Shown: positions 1-37,877 of the stretch, piece after piece | Layout of the letters: every line of letters starts with the position of its first letter | Numbering within the stretch: position 1 is the first letter of the stretch | Sequence record: SRR31156797_7382 | DNA length: 37,877 nucleotides | Strand: one strand, 5' to 3' | The notes under the pieces: generated by a model | Seen by the model: the letters and a program-made list of their open reading frames with translations, nothing else | What the model was told of the DNA's origin: nothing | Database searches by the model: none | Position numbers and translations under genes: made by a program

Positions 1-522
1 AAGTTTGTTGAAAAATTCTTTTTAAGCTTATTAGCAACTGATGAAGATTTTTATTCTTTAATGGAAGAGAAAAGTATCTACTGGAATGATGAAATAGAGT
101 TCATCATTAGTATGGTGCTGAAAACGGTTAAATCTTTTAAAGAAACAGATGATCAGGATACTTCAATTATGTCTTTATTTAAAGATAAAGAAGATGAAGT
201 GTATGTGAGAGATTTATTTCGCAAAGCTGTAGTGAATCATACCGATCATATAGAGTTGATTCAAAAGAATACAAAGAATTGGGATTTGGAGCGAATTGCT
301 TATATGGATATCTTGATTATGGAATTGGCACTTACTGAAATTAAGGAATTCCCAAGTGTACCTGTTAAAGTTAGTTTTAACGAATATCTTGAAATTGCTA
401 AGTTTTACAGTACTTCAAATAGTAGTAATTTTATCAATGGTATATTGGATAAGTTGGTAAAAGAGCTTAAAGATAACGGAAGCGTTAAAAAAGTTGGAAG
501 AGGTTTGGTTGGCGAAAAGTAA
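1..522 (+). CDS. nusB: Transcription antitermination factor NusB (5' truncated by window edge)
   Basis: Frame is open from base 1. C-terminal NusB motifs WDLERIAYMD, PVKVSFNEYLEIAKFYS, FINGILD; usual Bacteroidota nusB-DUF1573-yajC order. Confidence 0.93.
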   Translation, partial: KFVEKFFLSLLATDEDFYSLMEEKSIYWNDEIEFIISMVLKTVKSFKETDDQDTSIMSLFKDKEDEVYVRDLFRKAVVNHTDHIELIQKNTKNWDLERIAYMDILIMELALTEIKEFPSVPVKVSFNEYLEIAKFYSTSNSSNFINGILDKLVKELKDNGSVKKVGRGLVGEK

Positions 523-543
523 AACCAAATTAGATAAAGAATT

Positions 544-585
544 ACAAAGGTGTGTAAAGTTGAGATTTTACACACCTTTGTTTTT
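544..585 (+). terminator. Intrinsic terminator after nusB
   Basis: ACAAAGGTGTGTAAA / TTTACACACCTTTGT inverted repeat followed by a T-run. Confidence 0.75.
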
Positions 586-673
586 ATAAAAATCTGTATG
601 GAATATTACAATTTTTAGTACTTTCGACCTTTGTAAGATAGAACATGATATGAAGAATTGCCATTGTCTATGT

Positions 674-1108
674 ATGGAAAGAATTGTTGGTTTTGTTCTA
701 ATGTTTGTTGTTGCACTTTTTATTCAATGTTCCGATGGGGCGAAAAAAAAGAGCGATAAGAAGGAAGTAGAGCAGAATCTTGCTGGTGAAATCACTGCAT
801 ATCCTAAATTTGAGTTTAGTAAAGAATTACATAAATTTGGGGAGATTTCGGAAGGAGAGATTGCTATTTGTGAATTTTACTTTAAGAATATTGGTCAGCG
901 TGACTTAATAATTTCGAATATCGAAAGCAATTGTGGTTGTACCAATATAAAATGGGATAAAAAACCTATTAAATTTGGGCAAGAATCGAAAATTTCAATC
1001 GAATTTGATTCGAAAGGAAGATATGGCAAACAGTATAAAGTAATTACAGTATTGTGTAATACTTTAGAGAAAGAAAAGAAGTTGTATGTTACAGCTCAGG
1101 TAAAATAG
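674..1108 (+). CDS. DUF1573-domain (Ig-like) putative lipoprotein
   Basis: FG.I.EG...F.FKN.G..L.I..SNCGCT motif; hydrophobic leader ending in Cys. ATG 674 preferred over the ORF-track start at 650. Confidence 0.8.
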   Translation: MERIVGFVLMFVVALFIQCSDGAKKKSDKKEVEQNLAGEITAYPKFEFSKELHKFGEISEGEIAICEFYFKNIGQRDLIISNIESNCGCTNIKWDKKPIKFGQESKISIEFDSKGRYGKQYKVITVLCNTLEKEKKLYVTAQVK

Positions 1109-1168
1109 AATAAAGAATTTGTATTTTTATAATTAAACGGTCTGTAAGACCATAAATTTTGGATTGAA

Positions 1169-1489
1169 ATGAATAATTTACTAAACATCTTATTGATGGG
1201 TCAGCCTGCAGAAGGGCAGAGTCCATATGGATCTTTTCTAATGATGGGTGCCATTATTGTGGTATTTTATTTCTTTATGATTCGTCCTCAGCAGAAAAAA
1301 CAAAAAGAATTGAGGAAATTTCGTGAAGAATTGAAAAAAGGAGACAAGATTGTAACTACCGGTGGTATTTACGGGAAAGTTCTTGAAATTCAGGAACGTG
1401 CAATTGTTATTGAGGTTGAAGGACAAAACCGTTTGAAAGTTGATAAAGCAGCGGTTGTTAAAGATATGAGTGACGTAGCTCAAAAATAA
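1169..1489 (+). CDS. yajC: Preprotein translocase subunit YajC
   Basis: FYFFMIRPQQKKQK and LKKGDKIVTTGGIYGKV signatures. Confidence 0.97.
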   Translation: MNNLLNILLMGQPAEGQSPYGSFLMMGAIIVVFYFFMIRPQQKKQKELRKFREELKKGDKIVTTGGIYGKVLEIQERAIVIEVEGQNRLKVDKAAVVKDMSDVAQK

Positions 1490-1496
1490 TAAAACT

Positions 1497-1527
1497 TGAC
1501 TGTGTCCATTAGGGCACAGTCACTTTT
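1497..1527 (+). terminator. Hairpin/terminator after yajC
   Basis: TGACTGTGTCC-ATTA-GGGCACAGTCA followed by CTTTT. Confidence 0.65.
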
Positions 1528-1540
1528 AAATACCTGCATC

Positions 1541-2554
1541 TTGGATAATTTTAATTTTCAGAAACTAAAAGAATTTTTCAATAAAGAAAAAATTACCTCG
1601 AACAAGAAACTTGTGGTTTATTTGTTTTTCGTAGGTCTTTCAACAATATTTTGGTTTCTAAATGCTCTGAGTAAAGAGTATACTACTAGTATTAATTATC
1701 CGGTTAACTATACAAATCTACCTAAAGAGAAGATTTTGGTTAGCCAATTACCACCTAAATTGGATTTGCGTGTTCAGGCTTATGGCTTTGATTTGTTGAA
1801 ATACAAAGTGAGTACTGCATTTTTATCGAATCCATTCGATGTAAATGAATACACAAATTATCGAATCAATAAGAATTCGAAGAATAACTATCCATTAATT
1901 ACTTCTGGTATTATTAAGCGATTGGAAAGAGAACTATCTTCTGGTATTCAATTGTTGAGTATTAGTCCAGATACTTTGCATTTTCATTTTTCACCTGTAA
2001 AGGAAAAAAAAGTGCCTGTTAAATTGAATGCAAAAATTGGATTCGAACAGCAGTTTATGCAAAGTGAGCTAATAATTTTGGAGCCAGATAGTGTGATTGT
2101 TAAAGGAGCAGGTTCTATAATTGATTCTGTTGAGCAGATGGAAACTAAAGAATTGGTTCTATCCGGTTTAAAGGAAACAACAGATGAGAATATCGGATTT
2201 GCTAAGACAGATGGACTTGAAGTTTCATCTAAAAAAATAAAAGTTACCATTCCTGTTGTTAGGTTTACAGAGGCTCAAAAAAATGTACCAATCAGCATAA
2301 ATAATTTGCCTGATTCAGTTATTTTACGTTTGTTTCCAGGTGATGTAAAGGTATCTTATTTTGTAGGAATGAATAAGTACGAAAGCATTTCAGCAGATCA
2401 TTTTGATTTAAGAGTGGATTACAAAGAAGCGGCAAAAGGAGATGCAAGTAAGCTTAAGATAGAATTAAAGCGAAAACCAGATTTTGTTTCCAATGTAAGG
2501 TTTTATCCACAGTCAGTATCTTTTCTGATTGAGAATAGAAAATTAATTCAATAA
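1541..2554 (+). CDS. YbbR/CdaR-like membrane-anchored protein
   Basis: N-terminal TM (FLFFVGLSTIFWFL-like) followed by repeated YbbR-like beta domains (KKVPV, PDSV.V.G); lies before coaE. In-frame TTG 1541 preferred because 1496 falls in the yajC hairpin. Confidence 0.75.
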   Translation: MDNFNFQKLKEFFNKEKITSNKKLVVYLFFVGLSTIFWFLNALSKEYTTSINYPVNYTNLPKEKILVSQLPPKLDLRVQAYGFDLLKYKVSTAFLSNPFDVNEYTNYRINKNSKNNYPLITSGIIKRLERELSSGIQLLSISPDTLHFHFSPVKEKKVPVKLNAKIGFEQQFMQSELIILEPDSVIVKGAGSIIDSVEQMETKELVLSGLKETTDENIGFAKTDGLEVSSKKIKVTIPVVRFTEAQKNVPISINNLPDSVILRLFPGDVKVSYFVGMNKYESISADHFDLRVDYKEAAKGDASKLKIELKRKPDFVSNVRFYPQSVSFLIENRKLIQ

Positions 2555-2563
2555 CTCATTATC

Positions 2564-3148
2564 ATGCTAAAAATAGGTTTAACGGGCGGTATTGGCACTG
2601 GCAAATCAATTGTTGGTAAGGTATTTAGCCTTATGGGGATTCCTGTTTATATTTCTGATATTGAGGCCAAACGATTGATGAATGAGAACTTAATCATCAG
2701 AGAACGGCTTGTGGCTAGGTTTGGTAAAGAGGTTTATTTGCAGAATGAAAAATTAAATCGAAAATACCTTTCTGATATTATATTTAATCAACCTGATGCA
2801 TTGCAAGATGTAAATGCTATTGTACATCCGGTTGTTCGTGAAGATTTTGCCAATTGGTGTAAGATAAATAGCGAAGCCCCATATGTAATTCAGGAATCAG
2901 CAATTTTGTTTGATACTGGTTTATACAAGAATTTTGATAAAATTATAAGTGTTACCGCGCAGGAAGATATTCGAATTTCTCGTGTAACGAAACGGGATAG
3001 TGTGAGTGAGGAATCTGTGAAGGAAAGGATTAAAAATCAGATAGCTGAATCTGTGAAAGTTGCAAAATCGGATTATGTGATTTACAACAATACGGAATTG
3101 ATACTGCCACAAATAATAAAGATTGATTCAGAGCTGAAAAACGTATAA
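2564..3148 (+). CDS. coaE: Dephospho-CoA kinase
   Basis: IGLTGGIGTGKS P-loop, IVHP, ESAILF motifs. Confidence 0.96.
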   Translation: MLKIGLTGGIGTGKSIVGKVFSLMGIPVYISDIEAKRLMNENLIIRERLVARFGKEVYLQNEKLNRKYLSDIIFNQPDALQDVNAIVHPVVREDFANWCKINSEAPYVIQESAILFDTGLYKNFDKIISVTAQEDIRISRVTKRDSVSEESVKERIKNQIAESVKVAKSDYVIYNNTELILPQIIKIDSELKNV

Positions 3149-3283
3149 TTTATAAGGGTTTAAGCTGTTAAACTTTGTTAACGTTTAATCAATTTATCCC
3201 GTCTTTTTCAAAAATCAATTATCTTTAGATTTCTTTGAGATAAAAGAAAAATACAATAACAATTAAAATATTAGTACCGCAAT

Positions 3284-4003
3284 ATGGCGAAATACGGAAA
3301 ATGGATTGCCGGAGGATTAGGTTGGGCATTTTTGGGACCGATCGGAGGAGTTTTGGGATACTTGGTTGGATCGGCATTTGATACAGTTAAAATTGAAACT
3401 GGAAGAACGGCAGGACAAACACGTCAAGGAGATTTTGTAATGAGTTTATTGGTGTTGGTTGCTGCAGTAATGAAGGCTGATGGAAAAGTACTTCGCTCTG
3501 AATTGGATTACGTCAAAAATTATCTGGTTAGAAGTTTTGGACCAGGAAGAGCTACCGAAGCTGTTGCTATGCTTAAGGATATTTTAGCACAGAATATACA
3601 GGTAGAACAGGTTTGTAATCAAATACAGGCAAATTTAGATTATTCATCGCGATTGCAATTGATGCATTTCTTATTTGGGATTGCGCAAGCTGATGGTTCA
3701 ATTTCTACACCCGAACAAAATATTATCGATAAAATTTCATATTATCTGGGAATACAATCTGGAGATTATTCATCGATTAAATCGATGTTTGTAAAGGATA
3801 CCGATTCGAGTTATAAAATTCTGGGCCTGGAAAAAAGCGCTACCGATGATGAAGTGAAAAAGGCTTATCGAAAAATGGCGGTAAAATATCATCCTGATAA
3901 GGTGAGTTATTTGGGCGAAGATGTTCAAAAAGCTGCAAAAGAAAAATTTCAAAAAGTAAGCGAGGCTTTCGATCAAATTAAAAAGGAGAGAGGATTTGCT
4001 TAA
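3284..4003 (+). CDS. djlA: DjlA-like co-chaperone (TerB domain + C-terminal J domain)
   Basis: Gly-rich N-terminal TM, KADG/AQADG TerB motifs, J domain [12 protein letters not shown]. Confidence 0.85.
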
Positions 4004-4093
4004 TAAAGCTCTTATTTTGACTATTTTTTGCTAAATAGTTTTATAAAATACAATAGAATTATAAATTTGTGCTTCCAAATAAAAATTGAAAAT

Positions 4094-4513
4094 ATGTTGA
4101 AAGGAATATTAGCTATATCAGGACATTCAGGTCTTTTTAAAATGGTATCCAATGCTAAAAATGCATTGATCGTAGAATCGTTGGTTGATAAGAAACGTAT
4201 GCCAGCTTACGCTACATCAAAAATCAGTGCTTTAGAGGATATCGCAATCTTTACCGACGAAGGGGATGTGCAATTGGCTGAAGTTTTCAAAAGCATCAAA
4301 GAGAAAGAAAACGGAGGAAAAGCAATTAGTCACAAGGCTTCAGGAAAAGAATTAAAAGCATACATGGTTGAGGTTCTTCCTAACTATGATGAAGATCGTG
4401 TTTATGTTTCTGATATGAAGAAAGTTTTCCAATGGTACAACTTGTTGCAAGAAAACAATATGTTGGAAGATCTTGATAAAGAAGAAGAACAAGTAGAAAA
4501 TACTGAAGAATAA
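4094..4513 (+). CDS. DUF5606-family conserved Bacteroidota protein
   Basis: MLKGILAISGHSGLFK, LEDIAIFT, PNYDEDRVYVSDMKK..WYNLL; ATG 4094 follows a TAAATTTG -7 box (4062-4069). Confidence 0.8.
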   Translation: MLKGILAISGHSGLFKMVSNAKNALIVESLVDKKRMPAYATSKISALEDIAIFTDEGDVQLAEVFKSIKEKENGGKAISHKASGKELKAYMVEVLPNYDEDRVYVSDMKKVFQWYNLLQENNMLEDLDKEEEQVENTEE

Positions 4514-4536
4514 AGGTATACTGCTTTAAAATACTT

Positions 4537-4561
4537 GACCGCCTAATTGGGCGGTTTTTTT
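4537..4561 (+). terminator. Intrinsic terminator
   Basis: GACCGCCT-AATT-GGGCGGTT followed by a T-run. Confidence 0.8.
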
Positions 4562-4614
4562 ATGCCCTAAAATTGTGAGATCATATATTTTTCATGAACT
4601 TGTAAATTATAGCA

Positions 4615-5145
4615 ATGGAGGTGAAAATGGAAAAACAATTGACTCAGAAATACCTGCTTAGAAAATGGCGAGAAGGCGATGAAGATAGTATTGTGAAATA
4701 TGCAAACAATACTGAAGTTTCAAAATTCCTTAAAGATAGTTTTCCTTCACCTTATACTTATAGTGATGCCTTGCGTTGGGTTCGTTTTTCGAACCGAAGT
4801 GTTGATGCTTATCATATGGCAATTGTAATTGAAGAAAATGCTGTAGGTTGTATTGGTGTGGAGAAACAGCAGGATGTATATCGTAAATCGGCTGAGTTGG
4901 GTTATTGGTTAGGGCAAGAATACTGGAATCAGGGAATAATGACAGATGTGGTGAAACAAGTGGTGGATCTGGCTTTCGACAAAATGGATATCGTTCGTAT
5001 GTATGCTTATGTGTTTTCGGGCAATATTGCATCCTCAAAAGTACTTGAGAAAGCTGGATTTATACTAGAGTCAAGACAAGTTGCTGCTGTGTATAAAAAT
5101 GGAAAGCATATGGATCAGTTGGTGTATTCAATTGTTAGAATATAA
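4615..5145 (+). CDS. GNAT acetyltransferase, RimJ/RimL family
   Basis: AELGYWLGQEYWNQGIMT, N.AS.KVLEKAGF motifs; start could be 4627. Confidence 0.9.
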   Translation: MEVKMEKQLTQKYLLRKWREGDEDSIVKYANNTEVSKFLKDSFPSPYTYSDALRWVRFSNRSVDAYHMAIVIEENAVGCIGVEKQQDVYRKSAELGYWLGQEYWNQGIMTDVVKQVVDLAFDKMDIVRMYAYVFSGNIASSKVLEKAGFILESRQVAAVYKNGKHMDQLVYSIVRI

Positions 5146-5149
5146 TGAC

Positions 5150-5175
5150 AAAAAAAAAGAGGCTTTCGCCTCTTT
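5150..5175. terminator. Terminator between convergent genes
   Basis: A-run, then AAAGAGGC-TTTC-GCCTCTTT. Confidence 0.7.
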
Positions 5176-5177
5176 CC

Positions 5178-6404
5178 TTATTCTCCATCAAATATAATAT
5201 TGTATGATTCCCAAAATTTCTTGTCGTAAGGCATATTTTCGTAATACGACCTTTTTTCAATTGCTTCGGGGTCTTCAGTGTTTATTTTTGTAATTAACAT
5301 TTCTGTATTGATATCTAAAACTTTTTCTGTTCCACTTGTTTTTTCTTTCAATTCGTGTTGACGTTTGTAGTTTACGTAACTCAAATAGTACCTGCCAGAG
5401 TGTTGCTTATAGGTAACACTAAAATCGTATTCAATTTTTAAAGGTTTCCATTTTTGGCGATTTTCGTTCACATAAAAACTACGTCCTTGTGGCGAGTAAT
5501 TGCTTGCAATAACATGTGTTTCATTCTTAATTACTGCATAATCTTTAATCTTGATATAAATTTTCCCAGAGTACGATTTTGCATAGTAATCACCAGTATT
5601 GCTTAAGATTGGTCGTTTGCTTTTGTAGCTAATTACCCAAATCGAATCATTCTCATATTCGGTAATCTGATCCAATTTTAAATCATAAAAGCCAATGTGA
5701 TTGCCATTTAAAACATTTCCTCGACTTCTGACAATATCCATTTCAAGTAGCTCGTCTAAATAGGTTGAGCCATCTGCAAGAGAGGCTGGTTCGAAGTTCT
5801 TGCGTACTTGTAAAAACTTATACCCACGTTCTTTAAATACTTGATAAGCATCTGCTCTTTGGTAGCCTTTATCGTCATATATTCTAACAGCTGCTTCTCT
5901 TAAGCGGCTTAAATCGTTGTTTTCGAATTTCTCTGATCGATAGTAAACATCGTAATTGAAAGGTGTTTGGATGTAGTTTTCAGGAATTCTTTCCATAGCC
6001 ATCTTAATTCTCTTTTGTAGAACTAATGATTCAGCCATTACCTCAACTTCGCCAATGTTGTAATTCTTAGGTATTAATTCAACAAATAAAGTATCGATAT
6101 CAACACAATCGGCAACTTTTGCATTGAAAGTAGAAAATCCAACTGCCGAAGCCTGAATTATTTTATCGCTGTATTTTCCAGGTATTTTAAATTCAAAAAT
6201 ACCATCGAGATTTGAGGCAGCACCAATATAAGAACCAATAACACCAACATTGGCAAATGGAATGGGTTCCTGATTTTGTTTATTGATTAGTTTACCAACT
6301 ATTCGAATGATTTTAGTGTTGCCTTCTTCATTTTGAGACTCTTGAGCAATTCCCACAAAAGAGAAGAGCAAAAGAGCAATGCTTAAAAGAGTTATTTTTT
6401 GCAT
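5178..6404 (-). CDS. Secreted carboxypeptidase-regulatory-like (CarbopepD_reg_2) domain protein
   Basis: Signal peptide MQKITLL..., then G.LINKQNQEPIPFANV..G.ASNLDG.F; start 6404 preferred over 6512. Confidence 0.75.
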   Translation of the reverse strand: MQKITLLSIALLLFSFVGIAQESQNEEGNTKIIRIVGKLINKQNQEPIPFANVGVIGSYIGAASNLDGIFEFKIPGKYSDKIIQASAVGFSTFNAKVADCVDIDTLFVELIPKNYNIGEVEVMAESLVLQKRIKMAMERIPENYIQTPFNYDVYYRSEKFENNDLSRLREAAVRIYDDKGYQRADAYQVFKERGYKFLQVRKNFEPASLADGSTYLDELLEMDIVRSRGNVLNGNHIGFYDLKLDQITEYENDSIWVISYKSKRPILSNTGDYYAKSYSGKIYIKIKDYAVIKNETHVIASNYSPQGRSFYVNENRQKWKPLKIEYDFSVTYKQHSGRYYLSYVNYKRQHELKEKTSGTEKVLDINTEMLITKINTEDPEAIEKRSYYENMPYDKKFWESYNIIFDGE

Positions 6405-6683
6405 GCTATGTAGGATTTTTTTATTCATTTGAAAGAAGCTATCAATTTGTTTGCCAAATATGGAATTACAAATAGTTAATTTTAGCCTCATTCTTGATAC
6501 TAATCTATACAAAGATATGTTAATATCATTTCAGGAAAAGAGAAATGAACTGCTTTCGCTTTAAAAAATGTTAAATTTTAGGCTGTTTTATTTATTTTTT
6601 GTTGAATAAGAAATATCTTCGCTTGTATTTCAGTTCTAATTAGTAGAAATTGAAACTTATCCAATGATATAAAAATACATCCT

Positions 6684-7373
6684 ATGAAAAATAAATTACT
6701 AGTTCTGTCTTTAGCTTCACTGATGTTAAGCTCTTGTGTTGTATCGAAAAAGAAATATGAAGAGTTGGAATATGCAAAGCGAAGAAGCGATGCAAAAGTT
6801 AGCGCTCTTGATAAAGAGAACTCAAAAAAGAAAAAGCAAATTGGTGATTTGAATTCGAAATTAGATAAAACTTTAGCCGAGTTTAACGAGATGAAGAATA
6901 GTATGGCTGAAAGCAATGCCATGAAAAATTCTGAGATCGATGGTTTAAGTACTGAGTTAATGGGATTGGCATCGGATACAACGGCTTTAAAAACCCGATT
7001 GAACGAAACACTTGAGAAATACAATAACATTATCAATCAAAACAGCAATAATGAAAATAAAATTGCTGATATGATGAAGCAGGTTAAAGATTTGAAATCT
7101 GAAACGGCTAAATTATCTGAAGAAATAAAAACTGCTAGCGTAGAAGCTGAATGGGATAAGAAAAAACTGGAGACAGAAAAAAAGAAGACAAGTGATGCCA
7201 TTTCTCGAAAAGACAATGAAATTGCAGAATTAAAGAAACAAATAGAGGAGAGAGACGGAAAATTAAGCTGGTTGCGTAAGGTGAAAGTAAAAAATGAAGC
7301 GGAAATTGAGCGATTAACCAATCAGGTGAAGTTGTATAAATCAGAATATGAGAAAGCAATTGGTGGAAAATAA
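6684..7373 (+). CDS. Coiled-coil lipoprotein
   Basis: Lipobox LSSC, then VVSKKKYEEL and heptad-rich K/E/L sequence to the C-terminus. Confidence 0.75.
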   Translation: MKNKLLVLSLASLMLSSCVVSKKKYEELEYAKRRSDAKVSALDKENSKKKKQIGDLNSKLDKTLAEFNEMKNSMAESNAMKNSEIDGLSTELMGLASDTTALKTRLNETLEKYNNIINQNSNNENKIADMMKQVKDLKSETAKLSEEIKTASVEAEWDKKKLETEKKKTSDAISRKDNEIAELKKQIEERDGKLSWLRKVKVKNEAEIERLTNQVKLYKSEYEKAIGGK

Positions 7374-7392
7374 TATCGAACTAATATGAGAT

Positions 7393-7433
7393 ACAAACCA
7401 CAAATTACCTGTAATTTGTGGTTTTGTTTTTTT
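7393..7433 (+). terminator. Intrinsic terminator
   Basis: AAACCACAAATTAC / GTAATTTGTGGTTT followed by a T-run. Confidence 0.8.
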
Positions 7434-7453
7434 AACCTTAAAGCAAATAAGTT

Positions 7454-8050
7454 ATGAAAGAAATGTGGGATAAGAAATACACTGAAGCCAAACACATATA
7501 TGGTACTAAACCCAATTCCTTTTTTGAGAGTGAGCTTATTAAGTTGAATTCTGGTAGATTGTTATTGCCCGGCGATGGCGAAGGTCGAAATGCGGCATTT
7601 GCTTCGAAACTTGGTTGGAGTGTGGAGTCTTTTGATTACAGTGAACAGGCTGTGAGAAATGCAAAAACGTTTTTATCAGAGCAAGGCCTTAAGGTAAATT
7701 GTATTCAGGCTAGCATATTAGATAAACCTTTTTCAGAGGAAAAATTTGATGCTGTAGGAATGTTCTATCTTCATTTAGCGGAAGTTGATCGACCAAAAGC
7801 ACATGAGTTTATTTCTAGTTCTGTCGCGAAAGATGGATATCTGATTATGGAAGTTTTCTCGAAAAAGCAATTGGGTAGATCATCGGGTGGACCGCAAAAT
7901 GAAAATATGCTTTATGAAATTTCTGAGTTTGAAAGAGATTTTCCCGGTTTTGAATCTATTTATTTAGAAGAATTGGAAGTAGATTTGGATGAAGGAGAAT
8001 TGCACCAGGGCAAAGCAATGGTAATTCGATTCTTAGGAAAGAAATTATAA
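7454..8050 (+). CDS. Class I SAM-dependent methyltransferase
   Basis: WD..Y...YG..PN, LLLPGDGEGRNA motif I, H.G.A.VIRF end. Confidence 0.88.
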   Translation: MKEMWDKKYTEAKHIYGTKPNSFFESELIKLNSGRLLLPGDGEGRNAAFASKLGWSVESFDYSEQAVRNAKTFLSEQGLKVNCIQASILDKPFSEEKFDAVGMFYLHLAEVDRPKAHEFISSSVAKDGYLIMEVFSKKQLGRSSGGPQNENMLYEISEFERDFPGFESIYLEELEVDLDEGELHQGKAMVIRFLGKKL

Positions 8051-8182
8051 GCTCTAGAATTATTTAAGTGGATACTGTTTCTTATAACTTAGGAGAAAAT
8101 CTATTCCATTTATGTTGATGAATAGTCAAACTTATATCTAGATATCTTGATTTATTAGATCTGAATTTTTAGCTTTGCACAC

Positions 8183-8578
8183 ATGGAAGTTTTATTGATA
8201 TCACTGGTGGTGATTGCTGCGGTAGCATTTTTGACAACTTGGGTTGGTCAAAAGCTAAGAGCTCGAAAAGGGGAGGTTGAAGAAGAAACTGCATCGGAAC
8301 CGATGGAGGAGTGCTGTGGTGCGCATGAGGTTTGTGAGACCGATTTAATCAATAAATTGTCTGAGGAGATTATCTATTACGAAGATGAAGAATTGGATGC
8401 TTATAAAAATTACGAGGAGAATGACTATAACGACGATCAGATAGATGAATTTCGTGAAGTATTGTACAGCCTTAAAGAAAAAGAAATTGAGGGTTGGATA
8501 AAAAGCCTAGATCTTCGAAAAATTGAAATGCCATCGGTCATAAAATCCGAATTGGTGTTTATGCTGGTAAGGAATTAA
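8183..8578 (+). CDS. Small membrane-anchored protein with CCG-x-H-x2-C motif
   Basis: N-terminal TM, ECCGAHEVCE, YYEDEELD, EFREVLY; TAGCTTTG box at 8170-8177. Confidence 0.7.
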   Translation: MEVLLISLVVIAAVAFLTTWVGQKLRARKGEVEEETASEPMEECCGAHEVCETDLINKLSEEIIYYEDEELDAYKNYEENDYNDDQIDEFREVLYSLKEKEIEGWIKSLDLRKIEMPSVIKSELVFMLVRN

Positions 8579-8600
8579 ATAGTTAAAACAGAATATAAGA

Positions 8601-8632
8601 AGAACCGTTTCGCATTGCGAGGCGGTTTTTTT
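8601..8632 (+). terminator. Intrinsic terminator
   Basis: AACCGTTTCGC-ATT-GCGAGGCGGTT followed by a T-run. Confidence 0.8.
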
Positions 8633-8749
8633 GTACAATCAAATATTGTGAATTGATTGTACAAATACTTTGTTTACGGTTTATTGTTTTGTAGATTCAA
8701 GAGTAAAATTTGAATTCATGTATTTTATTTACTAGTTAATCATTTAAAC

Positions 8750-10024
8750 TTGAAAGCAGTACTATTTTCATTAGGAAGTCGAGGAGACATTGAGCCTTTG
8801 TTTGCTTTGGGAGAAATTCTCAGGAGCAAGGATTGGGAGGTAGTTTATGTTTTTCCGGAACAGTTTCGTGAGTTGGTAGAGGAGAGTAATGCCAGATTTT
8901 ATCCTTTTACCAAAGAATTTTTGGAGGTGTTAATTACTGGTGAGAAATCGAAGCAATTAACCAGCCGGAGCGGATCGTGGTTCAAACGAATGAAGGTGTT
9001 GCTTGGTTTGGCTAAAAAATCAATTCGAATTAATAAAGAAGTTGTTCGGCAGCAGAAGAAAATTCTCGAACTTGAACAGCCCGACTATGTATTCTACAAT
9101 CAGAAATGTGTGTATCCTATAGTGTGGGAGTTTCAGAATCCTGGGCGAGGAGTATTCGTTCATCCTTTCCCATGTTTTTTGCACAAGGTAAAATATCATT
9201 CGATAATCGGTTTTACGGGTGGTGGTAATTATGGAATATTTCTAAATTTGTTTACCTATTCACTTCAAAGTTTAATACTTTCAATAGCCGTTTATTTTTC
9301 CACTCGAAAATACCTGCGAAATAAGTTGAATCCTTTTTCTATTAGAAAGAGATTGTTGAAACAGACCAAATCGATTTATACCATTTCACCATCACTTTTT
9401 AAACAACCATCTTACTGGTTGGCAAATGCAAATGTAGTGGGCTACTACGAACGCAATAAAATTGATTCCTGGATTCCAAGTCAGGACTTGCTCGATTTTA
9501 TAAGGAAGTATCAAAAGATTGTATTCATTACGTTTGGAAGTATATCAAATACCAATCCAAGGGAAAAGACAAATGCTATTCTTTCCGTATTAGAGAAGCA
9601 TAAAATTCCTGCAATTGTAAATACATCCTGGGGTGGATTAATTCAACCTGAACATCATGCAGATCATATCCATTTTGTAAATCAAATACCTTACGATTGG
9701 ATCATGCCAAAGATGTATGCAGTGGTTCATCATGGCGGCTCAGGAACAACACATTCTGCTTTAAAATATGGATGTGCCAATTTAATTGTTCCCCATTTTA
9801 TCGATCAATTTTTTTGGAACGAAACAATTTATAAATTAAATCTTGGACCTAAAGGAGTTTCTATTAAAAAAATAAATACAATAAATTTTGAAGATAAGCT
9901 GTTGGATTTGCTGAATAAGGAAGAGTATAAGCAAAATGCAGAAGCTATTGGTAGGCAAATGCAAATTGAAAAGGATATAAATCAAATGTTGCAAATTATT
10001 TTAAGTGATTGTAATCAAATGTAA
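8750..10024 (+). CDS. GT-B glycosyltransferase, GT1 (sterol/lipid glucosyltransferase-like)
   Basis: GSRGDIEP N-terminal motif, FITFGS, VVHHGGSGTT, P...DQFFW; TTG start. Confidence 0.88.
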   Translation: MKAVLFSLGSRGDIEPLFALGEILRSKDWEVVYVFPEQFRELVEESNARFYPFTKEFLEVLITGEKSKQLTSRSGSWFKRMKVLLGLAKKSIRINKEVVRQQKKILELEQPDYVFYNQKCVYPIVWEFQNPGRGVFVHPFPCFLHKVKYHSIIGFTGGGNYGIFLNLFTYSLQSLILSIAVYFSTRKYLRNKLNPFSIRKRLLKQTKSIYTISPSLFKQPSYWLANANVVGYYERNKIDSWIPSQDLLDFIRKYQKIVFITFGSISNTNPREKTNAILSVLEKHKIPAIVNTSWGGLIQPEHHADHIHFVNQIPYDWIMPKMYAVVHHGGSGTTHSALKYGCANLIVPHFIDQFFWNETIYKLNLGPKGVSIKKINTINFEDKLLDLLNKEEYKQNAEAIGRQMQIEKDINQMLQIILSDCNQM

Positions 10025-10257
10025 GTTTGTAGAATTCTTATTTTAACCAATTAAAAGCACGAAAAGATTATCATTTAGTAAAAGTATTTTTACATTTATG
10101 ATCATCATAATAAAAAATCAATCGATTTGATGTTGAGATTGTGATTTTTATCAAAAACTGAATTTATTCTTACTGGTTAAAAATCAGAAAATTAAGTGGT
10201 AAAATCTAAATTGTATCATTCTATTCATAAATAGGCAATACTTCCTATTTAAATTGT

Positions 10258-10265
10258 TACCTTTG
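10258..10265 (+). promoter_or_regulatory. Bacteroidota housekeeping -7 promoter box of the DEAD-box helicase
   Basis: TACCTTTG matches TAnnTTTG, 20 nt before the ATG. Confidence 0.65.
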
Positions 10266-10285
10266 CGGCTCATAAATTTTATAGA

Positions 10286-12070
10286 ATGAATTCATTTGAA
10301 AATCTTGGCCTGTCTAAGGCCATCCTGGAAGCCATTTCCGAATTAGGCTTCGTTACCCCAACTCCTATCCAAGAACAAGCGATTCCAATTCTTCTAGACG
10401 GAAGATCAGATTTCGTGGGCTTGGCTCAGACGGGTACAGGAAAAACGGCGGCTTACGGTTTGCCTTTGCTTGAGCTTATTGAGCCAGAGGTTAAAACACC
10501 GCAAGCTTTGATTCTATCCCCTACAAGGGAATTGGGAATCCAAATTGCAGACGATCTTAAGACGTTTTCGAAGAATATCTTAAACTTGAATGTGGTTAAT
10601 GTTTACGGAGGTGCTAGTATTGACGAGCAGATTCGTAAATTGAGACGAGGAGCACACGTAATTGTGGCTACTCCTGGGCGTCTTCTTGATCTTATTAGAC
10701 GGAGGGCTGTAAATTTATCTGCTGTAGAATATTTAATTCTTGACGAGGCAGATGAAATGTTGAACATGGGATTTAAAGAAGATATCGATGATATCTTATC
10801 TTCTACTTCAGAAGATAAAGTGACTTGGTTGTTTTCTGCAACTATGCCACCAGAAGTTCGACGAATCTCTAAAAACTATATGACTGATCCTACAGAAGTA
10901 ACCGTAGGAAAAGCAAATACAACCAACAAGAATATTTCTCATCAATATTACATGTTGAACAATCGCGACCGTTACAATGTATTGAAACGTGTTGTCGATT
11001 TTTATCCTGATATTTATGGTATTATTTTCTGTAGAACTCGTAAAGAGACACAGGAAGTTGCTGAATTATTAATGAAAGATGGTTACAATGCCGATGCTTT
11101 ACATGGAGATTTAACTCAGGTGCAGCGCGATAGGGTAATGCGTAATTTTAAAAATAAATCATTGCAATTATTGGTTGCTACCGATGTTGCTGCTCGTGGT
11201 ATCGATGTTGATGATTTATCACACGTAATTCACTACATGTTGCCAGATGAGTTGGAATTCTATACTCACAGAAGTGGACGTACAGCTCGTGCAGGTAAGA
11301 AGGGTGTTTCGATTGCTTTGGTTACTCCTAGAGAGGAACGTAAAGTAAAAGATCTTTCAAGAAGATTAAAGACCGATTTTGAGCAAGTGAAAATTCCTCA
11401 AGGGAAAGATGTTTGCGAGAGACAATTAATGAAATTCATGCATCGTGTAAACGAACTTGAAGTTCAGGAGGAAGAAATTGCTCCATTTATCGAAGGAATC
11501 AACGAAAAATTAGAAGATTTAAGCCGTGAAGATTTAATCAAGCGATTTGTTTCTTTGGAATTTAGCCGATTCTGGGAATATTACAAGAATGCTGATGATT
11601 TGAACTTGAAATCTACTACTCAGAGAAGAAATAAGAGAGAAGATGGAAAAGGTGAAGATCGCATGTTTATCAATGTTGGTAAAAAAGATGGTATCGATGT
11701 ACCTCGCTTACTAAACTTGATTCACAAGCAATGTGGTGTTCGTGGTAAGAATGTAGGTAGAGTTGATTTGAAGGGTGTTTTCTCATTCTTTGATGTTGAT
11801 AAAGAATTTACCGATGAAATTGTAAAAGGATTTGCCGGAGCAGTTATTGGTGGAAGAAATATAAGAATCGAAATTTCGGGTGACCGACCAAGTGGCGGAA
11901 GTAGTAGTCACCGTAAGGGACGTTCAAGAGGTGGAGATCGAGATGGTCGAGATAGAGGAGAGCGCAGAGACCGAGGTGATAGAGGAGGATTTAGAAGAGA
12001 TTCCTCGAAAGATCGCCGAGGGAAAAGCGATGGAAAAAGATTTTATGATCGAAAAAGAAAAGAAGCGTAA
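10286..12070 (+). CDS. deaD: DEAD-box RNA helicase, DeaD/CsdA type, with DbpA-like RNA-binding domain
   Basis: Q motif, AQTGTGKT, PTREL, TPGR, DEAD, SAT, ARGID, HRSGRTAR; R/G/D-rich tail. Confidence 0.92.
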   Translation: MNSFENLGLSKAILEAISELGFVTPTPIQEQAIPILLDGRSDFVGLAQTGTGKTAAYGLPLLELIEPEVKTPQALILSPTRELGIQIADDLKTFSKNILNLNVVNVYGGASIDEQIRKLRRGAHVIVATPGRLLDLIRRRAVNLSAVEYLILDEADEMLNMGFKEDIDDILSSTSEDKVTWLFSATMPPEVRRISKNYMTDPTEVTVGKANTTNKNISHQYYMLNNRDRYNVLKRVVDFYPDIYGIIFCRTRKETQEVAELLMKDGYNADALHGDLTQVQRDRVMRNFKNKSLQLLVATDVAARGIDVDDLSHVIHYMLPDELEFYTHRSGRTARAGKKGVSIALVTPREERKVKDLSRRLKTDFEQVKIPQGKDVCERQLMKFMHRVNELEVQEEEIAPFIEGINEKLEDLSREDLIKRFVSLEFSRFWEYYKNADDLNLKSTTQRRNKREDGKGEDRMFINVGKKDGIDVPRLLNLIHKQCGVRGKNVGRVDLKGVFSFFDVDKEFTDEIVKGFAGAVIGGRNIRIEISGDRPSGGSSSHRKGRSRGGDRDGRDRGERRDRGDRGGFRRDSSKDRRGKSDGKRFYDRKRKEA

Positions 12071-12084
12071 GCTTCTTTTTTTTT
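12053..12084 (+). terminator. Terminator overlapping the helicase stop codon
   Basis: AAAAGAAGC-GTAA-GCTTCTTTT followed by a T-run. Confidence 0.7.
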
Positions 12085-12307
12085 GCCGTTAAATCAATGT
12101 TTTAGATATATTGTTTAAGAAAATCAAAACAGAAAAAACATTTTATCACTAATAAGTCACGAATAATTAATGATCTGTAGGTTTTAATTTACGCTAATTT
12201 TTATTTAAATTTAGTCTACGTTTGATTGGTGGGGATTTTTATTATGCTACTCATTAATTATTCGTTTGTAAATTGGAATCAAATAGAAAACCAAAAATTG
12301 TAGAAAA

Positions 12308-13129
12308 ATGGATATGGATGTAATTATTGGTAAGTCGGATCAGCTATGGACTATGGCTATGGCTTACGCACCAAAATTGTTGTTGGCTATTATTACTTTG
12401 ATAATCGGTTTGTGGATTATCAAGATGATAACCAAGGGAATTTCAAAGTTGATGGAAAAAAATCAGTTGGATGAGACTTTAAAGCCATTCATCATCAGTA
12501 TGCTTTCCATTCTTCTGAAAATCATGCTATTTATTGCGGTTGTGGATATGGTAGGGGTTAAAATGACTTCCTTCATTGCAATATTAGGTGCCGCGGGTTT
12601 GGCAGTAGGTATGGCTTTATCCGGAACACTACAAAATTTTGCAGGTGGAGTTATGATCCTTATTTTCAAACCATTTAAGGTTGGTGATTTGTTAGAAGCT
12701 CAAGGTTACCTTGGAGTTGTAAAGGAAATTCAATTGTTCAATACGATCATGCTTTCGCTTGATAATAAGACTATTATTATTCCTAATGGAGGTTTATCTA
12801 CTAGTTCTATGATTAATTACTCTACTCAACCAACAAGAAGAGTTGATATGAGCTTTGGTATTGGATATACTGATGATATTGATAAAGCAAAAGGTATTTT
12901 AGAAGGTTTGCTGGCTAATCATCCTAAGGTATTGAAAGATCCGGCAAGTTTTATTGCGGTTTCAGAATTGGCTGATAGCTCGGTTAACTTTACCGTTAGA
13001 GCTTGGGTGAATGCAGCTGATTATTGGGATGTATTTTTCTATATGCAAGAAACGGTTAAAAAAGAGTTTGATAAAAATAAAATTGGAATTCCTTTCCCAC
13101 AAAGAGACGTTCACATTTACAATCATTAA
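12308..13129 (+). CDS. mscS: Small-conductance mechanosensitive channel
   Basis: 3 TM segments, GAAGLAVGMALSGTLQNFAGG, KPFKVGD, IPN, IPFPQ. Confidence 0.95.
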   Translation: MDMDVIIGKSDQLWTMAMAYAPKLLLAIITLIIGLWIIKMITKGISKLMEKNQLDETLKPFIISMLSILLKIMLFIAVVDMVGVKMTSFIAILGAAGLAVGMALSGTLQNFAGGVMILIFKPFKVGDLLEAQGYLGVVKEIQLFNTIMLSLDNKTIIIPNGGLSTSSMINYSTQPTRRVDMSFGIGYTDDIDKAKGILEGLLANHPKVLKDPASFIAVSELADSSVNFTVRAWVNAADYWDVFFYMQETVKKEFDKNKIGIPFPQRDVHIYNH

Positions 13130-13145
13130 TAGTTTAGGGTTAAAC

Positions 13146-13175
13146 GAGGAGGAGGCGAGAGTCTCCTTTTTTTTT
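13146..13175 (+). terminator. Intrinsic terminator
   Basis: GGAGGAGGC-GAGA-GTCTCCTTT followed by a T-run. Confidence 0.75.
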
Positions 13176-13253
13176 GCTTTAATTCTTAACAAAAAAAGCA
13201 ATTTTAATATCATTATTATTTTTAGATTTGTTTTGTCAATATAAAATAAAACT

Positions 13254-15449
13254 ATGAAGCGTTTGTCAAAGAAAAAGATCATTCTTCTATCAATTTTTAT
13301 CATTCTATTTTTCTTTCTGTTTTTTCTCTCATCTATAGTGAAATCCTATGTTGTAAATAACTCTATGAAATTAACTGGCAGAAAGTTAGAGATGTCAGAA
13401 TTGCATTTTAACTATGTTAAAGTATCTGCACGTATAAAAGGATTGAAGCTTTTTGAGCAAGATGCATCGAATGAGTTTGTTTCGTTCAATGAGTTGTATG
13501 TAAATGTTTCTCCCTGGAAATTGATATCTGGAGAATATGCTGTATCCCAAATTTATCTTGATGGATTAAATGTATCGGTAATTCAGGATAGTATTGGCTT
13601 TAATTTTGATGATTTAATAACTTCAGATGAAACTACAATAGTAGACAGTACAACAATAGATGAAGAAAAATCTGATTTGAAATTTGCAATTCATGATATC
13701 AAGTTTTCAAATGGATACATTGTTTATCAGGATATAGAAAAGAGCAATAAACTGGATCTGAATAATATAAATTTGGAATTGCCTTTGATTGCCTGGAACA
13801 ATAAGAAATCAGAAATGGGTGTCAATTTTTCTTTAGGTAAAGAAGGTAATGTTTCGATTAGTGCAGATGTTGATCATTCTATAGAAAGATATTTTATCGA
13901 TTTAGGAGTAAGTTCTCTCGATATTAGTCCTTTTGTAGCTTATTTAAAGGATTATATGCATGTTTCAGAAATGCGGGGCAAATTGAATTCTCAGATTAAA
14001 ATTGAGGGAAGCATGGTTGATTTTATGGATGTTTATTTAAAAGGTAAAGTTCAAATGAACGATTTTGTTTTAAAAGACACCGAAGGGAATAAATTTTTAG
14101 GCAGTCAATCTACTATGATAGAATTAGACTCAATGCATGTGGCTTCTTCTTATTACAAAATTGGAAAGATTGTTCTTACTAAACCTGAAATATATGCAGC
14201 TCTTTTTAAAGAGAAAAGCAATTTTGAATCGATATTTGCTCCGGTTATGGAAGTGGATTCTGTAAATATTGCGATAGATACATTAGAAAAAAAAGAAGAG
14301 AGTGAATTGTTTTATTCTATTGATAGTTTAATTGTTGAAAATGGTTTTGTTGAGTTTGCCGATCATACTCTGAATCGAAAATTTATTTATGATATTAATG
14401 ATATCCAATTGAATATTGGAAGAATAACAGACAAAGCTAACGAAATTCCATTGAACTATTCCATTGACTTAAATGGAGGGGGATATTCAGAAGGAAATGT
14501 AATATTTAGTCTTAAGGATGTCCATAATTTTAAATTTGATGGAACTTTAGATCGACTTGATTTAACGAGTTTTTCACCTTATACTGAATTCTATATTGCC
14601 AGACCGATAAAACAGGGAGAATTCAATTACGATTGTAGTATTGTAATGAAGCCAAAAAAGTTAATCAATACCAATAAAATTAACATTTCGGAATTTGATT
14701 TTGGTGATAAAACTAACGATCCAAATACGATAAAGGCTCCGGTTCGTTTGGCTTTGTATCTGTTGAAGGATAAGAACGATCAGATTAATTTTGACTTGCC
14801 TGTTTCGGGAAATCCTAACTCTCCTGATTTTAAGCTGGGTAAAATTATTTGGAAAACATTAATGAATTTTCTTGTGAAAACAGCTGCAAAACCTTTCGGT
14901 ATATTAGGAAATTTAGCTGGAACCAACCCAGAAAGCATTGAGAAGATGCCATTTGAAATTGCTCAGGATAAGTTAAGTGATAATGAAAAATTAACGCTAA
15001 ATAAGATTGCTACGATCCTTACTAAAAAGCCTGAATTGAAATTTACATTCACGCAAGAGACCAATATAGATGATGAAAAGAAAATGATAGCATTGAGAGA
15101 ATGTGCATCCAAATATTTTGAAAGTCGAGCATTGCCAAAAAAATATTTAATTGGTAATGAGCTTTTAAATTGGACAAATTCGACAATTGAATTTCAAAAT
15201 TTTATTACAAAGGACAGCACGGATCTTGACTTATCTATTGAAGAAAAATGCATTGGTTTTATCGGAAATGAAAAATTAACCGGTTATACAGATTCCATAT
15301 TGCTAAATAGAAATAATGAGGTAAGAGTTTATTTGAAAGATAGTTTGAATGTTTCAAATCAAAATTTCGAAGTAAGAACTGCTGATTTGAGAAATCTCTC
15401 GGAACAACAAAGAAAACCAAAGTACAGAGTTGAAGTATCTTTGAAGTAA
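13254..15449 (+). CDS. DUF748 / AsmA-like envelope protein
   Basis: N-terminal TM, FNFDDL, L..FSPY, PVRLALYLLKD....I.FDLPVSG....PDF, TA.KPF motifs. Confidence 0.8.
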   Translation: MKRLSKKKIILLSIFIILFFFLFFLSSIVKSYVVNNSMKLTGRKLEMSELHFNYVKVSARIKGLKLFEQDASNEFVSFNELYVNVSPWKLISGEYAVSQIYLDGLNVSVIQDSIGFNFDDLITSDETTIVDSTTIDEEKSDLKFAIHDIKFSNGYIVYQDIEKSNKLDLNNINLELPLIAWNNKKSEMGVNFSLGKEGNVSISADVDHSIERYFIDLGVSSLDISPFVAYLKDYMHVSEMRGKLNSQIKIEGSMVDFMDVYLKGKVQMNDFVLKDTEGNKFLGSQSTMIELDSMHVASSYYKIGKIVLTKPEIYAALFKEKSNFESIFAPVMEVDSVNIAIDTLEKKEESELFYSIDSLIVENGFVEFADHTLNRKFIYDINDIQLNIGRITDKANEIPLNYSIDLNGGGYSEGNVIFSLKDVHNFKFDGTLDRLDLTSFSPYTEFYIARPIKQGEFNYDCSIVMKPKKLINTNKINISEFDFGDKTNDPNTIKAPVRLALYLLKDKNDQINFDLPVSGNPNSPDFKLGKIIWKTLMNFLVKTAAKPFGILGNLAGTNPESIEKMPFEIAQDKLSDNEKLTLNKIATILTKKPELKFTFTQETNIDDEKKMIALRECASKYFESRALPKKYLIGNELLNWTNSTIEFQNFITKDSTDLDLSIEEKCIGFIGNEKLTGYTDSILLNRNNEVRVYLKDSLNVSNQNFEVRTADLRNLSEQQRKPKYRVEVSLK

Positions 15450-15505
15450 TCTAAAAAAAAGAATAATAGCTGAGAAAGATCATTTAATTTATAGCTTTTA
15501 CAAAG

Positions 15506-15540
15506 TATCTTGTAAAACTATGTGTTTTTTTATATGTTTG
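15506..15540 (+). promoter_or_regulatory. padR promoter with overlapping 19-bp operator
   Basis: TATCTTGTAAAACTATGTG (15506-15524) covers the TTG -33 element; TATGTTTG -7 box at 15533-15540. Confidence 0.7.
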
Positions 15541-15547
15541 TTAAACC

Positions 15548-15901
15548 ATGAATCAAGAAATAAACGAATATTTTATAACCAAATGGAAATCCCAGTTTAA
15601 GAAGGGACTTTTGGAATATATTATCTTGTTATTGTTAAGATCTAAACCGTGTTACGGTTATGAATTAATTAGCGAGATGAATCAATTTACATCCCTCGAA
15701 ATTGCTGAAGGAACCATTTATCCTCTTTTAAATAGATTGAAAAAGGAGAAACTGGTAACTTCGGAATGGGCAGAAATGGATACTGGTATTCCAAGAAAAT
15801 ACTATAAACTTACCGATGAGGGGATTTCGCATCTTGCAGTGATGCGAGAATATGTTGATTCTTTAAATCTATCTATTAAGAGAATAGAAGAAAGTGTTTA
15901 A
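15548..15901 (+). CDS. PadR-family transcriptional regulator
   Basis: KG.LE..IL.LL....YGYEL, EGTIYPLLNRL, W......PRKYY.LT..G. Confidence 0.95.
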   Translation: MNQEINEYFITKWKSQFKKGLLEYIILLLLRSKPCYGYELISEMNQFTSLEIAEGTIYPLLNRLKKEKLVTSEWAEMDTGIPRKYYKLTDEGISHLAVMREYVDSLNLSIKRIEESV

Positions 15902-15932
15902 GAATTTTGAAAAATCTAATAATTACCAGGGA

Positions 15933-17429
15933 ATGAAAGATTATATTTTATCCTTAGATCAGGGAACTTCAATTTCAAAGGCAATTTTATTTAATAAAAA
16001 AGGTGAAATAGTTGCCCAAGTTCAAAAGGAGTATGAACAGTATTATCCTAAGCCTGGTTGGATCGAGCAGGATGCTAAGGAAATATGGTATTCACAAGCT
16101 TCAGTTGCTGAAGAGGTGCTTGCCAAAGCGGGTTTAACTGGTAAGGATATTGCAGGATTGGGAATCACAAATCAACGTGAAACTACAATTATCTGGGATA
16201 GGGAAACAGGTGAACCAATCAATAATGCGATTGTTTGGCAGGACAGAAGAACTTCTCATATTTGTGACGATTTAAAAGGGAAGGGATTCTCTAAAAAAAT
16301 AAAAGAAAAAACTGGTTTAATTTTAGATGCTTTTTTCTCAGCAACTAAAATAAAATGGCTTCTTGATAATATTGAAGGAGTCAGAGAGAAAGCTGAACAA
16401 GGCAAATTGGCTTTTGGAACCGTTGATAGCTGGTTAATTTGGAAACTTACCAAAGGTGAAGTTCATGTTACAGATGTTTCCAATGCCAGTAGAACCATGC
16501 TCTATAATATTCATGATCTTTGTTGGGATGAAGAATTATTAGAGTTAATGGACATTCCTAAATCCATTCTTCCAAAAGTTTGTTCTTCTAGTGAAATTTA
16601 TGGATACACTAAAAGATCTATGTTTAGTGAAGAGATTCCGATTTCCGGAATTTGTGGCGATCAGCAAGCAGCACTATTTGGTCAGGCTTGTTTTGAAAAA
16701 GGTATGGTTAAAAATACCTACAATACTGGTTGCTTTATGTTGATGAATACGGGGACCGAACCAGTTGAGTCGAAAAATGATTTGATAACAACAATAGCAT
16801 GGGGAATTGGAGATAAGGTTACCTACGCTTTAGAAGGAAGTGTATTTATTGGAGGTGCTGTTGTTCAATGGTTGCGCGATAGTTTAAATCTGATTCATTC
16901 AATTGAAGAAATTGAATCGCTCGCTTTAACCGAAAAGGATAATGGAGGTGTGTATATCGTTCCTTCATTTACAGGCTTGGGAGCACCTTATTGGGATCAG
17001 TATGCCAGAGGAACCTTTTGGGGCTTAAATATGGGAACTAGTGCAGGTCATATTGCACGTGCCTCATTAGAATGTATTGCTCATCGTTCTTCAGATGTAC
17101 TAAAAACAATGGAGGCTGATTCTGGTATTAAAGTAGAACAGTTAAGAGGTGGAGGCTTAATGGCCAATGATACTTTATTGCAATATCAAGCTGATTTTCT
17201 GAATTTGCCTATTGTTAGACCTGAAATTAAGGAAATTACTGCTGTTGGAGCAGCTTATTTAGCCGGATTAGGTGTTGGTTTTTGGAATAGTGTTGAGGAG
17301 ATTCAAGATCATTGGAAACTTGATAAGGAGTACGATGTTAAAATGGATAAGGAAATTGTTAAGCATCATAAGAAATATTGGGAAAAGGCTGTAAGTCGAT
17401 CACAAAATTGGATAGATGCTGACGATTAA
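15933..17429 (+). CDS. Glycerol kinase paralog (FGGY) with degenerate ATP-binding motifs
   Basis: Keeps TNQRETT, WQDRRT, GDQQAA but has DQGTSISK, YNTGCF and LRGGG in place of [14 protein letters not shown] and LRVDGG; ATG 15933 (GTG 15894 possible). Confidence 0.85.
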   Translation: MKDYILSLDQGTSISKAILFNKKGEIVAQVQKEYEQYYPKPGWIEQDAKEIWYSQASVAEEVLAKAGLTGKDIAGLGITNQRETTIIWDRETGEPINNAIVWQDRRTSHICDDLKGKGFSKKIKEKTGLILDAFFSATKIKWLLDNIEGVREKAEQGKLAFGTVDSWLIWKLTKGEVHVTDVSNASRTMLYNIHDLCWDEELLELMDIPKSILPKVCSSSEIYGYTKRSMFSEEIPISGICGDQQAALFGQACFEKGMVKNTYNTGCFMLMNTGTEPVESKNDLITTIAWGIGDKVTYALEGSVFIGGAVVQWLRDSLNLIHSIEEIESLALTEKDNGGVYIVPSFTGLGAPYWDQYARGTFWGLNMGTSAGHIARASLECIAHRSSDVLKTMEADSGIKVEQLRGGGLMANDTLLQYQADFLNLPIVRPEIKEITAVGAAYLAGLGVGFWNSVEEIQDHWKLDKEYDVKMDKEIVKHHKKYWEKAVSRSQNWIDADD

Positions 17430-17450
17430 AAAAGTATATTTTTAGTATTT

Positions 17451-17486
17451 AAAAGGTTATTTCACAATTGGAATAACCTTTTTTTT
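17451..17486 (+). terminator. Terminator of the padR-glpK-like unit
   Basis: AAAAGGTTATT / AATAACCTTTT followed by a T-run. Confidence 0.8.
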
Positions 17487-17545
17487 ATTTGTAAATCACT
17501 GATAATGGATTTGTTAATGTATTTTTTTAGAATAGTTATAAATAG

Positions 17546-17596
17546 TATCTTTTTTTACTATGCACATTGTATTGCTAAGTATTTTATTTAGATTTG
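17546..17596 (+). promoter_or_regulatory. glpT-operon promoter with operator(s)
   Basis: CACATTGTATTGCTAAGTA (17563-17581), weaker copy at 17546-17564; TAGATTTG -7 box at 17589-17596, 19 nt after TTG. Confidence 0.75.
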
Positions 17597-17639
17597 CCAT
17601 TGTTCTTAAGGATTAAGATAATCTATAGATGGTTAACTT

Positions 17640-17669
17640 ATCTCTTAAGCATTATTAGAGATTTTTTTT
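17640..17669 (+). terminator. Leader terminator-like hairpin upstream of glpT
   Basis: ATCTCT...AGAGAT stem followed by T8; weak, but at the same position as the glpD leader terminator. Confidence 0.5.
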
Positions 17670-17677
17670 ACAACACA

Positions 17678-17696
17678 TACATAGTTAAACAATGTG
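17678..17696 (-). promoter_or_regulatory. Downstream operator copy (inverted), glpT leader
   Basis: TACATAGTTAAACAATGTG; reverse complement CACATTGTTTAACTATGTA fits the operator consensus. Confidence 0.7.
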
Positions 17697-17728
17697 TTGT
17701 GCAATAAGATTTACATTCCAATACTACT

Positions 17729-17875
17729 ATGAAAGATGTCAAACTTGATGAACAGCTAGAGGATCGTTTATACTTTTTTTTCTCGAAAATTCTTGATTTA
17801 CAAAAGCAAGTAAAATTAAAAGAAAAGAATGTTGAGTATAGCAGTATTTGGGAGTTTTGGGATGGTGAATTATAA
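17729..17875 (+). CDS. Unannotated 48-aa small protein MKDVKLDEQLEDRLYFFFSKILDLQKQVKLKEKNVEYSSIWEFWDGEL
   Basis: Paralog of 22414..22557 (21/48 identical, synonymous codon changes, same stop position). Confidence 0.8.
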   Translation: MKDVKLDEQLEDRLYFFFSKILDLQKQVKLKEKNVEYSSIWEFWDGEL

Positions 17876-17937
17876 GTAGCTTCTATCGGATAGATTGAGA
17901 ATGATCAAAATTACAATAACCATTAATTTTTATTAAT

Positions 17938-19275
17938 ATGATCGGATTTTTAAAGCCAGCTCCTCATAAGGAGTTGATGCCTGAGGATAATGTTGACTCT
18001 GCATACAAACGATTGCGATGGCAAGTGTTTGTTGGTATATTCTTAGGGTATGCAGGTTATTACCTTGTACGAAAGGTTTTCTCATTGGCAATGCCTGATT
18101 TAGTGAATTTAGGATATTCAAAAACTCAATTGGGATTTGCTTTATCGGGAGTTTCCATTGCATATGGATTAAGTAAGTTCATTATGGGGAATGTCTCAGA
18201 TAGGAGTAATGCACGTAGGTTTCTAACTCTTGGATTAGTTCTTTCTGCAATTACTATGATAGTTATGGGAGTTTTGCCTGTGGCTACATCTTCAATTGCG
18301 ATAATGTTTGTTCTATTATTGATGAATGGATGGTTTCAAGGAATGGGATGGCCTCCTTGTGGACGTGTAATGGTTCATTGGTTTTCCATTCGTGAAAGAG
18401 GAACTAAAATGTCAATTTGGAATGTTGCTCACAATGTAGGTGGAGGTATTATTGGTCCTTTAGCTATTTTGGGTGTTGCCATTTTTGTTGATTGGCAAGC
18501 AAAACTATACTTTCCTGGTATAGTTGCTTTAGTAGTTGCCTTTATAGCATGGCTTTTAATACGTGATACACCACAATCTTGCGGTTTACCAAATATCGAA
18601 AAATATAAGGATGATTATCCTGAATCTTATTCGGAGAAGTTTGAGAAGGAAATGACTGCAAAACAAATATTCCTTGAATATATTCTTAAGAACAGACTTT
18701 TATGGATGATTGCAATAGCGAATGCTTTCGTTTATTTAGTGCGTTACGGTGTGCTAGATTGGGCTCCTCTATATTTAGAAGAGGCTAAAGGTTTTTCAAT
18801 TGAAGAGACGGGATGGGCCTATTTCGCATATGAGTGGGCAGGAATACCAGGAACATTACTTTGTGGATATTTAAGTGATACTGTTTTTAAAGGAAAACGT
18901 GCTCCTGTAAGTATCATTTATATGGTTTTTGTAACTATTTCAGTATTCATGTACTGGATAAGTGATTCTATTGTTGCGAATTCTATTGCATTGGTTTGTA
19001 TAGGTTTCTTGATCTATGGACCTGTAATGTTAATAGGTGTACATGCTCTTGATTTGGTTCCGAAAAAAGCAGCAGGAACTGCTGCAGGACTAACAGGCTT
19101 ATTTGGCTATATGGGAGGAGCGTTGTTTGCAAATATAGCGATGGGTGCTGTTGTGGATAAATGGAGTTGGTCAGGTGGTTTCATTGTTCTTTTAGCGGCT
19201 TGTGTAATGTCAATACTCTTTATAGCTATTTCATGGTTACAAGAGTTGAGAGGTCATAACGGAATTCATCATTAG
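17938..19275 (+). CDS. glpT: Glycerol-3-phosphate:phosphate antiporter (MFS)
   Basis: GIFLGYAGYYLVRK, WFQGMGWPPC, WN.AHNVGG, YL.RYGVLDW, GTAAG.TGLFGY. Confidence 0.96.
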   Translation: MIGFLKPAPHKELMPEDNVDSAYKRLRWQVFVGIFLGYAGYYLVRKVFSLAMPDLVNLGYSKTQLGFALSGVSIAYGLSKFIMGNVSDRSNARRFLTLGLVLSAITMIVMGVLPVATSSIAIMFVLLLMNGWFQGMGWPPCGRVMVHWFSIRERGTKMSIWNVAHNVGGGIIGPLAILGVAIFVDWQAKLYFPGIVALVVAFIAWLLIRDTPQSCGLPNIEKYKDDYPESYSEKFEKEMTAKQIFLEYILKNRLLWMIAIANAFVYLVRYGVLDWAPLYLEEAKGFSIEETGWAYFAYEWAGIPGTLLCGYLSDTVFKGKRAPVSIIYMVFVTISVFMYWISDSIVANSIALVCIGFLIYGPVMLIGVHALDLVPKKAAGTAAGLTGLFGYMGGALFANIAMGAVVDKWSWSGGFIVLLAACVMSILFIAISWLQELRGHNGIHH

Positions 19276-19328
19276 TATAAAAATTAACTACTTATTGAAA
19301 ATATAATTTAACCTAGAAAAACAGTAAT

Positions 19329-20639
19329 ATGAAAAAAATTAATCTAAAAAACCTATTATTTGGTGCAGTAGCTTTGTGCAGTGTAGGCTTGGTTGGGTGT
19401 GAAGATGATACTCCTGATTACAATGAATTTAATTACTACAAAACGTATCCTTTGAAAGAACTTAGTGCTGAAGCTAAAGCGGTAAGAGATTATGTGAAAA
19501 GTGATATTGTTATTGCACATAGAGGTTCAACGTTTTGGGCTCCTGAAGAAACCGAAGCGGCTTTCCGTTGGGCTAGAAATATGGGTGCTGATTACCTTGA
19601 GATTGATTTGCAAAGAACTAAAGATGGTGTATTATTAGCACTTCATGATAATAACTTGAGAAGAACATCTAATATTGAGAGTATGTTCCCAGGAAAAGAA
19701 GATTATCCTGTTAGTTATTTTACTTTAGCTGAATTGAGAAAGCTTGATGCTGGTGCTTGGTTTAATGTTGATGTGCCAGAGAACGCAAGAGAATCATTTG
19801 TTGGAGAGAAAATTTCTACTCTTGAAGAGGTGTTGAAAATTGCTGAAGGATATAGAATTCTTAGAGATGTAAATGGAGAGCCAGTTAAAGATATGACAAA
19901 ACTTACTGAAGCAGGTGAGTGGGCTGGATATTATGAATTTGAAGTTGATCCTCAGGATAATGGAAATCGTCCAGGTGTATACGCCGAGACAAAAGAACCA
20001 TATTTATTTTCTGGAATGGAAGCTGATTTGGCAACTTTCTTAACTGCTGAAGGATGGAATGTAACTTCTTCTCCAAAAGTTATTCCTACAATTGCAGGTA
20101 AAGTTGATGTAGCGAATACAAATGGTCGTTTTATTTTGCAATCATTCTCTAGACAATCAATTGTTAACCTTGAAAAGGAATTGCCAGGTGTGCCTAAGTG
20201 TATGTTGTTATGGGAAGATGAAAGTGCATCTTATGTAAGACCTTCTAATACAATTGAGTCTTTGGCTGAGTTTATCAATTTCTCTGTAGAATATAACTGT
20301 CATATTGCAGGTCCTTCAATCGAAGGTAAACCAAATGGTTACCCAGATCTTACTGAGCCTTGGATGTGTGAAATGTACCACAGAGCAGGAATGCTTGTAC
20401 ATGCTTATTCATTTGATACTGAAGATCAGTTAAGAAAGTATAATGGAGATTACTTTTATGGTGGTGTATCTCGTTTCGATGATCCTAATAGAACTGTACA
20501 AGGAAACTTTAATTATGATGTAAATCCAAATATGTTTATCGATGGTGGATTTACTAATCTTACAGACCTTTCTATGAATTACCAGAAGCGTGAAGTAGTT
20601 GGAACTGCTCAAGAAGTGTTGGACGCTTTAGGTTATTAA
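19329..20639 (+). CDS. glpQ: Glycerophosphodiester phosphodiesterase lipoprotein (GlpQ-like)
   Basis: Lipobox LVGC; IAHRG, E.D...TKDG....HD, QSF motifs; follows glpT. Confidence 0.88.
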   Translation: MKKINLKNLLFGAVALCSVGLVGCEDDTPDYNEFNYYKTYPLKELSAEAKAVRDYVKSDIVIAHRGSTFWAPEETEAAFRWARNMGADYLEIDLQRTKDGVLLALHDNNLRRTSNIESMFPGKEDYPVSYFTLAELRKLDAGAWFNVDVPENARESFVGEKISTLEEVLKIAEGYRILRDVNGEPVKDMTKLTEAGEWAGYYEFEVDPQDNGNRPGVYAETKEPYLFSGMEADLATFLTAEGWNVTSSPKVIPTIAGKVDVANTNGRFILQSFSRQSIVNLEKELPGVPKCMLLWEDESASYVRPSNTIESLAEFINFSVEYNCHIAGPSIEGKPNGYPDLTEPWMCEMYHRAGMLVHAYSFDTEDQLRKYNGDYFYGGVSRFDDPNRTVQGNFNYDVNPNMFIDGGFTNLTDLSMNYQKREVVGTAQEVLDALGY

Positions 20640-20675
20640 TCAATTTCTATTTACAAATTATTAAGCAAAAGTAAT

Positions 20676-22016
20676 ATGTTTAAAAAATTATATATAGCTG
20701 CCTTATTAACGGGAGTGCTAGCATCAGGGGCAAATGCTCAGGAAAATGAAATATCAGTTGAAAATCCAAATGGAGGAATTAAATTAACTTCTGCTGATAA
20801 AGAATATCAAGTAAGTATAAATGGTAGAATTTATATGGATGGTGTTCACTATTTTGATGATGTAACTGATTTAAGTTCGGATGTATCTGTTAGTGATATT
20901 CGCTTTGGAACAAGTGTGAGATGGGGAAAATGGAGTGCTAAGGTAAACGTTGGCTTTGGTAATGATGAGGTGAAAATTAAAGATGCATTCTTAAGATATC
21001 ACCATAAAAAGAATAGCACTTTTACTGTTGGTAATTTCTTTGAGCCATTTGGAATTGAGGCGGCAGAGTCAAGTAAAAACTTAAGATTTATTGGTTCCTC
21101 TAATACAACTCAATCAATGGGTATTGGTCGTGGAGTTGGTTTGGGATATACGTACTACACTCAAAAATTCTATGGTTCAACTGGTATTTTTGCAGGAACA
21201 GTTGATAATAATAGTAAAGGTGATCAAGGATTTTCTACTACTTCGAAAGTTGCATATACTCCGATTCAAAATGAAGATTTTGTATTCCAAGTTGGAGGAT
21301 CGTTTACTTACAGAAAGCCAGAAGCTAATGGTTTTAACGAAAGCTTCAACGATGATGATTACAATCGTGTAGTTGAATTCGCAGCGGGTCCTGAGCACAA
21401 ATTCTTAAACGCTACCATGAATGGTGCGCAGTCTGATATGAGGTTTAATTTCCAAACATTAGCATTAAAGGGTTCATTTATGTTGCAAGCAGAGTATACT
21501 CAAGCTAAAGTAACTCGTGATGATGATTATGTGTCAAAATTAATGAAAGATGGTCCATTGTATTACGTTACTTATGCATGGCCTGTAGCTCCTAAAGATT
21601 ATCCTGATTGGTATGGTGAGCTTCGTGATATAGAAACAAAAGCTTACTATGTACAAGCTGGATTTTTACTAGGCGATGATTATAAATATAACTCATCAAC
21701 TGCATATATTAAGAGACCTAAAGCTGGTGCTTTCGAATTTCTTGTACGTTACGATCATACAGATTTAAATGATGTTGATGGAACTTATTTTAATGGTAGC
21801 TATGGTCCTGCAGATTTAAATGCTGCGTTGGGTGGCGCTGGTAATATGAGTGTTCAAGGAGGAAAAGCTGATACCTATAGCTTAGCTGTAAATTACTATT
21901 TAAGCTCTAATGTAATGTTTCGTTTGAATTATGACTATATGGATGTTGATAATCAAAAATATCCTTTAGATAAGAATATCGGAGTATTAAAAGGACGAAT
22001 TCAAGTTAACTTTTAG
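20676..22016 (+). CDS. OprO/OprP-like (phosphate-selective) porin
   Basis: Signal peptide, GRIYMD, IKDAFL, G.F.EPFG.E, QAEY, terminal R.QVNF. Confidence 0.8.
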   Translation: MFKKLYIAALLTGVLASGANAQENEISVENPNGGIKLTSADKEYQVSINGRIYMDGVHYFDDVTDLSSDVSVSDIRFGTSVRWGKWSAKVNVGFGNDEVKIKDAFLRYHHKKNSTFTVGNFFEPFGIEAAESSKNLRFIGSSNTTQSMGIGRGVGLGYTYYTQKFYGSTGIFAGTVDNNSKGDQGFSTTSKVAYTPIQNEDFVFQVGGSFTYRKPEANGFNESFNDDDYNRVVEFAAGPEHKFLNATMNGAQSDMRFNFQTLALKGSFMLQAEYTQAKVTRDDDYVSKLMKDGPLYYVTYAWPVAPKDYPDWYGELRDIETKAYYVQAGFLLGDDYKYNSSTAYIKRPKAGAFEFLVRYDHTDLNDVDGTYFNGSYGPADLNAALGGAGNMSVQGGKADTYSLAVNYYLSSNVMFRLNYDYMDVDNQKYPLDKNIGVLKGRIQVNF

Positions 22017-22041
22017 TACCTTAATAAATAATGATATAATT

Positions 22042-22075
22042 GACTGGCTTGCCTAATTGGTGAGTCAGTTTTTTT
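22042..22075 (+). terminator. Terminator of glpT-glpQ-porin
   Basis: GACTGGCTTGCC-TAATT-GGTGAGTCAGTT followed by a T-run. Confidence 0.8.
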
Positions 22076-22243
22076 ATAATATTGCATCAAGAAGTTAAAT
22101 AAATACAAAATTAAATGATTTTAATTTACTCGATTATTATAAATTAAAATAGAAATTACTTTAGCTGTAAGTCAATAAATATTGGGAATCTGGAGTTTAT
22201 GGAGTTTTTAGACTAAATTAAAACAATACTTTTCTTTGCCTAG

Positions 22244-22277
22244 CACCTTGCATTACTAAGTAATTTATTTAGCTTTG
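22244..22277 (+). promoter_or_regulatory. glpD promoter with overlapping operator
   Basis: CACCTTGCATTACTAAGTA (22244-22262); TAGCTTTG -7 box at 22270-22277; aligns without gaps to the glpT promoter. Confidence 0.75.
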
Positions 22278-22331
22278 TATTGTTCGAGTTTATAATTAGA
22301 AATTGATTTATTCAAACTAGCTTATAAAACG

Positions 22332-22357
22332 ATTGGAAGAAAGCTTCCAATTTTTTT
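22332..22357 (+). terminator. Leader terminator upstream of glpD
   Basis: Perfect ATTGGAAG-AAAG-CTTCCAAT hairpin followed by a T-tract. Confidence 0.7.
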
Positions 22358-22365
22358 GATAGAAC

Positions 22366-22384
22366 TACATAGCAATACAAAGTG
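22366..22384 (-). promoter_or_regulatory. Downstream operator copy (inverted), glpD leader
   Basis: TACATAGCAATACAAAGTG; reverse complement CACTTTGTATTGCTATGTA is 17/19 identical to the glpT promoter site. Confidence 0.75.
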
Positions 22385-22413
22385 CTGTGTATTCACATTT
22401 ATTTTTTACTGCT

Positions 22414-22557
22414 ATGGAAGACATGAAATTTGATATGCAAATGGAAAATCGCCTTTATTCTTTTTTCTTAGACCTTTTGGCCGGACAAAATGATAAGCTT
22501 GTTCAAGAAGATGAACAAAATGGAAGTATCTGGAAATACTGGGAAGAGGAATTATAA
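22414..22557 (+). CDS. Unannotated 47-aa small protein MEDMKFDMQMENRLYSFFLDLLAGQNDKLVQEDEQNGSIWKYWEEEL
   Basis: Paralog of 17729..17875; shared RLYxFF and SIWxxWxxEL-stop. Confidence 0.8.
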   Translation: MEDMKFDMQMENRLYSFFLDLLAGQNDKLVQEDEQNGSIWKYWEEEL

Positions 22558-22596
22558 GCGATAATACAAACGTGGTTTATTACAAAGAGAAATAAG

Positions 22597-24144
22597 ATGT
22601 ATAGAGAGGTTGAAAGTGTAAAACAGAAATGGGATGTGATCATTGTAGGTGGTGGAGCGTCAGGCTTGGGAGCAGCTATTGAGTCGGTAACTCGTGGATA
22701 CAAAACACTACTTCTGGAGCAGGATGATTTTGCTAAAGGAACTTCGAGTAGAAGTACCAAGCTTGTTCATGGTGGCGTTCGTTATCTTGCTCAGGGAAAT
22801 ATATCATTGGTTTTGGAAGCTTTAAGAGAAAGAGGTTTGTTAAAGCAAAATGCACCTCACTTGGTAAAAGATCAATCATTTATTATTCCTAATTATACAT
22901 GGTGGGGAACACCTTACTATACTTTAGGTTTAACAATGTACGACCTAATGGCTGGGAAATTAGGTTACGGGCGATCATTGCCTTTCTCTAAAAAAAGAAC
23001 GCTAAAGCATATTCCTACACTAAAAAGCGAAAATCTTTGTGGTGGAGTTGTTTATCACGATGGACAATTTGATGATTCCAGATTGGCAATTAATATGTGT
23101 CAAACTTTTGTAGAAAATGGTGGAGTTGCTATCAACTACATGAAGGTTGAAGGATTTGAAAAGAAGAATGGAAAAATTTCAGCAGTGAAAGCTACTGATT
23201 TGGAGAGTGGAACAAAATATACGATAGAAGGTAAAGTAGTTTTGAATGCAACGGGAGTTTTTGTTGATAAAGTTATCAAAATGGACGAACCTAAAGCAAA
23301 AGACATCGTAAAGGTCAGTCAAGGTGTACATTTGGTTTTAGATAAGGAATTTGTGCCGGGAGATTATGCAGTGATGATTCCTAAAACCAGTGACGGTCGT
23401 GTTCTTTTTGCTGTGCCATGGCATAACAAAGTTGTTGTAGGAACCACCGATGTACACAAAGATTGTGCAGAACTAGAACCTAGAGCGTTGGAAGAGGAAG
23501 TTGATTTTATTTTAGAGACTGCGGGTAGATTCTTATCAAAACCTCCTAAAAGATCAGATGTAAGAAGCGTATTTGCTGGTTTAAGACCATTGGCAGCACC
23601 AAGTGGCGATGGTAAAAAAACAAAGGAAATATCTAGAGGACATAAGATAGTTGTTTCCGATTCGGGAATGGTAACCTTAACTGGTGGTAAATGGACTACT
23701 TACCGTCAAATGGCAGAAGATGTAATGAATACTGTTGCCAAAACAGCAGGATTACAAGAGAAGAAGTCACAAACAAGAAATCTAAAAATTCATGGATATA
23801 AGCTAAATCCAGATTTAAGCAATCCCATGTATTTCTATGGCTCCGATGAAGAGAAGATTTTAGATTTAGCTAAAAAAGAAGATGGTTTGGATGAGTATTT
23901 AAGCTCAAAGCTAAAAGTGCTGAATGCACAAGTGGTTTGGGGAGCTAGATATGAAATGGCCAGAACCGTTGAAGATATATTATCTAGAAGAACACGTTCA
24001 TTACTTCTTGATGCTAAGGAGAGTATAGAGATGGCTCCAAAGGTAGCGGAATTAATGGCTAAGGAATTAGGATACGATAAACAATGGGAAGAGAATCAAG
24101 TAAAGGAATACAAAAACTTGGCCTCTCGATACATTTTGATATAA
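22597..24144 (+). CDS. glpD: FAD-dependent glycerol-3-phosphate dehydrogenase/oxidase
   Basis: GGGASG, GTSSRSTKLVHGGVRYL, DGQFDDSRL, AGLRPL, GGKWTTYR.MAE. Confidence 0.95.
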   Translation: MYREVESVKQKWDVIIVGGGASGLGAAIESVTRGYKTLLLEQDDFAKGTSSRSTKLVHGGVRYLAQGNISLVLEALRERGLLKQNAPHLVKDQSFIIPNYTWWGTPYYTLGLTMYDLMAGKLGYGRSLPFSKKRTLKHIPTLKSENLCGGVVYHDGQFDDSRLAINMCQTFVENGGVAINYMKVEGFEKKNGKISAVKATDLESGTKYTIEGKVVLNATGVFVDKVIKMDEPKAKDIVKVSQGVHLVLDKEFVPGDYAVMIPKTSDGRVLFAVPWHNKVVVGTTDVHKDCAELEPRALEEEVDFILETAGRFLSKPPKRSDVRSVFAGLRPLAAPSGDGKKTKEISRGHKIVVSDSGMVTLTGGKWTTYRQMAEDVMNTVAKTAGLQEKKSQTRNLKIHGYKLNPDLSNPMYFYGSDEEKILDLAKKEDGLDEYLSSKLKVLNAQVVWGARYEMARTVEDILSRRTRSLLLDAKESIEMAPKVAELMAKELGYDKQWEENQVKEYKNLASRYILI

Positions 24145-24415
24145 GAGATTATTTGTAGGACGAATTGAGTAAAGAATTTATTAAAGGTAGTTCTTAGTCT
24201 GTTATTTATAACTACTGATTTTATTAATTGTTACAATATTATTAATCAATTTGTTAGTTTTGGCACGAAATTACTTTGCACAATCGTCCTACTTTTTGCT
24301 CCTGAAGGATAAGTGATCATGCAAATCACAGTCTTCATATACAACTAACCAAGAACTCTTGAAATAGGAGTTGGTAATTTTTAATCTTTACGATTAAAAA
24401 AATTTATCTCGCTTT

Positions 24416-24429
24416 TGCAATCGTTTACA
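24416..24429. promoter_or_regulatory. LacI/cre-like palindrome upstream of glpK
   Basis: TGCAATCGTTTACA fits TGnAAnCGnTTnCA. Confidence 0.45.
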
Positions 24430-24505
24430 ATTGGTAAATCTTAGCAAAAATGAGTTCGGAAAGAGAGTATTTTAATTAACACTATAACCCAAATTAATTA
24501 GAAGT

Positions 24506-26005
24506 ATGGAAGACAAGTTTATTTTAGCTTTAGACCAGGGAACTACAAGTTCCAGAGCAATCGTTTTCAATAAGAAGGGCGAGATGATAAGCACGGCGCA
24601 GAAAGAATTCACCCAAATTTTTCCACAGCCGGGCTGGGTAGAGCATGATGCAAACGAAATTTGGTTTACGCAAGCTGGAGTTGCTGCAGAAGCAATTACA
24701 CATGCAGGAGCTAATGGAAAGAGTATTGCGGGGATTGGTATCACTAACCAGAGAGAGACTACTGTTGTATGGGATCGTGAGACAAGTGAACCAATTTATA
24801 ATGCAATTGTGTGGCAGGATCGTCGTACGTCTAAGTATTGTGATGAGTTAAAGACTCAGGGACATGCTGATATGATTCAGGATAAAACAGGTTTAATTAT
24901 CGACTCGTATTTTTCTGGAACAAAAGTAAAGTGGATTCTTGATAATGTAGAAGGAGCTCGCGAAAAAGCAAAGGCAGGAAAATTGGCTTTTGGTACTATT
25001 GATAGCTGGCTAATCTGGAAATTAACTCAAGGTAAAGTGCATGTAACTGATGTTACTAATGCAAGTAGAACTTTACTTTATAACATCAAAACCTTAGAGT
25101 GGGATACTGAAATGTTAGAACTTCTTGATATTCCTGAAAGTATGTTACCAGAGGTTAAATCTTCTTCAGAAGTATACGGACATACTGTAACCACTTTATT
25201 TGCTCACGAGGTACCTATTGCTGGTATTGCAGGTGATCAGCAAGCAGCTACATTCGGTCAAATGTGTATTAAACCAGGATCGGTTAAAAATACTTACGGA
25301 ACAGGATGTTTCATGCTATGTAATACAGGTAATAAGCCAGTAAAATCGAACAACAATTTGTTAACAACTATTGGTTGGCAAATTAATGGCGAAACTACTT
25401 ACTGTCTTGAAGGAAGTATTTTCATGGGAGGCGCAATTGTACAGTGGTTACGCGATGGTTTAGGAATTATTAAATCATCTCCTGAGGTTGAAGAACTAGC
25501 AGGTTCGGTTGAAGATAACGGAGGTGTATTCCTGGTTCCTGCACTTACAGGTTTAGGAGCTCCACATTGGGATCAGTATGCAAGAGGAACAATTGTAGGA
25601 TTGACAAGAGGTGCAACTTCAGCACACATCGCAAGAGCAGCATTGGAAGGTATCGCATTCCAGACTATGGATGTATTGAAAGCAATGGAAGCAGATGCAG
25701 GAATTAAGATTAACGAACTTCGTGTTGATGGTGGTGCTGCAATTAATAACCTATTAATGCAATTCCAGTCGGATGTATTGGATGCTCCGGTTTACAGACC
25801 AAAAACTCTTGAAACAACTGCATTAGGTGCTGCATATTTAGCAGGTTTGGCAGTTGGATATTGGGATAGTATAGATGATATAAAGAGCCAGTGGGCAATG
25901 GATCGTAAGTTTGAGCCAGAAATGCCTAAAGAAAAATCTGAGAAATTGATTAAAGGTTGGGACAAAGCCCTAGGTCGTTCAAAAGATTGGGATACTGAAG
26001 CTTAA
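24506..26005 (+). CDS. glpK: Glycerol kinase
   Basis: All canonical motifs: [45 protein letters not shown]. Confidence 0.97.
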
Positions 26006-26033
26006 TTTTCAACATCTAATATATTTTTAAACC

Positions 26034-26084
26034 AATGCCGGAATATGGAGAAGAAGGAATGGATGAAGACAGAATTCCGGCATT
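26034..26084. repeat. 11-bp perfect inverted repeat between glpK and glpF
   Basis: AATGCCGGAAT ... ATTCCGGCATT around a 29-nt purine-rich loop. Confidence 0.8.
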
Positions 26085-26120
26085 CTTTTATTAACAATTA
26101 CTAAATAAAACCATATTATC

Positions 26121-26855
26121 ATGAGTGAATTTGTTGCAGAATTTATAGGAACCATGTTACTGATATTATTAGGTAACGGAGTAGTTGCAAATGTTGTATT
26201 GAATAAAACAAAAGGAAACAATAGCGGTTGGATCGTAATCACAATGGGGTGGGGATTGGCCGTATTTACAGGTGTTGCAGTTGCAGGTCCTGTTTCAGGA
26301 GCTCACATTAACCCTGCCGTAACTATTGGATTGGCATTAGCAGGTATGTTTGCCTGGTCAAAAGTAGGTCTTTTTATAGCGGCTCAAATGTTAGGAGCAG
26401 CTATGGGTGCATTCCTTGTTTGGTTAATGTATCGCGATCATTTTAATTCTACTGAAGATGGTGGAGCTAAATTGGCTTGTTTCTCTACAGGTCCAGCTAT
26501 CAGAAACATTGGAAGTAACGCAATTAGTGAGGTTATTGGTGCTTTTGTATTGATGTTCGTTATCTTTTATTTGGCTGGTCCTTCTCTTGAAGCTGCTGGA
26601 ATGGAAGGTGCTAAAATTGGATTAGGAACTTTAGGTGCTTTACCTGTTGCCTTATTGGTTGTTGCTATTGGTCTTTCGTTAGGCGGAACTACTGGATATG
26701 CAATTAATCCTGCTAGAGACTTAGGTCCAAGAATCATGCATGCTATTCTACCTATGCAAAATAAAGGTACAAGCGACTGGGCGTATTCATTGGTGCCTAT
26801 CGTTGCTCCAATTGTAGGAACTGCCATTGCAGCATTCTTATTTATGTATCTATAA
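26121..26855 (+). CDS. glpF: Glycerol uptake facilitator (aquaglyceroporin)
   Basis: SGAHINPAVT and GYAINPARDLGPR (NPA-R-D) motifs. Confidence 0.96.
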   Translation: MSEFVAEFIGTMLLILLGNGVVANVVLNKTKGNNSGWIVITMGWGLAVFTGVAVAGPVSGAHINPAVTIGLALAGMFAWSKVGLFIAAQMLGAAMGAFLVWLMYRDHFNSTEDGGAKLACFSTGPAIRNIGSNAISEVIGAFVLMFVIFYLAGPSLEAAGMEGAKIGLGTLGALPVALLVVAIGLSLGGTTGYAINPARDLGPRIMHAILPMQNKGTSDWAYSLVPIVAPIVGTAIAAFLFMYL

Positions 26856-26884
26856 ACTTATTGAACCACTACATTTTAAACATA

Positions 26885-26925
26885 CTGTAGAGATTTAGTA
26901 GATTAAATCTCCTGGATCTCTACAG
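26885..26925. repeat. Long intercistronic hairpin after glpF
   Basis: CTGTAGAGATTTAG...CTGGATCTCTACAG with inner AGATT/AATCT; no T-tract after it. Confidence 0.75.
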
Positions 26926-26943
26926 CCCAAAAATTTGAATCTA

Positions 26944-27666
26944 ATGAAAAAATCAGTCCTAAAAATATCGTTATTATTTGCATTGATAATCATATTTGCA
27001 TCAAATATGAATGTAAATGCACAAGGAAAAGTAACAGTTAGTCCATCGGTAACTACTCGTCATTATTGGAGGGGTATTATGGTAAGTAATACAGCTAATT
27101 TTGAAATGGATTTAGCTTACACTAACAATAATTTTACATTCGGAGCCTGGGGTGGATATGCATTTGACAACACCTACTCAGAGTTCGATTTCCATGTAGG
27201 ATATAAGTTTAGTGATCATTTTAATGTTGCAGTTTGGGATTTATTTGCAAATCGCGACAGAGCTTCTATTGACGATTACAACTATCTTGATTTAGACAGA
27301 AGTACAACAAATCACTTGATAGATGCGAGTTTAAATTTTTACGTTAATGAGAAATTTCCATTAAGTGTTTGTGTAAGTACTATGCTTTACGGACGCGATT
27401 TGGATGAGAATGGTGATCAAAACTATTCAACTTACGTGGAATTTGGATATCCTGTTAAAATAGGTGGAGAAACAGTTTCTCTATTTGCAGGTTTAAATGC
27501 TTTCGAAGATCAAGTATATGGAGAGAGCTTTGGTTTTGTAAATATTGGAGCTACTGCTACAAGAGAAATCAAGATTAATGATAACTTTTCTTTAAATGCA
27601 TGGGCTAAGATTGGTATTAACCCACAGGCAGAAACTGCTAACCTAATTTTGGGTATTGGTTTCTAA
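26944..27666 (+). CDS. Outer-membrane beta-barrel protein (TorF-like putative porin)
   Basis: Signal peptide, Y.WRG, G.WG, E.D..VGY, STYVE.GY, terminal Phe. Confidence 0.7.
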   Translation: MKKSVLKISLLFALIIIFASNMNVNAQGKVTVSPSVTTRHYWRGIMVSNTANFEMDLAYTNNNFTFGAWGGYAFDNTYSEFDFHVGYKFSDHFNVAVWDLFANRDRASIDDYNYLDLDRSTTNHLIDASLNFYVNEKFPLSVCVSTMLYGRDLDENGDQNYSTYVEFGYPVKIGGETVSLFAGLNAFEDQVYGESFGFVNIGATATREIKINDNFSLNAWAKIGINPQAETANLILGIGF

Positions 27667-27726
27667 AATTTGTATAAAACATCAAATTAATACTGAACAT
27701 CGAGTTCAATTATTAGGGATTAAAAC

Positions 27727-27761
27727 AAAACTCGCTTTCCAATTTGGAAAGCGAGTTTTTT
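27727..27761. terminator. Bidirectional terminator
   Basis: AAAACTCGCTTTCCA / TGGAAAGCGAGTTTT between convergent genes. Confidence 0.88.
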
Positions 27762-27777
27762 GTTGAAAATTAATTGT

Positions 27778-28482
27778 TTACCATTCAAAATCTTGAAATT
27801 CTACCGATTCACAATTGATATCATAGCCAGAGCTAGCTTGAGCCGCTTCAAATTTGTAAGCATAAACACCAATTACATATGTAGTTCCATTTACTTTTTC
27901 AAATGAGGTCCATTTATTCGATGAAATGTTAAAATTATGATTCGAGGTAAATAATCTGTTTGATACATACAGATAGTTTCCATCTTTGGAATCCATTATT
28001 TTTACAACGTAGGTATCGGCATCTTCAATATCCTTCCAATCTAGTTCAAAACTATGCATATCTTCATCGTAAACGAAATTTGTGATTTCTACCGGATTAA
28101 TTCTTGTATCAAGTAATTTATCCACAGTTGTAAAAACAGTTTGATCTGACGCAGTTACTTGAAATGTGTATATTCCATTTGTAACATCATCAATCGTGTA
28201 ATCATCTTCAGAAGGTAACCATCTGAATCCAGTATCTGAATCGTAGCTTGTTAAATCATAACTAAGATTACTATCAGTTGGACCTTCTACATTTATTTCT
28301 TTAATCGAAAAGTTCGAATAGTTGTATATAACTGGAGCGTATCGTATTTCATCATCCACTTTTACAATTCGAACAAAAATATCACCTATACTTTGTGTTG
28401 ATGGAGTATCAAGATCATCATCACATGAAATCAAAACTATTGCACACATAAAAATTGCCACTATGGCTCTAATCGTCTTCAT
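27778..28482 (-). CDS. Hypothetical lipoprotein (Ig/FN3-like), divergent from the ECF sigma
   Basis: Lipobox LISC followed by DDD; L.W.....AD.Y.V FN3-like motif. Confidence 0.7.
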   Translation of the reverse strand: MKTIRAIVAIFMCAIVLISCDDDLDTPSTQSIGDIFVRIVKVDDEIRYAPVIYNYSNFSIKEINVEGPTDSNLSYDLTSYDSDTGFRWLPSEDDYTIDDVTNGIYTFQVTASDQTVFTTVDKLLDTRINPVEITNFVYDEDMHSFELDWKDIEDADTYVVKIMDSKDGNYLYVSNRLFTSNHNFNISSNKWTSFEKVNGTTYVIGVYAYKFEAAQASSGYDINCESVEFQDFEW

Positions 28483-28742
28483 TTTTTGTCTTTTTAAATA
28501 TTTTTGAGATAAGCTTTACTTATTCCCGGGTGCTTATCTACATTTATAGTTTGTAAAACTTTTACATTTGCATGATGTCAAATTGTTGATATGGTTGCTT
28601 AATTAATTTAAAAAAAGAAGTTTTAAGTATTAAAGGTGCTGATTATGAGGAATGGATAAGAAGATGTTGGAAAAAAATGTAATTTTGACGCAACCTTATT
28701 CATTTGTGTACTACTATTAGTTAAACGTCGATAAGGTAAAAG

Positions 28743-29318
28743 TTGAGAACCACTTTGGAAAACCAAAAATTAGAAAAGATTATAAAAGATTGCTCGAAAG
28801 GAAAGTCTAAAGCACAAGAGTTTCTTTACAAGGAGTATGCCCCAAAAATGCTTGGGGTTTGTCTGCGGTATTCCAATAATTTAGTGGAGGCTGAAGATAC
28901 TTTGCAAGATGGTTTTATCAAGATGTTTCAAAGTATAAAAACATATAAATTTAAAGGTTCTTTTGAAGGTTGGGTACGTCGTATAATGGTAAATACTGCT
29001 TTAGAGAAATTTAGAAAATCGAAGCATATTCAGGTAGTGGATGAGGTTTGGGAAGATGAAATTGATACTGAAGAACAGTCAATAACAGAAGACATACCAT
29101 TGAATATGCTACTGGAATTGATACAGAATTTACCCGATAGGTATCAAATGGTATTTAGTTTATACGTTCTTGATGGATATTCTCACAATGAAATTGCTGA
29201 GGTGATGAATATTACGGTTGGCACATCTAAATCGAATTTAGCCAGAGGTAGGGCGATATTAAAACAAAAAGTGAATGAGTATTTGAATGAAAATGAAAAC
29301 AAACTGAAAATATGCTAG
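28743..29318 (+). CDS. ECF RNA polymerase sigma factor
   Basis: AQEFLY, AED.LQDGFIK, GSFEGW.RRI.VN, LP..Y..VF.L...DGYSH.EIA, GTSKSNL.R; TTG start at 28743 or 28755. Confidence 0.95.
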   Translation: MRTTLENQKLEKIIKDCSKGKSKAQEFLYKEYAPKMLGVCLRYSNNLVEAEDTLQDGFIKMFQSIKTYKFKGSFEGWVRRIMVNTALEKFRKSKHIQVVDEVWEDEIDTEEQSITEDIPLNMLLELIQNLPDRYQMVFSLYVLDGYSHNEIAEVMNITVGTSKSNLARGRAILKQKVNEYLNENENKLKIC

Positions 29319-30643
29319 ACGAAAACAAACATATTGATAGTCTGTTTGCAGATAGATTGAAAGGATTGAGTGTTGAGCCGAATCCTGAGGTTTGGAATGC
29401 AATTAATGGAAAGATGCTTGCAAAACGAAGAAAGAAGATGTTAGTAATCTACATTTCAACAGGAATTGCAGCCGCTATTCTTCTATTATTCAGTATCACA
29501 AATCAAGCACTTTTTGATGTTAACACTAATGCAATACAATTTGAGCAAATAAGTGCTAATACTAAAACGGATTCTGAGAATACGATAGAAAATGACAATC
29601 AAGAATTTAATACACAAAATATAGAAACACAAAATACGAAGAGTACAGATCTGAATAATACTATTTCCAAGCTTGAATCGAACGTATCAAAATCGAATGT
29701 TCTTATAGTTCGAGAATCAAAGGCAGTTTCAATTCCAAAAGAATCTATTATTGATGCAATTCCTATAGGGTTTAGTCGATTGTTTACTCGCGATAAAGAT
29801 TCGTCTCAGGAGCTACAATACAATTTAGCACAAAAGGTTGATCCAGTAGTTCTTTTGGCAGATGAATTGCAAATAAAAGCCAATTTAATGTTATTGGAGC
29901 AAGAAGCAAAAGAAGTACTGAAAGAGAACAGATGGTCAATATTGGGACAAGTATCTTCTGCATATTCTAATGAAACTTCTGCAGAGAGTGCTGCAAGTGG
30001 TATTGTAAGTTTTGGAGGTGGAGTTAAAGTTAATTATGCATTGGGAAAAAAACTTGCTCTTCAAACAGGTTTCTTATATAATAGTTTTGGGCAAGATTTA
30101 AGCAGTGGTGGTGGTCAGGAAATGTTATTTTACGATGCGAATTTAACTGGAGAATCAGGATCGACTTTTGATGGATCTAATCGTAGAAAAGTTTTCCCAG
30201 CTTCAACATCAGCAGGAGCAATTAAATTTTCAAATCATTCATCACAAGTTGAAAATAGTGAGTATGTAAGTTCTTCTTATTCATCATCGAATATAATGCA
30301 GAACTTTGAAACAATAGAAGTGCCATTTATTTTACGATACAGCTTAACTCAAAAAAGGTTAGGGGTTTTTGTAAGCGGTGGGTTAGGTGCTAATTTTATT
30401 GTTGCTAATGGTGTATATGATACCTCAGGATCGAAGCGTAAGATTGGTGAGATCGAGAATTTACGTACTACAAATTTTAGCTCTTTAGTTGGTTTAGGAT
30501 TTGAATACAAACTGAACTCAAAACTACAAATAGGTGTTGAACCGACATTTAAGTACTATTTGAATTCTATAAATAAGAGTAGTGAATTTGATTATAAACC
30601 ATACTCAATAGGAATTCTTACCGGAATTAGATATAATTTTTAA
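29312..30643 (+). CDS. Putative anti-sigma factor with TM helix, disordered linker and C-terminal outer-membrane beta-barrel
   Basis: Overlaps the sigma stop codon; ID.LF...L......P...VW..I N-terminus, TM, N/T/S/E-rich linker, barrel ending G.RYNF. Confidence 0.8.
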   Translation: MLDENKHIDSLFADRLKGLSVEPNPEVWNAINGKMLAKRRKKMLVIYISTGIAAAILLLFSITNQALFDVNTNAIQFEQISANTKTDSENTIENDNQEFNTQNIETQNTKSTDLNNTISKLESNVSKSNVLIVRESKAVSIPKESIIDAIPIGFSRLFTRDKDSSQELQYNLAQKVDPVVLLADELQIKANLMLLEQEAKEVLKENRWSILGQVSSAYSNETSAESAASGIVSFGGGVKVNYALGKKLALQTGFLYNSFGQDLSSGGGQEMLFYDANLTGESGSTFDGSNRRKVFPASTSAGAIKFSNHSSQVENSEYVSSSYSSSNIMQNFETIEVPFILRYSLTQKRLGVFVSGGLGANFIVANGVYDTSGSKRKIGEIENLRTTNFSSLVGLGFEYKLNSKLQIGVEPTFKYYLNSINKSSEFDYKPYSIGILTGIRYNF

Positions 30644-30690
30644 TACCTACTAAATTATCATTTTCTTTAATAGGGGAAGAAGTGATATTA

Positions 30691-30733
30691 AACACAAAAG
30701 AGATAAGCTTTAAAGCTTGATCTCTTTTGTGTT
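30691..30733. terminator. Terminator between convergent genes
   Basis: AACACAAAAGAGAT-AAGCTT / AAGCTT-G-ATCTCTTTTGTGTT. Confidence 0.8.
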
Positions 30734-30751
30734 ACAAATTATTCTTTTCGC

Positions 30752-31567
30752 TTACTTTAATAATTCTTCAATTTTCGAAATTAATTCATTCAATTTCTCT
30801 TCGCTGTAGCCAATCGAAGTATAAACCACTTTACCGTTTTGATCGATTAAGTAATTACGAGGAATATAGTTGGTAGCATATAGTTTGAAAATTTCTTCTT
30901 TTGGATCCAATCCAGCATCGAAAGAAATTCCTTTACTCTTTAATTTTTCTATTTTTTTAGCAACCATTTCTTTTTTCTCACCGCGAGAAATAGGCAGAAA
31001 TACGAAGTTTTTATCTGCAAAAGGTTGCAATACTTTCTCAGGCATTTCGTACAATTCTCTCATGCATGGAGCACACCAGGTTGCCCAAAAGTTTAAAAGC
31101 ACGACTTTACCTTTTAAATCAGATAGTTTAATATTTTTTCCATCTAGCATTTCAACAATAAAATCAGGAGCAATATCGCCGGCATTTACGAGTGTAGATT
31201 CTTTTATCTTTTTTTCTCTCTCTTTTTGTTGTTCTGCCATTTTTTCACCCATTGCCGCGGCTTCCTCGGATGTAATGGGTTCTGTATTTTTAATTTCCTC
31301 CTCCGTTTTAAGAATAACCTCCATTATTATTGCATCTTCAGCTTCGTCACCATATTTTTTTATTAACTGGTCTTTTTGATCATCTGAAATGCTTGTATTT
31401 AATGATTTAATTTGTTCGGGTTTTAGTTTGTAAATATCCTCTTTAGTAACTTCTTTACCATCGATAAAATAGTATGTTTTTGGCTTTTTAATTTTTGTTT
31501 CTTGAGCAAATGTTCCGAATGTAAACAGAACACTAAATAGAATTGCAATTGCTAATTTTAATTTCAT
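30752..31567 (-). CDS. TlpA/ResA-like thiol-disulfide oxidoreductase
   Basis: APDF, LSDLKGKVVLLNFWATWCAPC, IPRNYLID; signal peptide. Confidence 0.92.
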   Translation of the reverse strand: MKLKLAIAILFSVLFTFGTFAQETKIKKPKTYYFIDGKEVTKEDIYKLKPEQIKSLNTSISDDQKDQLIKKYGDEAEDAIIMEVILKTEEEIKNTEPITSEEAAAMGEKMAEQQKEREKKIKESTLVNAGDIAPDFIVEMLDGKNIKLSDLKGKVVLLNFWATWCAPCMRELYEMPEKVLQPFADKNFVFLPISRGEKKEMVAKKIEKLKSKGISFDAGLDPKEEIFKLYATNYIPRNYLIDQNGKVVYTSIGYSEEKLNELISKIEELLK

Positions 31568-31690
31568 AAATAGCTGTTTTTGTATTTGATTTATTGTTAC
31601 TATTAGTTTTCAATCAAATATAGGAATCTTATATTGTTAATTTTACGATCAAATGTTAATAAACCATAAATTAAAATTATGATTGAAAAA

Positions 31691-32782
31691 TTATCGAGGT
31701 GATATTAAAAATGATGGTTCATAATCATTAGGCAGAGTATTTACCAAGGAACGTTGTCCCATATCACCTCTTATCTCAAAGGATAAGTTTGAAGATGTAC
31801 CATTAGGACGAACATCGAATTCTTTGTCCAGAGACATAAATGTTGTATTTGAATAAAAGTATTCCCCCATAGTAAGAGGCAACTGTTTAGGTCTTTGTTC
31901 ATTGTCATAGTAATAGGTAACATTTAAAAGATCTTTGTTGAATTTATATCTTTTAAGATTGTGCTCCTCATAAGTTAGAGTAAATGCAGCTAAGGTTGAA
32001 TCAGAATGGTGTTTTATTAAATAACCATTTGAATTTAGTTTCTTAAAATATAAACTGGTAAGAAAATGCCTTAGTGAACCATAGTAATGACCTCTGCGAT
32101 TGAGTGCAATGTTTTGTATATGAAGAGCATTTTTAGTTGGTAAATTTTCATAAAAGTAAAATGCTGATAGTTTGTAACTATCTTCTCCACTGATAGATTT
32201 TAATTTGACATTTTTCCCTCCGGGCTGTTGCTTTTTGCAGATACTAAAATCTTGTATTAAAACTTTAATTCGATATCCTAAATATCTGTTCTCGATGAGT
32301 AGTGGTGATTTGCAATAAGCGTGAAAATCATACTCGCTACGTTTAAATTTAAGCACCGAATCGTTAAGGATTTTTATTTGTTCCCGATCGGCATTTAACA
32401 TGAAGTATTTGTAAAATAATCGAAGATTTTTACGCCTTAAATTTTTACCCTTTACTTTAACTTCGTTAATATTTCGCGAATTAAGTATGAGTTCAATATT
32501 TAAATGAGAAGCTGATGTTATTGTGAATACTCTGGATTGATAGCTAACATGTGTAACACCTAAATGACAAGGAATATAAGGGGATTTAATGCTAAATGTA
32601 CCATCTTTTCTCGTCGTAGTTCCAATTGTAGTTCCTGAAATAAAAATTTCCACATTTTGAATGGGTTGCTTTGTGTGTTTGTTAATGATTTTCCCAGTAA
32701 TTAATTTACTGTTTTTTTGAGCTAAAAGTGTATTGCTTAAACACAGAAGTAATATCATTGTAATGATTGTGTATTTGCTCAT
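31691..32782 (-). CDS. Secreted carboxypeptidase-regulatory-like domain protein
   Basis: Signal peptide; ITGKII...TKQPI..V.I...GT.IGT.T..DG.F; EN..LGY.I, Y.GS..HF. Confidence 0.75.
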   Translation of the reverse strand: MSKYTIITMILLLCLSNTLLAQKNSKLITGKIINKHTKQPIQNVEIFISGTTIGTTTRKDGTFSIKSPYIPCHLGVTHVSYQSRVFTITSASHLNIELILNSRNINEVKVKGKNLRRKNLRLFYKYFMLNADREQIKILNDSVLKFKRSEYDFHAYCKSPLLIENRYLGYRIKVLIQDFSICKKQQPGGKNVKLKSISGEDSYKLSAFYFYENLPTKNALHIQNIALNRRGHYYGSLRHFLTSLYFKKLNSNGYLIKHHSDSTLAAFTLTYEEHNLKRYKFNKDLLNVTYYYDNEQRPKQLPLTMGEYFYSNTTFMSLDKEFDVRPNGTSSNLSFEIRGDMGQRSLVNTLPNDYEPSFLISPR

Positions 32783-32932
32783 GATAAATATTATTTGGGT
32801 TTAATTTTTACGTATTTACTAGAGGTTTTGGTTTGTTAAGTTGCTTATATTACCAAATATAAGTAAAATGTACTGTTAATTATGTGTAGATTATTACTGC
32901 TACATAATAAATAATCATTGTAAATAGTAAAT

Positions 32933-32961
32933 AAAAAACCACCTCAATAATGAGGTGGTTT
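32933..32961 (-). terminator. Terminator of the acyl-CoA dehydrogenase gene
   Basis: AAACCACCTCA / TGAGGTGGTTT with an A-run on the left. Confidence 0.8.
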
Positions 32962-32984
32962 CGCACATAAGATATGTATTTGTT

Positions 32985-34490
32985 TTAAGCCATTTCAATC
33001 CATGAACTTCCTTCGTTGTAGTTTTCTATGCTCGAAACTCCTTTGTTGATATGATAGGAGTTAATTAAATTGCTAATATCTTGCTGTAAGGAATCAATAC
33101 AATTTGTGATCAAATCTTTTCTAAAGCCTTTATCTTCCAAATCAAGAACAAAACCAGCAGAAACAATTCTACCCAAAGCCTTACCTAAGTCAACTAATTT
33201 CCGTTGAGGAAGATCAAAATCAATTGAAAAGTTGATCTCTTTTTTAAAATACTCAGAAGCCTTATCAGTTAGATTAAATTCTTTTAGGAATTGAAAAAGA
33301 TTGGTCTCCTTTTTTTTCTTCATTAGTTTAAGAATCATATCTGAAATTTGAGTGTAGAGCATTTCGTTGGCTCCTTCAAAAATCTGAAACGGTCTGCTAT
33401 CCACAATTCCTCGTCCGCCAATATGACTTAAACGGTATCCTTTGGCTCCTGAAAGTTGTACCAAAGTTTGAGCTGCTTCCTGCATTAAATCGGTCACAAC
33501 TGTTTTAATACTATTGGCTTCAATTCCATCGGTAGCTAAATTGTTTTCAAGGCCACTTTTGTTGCTACTACGCACACACAAAGCAGAACAAATGGTATAG
33601 GCAGATTGCATTTTAGAGATTTGGTGTTGCACCTGATCAAATGAAAGTAAACTCTTACCGCCAACAATCCTTGTTTTGCACTGATCAATGGCTTCATCCA
33701 TTAATCGTTTGATAAAGCCTAGTCCCATTCCAGGAAATTGCATTCTACTTCTGTGAAGAATGTCAAGCATCATTTTTACTCCTGAACTTTCTGGTTCTAA
33801 TTTGTATTCTTGTGGAATTTGTACGTCTAATTTGTTAGTACCATAAGGAATCATGTACAATCCCAGATTATCAAAATATTCCTCAACAACTACTTGCTGA
33901 TTTTTTTGAGTTACATCGCAAATAAAAAAGTCAATGTCGCGTCCTAAATCTCCTTTTTCATTTTTTTGACGGGAAGTAATAAGCCAGAAGTCAGCCAATC
34001 CGGTTAAGCCTTGCCAATGTTTGGTTCCTTTAATATGGTAGCGATCATCTGTTTTTGTGTAATGAGTTTGCATGTTTAAGGCATCGCTACCAAAATCAGG
34101 CTCGGTAATCATCAATCCACCCATTTGTTGTTTTTCCAGAAAGCGCTTGAAAATACCATTCTTAACGGTATCATTAGCGTATTTTGCGACAGGTTCAAGA
34201 AACAGCGCAATATTTATACCCAGCGTTAGTGCCAATGGTAATGATTCATATGCTGCCGATGACAGTATACCTAAACACTCTTTCACCTTAGCTCCACGTC
34301 CACCGTAATTTTCAGGAATAGCAACAGATAGAGGCGATCCAGACATTATCTCTCTCATAACCAATGGCGGAAAACCACGGTTCAAACTGAATTTATTAAT
34401 GTCATCTCGTTCGTAAAATACCGATTTTAAAGTCTGTTCAAACTCTTTTAGGTATTCAGAAAAGTTTTTAGTCATTTTATTATTCTCCAC
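32985..34490 (-). CDS. Acyl-CoA dehydrogenase family protein
   Basis: IPENYGG.G, ITEPDFGSD, I.GTKHW, GA.GY, IFEGANE. Confidence 0.9.
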   Translation of the reverse strand: MENNKMTKNFSEYLKEFEQTLKSVFYERDDINKFSLNRGFPPLVMREIMSGSPLSVAIPENYGGRGAKVKECLGILSSAAYESLPLALTLGINIALFLEPVAKYANDTVKNGIFKRFLEKQQMGGLMITEPDFGSDALNMQTHYTKTDDRYHIKGTKHWQGLTGLADFWLITSRQKNEKGDLGRDIDFFICDVTQKNQQVVVEEYFDNLGLYMIPYGTNKLDVQIPQEYKLEPESSGVKMMLDILHRSRMQFPGMGLGFIKRLMDEAIDQCKTRIVGGKSLLSFDQVQHQISKMQSAYTICSALCVRSSNKSGLENNLATDGIEANSIKTVVTDLMQEAAQTLVQLSGAKGYRLSHIGGRGIVDSRPFQIFEGANEMLYTQISDMILKLMKKKKETNLFQFLKEFNLTDKASEYFKKEINFSIDFDLPQRKLVDLGKALGRIVSAGFVLDLEDKGFRKDLITNCIDSLQQDISNLINSYHINKGVSSIENYNEGSSWIEMA

Positions 34491-34614
34491 TTTTAATCAG
34501 GTCTAATTTAATTTAGACGAGATAAAAATAGCTTTAATAAAAGACTTTGAGATCTTATTGTGCGTTTTTATTCTTAATTAGAAGAGTAAACTTGAATATG
34601 AACTAATATTATAT

Positions 34615-35676
34615 TCAATTGAATACTTCGGCAGCAGGTAGCAGTTCATTCTTAAAATTAAATAAAGCTTGGTTTTCCCAGCTCGAACCATTTATTGATT
34701 CTGCTCCATCGAAAGCCACATATTCAGCTCCCCAATAACAAAAACCAAGAGTATTTGTTTGTTCACAAATTTCTCTAATTTTTAATATAAAATTTAATTG
34801 TCCTTGTGGGCTTGCGGGATAATTCGGAAGAATAAGTTGTTCCTCCAGTCCTACGATATTATTCGTCCAATCGTTCCAAGACAAAGTAAAAGGATAGGCT
34901 GTTTCAGCAATAACTACCGCTTTGTCATATTGATTTTTCAATTGAATGAGATTGGTTTTCAATTCATTTAAATCTTTCCCATGCCATAGTGGATAATAGG
35001 AGAGAGCTATGACATCAAAATCTAAATGATTCAAATTATTAAAGAATGATGAGGCGTAGGAATGACCGGCATAATGAAGCATGATTTTGCATTCTGTATC
35101 AGAGTCGCGAACCGCTTTAATACCTGATTTTACAAGTATTTTAAATTGAGAAAAATTTGTATCAATATTTCCATGGGGAAATAAAAAACCTGAATTTATT
35201 TCATTTCCAATTTGTATGTAATCGGGTTGAATTTCATTCATAATCTTTGTTGTATAAGAATATACACTATCAGTAAGTTGTTCAAAATTTAAATTCGACC
35301 ATGATTGTGGTATTTCTTGATTTGCAGGATCAGCCCAGGTATCGGAATAGTGTGTACAAATCCACACTTTTAAGCCTATAGCCTTAGCTCTTTTTGATAG
35401 TGTTTTCACTTCTTCGAAAGTAGAATGTTTATTGACAGGCGAATGCCAGAGTCTAATCCGAACAGTATTTAATCCATTGTTTTTTAAAATATTTAAGGCA
35501 TCAGAAGTTATTCCATTATCTGTGAAAACAATATTTGATTCTTCAATTTGTGGTAAGAAGGATAAATCTACTCCCTTAATAAATTCGTTAACAAGAGGAG
35601 GCTCTTCATTGTTGTTTTTAGAACAGGAACTTACTGTAAGACTCAATAGTAATAAAAAAATAAGCTTTGTATGCAT
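34615..35676 (-). CDS. GH53 endo-beta-1,4-galactanase lipoprotein
   Basis: KGVDLS, N.VRIRLW, HYSDTWADP..Q..P..W, QIGNE, SYYP.WHG, AETAYP, WENQALF. Confidence 0.92.
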   Translation of the reverse strand: MHTKLIFLLLLSLTVSSCSKNNNEEPPLVNEFIKGVDLSFLPQIEESNIVFTDNGITSDALNILKNNGLNTVRIRLWHSPVNKHSTFEEVKTLSKRAKAIGLKVWICTHYSDTWADPANQEIPQSWSNLNFEQLTDSVYSYTTKIMNEIQPDYIQIGNEINSGFLFPHGNIDTNFSQFKILVKSGIKAVRDSDTECKIMLHYAGHSYASSFFNNLNHLDFDVIALSYYPLWHGKDLNELKTNLIQLKNQYDKAVVIAETAYPFTLSWNDWTNNIVGLEEQLILPNYPASPQGQLNFILKIREICEQTNTLGFCYWGAEYVAFDGAESINGSSWENQALFNFKNELLPAAEVFN

Positions 35677-35890
35677 AAAATATTTTGAATTGAGGTAAAT
35701 CTACGAATATTTTAAGATCAAATAAGCTCGTTTATAAAATGAGGCTAATTTGTGATTAATAAATCATTTGATAATTGACATTTTAAAAGTGTTATTTCCC
35801 ACTTTTTTATTAGATATAAGTTATTGTTTGCTACTAAATATTGTTGTAAATTAATGTTTCATTTAGTTGTTCATCAATACTTTATTAGCT

Positions 35891-37801
35891 ATGAAAATGA
35901 AAATTGCCTTTGCGAGTATGCTCATGCTTGCTACAATTATGTTGTCATGTACAACAAAAGAATCTAAAAAATCAAAAGTGGAAAAACCACCTACAATTGC
36001 CTTGGAAGATTTCTTTAAGAATCCTGAAAAAACCTCTTATCGTATTTCGCCGGAAGGAACGAAATTTTCTTATCGAGCGCCTTATCAGGATCGCATGAAT
36101 ATTTTTGTACAGGAAATTGGTTCGGAAAAAGCTATTCAGATAACTTATGAAACAGATAGAGATATATCTGGTTATTTTTGGGCTAACGACAATCGTATTC
36201 TGTATTTGAAAGATGACGGAGGGAACGAGAACTTCAAACTGTATGGAGTTGATATTGATGGGAAGAATTTAATTTGTTTTACCGACTTCGAAAATGTGAG
36301 AACAGGAATTATCGATCGTTTGGAAGCGATTCCCGATGAGATAATTATCTCGATGAATAAGCGTGATGCTCGAGTTTTTGATCCGTATCGATTAAATATT
36401 GTTACAGGAGAATTAACGATGCTTTATGAAAATCCTGGTAATATTACCGGATGGATGACCGATCATGATGGCAAACTACGAGTAGCAACTGCCGTTACCG
36501 ATATGGTAAATGCTACTTTATTGTATCGTGATACTGAAAAAGACGAATTTAAGCCTGTCTTGACAACCAACTTTAAGGAAAGCATGTCTCCTCATTTCTT
36601 TACTTTTGATAATAAAATGTTGTATGCCAGTTCCAATTTGGGAAGAGATAAGCAGGAAATTGTAATTTTTGATCCTAAGACAGGAAAAGAGGTGGAAACT
36701 TTGTTTGCACACGAAATGGTAGACGTGGAAGGATTATCTTATTCTAAAAAGAGAAAAGTCTTGGCTTATGCTTCCTATACAACGGATTTACACCATTACA
36801 AAATTTTCGATAAAGAGTTCGAAAAAATGTACAAGCGCGTAAAAAATGAATTGTCAGAATACGATTGTTATTTTACCAGTACAAATAAAGATGAAGATAA
36901 GTTTTTGATTAGAACGTATAGCGATCGTTCTTTGGGAGCATATTATTTCTACGATAAAAATACAGACGAATTAAGTCTGATTCAGGAAGTGAGTCCTTGG
37001 CTTAATGAAAAGTATATGGCTAAAATGAAACCTATTAAATACACCAGTCGCGATGGAAAAACGATTCATGGTTATCTTACTTTGCCTGTGGGTGTAGAAG
37101 CTAAAAATTTACCTATCGTGATAAATCCTCATGGTGGTCCTTGGGCTAGAGATCATTGGGGTTTTAACCCGGAGATTCAGTTCCTGGCTAATAGGGGATA
37201 TGCTGTTTTACAGATGAACTTTAGAGGTTCAACGGGCTTTGGACGCGAATTTTGGGAATGTTCGTTTAAGCAATGGGGAAGAGCCATGCAGGATGATATT
37301 AGTGATGCGGTAAAATGGGCTATTGACGAAGGAATTGCAGACAAGGAAAAAGTGGCAATCTACGGTGGCAGTTACGGTGGATATGCAACTTTGGCTGGAT
37401 TAGCATTTACGCCTGATTTGTATAAATGTGGTGTTGATTATGTAGGAGTGAGCAATATGTTTACTTTTATGAATACCATTCCACCTTACTGGGAACCTTA
37501 TCGTCAAATGTTTTACGAAATGGCAGGTGATCCTGTAAAAGATAGTTTAATGTTGGCTGAAGTTTCGCCTGCCTTACATGCAGATAAAATTACGGCTGCT
37601 TTATTTGTAGCTCAGGGAGCTAACGATCCTAGAGTTAACATCGATGAATCAGATCAGATGGTTGAAGCGATGAGAAAACGTGGTGTAGAGGTTGAATACA
37701 TGGTGAAAGACAATGAGGGGCATGGTTTTCGTAATCAGGAAAACAGATATGATTTTTATCGCTCAATGGAGAAATTCTTAGGAACTCATTTGCAGCAATA
37801 A
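35891..37801 (+). CDS. S9-family serine peptidase (dipeptidyl aminopeptidase/acylaminoacyl peptidase), lipoprotein
   Basis: HGGPW, NFRGSTG, GGSYGG nucleophile, NDPRV, EGHGF; lipobox MLSC; ATG 35891 or 35897. Confidence 0.93.
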   Translation: MKMKIAFASMLMLATIMLSCTTKESKKSKVEKPPTIALEDFFKNPEKTSYRISPEGTKFSYRAPYQDRMNIFVQEIGSEKAIQITYETDRDISGYFWANDNRILYLKDDGGNENFKLYGVDIDGKNLICFTDFENVRTGIIDRLEAIPDEIIISMNKRDARVFDPYRLNIVTGELTMLYENPGNITGWMTDHDGKLRVATAVTDMVNATLLYRDTEKDEFKPVLTTNFKESMSPHFFTFDNKMLYASSNLGRDKQEIVIFDPKTGKEVETLFAHEMVDVEGLSYSKKRKVLAYASYTTDLHHYKIFDKEFEKMYKRVKNELSEYDCYFTSTNKDEDKFLIRTYSDRSLGAYYFYDKNTDELSLIQEVSPWLNEKYMAKMKPIKYTSRDGKTIHGYLTLPVGVEAKNLPIVINPHGGPWARDHWGFNPEIQFLANRGYAVLQMNFRGSTGFGREFWECSFKQWGRAMQDDISDAVKWAIDEGIADKEKVAIYGGSYGGYATLAGLAFTPDLYKCGVDYVGVSNMFTFMNTIPPYWEPYRQMFYEMAGDPVKDSLMLAEVSPALHADKITAALFVAQGANDPRVNIDESDQMVEAMRKRGVEVEYMVKDNEGHGFRNQENRYDFYRSMEKFLGTHLQQ

Positions 37802-37818
37802 TTAAAAGTTTGGAATAA

Positions 37819-37852
37819 AAAAAAACTCATCAATTTCTTGATGAGTTTTTTT
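37819..37852. terminator. Bidirectional terminator (peptidase / tRNA)
   Basis: AAAAAAACTCATCAA-TTTC-TTGATGAGTTTTTTT. Confidence 0.85.
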
Positions 37853-37853
37853 G

Positions 37854-37877
37854 TGAACACGGAGGGAGTCGAACCCC
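37854..37877 (-). tRNA. 3' end of a tRNA gene (T-arm and acceptor strand); anticodon outside the window, possibly tRNA-Arg
   Basis: Reverse complement GGGG-TTCGACT-CCCTC-CGTGTTC-A: T-loop, T-stem, 7-nt acceptor strand and discriminator; CCA not encoded. Confidence 0.8.

Follow-up and report, generated by a model that had tools for sequence, protein, structure and literature searches.

The glp regulon of E. coli is controlled by GlpR, a repressor of the DeoR family; its inducer, glycerol-3-phosphate (G3P), binds the repressor directly. In B. subtilis, GlpP acts by antitermination at leader terminators of glpD, glpFK and glpTQ. Roadblock repression is another mode of control, in which CcpA, CodY and PurR bind sites inside transcription units. 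Two systems that join a regulator to a partner protein are also relevant here. In the yeast Gal3p-Gal80p-Gal4p switch, GAL1 and GAL3 are described as having arisen from a bifunctional kinase/co-inducer (PMC3048525, PMC7556753), and LftR-LftS of Listeria is described as a PadR-family regulator with a co-transcribed partner (PMC4517056).

We analyzed a stretch of DNA of 37,877 nucleotides, hereafter the window, and compared it with related genomes and metagenome loci. In this marine Bacteroidales bacterium, the glp genes appear to be controlled by a PadR-type repressor coupled to an altered glycerol kinase. The best explanation of the sequence data is that regulation would lie with a PadR-family repressor and not with a GlpR of the DeoR type or with the antiterminator GlpP. 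For Marinifilum and its relatives, we put at roughly 0.55 the probability that the glycerol/G3P regulon is under a PadR repressor, a terminator gate and a signal from GlpK2, a paralog of glycerol kinase. The features of the locus are as follows.

15510-15540, plus strand: padR promoter of Bacteroidota type with embedded operator word (-33 TTG at 15510-15512, TTGTAAAACTATGTGTTTT, -7 box TATGTTTG at 15533-15540; the ATG lies 7 nt further on)
15548-15901, plus strand: padR, 117 aa, short single-domain PadR-family regulator
15933-17429, plus strand: glpK2, encoding a 498-aa paralog of glycerol kinase whose ATP-binding motifs are changed
17451-17490, plus strand: terminator of the padR-glpK2 unit, with a terminator-like hairpin at 17451-17482
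17563-17596, plus strand: promoter P1 of the glpT cassette, with an operator copy (17563-17580) over the -33 TTG, the 19-bp motif at 17567-17585 and the -7 box TAGATTTG at 17589-17596
17603-17669, plus strand: glpT leader, an AT-rich hairpin with a T8 run (17662-17669), weakly resembling an intrinsic terminator
17679-17696, plus strand: glpT palindrome M2, an inverted operator copy beginning 9 nt past the T-run
17729-17875, plus strand: small ORF A, 48 aa
17938-19275, plus strand: glpT
19329-20639, plus strand: glycerophosphodiester phosphodiesterase gene
20676-22016, plus strand: gene for a phosphate-selective porin O/P family protein
22244-22277, plus strand: promoter P1 of the glpD cassette, with the 19-bp motif at 22248-22266 and the -7 box TAGCTTTG at 22270-22277
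22331-22357, plus strand: glpD leader terminator, a GGAAG/CTTCC hairpin with a T7 run, found by a simple scan
22367-22384, plus strand: glpD palindrome M2, beginning 9 nt past the T-run
22414-22557, plus strand: small ORF B, 47 aa from ATG 22414 (GTG 22387 in the ORF list)
22597-24144, plus strand: glpD, FAD-dependent glycerol-3-phosphate dehydrogenase
24506-26005, plus strand: canonical glpK, pathway member
26121-26855, plus strand: glpF, pathway member

The padR product matched PF03551 with 75.4 bits (E 3.6e-21; cut-off 27). A PadR profile of 17 orthologs matched the 111-aa chain 5h20_A (E 9.5e-29) and, near full length, other PadR chains of 98-131 aa; with its 117 aa, the window protein fits the short PadR form (~110 aa, one C-terminal helix) of its closest relatives of solved structure. 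From the quasi-palindrome that co-occurs with the gene, we infer that PadR would bind a palindromic operator as a dimer. The layout of the padR promoter is retained at padR of distant lineages. A promoter and a terminator of its own, which the sequence-only reading had assigned to the padR/glpK pair, could both be located (15510-15540 and the hairpin at 17451-17482).

The reading frame directly after padR is a full-length FGGY/GlpK ORF, and because its N-terminus is conserved, the likely start is ATG 15933 and not GTG 15894, the start in the ORF list. GlpK2 is 61% identical to the canonical GlpK of the window, scores 705.4 bits against the curated GlpK equivalog model TIGR01311 (canonical GlpK 750.6, cut-off 590.35) and is under strong purifying selection (dN/dS ~0.04). 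It retains NQRET, VWQD, the Asp of GDQQA and the Phe of GCF, which we take to be glycerol-binding and catalytic residues of GlpK (numbering such as G266, D245 and Y135 follows GlpK of E. coli and was assigned by motif). Among padR-adjacent copies, NQRET and VWQD are each present in 23/23, GDQQA (Asp245) in 22/23, and the DQGT Asp and the glycerol-pocket residues in 22-23 of 23. GlpK2 does not match the canonical ATP-binding motifs, phosphate-2 YGTGCF and adenosine VDGGA: the latter is found in none of the 23 padR-adjacent copies versus 15 of 15 canonical copies, and is altered in three different ways. All 20 Marinifilaceae copies have lost the VDGG Asp and carry G266N in the phosphate-2 loop (YGTGCF to YNTGCF), and in 15 of them Phe replaces the Tyr of xYFS. 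One lineage (L071) carries D245N and G12R. The word "degenerate", used earlier for this glpK, is apt for the ATP-binding motifs, to which the changes are limited, but not for a protein that passes the curated GlpK cut-off and retains the catalytic Asp. The five genomes examined each carry a single canonical glpK and a single glpK2.

The 19-bp motif TTGYAWWRCTAWGTRWTTT has exactly three matches in the 37,877 bp, at 15510, 17567 and 22248, versus 0.01 expected by chance, and none of 100 shuffles reached three. Since the degenerate pattern was derived from these three sites, independent support comes from conservation in other genomes; such conservation was found, upholding the earlier claim of one motif at the padR, glpT and glpD promoters. 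The operator word, TAC-yTTGyAwwrCTAnGTA, is seen in two contexts. Read in one direction, it overlaps the -33 box at three promoters, that of padR and the P1 of either cassette (glpT, glpD); in the inverse direction, as TACATAGT-N3-ACwATGTA, it begins 8-9 nt past a terminator T-run. The reverse complement of this M2 palindrome is the promoter word. In the window, the palindrome reads ACATAG-N5-CWAWGTG at 17679-17696 and 22367-22384, and an inverted copy with one mismatch lies within the glpT promoter at 17563-17580 (0.10 expected). Promoters of padR retain the operator word even where PadR identity has fallen to 50%. In three genomes, the exact matches of the promoter motif (M1) and nearly all M2 matches lie within glp cassettes, and the comparison supports the view that the motif is specific to glp loci of genomes carrying this PadR. 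A separate candidate operator lies upstream of glpK-glpF (24506-26855). The operator-to-operator spacing, 77-96 nt (52-57 nt in a second genus), is without helical phasing, which counts against the explanation by PadR.

The cassettes before glpT (17524-17876) and glpD (22205-22558) align over their whole length of about 350 bp, each with a promoter, a leader terminator, a palindrome and a 47/48-aa ORF, and the repeat families D3 (73 nt, 74%) and D12 (39 nt, 74%) lie inside them. The duplication, earlier put at ~330 bp, is real end to end, and the anatomy given for it (promoter/operator, terminator, inverted operator) was right and is older than could be seen from the window. P1 is canonical and nearly invariant across copies. 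The leader hairpin stems vary by lineage with complementarity maintained; the glpT-type hairpins are weak, which counts against a gate, and that of the window was missed by the simple terminator scan. The composite of terminator and M2 is found in 26 of 30 family genomes with a PadR ortholog and in none of 66 without one, and a reversed control of the pattern gave 3 matches in 96 genomes. In some lineages (G393, G401, G277, G224 and L086/87) the gate lies directly after glpK2, without P1. From the end of the T-run to M2 there are 8-9 nt in 26/31 sites (6 nt once, 10 nt once), and this fixed distance suggests that terminator and operator act as one device. RNA polymerase footprints imply that a roadblock with its edge 7-9 nt past the U-tract would bring the enzyme to a halt near the start of the U-tract. 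Because polymerase would then stall before its usual release point, we offer the physical logic of the gate as a proposal. A DNA-bound repressor that would stop elongating polymerase downstream of the promoter is shared with the known roadblock systems; unlike in those, the site here keeps its 8-9 nt from the terminator T-run. Among the literature matches listed, no title or abstract opening described a natural roadblock-plus-terminator device.

We then asked how widely the components occur together. padR is directly followed by glpK2 in 18/18 genome loci with at least 84% PadR identity, in three second-genus loci (78%) and one locus at 65%, in three of six further genomes of the order (G224, G401 and G277; 50-66%) and in 11/11 metagenome loci with at least 62% identity. 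In L129, a related lineage, the PadR is 50% identical and has the same operator word, and the order is padR-glpK-glpD-glpF with a canonical GlpK and with neither glpK2 nor gate. There, PadR apparently functions without GlpK2, which may therefore be dispensable as a sensor. The partnership of padR and glpK2 proposed by the sequence-only reading is thus borne out by the 18 genome and 11 metagenome loci but not by L129; of the components expected to co-occur, padR, glpK2 and the motif do, but certain cassettes and genomes lack an intact small ORF, having lost it or carrying it in broken form. A short PadR gene with its partner next in the same operon is shared with the LftR-LftS type, but the partner encoded here is a full-length paralog of an FGGY sugar kinase, and the genes presumably controlled belong to central carbon catabolism. 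Comparison of related genomes also showed PadR followed by a ~190-aa partner ORF, presumably a DUF1700-type module. In our literature search, no paper connected PadR with glycerol kinase in this manner, and no published account of the PadR/kinase-paralog/post-terminator arrangement turned up, as had been supposed.

A GlpR elsewhere in the genome had been named as what could overturn the PadR reading, and no DeoR-type regulator was found in three related genomes, relatives of the host: DeoRC (PF00455) had no match in G002, G003 or G004, and the control search matched 10/14 well-known genomes. GlpP (PF04309) gave only sub-cut-off matches in two of the three (24.1 and 22.6 bits versus 27), spanning 41 of 173 profile positions. 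As with E. coli GlpR, one autoregulated repressor would have sites at several glp operons (glpT, glpD, glpFK). Unlike GlpR, the putative repressor is a 117-aa PadR-family protein in a group where the three genomes lack DeoRC, a kinase paralog is coupled to it, and one operator copy lies behind a terminator. Intrinsic terminators in glp leaders, and probably read-through as the regulated step, are shared with the B. subtilis system. Unlike there, the conserved element is a DNA palindrome past the terminator and not a leader RNA site, leader sequences are not conserved, and the three genomes hold no above-cut-off GlpP homolog.

We propose that PadR dimers would block initiation at the padR promoter and at those of the glpT and glpD cassettes, and that PadR bound behind the terminator would halt RNA polymerase in or at the terminator. 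Only the departure of PadR would permit read-through into glpT and glpD (glpK-glpF in other lineages). Because padR would share a transcript with glpK2 ahead of the gate, both would be made at a basal level. GlpK2, with its glycerol pocket kept and its ATP-binding motifs changed, would most likely pass a glycerol/G3P signal to PadR. The variant that we prefer, although we rate it somewhat below even odds, is that GlpK2 may be a Gal3p-like ligand sensor contacting PadR. As with Gal3p, the paralog of the first kinase of the pathway is kept with a regulator, a canonical kinase is also present, and the changes are concentrated in the catalytic/nucleotide site. Unlike Gal3p, GlpK2 keeps the catalytic Asp (D245N in one lineage), its contact with PadR is predicted, and a bacterial repressor with operators takes the place of an activator-inhibitor pair; the analogy is functional and not one of homology.

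The retained catalytic Asp and Mg/phosphate-1 Asp would seem needless in a pure sensor and count against it. GlpK2 may instead be an active, low-level glycerol kinase upstream of the gate, retained in the operon of the regulator so that glycerol could be converted at any time to G3P, the inducer that would bind PadR directly. Its strong purifying selection, its score above the curated cut-off, the Asp245, DQGT Asp and glycerol-pocket residues in 22-23 of 23 copies, and the pairing of padR with a canonical kinase in L129 all fit an active enzyme. We nevertheless consider it rather unlikely, given VDGGA in 0/23 padR-adjacent copies and invariant in 15 canonical ones, G266N in the phosphate-2 loop of all Marinifilaceae copies, D245N with G12R in L071, and a canonical kinase always also present (5 genomes).

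Other readings concern the gate. M2 might be the operator of a second, non-canonical promoter, P2, serving the small ORF and the glp genes, in which case P1 and the terminator would yield just a short RNA or serve only to stop transcription coming from upstream. In the Marinifilum/Labilibaculum clade, a conserved nAnnTTTA word does lie at about the right distance past M2, and the T-run could serve as an upstream AT-rich element; but that word is absent from the position in the second genus and in distant lineages, a full -33/-7 promoter follows M2 in 0/32 sites and an exact -7 box in 2/32, and P1 is canonical with hardly any variation. A short RNA acting in trans is unlikely in view of the unconserved leader sequence, and we regard P2 as improbable. 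Control could also lie in the leader RNA, as a riboswitch or as an antiterminator site that depends on a protein (possibly the small one), with the palindrome incidental. The leader terminators do resemble the GlpP system, and the hairpins are conserved in structure with compensatory changes. This is very improbable, however: a search of 15000-27000 with the Rfam covariance models gave nothing at E values up to 1, neither a conserved leader sequence nor an alternative antiterminator pairing was found, the GlpP matches are partial and below cut-off in two of three genomes, the two halves of M2 fail to base-pair as RNA in several copies (that before glpD in the window among them), and terminator and M2 are kept by cassettes without the small ORF. 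The small ORF itself might be a cis-acting leader peptide, with ribosomes stalling at its conserved C-terminus to control the next gene. ORFs A and B are 44% identical (E 2e-11), and the C-terminal motif S-I/L-W-E-F/Y-W-x-x-E-L, one of two motifs, abuts the stop codon and is invariant except in a second-genus variant that lacks it. That variant, a linker that varies between the motifs (total length 48-59 aa), ORFs broken before glpT in two Marinifilum genomes with the cassette otherwise kept, and some second-genus cassettes that retain terminator and M2 without any ORF leave the leader peptide the slimmest of chances. As judged from sequence, the small ORF encodes a genuine protein that is restricted to the lineage and is not a constant part of the cassette, and the 47-59-aa product behind the gate is a predicted trans-acting accessory.

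Taken as a whole, a GAL-like switch with a new form of attenuation, in which GlpK2 without normal ATP binding would sense ligand for PadR, PadR would make termination conditional and a small protein would provide feedback, is a tentative and rather doubtful picture. If true, a protein bound to DNA would here decide whether intrinsic termination occurs, in place of an RNA structure or a protein that binds RNA; feedback would come from the 47-59-aa protein behind the gate as the third component, and the glp circuit of these bacteria would be a counterpart, in bacteria, of the GAL switch of yeast.

The glycerol genes of the window lie in one row, headed by padR, whose product is 100% identical to the PadR of L001, an uncultured Marinifilum contig matching the window. 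Directly after padR comes glpK2, which encodes a glycerol-kinase paralog 61% identical to the canonical GlpK of the window; we placed its start, by the conserved N-terminus, at the ATG at 15933, 31 nt past the padR stop. A cassette made of a promoter (P1), a leader terminator, a palindrome and a small ORF had been claimed to stand twice, before glpT and before glpD, and this duplication is real. The features are as follows.

15.5-26.9 kb, + strand: padR, glpK2, 48-aa ORF, glpT, glycerophosphodiester phosphodiesterase, phosphate-selective porin O/P family protein, 47-aa ORF, glpD, canonical glpK and glpF, in this order
15548-15901, + strand: padR (PF03551)
padR promoter: TTG-N20-TATGTTTG
two cassette promoters: TTG-N19-TAGATTTG and TTG-N19-TAGCTTTG
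24416-24429: LacI/CcpA-type palindrome TGCAATCGTTTACA, about 90 nt upstream of canonical glpK

Terminator-like hairpins were found after glpK2, after the porin gene and within the glpD leader; the hairpin of the glpT leader is AT-rich and weak. Parts of glpK2 (16177-16993), of the diesterase and porin genes, and of glpD, glpK and glpF are matched at 90-99% likeness by RNA contigs (Logan; four runs of one marine-sediment study, X4 and X5 being one sample), but these are short, reveal neither where transcripts start and end nor their strand, bridge no leader, and could stem from DNA carry-over. Farther downstream, a 243-aa ORF without a Pfam family follows glpF (26935-27666), and in L068, a locus of a second genus, the place after glpF is taken by a 240-aa ORF whose start resembles a signal peptide. 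Two overlapping ORFs occupy 28743-30643: an ECF-type sigma factor (191 aa) extends over the start of a 443-aa ORF that has no Pfam family. This is the typical layout of a sigma/anti-sigma pair.

The -33 element of Bacteroidota promoters is TTG. One study describes a -33 and a -7 site for these promoters, with the -7 consensus TANNTTTGY (PMC12632263). The padR and cassette promoters, as predicted here, fit the Bacteroidota type. In all lineages examined, 7 nt separate the end of the padR -7 box from the ATG (15533-15550 in the window), so a leaderless or nearly leaderless padR mRNA is probable. The sequence-only reading had also described a 19-bp motif, the operator word, at the padR, glpT and glpD promoters; it is indeed confined to these three in the window (3 matches against 0.01 expected, with a pattern derived from the same three sites). 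In the padR promoter the word reads ATACyTTGyAwwrCTAnGTr, followed by the -7 box, and is kept in every lineage examined, including those whose PadR is 50-66% identical. After each leader terminator of the window lies the palindrome ACATAG-N5-CWAWGTG, the reverse complement of which is the promoter word, so that the earlier description of it as an inverted operator is borne out. The glpT promoter itself holds an inverted copy of the palindrome with one mismatch.

Specificity was judged across the full sequences of three genomes. There, exact matches to the promoter word were confined to glp cassettes, as was the palindrome, except for one terminator stem and one dispersed repeat. The extra perfect palindrome in M. 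flexuosum (G002:C4:183766) proved to be the stem of an ordinary intergenic terminator, and ACATAGTTGGACAATGT, present in Ancylomarina longa as seven copies on seven contigs outside the glp locus, is probably a dispersed repeat or mobile element. On the protein side, the PadR segment AEGT[IL]YPLLNRLKK, the probable recognition helix by comparison with other PadR structures, is almost invariant among 17 orthologs. DNA looping with helical phasing between both operator copies was discarded: the distances vary, without periodicity. In the metagenomic locus L085 (6877-7046) the palindrome is GCATCGTTATACGATGTA, both halves being changed symmetrically from CATAG/CTATG to CATCG/CGATG, and the copy in its padR promoter keeps CTATG. 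Tandem palindromes, two copies after glpK2, were seen in L016 (12000-12250), L086 (3853-4080) and L087; in L086 and L087 both copies are preceded, at 7-10 nt, by a T-run of their own, in L016 only the second copy.

The padR-glpK2 pair was followed across genomes. glpK2 stands directly after padR in 18/18 genome loci with a PadR of at least 84% identity (Marinifilum, Labilibaculum, Ancylomarina and one MAG), two of which end, with the contig, just inside glpK2; cultured strains with the system are Marinifilum flexuosum DSM 21950, M. fragile JCM 15579, and Labilibaculum and Ancylomarina species. In the second genus, eight genomes of which have a PadR of 77-78% identity, padR is followed by glpK2 in the three loci examined. 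The same adjacency was found in one genome with PadR at 65-66% identity, in three of six further genomes with PadR at 50-66% (G224, G401 and G277; sample, 401 genomes of the order) and in all 11 metagenome loci with PadR at 62% or more. Glp genes were nearby in none of the 36 genome-search loci whose PadR is 57% identical or less and, among 69 metagenome loci with PadR below 62%, in L129 only; two genomes of the order (PadR 55-57%) have an ordinary PadR and partner-ORF module instead. Each of five genomes tested has exactly one canonical glpK and one glpK2. As judged from these loci, the padR-glpK2 module is conserved and is older than the cassette. The components joined into one circuit by the sequence-only reading fared differently: padR, glpK2 and the operator word were found together across Marinifilaceae and some related Bacteroidales, whereas the small ORF, present only in PadR carriers (20/96 family genomes), is broken or absent in some cassettes. 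In three related genomes we found no DeoRC protein, and GlpP gave only partial, sub-cut-off matches, in two of them. The literature excerpts consulted do not describe PadR and a glycerol kinase as a regulatory pair.

We compared motifs in 20 Marinifilaceae GlpK2 copies and 13 canonical copies, each set being invariant in its own state. In all 20 GlpK2 copies YGTGCF is changed to YNTGCF; VDGGA has lost its Asp, a bulkier residue takes the place of the next Ala, and TIVGLTRG has become TFWGLNMG. In G401 and G277 the copy next to padR reads VDGMP and has a canonical glpK as its neighbour; in G224 it combines VDGSI with D245N and G12R (E. coli numbering, mapped by motif). Overall, VDGGA is kept in 0/23 padR-adjacent copies versus 15/15 canonical ones; five of six further metagenomic glpK2 copies have the Asp deletion, the sixth (L085) falling outside the search expression. 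The glycerol-pocket and catalytic residues are kept in GlpK2, with Tyr changed to Phe in 15/20. In G224 (L071, 8904-12045), both padR-neighbouring paralogs are strongly altered, with the catalytic Asp changed to Asn in both and very long branches.

The dN/dS of GlpK2 is about 0.04, and its dN is 1.3-2.4 times that of canonical glpK in the same genome pairs, dS being near saturation. In the same pairs pS is consistently higher in glpK2 (0.71-0.83) than in glpK (0.52-0.71), and lower expression with weaker codon bias would fit this higher synonymous divergence. In the GlpK tree, the padR-adjacent copies of G401 and G277 join the Marinifilaceae GlpK2 clade (support 96/99), with a rooting that hangs on the two long G224 branches; without these, the three groups form a trifurcation. 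The kinase gene after padR in L129 is canonical and clusters with the other canonical copies of its lineage; a gate (terminator T-run plus palindrome) is absent there, a layout that counts against GlpK2 as an indispensable sensor. When GlpK2 and two PadR chains were modelled as a complex, from 17-ortholog alignments of each protein, the scores were 0.24 and 0.29 against a mark of 0.32, which speaks neither for nor against contact. An FGGY pseudokinase sensor is not described in the excerpts of the literature consulted.

The small ORF is genuinely coding: its in-frame dN/dS was 0.12-0.34 in 9/11 pairs, the other two being saturated in dS, versus 0.5-2.9 in other frames. The family is very small and comprises 25 clusters at 90% identity, with seven representatives among 1.84 billion proteins, and the seven clusters with a named source are all Marinifilaceae 'hypothetical protein'. 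Members have 48-59 aa in total and share RLYxFFxxhL and a C-terminal S[IL]WE[FY]WxxEL, joined by a variable linker; the variant of the second genus has only the first motif in common (hhalign 90.5%, 16 columns). AlphaFold2 modelled two helices (pLDDT 72), and searches found no Pfam or NCBIfam family, no Atlas match and no Foldseek PDB match. M. fragile and Marinifilum sp. D714 have a broken glpT-side copy, the glpD-side ORF of D714 also has a stop at codon 2, and some second-genus cassettes have no small ORF. Because roughly one good copy is left per genome, the pattern argues for a trans-acting protein; a cis-acting leader peptide is disfavoured by it.

The terminator and the palindrome behind it keep a narrow spacing. 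Of 31 palindrome copies, 26 have a T-run (five T or more) whose end lies 8-9 nt ahead of the CATAG core; the distance is 6 nt in one copy and 10 nt in another, and three have no such run. The hairpins preceding these runs differ wholly among lineages with complementarity kept. G393, G401, G277, G224 and L086/L087 have no P1; there, the glpK2 terminator is followed by the palindrome at the same distance and then by glpD or glpK-glpF. The composite T6-N7-10-CATAG-N5-CWAWGT was found in 26/96 family genomes, all among the 30 with a PadR ortholog and none among the 66 others, always at glp contig positions; the reversed control pattern gave 3 matches in all. A second, non-canonical promoter behind the palindrome is a less likely source of downstream transcription: between the last palindrome and the next gene, a full -33/-7 promoter was found at 0/32 sites and an exact -7 box at only 2/32. 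An RNA switch in the leader is also less likely, as no Rfam match was obtained in 15000-27000 at E up to 1. Taken together, the spacing, the hairpins, the layouts without P1, the co-occurrence of the composite and the downstream-promoter results indicate that downstream genes are expressed by read-through from P1 or the padR promoter, and that terminator and operator act as a unit. In its layout, the Marinifilum-type cassette resembles a fusion of the padR promoter with the terminator and palindrome found at the end of glpK2, which we infer to be its origin. Among the matches listed, the literature excerpts describe no natural repressor-coupled terminator.

In the mechanism we propose, PadR over the -33 box would repress the padR promoter and P1, and PadR bound behind the terminator would also block read-through. 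GlpK2, produced with PadR upstream of the gate, would provide the glycerol or G3P input; a paralog of a metabolic enzyme has apparently been co-opted to feed the signal into a small PadR repressor. Three observations speak for the putative gate, namely the spacing, the co-occurrence and the absence of a downstream promoter. The adenine pocket has decayed repeatedly, which supports a sensor role of GlpK2; L129 and the retained catalytic Asp oppose it. This Asp favours the main rival, in which GlpK2 is a basal kinase producing the inducer.

The LacI/CcpA-type palindrome upstream of canonical glpK is the sole match to its word in the window. In 12/24 related loci glpK is likewise preceded by this word or a near-identical one, two others matching elsewhere only, and in L016 a similar word precedes padR by about 80 nt. 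These sites suggest that glpK-glpF has a second regulator, perhaps catabolite control.

Two solutions are known for the regulation of glycerol use, the DeoR-type repressor and the GlpP antiterminator, and this locus points to a third. From its conservation, we conclude that it is a real, conserved glp regulatory module of Marinifilaceae and some related Bacteroidales, composed of a PadR repressor, a coupled glycerol-kinase paralog and terminator-linked operators. The system is compact. For much of the PadR family we know of no natural ligands and partners. A kinase paralog as input and an operator-gated terminator would both be new if confirmed, and placing an operator at a fixed distance after a terminator would, should the proposed mechanism hold, be a simple, portable form of termination under the control of a DNA-binding protein. 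Should the paralog turn out to be a normal enzyme and the palindrome a simple operator, the glp regulon of part of the Bacteroidales would still gain a new regulator-family assignment.

Follow-up and report, generated by a model that had tools for sequence, protein, structure and literature searches.

A glycerol kinase paralog with a damaged nucleotide site as a candidate sensing partner of a PadR regulator in marine Bacteroidales

In a 37,877-nucleotide stretch of DNA (sequence record SRR31156797_7382, referred to below as the window) whose nearest relatives are Marinifilum, a padR gene is directly followed by a further gene for a glycerol kinase, here termed K2. K2 is probably, though by no means certainly, a glycerol- or G3P-sensing partner of PadR in the control of the glp regulon, in the manner of DhaQ/DhaS of Lactococcus. 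This is the most likely role because the glycerol pocket is kept, the ATP pocket is damaged and the gene has a fixed place behind padR, with operators at the glp genes. The order of units in the window is padR-K2, glpT-glpQ-porin, glpD and glpK-glpF (Table 1); the canonical kinase of the last unit is termed K1.

Table 1. Genes and putative control elements of the glp region of the window
Feature	Position	Strand	Basis or remark
Putative PadR operator, type A, padR promoter	15506..15524	.	PWM 17.5 bits
-7-type box TATGTTTG of padR promoter	15533-15540		8 nt downstream of operator
padR, 117-aa stand-alone winged-helix regulator	15548..15901	+	Pfam PF03551, E 3.6e-21; predicted regulator of the glp regulon
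K2, glycerol kinase paralog with damaged nucleotide site	15933..17429	+	Motifs, fold
Terminator-like hairpin closing the padR-K2 unit	17451..17482	+	
Putative operator, type A, glpT promoter	17563..17581	.	21.0 bits; -7 box TAGATTTG at 17589-17596
Putative operator, type B, glpT leader	17678..17696	.	19.8 bits; 8 nt past the T8 run after a hairpin
Conserved 48-aa ORF, copy 1 (RLY-FF ... SIWEFW--EL)	17729..17875	+	First gene before glpT
glpT, G3P transporter	17938..19275	+	TIGR00712 over cut-off; regulon member
glpQ-like glycerophosphodiester phosphodiesterase	19329..20639	+	Below family cut-offs
Phosphate-selective porin O/P family	20676..22016	+	PF07396
Putative operator, type A, glpD promoter	22244..22262	.	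22.2 bits; -7 box TAGCTTTG at 22270-22277
Terminator-like hairpin and T run inside glpD leader	22331..22359	+	Conserved in relatives
Putative operator, type B, glpD leader	22366..22384	.	21.0 bits; 8 nt past the terminator T run
Conserved 47-aa ORF, copy 2	22414..22557	+	First gene before glpD
glpD-like G3P dehydrogenase	22597..24144	+	Best matches G3P oxidase/dehydrogenase models, below cut-offs
K1, canonical glycerol kinase	24506..26005	+	All motifs intact
glpF, aquaglyceroporin	26121..26855	+	TIGR00861 over cut-off

The K2 open reading frame is intact and full length, as the original prediction had it; the 498-amino-acid product matches its orthologs in size and is 61% identical to K1. A GTG at 15894 is a possible alternative start (ortholog length is ∼498 amino acids). 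The translated sequence scores 705.5 with the GlpK equivalog model TIGR01311, above the cut-off of 590.35. Its AlphaFold model (pLDDT 82.9) displays the full GlpK fold, with a Foldseek TM of 0.92 to the structure 6ude (E. anophelis GlpK). Identity is 58% to 6ude and 51% to E. coli GlpK (1bo5), and it is the alignment with 1bo5 that gives the residue numbering used here. K2 orthologs carry PF00370 and PF02782 only, with no HAAS domain.

All the motif changes that had been read from the letters are present in K2: DQGTSISK, YNTGCF, LRGGGL (one residue shorter than its canonical counterpart) and DAFFS. The NQRE, WQD and GDQ motifs are retained, also as stated. By residue, window K2 has Gly266Asn (16722-16724), Ser15Ile, Arg17Lys and Arg369Met, together with an adenosine motif shortened at about 17148-17159. 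Gly266, Asp409, Gly411, Ala412 and Tyr135 are invariant in 189/189 canonical kinases of the comparison set, and changes at these positions are therefore not due to chance. Both Gly266Asn and the shorter adenosine motif are carried by 41 of the best 120 protein matches. Arg369, a position that had gone unremarked at the outset, is kept in 129/129 non-redundant canonical kinases and in 0/27 non-redundant K2 sequences, which have Met or Leu instead.

The claim that changes cluster at the nucleotide site is borne out by a retention test on columns at least 95% invariant in 129 non-redundant canonical kinases. In the 27 non-redundant K2 sequences, the glycerol site has a retention of 0.96, against 0.64 for the nucleotide-side motifs and 0.92 for the remaining positions. 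The nucleotide-side columns were picked after the lesions were known; 8 of these 20 columns are retained below 0.7.

The adenosine motif had been described as lacking its Asp and being one residue shorter. The shortening stands, but Asp409 as the sole loss does not, and a register in which Gly411 is lost would fit better. The motif is V-D-G-M-P in sister kinases and A-G-G-M-I in basal K2 members, and V-D-G-A/T survives in two members of K2. In the ungapped register Gly411 is found in 0/72 padR-group kinases vs 189/189 canonical ones, and window K2 has a bulky Leu at this position. MAFFT alone gaps the motif at Asp409, for which reason we infer the Gly411 register rather than read it directly. 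Loss of Asp409 as the key lesion was rejected on the sister and basal motifs and on the Gly411 count.

The pairing of K2 with a regulator gene instead of glpF, pointed out originally for the window, is general. Among 96 Marinifilaceae genomes, 54 of them with a glpK match, K2 is present in 27, and padR is directly upstream in 27/27. PadR is detected at E<1e-55 in 30 of the genomes, 27 of which have K2. Two of the padR-only genomes (G462 and G464) have a contig that breaks off immediately past padR (L015, L018), and in the third (G416) padR is on the minus strand 164 nt from the contig start. Neither PadR nor K2 is present in the other 24 genomes that have a glpK match. In Sunxiuqinia elliptica, the two proteins of the pair bear the consecutive accessions MHA7110231.1 and MHA7110232.1. 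A metagenome scan returned canonical kinases only, which were taken as a background set, and a PadR pattern search of viral contigs gave 0 matches. Two long matches (P0014, P0023) were rejected as PadR fusions and represent internal duplications. Contigs from RNA libraries of three runs bridge the padR-K2 junction; contigs cannot demonstrate transcription.

Two more kinds of padR-linked kinase emerged when 401 Bacteroidales genomes were sampled and families were then searched further. A lineage termed K2' (G270, G301, G394, G407, G408) has the order padR-K2'-glpK-glpF, and its kinases have intact P1 and P2 loops and the adenosine motif VDGMP. The G409 copy of K2' is frameshifted, by decay or assembly error. 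In genome G218, padR is followed by two degenerate kinase copies and then by glpD-glpT-glpQ-porin, with the canonical kinase elsewhere. Both G218 copies show Asp245Asn and a wrecked P1 loop.

In a FastTree phylogeny K2 is nested inside GlpK, and all 72 padR-group sequences form one clade that spans several families (support 0.90); 65 of the 72 belong to the main clade, many of them proteins without genomic context. An IQ-TREE analysis of 44 of the 267 rows, with motif columns removed, gave support of 100/99 for the main K2 clade and 91/57 for the main clade plus K2'. A single origin of the three padR-linked groups is not rejected (p-AU 0.40), and may or may not hold. The G-M common to K2' and basal K2 suggests that loss of Gly411 was the first lesion.

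A 19-bp palindrome with the consensus TACCTAGCAATGCTAGGTA, which had not been picked out from the letters at first, is found upstream of padR and in glp leaders. A matrix scan of the window gave five matches of 17.5-22.2 bits (one at padR, two each at glpT and glpD) and a next best of 10.5 bits, the matrix having been trained on 17 sites from other genomes with a seed pattern composed after the window sites were known. The shuffled window yields 0.2 matches at 12 bits or more. Matches of at least 16 bits occur in 0/112 loci that have the canonical kinase only (1.05 Mb; many of these loci belong to other taxa) vs 35/40 padR loci; the padR loci without a match comprise four short ones and that of G218. 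An exact site is absent from G218, which displays only weak operator-like sites, none of them at its canonical glpK operon. Several Ancylomarina-type padR promoters are without the palindrome, and in the window glpK1 has none of its own. With the exact pattern, five whole genomes contain 25 distinct sites, 19 of them at glp genes. Eleven sites are outside the main cluster; five of these precede remote glpT or glpA genes and the other six are at about the level of a control pattern (8 matches).

The padR promoter palindrome has the same position in most lineages and also precedes padR in relatives linked to HAAS proteins, which ties it to this PadR subfamily. Binding of PadR to the palindrome may be inferred from this association. 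The -7 boxes were assigned by the Bacteroidetes promoter consensus; a sigma-70 promoter scan was below chance. By this assignment, the putative operator in front of padR would overlap the -33 region of its promoter.

Two classes of site are distinguished. Type A comprises 53 non-redundant sites that precede a -7-like box (TAnnTTTG), and type B 38 sites without one, a count in which the loose -7 pattern places the glpT leader site of the window under class A. A run of at least five T ends 7-8 nt before 32/38 type B sites vs 7/53 type A sites (Fisher p = 8e-12, which overstates independence since the sites come from related genomes). A type B site is also found after the partner gene in the K2' lineage and in four HAAS-linked operons. 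The arrangement is consistent with a role for PadR in gating read-through at type B terminators. Leader RNAs gave no Rfam match.

Other known regulators of glycerol genes appear to be missing where the pair is present. DeoRC is found in 0/5 genomes with the padR-K2 pair, and is within ∼2.6 kb of glpK in 4/5 Bacteroidales genomes with the canonical kinase only. GlpP control of the leader terminators was considered and rejected, with GlpP over cut-off in 0/5 pair genomes.

The small open reading frame that precedes glpT and glpD in the window occupies the same place across Marinifilaceae. It has no match in Pfam or the ESM Atlas, and seven full-length representatives were found at 50% clustering among 1.84 billion. 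No copy turned up at the loci of K2', G218 or G496, and the reading frame is thus not essential to the core system.

PF03551 is the sole family over cut-off in the PadR protein. At the six next-nearest PadR loci, a HAAS-like protein is encoded next downstream (6/6 matches, four over cut-off), and more distant loci have PspC proteins downstream. HAAS-PadR pairs have been proposed as signalling dyads (PMC11237479, in excerpt), and Listeria LftR needs the co-regulator LftS for induction (bioRxiv 10.1101/2023.07.27.550809, in excerpt). In both systems, as far as these excerpts describe them, a short stand-alone PadR depends or is proposed to depend on a co-encoded partner for input, as envisaged for K2. 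The HAAS-linked relatives of PadR share the same palindrome and operator layout with padR-K2, and in the glp subfamily K2 occupies the HAAS partner slot through several gene-order shuffles. Unlike the HAAS partner, K2 is a soluble enzyme paralog without a HAAS or membrane domain, and the targets of padR-K2 are a carbon regulon whereas those of HAAS-PadR and LftR are envelope or efflux genes. The operator, the missing GlpR and the HAAS slot all point the same way as the sensor reading. Binding of K2 to PadR is suggested by gene position; a complex prediction with K2 and two PadR copies gave scores of 0.05 and 0.02 (mark 0.32), which count neither for nor against it.

It is hypothesized that the padR-K2 pair controls the glycerol regulon in place of a DeoR-type GlpR. 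PadR would bind the palindrome and repress padR-K2, glpT, glpD(-glpK-glpF) and glpABC. At type A sites it would do so by masking the -33 region, and at type B sites by acting immediately past the leader terminators. As PadR is short and has no ligand domain, K2 would take over the input role that HAAS proteins have for its relatives. In FGGY kinases the cleft closes on sugar binding (PMC3245297, in excerpt), which would provide a ready conformational signal from K2. Glycerol or G3P would close the K2 cleft, with turnover slow or nil, and ligand-bound K2 would alter the grip of PadR on DNA such that the regulon is induced. The ligand may be glycerol or G3P, and K2 may release PadR or anchor it. 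A fuller scenario is tentative and more doubtful than the sensor role itself. In this scenario, an undescribed cytoplasmic two-protein signalling system would have arisen when a PadR of the membrane-stress (HAAS) class exchanged its partner for a glycerol kinase blind to ATP and took over the glycerol regulon of marine Bacteroidales. PadR would cover promoters and also sit 7-8 nt behind intrinsic terminators to gate read-through, and the 48-amino-acid protein, the first product of the induced operons, would tune the circuit.

The original prediction of a pseudokinase or sensor fares well in its comparative aspects, namely the lesions, the padR link and selection on a gene with degraded nucleotide motifs. 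Loss of the catalytic aspartates, a mark of the strict pseudokinase, is not seen in window K2, nor is it the rule in the clade: Asp10, Thr13, Thr267 and Gln314 are each conserved in 65/65 K2 sequences, Asp245 in 64/65 and Asn415 in 63/65. K2 is thus not a classical pseudokinase, and it might be a slow ATP-dependent kinase, co-expressed with PadR and merely throttled by its lesions, making priming G3P that is sensed directly by PadR or another factor. This we regard as unlikely, yet it deserves the most attention among the alternatives. The kept catalytic residues exceed the needs of a dead enzyme and count against a sensor-only reading, as does the score above the GlpK equivalog cut-off, and in K2' the P1 and P2 loops are undamaged. 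In Methanosarcina acetate kinase, changes of the ADENOSINE residue Gly331 to Ala or Gln decrease activity 6-15-fold or 117-200-fold, respectively, without abolishing it (PMC4390882, in excerpt); the equivalence of Gly411 with Gly331 rests on a motif alignment made here. K2 is accordingly termed crippled and not proven dead, and its loss of activity is a presumption from motifs. Against a slow kinase, both G218 copies have Asp245Asn, and Asp245His and Gly12Glu each occur in one main-clade protein. K1 could itself supply G3P, and a 117-amino-acid PadR without an obvious ligand domain, whose relatives come with a partner protein, seems poorly suited to sense it.

A non-catalytic role as a regulatory subunit of K1 (in a hetero-oligomer, or as inhibitor or scaffold), with K2 merely co-regulated by PadR, is improbable. 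Such a role would agree with the invariable presence of a canonical copy (27/27), with the sequence identity of the two proteins and with the direct adjacency of K2 and K1 in some lineages. However, K2 tracks padR and not K1 when gene order is shuffled (L229, L017, L168), and padR-K2 is a terminator-bounded unit. The loop around Arg369, which takes part in contacts between subunits of E. coli GlpK, is also remodelled in K2.

Use of another phosphoryl donor (PPi, polyphosphate or another NTP) by an active K2 is more improbable still. Entamoeba EhACK, a PPi-dependent ASKHA enzyme, has a blocked adenosine pocket with a bulky residue in place of the ADENOSINE Gly (PMC5517563, in excerpt), and the catalytic aspartates of K2 are retained. 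EhACK is an active enzyme with a longer PHOSPHATE2 loop, as the excerpt has it, whereas K2 shows Asn at 266 without an insertion, has fewer basic residues and is linked with a regulator. The number of basic residues in nucleotide-side columns does not rise but drops from 1.99 per canonical sequence to 0.74 per K2 sequence, and the P1 loop drifts freely among K2-type kinases (TSISK, TASSK, LGTSVAS, LETTVAS), so a new donor fits poorly. Lesions differ by lineage, and the fixed padR link is left unexplained.

That K2 phosphorylates a different small substrate is very unlikely. Five residues determine GlpK specificity: Arg83, Glu84, Tyr135, Asp245 and Phe270 (PMC3245297, in excerpt). Window K2 keeps four and has Phe at Tyr135, the one point in favour of a changed substrate. 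The DSY-to-DAF change noted at the outset has a neutral part, as Ala for Ser is common in canonical kinases; Tyr135Phe is a real glycerol-site change, seen in 27/65 K2 sequences, with Tyr135 kept in 38/65. K2 nests within the GlpK tree and its changes are on the nucleotide side.

Recent duplication followed by decay can be set aside almost entirely. Over all 120 pairs, K2 has about double the dN of K1, and one relative is frameshifted, but dN/dS is 0.010-0.050 in all 10 usable pairs (those of the 120 with dS of 0.1-1.2, none of which include the window sequence), with a median of 0.020 for K2 vs 0.022 for K1, which also rules out a pseudogene. K2 is intact in 27/27 genomes, and the clade extends over several families. 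It had been suggested as a check that padR-linked orthologs be compared for shared substitutions under purifying selection; they do share the lesions under such selection, which excludes both a simple isozyme and recent decay.

If K2 is a sensor, it is one derived from an FGGY glycerol kinase and part of a third mode of glycerol gene control beside GlpR and GlpP. The pair would also offer a clean, soluble test case for the way in which short PadR regulators get their signal when they have no ligand domain, and the lineages with graded loss of the ATP site form a natural series for enzyme-to-sensor evolution. Type strains in culture (Marinifilum, Labilibaculum, Ancylomarina, Sunxiuqinia), the operator and candidate ligands are all available. 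K2 proteins are annotated as plain glycerol kinase, and metabolic models may therefore count a sensor as an enzyme. Enzyme paralogs are already known as co-regulators; the padR-K2 pairing, operator and regulon appear to be undescribed. No description of a padR-linked glycerol kinase sensor was found in the literature searched, which covered few subscription papers and main texts without supplements (regulon tables).

The DeoR-type GlpR and GlpP act on the same gene set as that of padR-K2 (glpK, glpF, glpD, glpT, glpQ, glpABC) but are unrelated proteins. With GlpK (6ude, 1bo5), K2 shares the fold, glycerol pocket and catalytic aspartates, and it differs by Gly266Asn, a shortened adenosine motif without Gly411, an eroded P1 loop, Arg369Met and Tyr135Phe. 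Yeast Gal3, to which K2 was initially likened, is a kinase paralog with a small nucleotide-site indel that functions as a sugar sensor beside active Gal1. It has the GHMP fold, works through Gal80/Gal4 and requires ATP for signalling, whereas the ATP site of K2 may be unusable. The analogy is apt as to kind, a kinase paralog as sensor, but Gal3/Gal1 is not the closest analogue; L. lactis DhaQ/DhaS is closer.

DhaQ is a paralog of the kinase subunit DhaK. It is a dihydroxyacetone-binding co-activator of DhaS (Christen et al., 2006, as cited in PMC7590123 and PMC4325133, both in excerpt). The system resembles the proposed K2/PadR one in that a ligand-binding protein serves a transcription factor of its own pathway as macromolecular co-regulator. 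DhaQ/DhaS combines a Dha kinase fold with a TetR activator, and K2/PadR the ASKHA/FGGY fold with a PadR that is probably a repressor. Features typical of DhaQ or Gal3 are found in K2: an intact enzyme copy is encoded alongside, the substrate site is kept, and the gene is invariably linked to that of a transcription factor which, if PadR binds the palindrome as predicted, acts in the same pathway.

The leaders of ∼80–90 nt that separate paired operators (19-bp palindromes, putative PadR sites) have a first hairpin that is variable in sequence, followed by a terminator-like hairpin with a T run. Their structure is conserved among relatives, and no match was found in Rfam. They may represent attenuators or small RNAs. 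A small open reading frame of 47–48 amino acids, which has no family match and is uncharacterised, is kept ahead of glpD/glpT throughout Marinifilaceae and is truncated in two Ancylomarina-type loci. The operator is absent from Ancylomarina-type promoters upstream of padR (L184, L188, L195, L199), where a different palindrome, ATCTCGATATTGAGAT, is present.

Features in the window and in compared loci (L, locus; G, genome; C, contig)
Feature	Location	Strand	Details
Inter-operator leaders	window about 22280–22359, 17600–17670		
Small ORF, two copies	window 17729–17875, 22414–22557	+	RLY-FF ... SIWE[FY]W--EL
Putative outer-membrane protein, 243 aa	window 26935–27666		weak TorF-like match
Two tandem, highly degenerate glycerol kinases behind padR	L168 (G218:C3) 6898–10045		Asp245Asn in both
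K2′ (padR-linked kinase)	L234 (G409) 1865–3347		frameshift
Canonical glpK	L165 (G301) 8717–10219		internal TGA
Separate FGGY kinases, several Bacteroidales	L169–L174		DQSTSATK, GDSH
Operators, HAAS-PadR operons	L223:6967, L224:6249, L225:751, L227:6417		
Strong operator-like palindromes	L241:1501 (G301), L243:1501 (G002)		within biotin-dependent carboxylase/decarboxylase clusters

In the window, as in many Bacteroidota glp operons of the canonical type, glpF is followed by the putative outer-membrane protein, possibly a glycerol or G3P channel.

Judged by sequence, the tandem kinases, both altered at the catalytic aspartate, would be the clearest pseudokinases of the set. The frameshift in K2′ and the internal TGA in glpK may reflect decay or assembly error. 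The separate FGGY group, one copy of which adjoins a second DeoR gene (G235:C80), served as outgroup.

The palindromes in the carboxylase/decarboxylase clusters may be chance occurrences, sites of another PadR or additional regulon members. The layout of the glp loci recurs in HAAS-PadR operons of other Bacteroidota, where HAAS is the proposed signalling partner: downstream of the partner gene, the putative operator lies 7 nt past a T run. Coupling of PadR sites to terminators may thus be a general trait of the HAAS-PadR class.

Follow-up and report, generated by a model that had tools for sequence, protein, structure and literature searches.

The glycerol-3-phosphate locus

The window analysed here is a stretch of 37,877 nucleotides, and all of the features discussed lie on its plus strand. 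At the glp locus, padR (15548-15901), which encodes a 117-aa protein of the PadR family (Pfam PF03551, 3.6e-21), overlaps FGGY2 (15894-17429), a glycerol-kinase paralogue with Pfam FGGY_N/C domains, and the two form a candidate regulator operon of the locus that ends in a terminator-like hairpin with a 14-pair stem and a T-tail (17451-17490). The genes that follow were assigned by Pfam to glpT, of the MFS (17938-19275), a glycerophosphodiester phosphodiesterase (GDPD; 19329-20639) and a phosphate-selective porin O/P (20676-22016), and a terminator-like hairpin (12-pair stem, T-tail; 22042-22080) closes this glpT operon. Further downstream lie glpD (22597-24144), glpK (24506-26005) and glpF (26121-26855), likewise recognized by Pfam. 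No obvious GlpR is encoded at the locus.

Two small ORFs precede the glp genes. ORF A (17729-17875), which starts with ATG and encodes 48 aa, is the glpT-type member of a small-protein family, and ORF B (22414-22557), of 47 aa, is the glpD-type member; the frame of ORF B can be extended to an upstream GTG at 22387, which would give a product of 56 aa. The host of both is a marine Bacteroidota bacterium. On re-reading of the sequence, the coordinates and translations that a first-pass annotation had given for the two ORFs are correct, as are the start contexts TACTACTATG (ORF A) and TACTGCTATG (ORF B), and its estimate of 21/48 identical residues with a one-codon indel agrees with BLASTP (21/48 identities, 33/48 positives, one 1-residue gap, E 2e-11). 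The likeness is far above chance, and it extends past the ORFs, with about 190 nt of upstream DNA also similar between the two loci. The description of the ORFs as unannotated holds at most for the window, as homologues in relatives are present in RefSeq as 48-49-aa entries named 'hypothetical protein' (e.g. in Marinifilum caeruleilacunae, M. fragile, Labilibaculum and Ancylomarina).

A duplicated leader cassette

The ORFs themselves stand as first reported, but the larger element of which they are part had not been described. This is a leader cassette composed, in order, of a Bacteroidota-type promoter (P1), a variable hairpin, a terminator-like hairpin with a T-run, an ACATAG box and the ORF, and it is present in duplicate, once before glpT with ORF A and once before glpD with ORF B. 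In the glpT leader, P1 (17566-17596) has the form ATTG-N19-TAGATTTG and is followed by a putative attenuator (17640-17669), in which a hairpin ATCTCT..AGAGAT precedes a T8 tract that ends 59 nt before the ORF A start, and by the conserved box ACATAG-N4-ACAATGTGTTGTGC (17679-17702). The glpD leader contains P1 as CTTG-N19-TAGCTTTG (22247-22277), an attenuator hairpin of nine pairs, GATTGGAAG..CTTCCAATT, with its T-run (22331-22357), and the box ACATAG-N4-ACAAAGTGCTGTGT (22367-22390). We take the P1 promoters to be of the Bacteroidota -33/-7 type. The attenuator hairpin of the glpT leader is weak here (-3.1 kcal/mol) and the MFE of the whole leader pairs differently; the glpD leader folds at -16.1 kcal/mol (z -2.94).

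The cassette recurs in relatives: a hairpin followed by T6-9 is found in all 36 unique cassettes, CATAG likewise in 36/36, and TTG-N18-21-TAnnTTTG in 34 of the 36. In most of them the T-run ends 56-69 nt, and CATAG lies 46-60 nt, upstream of the ATG. The terminator stems differ by clade (GGAAG/CTTCC, AAGC/GCTT, ATCTCT/AGAGAT), and what lies upstream of them is different from genus to genus. Pairing of the box with the ORF start codon (CAUAG(U/C)A with U(A/G)CUAUG) is the MFE in the ORF B leader (z -2.69), but it was rejected as a conserved structure, being neither the MFE in most relatives nor maintained in Labilibaculum. Inspection of the alignment by eye gave no TTG-N19-21-TAnnTTTG match for a second promoter between box and ORF, the interval from the ORF stop to the glp start contains no terminator-like site, and RNAalifold returned zero consensus pairs for 18 glpD-type sequences from ORF codon 26 to glpD +30.

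Two contigs, X15 from an RNA library (22497-22662) and X16 from a probable RNA library (22463-24167), bridge the 3' part of ORF B into glpD and thus suggest that the two are co-transcribed. These contigs are metatranscriptome assemblies of relatives, which cannot show transcript ends or translation and, being assembled, are silent on transcript starts; none of them covers 22167-22462, or the glpT leader and ORF A in full.

Parts of the cassette reappear before padR. In the padR promoter region (15500-15541) a -33 CTTG is overlapped by the 3' half of the box (ACAAAGTATCTTGT), the spacer resembles its counterpart in the P1 promoters of the glp leaders, and the -7 element, TATGTTTG, precedes the padR ATG by a few bases; the motif matches fall at 15500-15513 and 15509-15528, with both patterns derived post hoc from these very sites. 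From synteny and these shared motifs we infer a link between PadR and the glp operons.

The small-protein family

Family matches were found in 28 of the 96 genomes of the bacterial family that holds Marinifilum, Labilibaculum and Ancylomarina, and no credible member was found among 400 other genomes of the order. Two order-level matches were judged to be due to chance, one (G218) being antisense within a 618-aa ORF and the other (G208) having two TGA stops and lacking glp genes; the same applies to a weak match in Labilibaculum (L087, E 0.09) with no glp genes nearby. Long sequences in clusters 2 and 5 (P0016, P0018, P0032, P0033), which might be taken for fusions, are unrelated proteins grouped by a clustering artefact. 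The members, of 40-59 aa, are nearly always encoded by the leading cistron of an operon for glycerol-3-phosphate, either glpD-glpK-glpF or glpT-GDPD-porin. As the first-pass annotation had stated for the window, the ORFs head these operons: 35 of the 37 copies examined lie directly upstream of glpD or glpT, the distance to the next gene being 11-131 nt for cassette copies. Two Ancylomarina genomes carry an extra copy that is devoid of the P1/box cassette, the next gene being 250-306 nt away.

In 27 of the 28 genomes one copy or more is intact, and of 27 Marinifilum/Labilibaculum-type copies 24 have an open frame. The glpT-type copy of genome G066 is broken by an ATT start and two frameshifts, and that of G002 by a +1 shift within a T-run; the other G002 copy has TAA at codon 2, with in-frame ATGs at codons 8 and 10. 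With both of its copies disrupted, either the protein is dispensable in G002 or the disruptions are assembly errors. In the Ancylomarina glpD1 leader the ORF is reduced to just 3-4 codons. The single cassettes in which the ORF is broken or lost have all retained the promoter, the T-run, the box and the downstream gene.

Comparison of 20 unique coding sequences shows that ORF A and ORF B are real protein-coding genes under purifying selection on the protein. This had been claimed from the two copies in the window, and a dN/dS analysis agrees, with a maximum-likelihood omega of 0.145 (lnL -1272.7, versus -1343.6 at omega = 1) and a median pairwise omega of 0.23 (160 of 190 pairs, the remaining 30 being saturated). 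In-frame stops are absent, whereas the same DNA (G+C 33.8%) has 48 in one shifted frame and 76 in the other, and the frame is conserved across genera, with indels that preserve it. Synonymous change at conserved residues, also reported earlier, is borne out by the variety of codons at invariant positions: five each at L14 and L19, three each at L48 and R13, TAT and TAC in the ratio 10:10 at Y15, and TTA/CTT switches among the invariant leucines.

Most of the constraint falls on two aromatic motifs, RLYxFFxDhL (pN/pS 0.26) and SIWxFWxxEL-stop (0.18 over the last 11 codons), and the linker between them is relaxed (0.70). The two aromatic patches proposed in the first-pass annotation are therefore the most constrained parts of the protein, yet the SIWxxWxxEL patch is clade-specific. 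The position of S(I/L)WxFWxxEL relative to the stop is invariant in Marinifilum/Labilibaculum-type and P0004-6 members, whereas the motif is absent from 10 Ancylomarina-type copies, in which the RLY/RFYxFF core is kept (RFYxFFSDLL) and the C-terminus is replaced by unrelated polar tails. The family is best described by a core consensus (D/N)R(L/F)YxFFx(D/E)hh, located 25-45 residues from the stop, with SIWxFWxxEL added in most genera; linkers can differ by as many as 11 residues, giving proteins of 48-59 aa in P0004-P0006. Tandem repeats of one codon do not occur in the alignment, and the two Trp codons stand apart from each other. AlphaFold2 predicts helices at residues 2-36 and 39-46 with moderate confidence (mean pLDDT 72). 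The predicted helices are amphipathic and aromatic-rich, and the protein is strongly acidic, with a hydrophobic span too short for a membrane helix.

The first-pass annotation had allowed for the family being already characterised, but the curated collections hold no match: Pfam-A yielded no family at E <= 10 for either ORF, NCBIfam none at E <= 1 for the four members searched, PDB profile searches none at E <= 10, the ESM Atlas no usable match, and Rfam 15 none at gathering scores over the whole window or at E <= 1 over 15400-22700. Literature searches, which took in PMC6429828, turned up no account of the family and none of a PadR protein controlling glp genes in Bacteroidota. The family is new and lineage-restricted, and of a general kind already known.

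Comparison with known regulatory systems

Several known systems offer parallels, regulatory leader peptides among them. TnaC, SpeFL and SecM/VemP are ligand-sensing arrest or leader peptides, and the glp-leader ORFs share with them a short conserved reading frame in the 5' leader directly before a regulated catabolic or transport operon, along with C-terminal residues that, in most members, lie at a fixed distance from the stop. They differ in being longer (40-59 aa), in having their core well away from the stop, and in possessing a linker of variable length and a C-terminal motif that some members lack. Downstream of the ORF, the search gave neither a terminator nor a rut-like element nor a structure that would sequester the start, Rho sites not being recognisable by sequence. 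From the attenuation leaders of the trpL and hisL type they differ as well: the glp leader terminator is positioned upstream of the ORF rather than downstream, there is no run of codons for a sensed amino acid, and the regulated genes are not those of amino-acid biosynthesis.

In Bacillus subtilis, the leaders of glpD, glpFK and glpTQ are under the control of the GlpP antiterminator. As there, several glp operons have a related 5' leader with an intrinsic terminator between promoter and gene; the differences are that the part of the leader upstream of the terminator is not constant across genera, and that a conserved peptide is not known from the B. subtilis leaders. A search for GlpP (PF04309) gave no match above cut-off in five relatives' genomes, whereas the B. 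subtilis positive control matched. With short proteins that work in trans against a regulator or transporter, such as SinI, Sda and SgrT, the family has in common a length of 40-60 aa, a predicted helical nature and co-expression with the pathway; SgrT, moreover, is encoded in the regulatory transcript of a sugar-phosphate system, just as the glp-leader ORFs lie in a regulatory transcript. It differs in having no sequence or profile similarity to any family. The 117-aa PadR beside the glp genes resembles the short LmrR-like PadR regulators. Characterised PadR operators contain an ATGT-N8-ACAT dyad, which the glp-leader box (ACAT-N9-ATGT-like) does not match.

Possible functions of the small protein

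We favour the view, to which we assign a probability of about 45%, that the family consists of small, acidic, helical proteins acting in trans. The aromatic core, together with SIWxFWxxEL in most genera, would bind a protein of the glycerol-phosphate system, and because the small protein would appear only once transcription of the operons had passed the leader terminator, its action would constitute a feedback on the regulon. The most plausible targets would be the PadR-family regulator of the locus, whose own promoter has the P1 spacer and one half of the box in common with both glp leaders, a glycerol kinase, or GlpD. The first-pass annotation had offered an anti-repressor, a GlpK-binding protein or a cis-acting leader/arrest peptide as alternatives. 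One specific version, in which the peptide binds the PadR dimer and frees it from P1/box operators in place of a small-molecule ligand, seems improbable.

The principal rival is a cis-acting leader or arrest peptide, whose translation would control the glp gene immediately downstream; it is a tentative alternative that we rate below the trans-acting protein. The ribosome might stall on the nascent RLYxFF...SIWxFWxxEL chain, perhaps in response to a metabolite such as glycerol-3-phosphate, and such stalling could block Rho access or hold the start region open, adding a second layer of control after the leader terminator. This would account for the location of nearly all copies in a 5' leader directly before glpD or glpT, for the presence of each paralogue at the head of its own operon after duplication with the whole cassette, for the continuity of ORF and glpD in RNA-library contigs, and for the strongest constraint falling on the last 11 codons, with stop spacing invariant in the Marinifilum/Labilibaculum clade. 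It is harder to reconcile with the length-variable linker joining two separately constrained motifs, and with the Ancylomarina-type members, where the stop-adjacent motif is replaced and the core retained, both of which argue for action in trans. The spacing between ORF and gene is also loose (11-131 nt), and neither conserved RNA structure nor a terminator-like site was found from the ORF 3' end to the glpD start; the sole terminator lies upstream of the ORF, and therefore ORF translation cannot govern it. Further support for the trans-acting protein comes from the predicted helices, from the two extra Ancylomarina copies outside any cassette, and from the cassettes (two glpT cassettes and the Ancylomarina glpD1 leader) in which the ORF is broken or lost while operon and cis elements persist; nearly every genome keeps an intact copy.

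Two other explanations bear on the same observations. A non-regulatory accessory subunit or assembly factor, comparable to KdpF or CydX, that stabilises or localises GlpD and/or GlpT would suit a first cistron of operons encoding two G3P-handling proteins, amphipathic aromatic-rich helices, and the finding that one copy per genome is usually enough; we nonetheless consider it unlikely, as the protein is strongly acidic and its hydrophobic spans are too short for a membrane helix, no protein is common to both operons, and the GlpD and GlpT of most Bacteroidota work without it, including those of Prolixibacteraceae, whose GlpD is 65-68% identical. That the open frame is merely a by-product of constraint on RNA or DNA, such as a structured leader or an operator array, and the peptide has no function, is hardly credible. 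Conserved non-coding elements do abound in the surrounding leader, and certain synonymous positions vary remarkably little (AGT at codon 39 in 20/20 sequences, and a lower pS in codons 2-12), but the likelihood falls by 71 units at omega = 1, invariant leucine and arginine positions use three to five codons, indels preserve the frame, Rfam has no match at E <= 1, and RNAalifold yields no consensus structure for the ORF 3' half.

The trans-acting protein has difficulties of its own. A position 11-131 nt before the first structural gene is equally expected of a cis leader peptide, the ORF was duplicated together with the whole leader, and in Marinifilum/Labilibaculum-type members SIWxFWxxEL stands at an invariant distance from the stop, a feature reminiscent of arrest motifs. 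Both G002 copies are disrupted, and the AlphaFold2 confidence is just moderate. As regards PadR as the target, an orthologue (at least 77% identity) occurs in 29 genomes, including all 28 that encode the small ORF, a co-occurrence confounded by shared ancestry. The padR-FGGY2 pair is syntenic upstream of glp genes in Marinifilum, Ancylomarina and two Prolixibacteraceae MAGs, and the Prolixibacteraceae have padR-FGGY2-glpD without the small ORF.

Implications for glycerol-3-phosphate regulation in Bacteroidota

The control of glycerol and glycerol-3-phosphate use in Bacteroidota is poorly known. The locus described here presents a compact regulatory module in which one promoter-terminator-box cassette exists in three versions (padR, glpT and glpD), the padR version comprising only part of it (P1 spacer, half box), and in which a conserved small protein is the first translated product. 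Proteins of about 50 aa seldom get functions, and this family has a clear physiological context. The natural knock-outs (G002, G066) and the paralogues are suited to tests of action in cis or in trans, and the organisms are marine bacteria that can be cultivated and are non-pathogenic. Should the small protein release PadR from its operators, it would provide these Bacteroidota with a protein-based positive-feedback switch for the glycerol-3-phosphate regulon; a ribosome arrest peptide that senses glycerol-3-phosphate may be just as new. Proof of either role, metabolite sensing by an arrest peptide or binding of a PadR regulator by a peptide ligand, would lengthen a short list of such cases.

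Two small proteins at the head of the glycerol-3-phosphate operons

The first-pass annotation took two open reading frames to be paralogues, the 48-aa ORF A at 17729-17875 and the 47-aa ORF B at 22414-22557; both are there as it describes them, and BLASTP supports the relationship, with 21/48 identities, 33/48 positives and an E value of 2e-11 across an alignment with one single-residue gap. ORF A ends 62 nt before a gene for a GlpT-type MFS transporter, with genes for a glycerophosphodiester phosphodiesterase and a phosphate-selective porin next in order (Pfam); on the 5' side of ORF A lies a PadR-family gene overlapping a second glycerol-kinase paralogue, FGGY2 (Pfam). ORF B stands 39 nt before glpD-glpK-glpF (Pfam). 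Contigs from an RNA library (X15, 22497-22662) and a probable RNA library (X16, 22463-24167) bridge ORF B into glpD, which fits co-transcription of the two, these contigs being assembled from relatives and silent on transcript ends and translation. One contig of run X17 joins opposite strands at 21257/21298 inside the porin gene, probably an assembly or library artefact. Beyond glpF, a 243-aa ORF (26935-27666) is syntenic in Marinifilum, Labilibaculum and Ancylomarina; it has no Pfam match and a weak, sub-threshold NCBIfam match to TorF-family putative porins (E 2.7e-4).

Both ORFs encode small proteins under selection, heading glycerol-3-phosphate operons within a leader of promoter, terminator and box. 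The earlier proposal of selection on the protein is upheld by a maximum-likelihood omega of 0.145 (GY+F1X4; lnL -1272.7 versus -1343.6 with omega fixed at 1), by the absence of in-frame stops, as against 48 and 76 in the two shifted frames (20 unique 48-codon sequences; DNA of 33.8% G+C), and by invariant residues written with several codons (five each for L14 and L19, three each for R13 and L48, the last TTG/CTT/TTA). Variability at codon positions 1, 2 and 3 is 57, 38 and 81, and the median pairwise Nei-Gojobori omega is 0.23 over 160 of 190 pairs, the other 30 being saturated. Constraint is uneven: pN/pS is lowest in the two aromatic motifs, the RLYxFFxDhL core (codons 13-22; 0.26) and G-SIWxFWxxEL (38-48; 0.18), and highest in the linker (23-37; 0.70), with 0.54 for codons 2-12.

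Distribution and diversity of the family

The closest relatives by GlpD are Marinifilum and Labilibaculum (86-90% identity). Profile searches of genomes recovered the family: a four-sequence profile found the small ORF in 20 of the 96 genomes of the taxonomic family that holds these genera and Ancylomarina, and a 22-sequence profile including divergent members found it in 28. An even, order-wide sample of 401 genomes gave no credible match besides the centre genome itself; two further order-level matches were rejected, one antisense to a 618-aa ORF, the other interrupted by stops and lacking nearby glp genes. When all stop-to-stop frames of 80 GlpD-bearing loci across Bacteroidota were scanned, only five relatives' loci matched (L001-L003, L005, L006), and representative libraries of 1.84 billion proteins and 5.8 billion clusters yielded six matches and one, respectively. 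The family is therefore real yet confined to one lineage. The description of the ORFs as unannotated holds only in part, as RefSeq/GenBank list identical 48-49-aa sequences in relatives as 'hypothetical protein'. Directly 5' of glpD or glpT lie 35 of the 37 copies examined (21 glpD and 6 glpT in a first set, plus 8 Ancylomarina-type loci).

Three metagenomic members of 55-59 aa have a longer linker and keep both motifs. The eight Ancylomarina-type members retain MEQQNDFTFEF..M(D/N)R(F/L)YxFFSDLL but have polar C-terminal tails that lack the Trp motif; they sit 5' of a second glpD copy or of glpT. Ancylomarina genomes carry two glpD copies (L005:8006-9574 and 11825-13393; L118-L125) with 72-75% identity to the window GlpD; the small ORF lies ahead of the second, which leads the glpT operon, and in the leaders of the first only 3-4-codon ORFs follow the box. 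In two of these genomes an extra small-ORF copy stands beyond the glpT operon, with a porin-like gene 250-306 nt downstream of it and neither the P1 promoter consensus nor a CATAG box upstream in the sequence read.

Disrupted frames in relatives had been named as evidence against the proteins; most frames are intact (24/27 Marinifilum/Labilibaculum-type copies), and broken copies occur in two genomes, G002 and G066. Codon 2 of the glpD-type copy in G002 is TAA, and ATGs in the same frame follow at codons 8 and 10; the glpT-type copy of that genome carries a +1 shift within the T-run encoding Phe-Phe; the glpT-type copy of G066 has an ATT start and two compensating frameshifts. In both, the downstream glpT is intact across the 377 residues examined (94-95% identity), and promoter, T-run and box are retained despite the broken ORF. 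The core-motif Phe-Phe(-Phe) codons form a T6-T8 homopolymer (17773-17780; also L086 and L113), altered in length in both frameshifted copies; the run may be prone to mutation or to assembly error, and the latter may explain the frameshifts.

A duplicated leader cassette and its possible link to padR

The likeness of the two window copies reaches about 190 nt upstream and is conserved in relatives. The cassette opens with a promoter, P1 (TTG-N18-21-TAnnTTTG; 34 of 36 unique cassettes), which we take to match the Bacteroidota -33/-7 consensus, followed by a hairpin of variable sequence, a short G+C-containing hairpin with T6-9 (36/36), and, about 10 nt further, a box, ACATAG-N4-6-ACAWWGTRYYKTGT, with the ORF 46-60 nt beyond. 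Because the stems of the terminator-like hairpin differ between clades (GGAAG/CTTCC, GGGAAG/CTTCCC, TTGGAAG/CTTCCAA, AAGC/GCTT, ATCTCT/AGAGAT), its structure appears to be what is conserved; local hairpins of the glpT type are weak. This terminator is additional to those of the upstream operons, which have their own at 17451-17482 and 22042-22070. The box is conserved in sequence across genera while its predicted pairing differs from genus to genus, a pattern that favours a protein-binding role over a fixed RNA helix. In the ORF B leader (22358-22416) base pairing is possible between CAUAGCA of the box and the sequence around the start codon, UGCUAUG (MFE -13.6 kcal/mol, z -2.69); Marinifilum copies are complementary (CAUAGUA/UACUAUG), and the pairing is not kept in Labilibaculum. 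Rfam has no family matching the leader or window.

The padR promoter shares the spacer motif with the glp leaders and also has the box's 3' half; both patterns were derived after the fact from the sites themselves, which makes the chance expectations for them only indicative. CTTG-yAwwrCTAwGTrTTTT-...TAnnTTTG is common to the padR (15500-15541), glpT-leader (17566-17596) and glpD-leader (22247-22277) promoters, and in Labilibaculum the spacer is a near-perfect dyad, AGCTAAGTA-TTT-TATTTAGCT, which suggests one regulator for all three, perhaps PadR itself. The padR-FGGY2 pair lies upstream of glp genes in Marinifilum, Ancylomarina and two Prolixibacteraceae MAGs. In one of these (L009:9870-9960) a box-like ACATCGCTATACAATGTACATAC follows the FGGY2 terminator directly 5' of glpD, with neither P1 nor a small ORF beside it; the box therefore predates the ORF and has a wider distribution. 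Five relatives had no homologue over cut-off of GlpP, the Bacillus glp antiterminator.

Possible mode of action

We rank first, with a probability of roughly 0.45, action of the small proteins in trans, because conservation falls on two aromatic motifs set apart by an unconstrained linker of varying length, one genus does without the motif next to the stop, individual cassettes have lost the ORF but kept the operon and the remaining cis elements, 27 of 28 genomes retain one intact copy, copies without the cassette exist, and nothing 3' of the ORF looks ribosome-dependent. The main rival, a cis-acting leader or arrest peptide, draws on the invariable leader position and on the C-terminal motif, fixed in most genera, and is possible at a lower probability; classical attenuation is excluded by the position of the terminator, ahead of the ORF. 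An accessory-subunit role is rather improbable, and that the ORF is a by-product of constraint on RNA or DNA is highly improbable. The peptide itself is strongly acidic, and AlphaFold2 models helices at 2-36 and 39-46 (pLDDT 72). Acting in trans, it might feed back on the regulon via the PadR regulator or a glycerol-3-phosphate enzyme, a plausible conjecture.

Conserved small ORFs heading catabolic operons are a known category. Pfam, NCBIfam, the PDB and the literature in listings, abstracts and passages contain neither a curated family nor a structure or paper on these proteins; to that extent the novelty lies in the family, in its association with glycerol-3-phosphate genes of Bacteroidota and in the three-fold cassette that the PadR operon shares. 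Narrow in distribution and putative in function, the small proteins and their leader constitute a solid, testable module.
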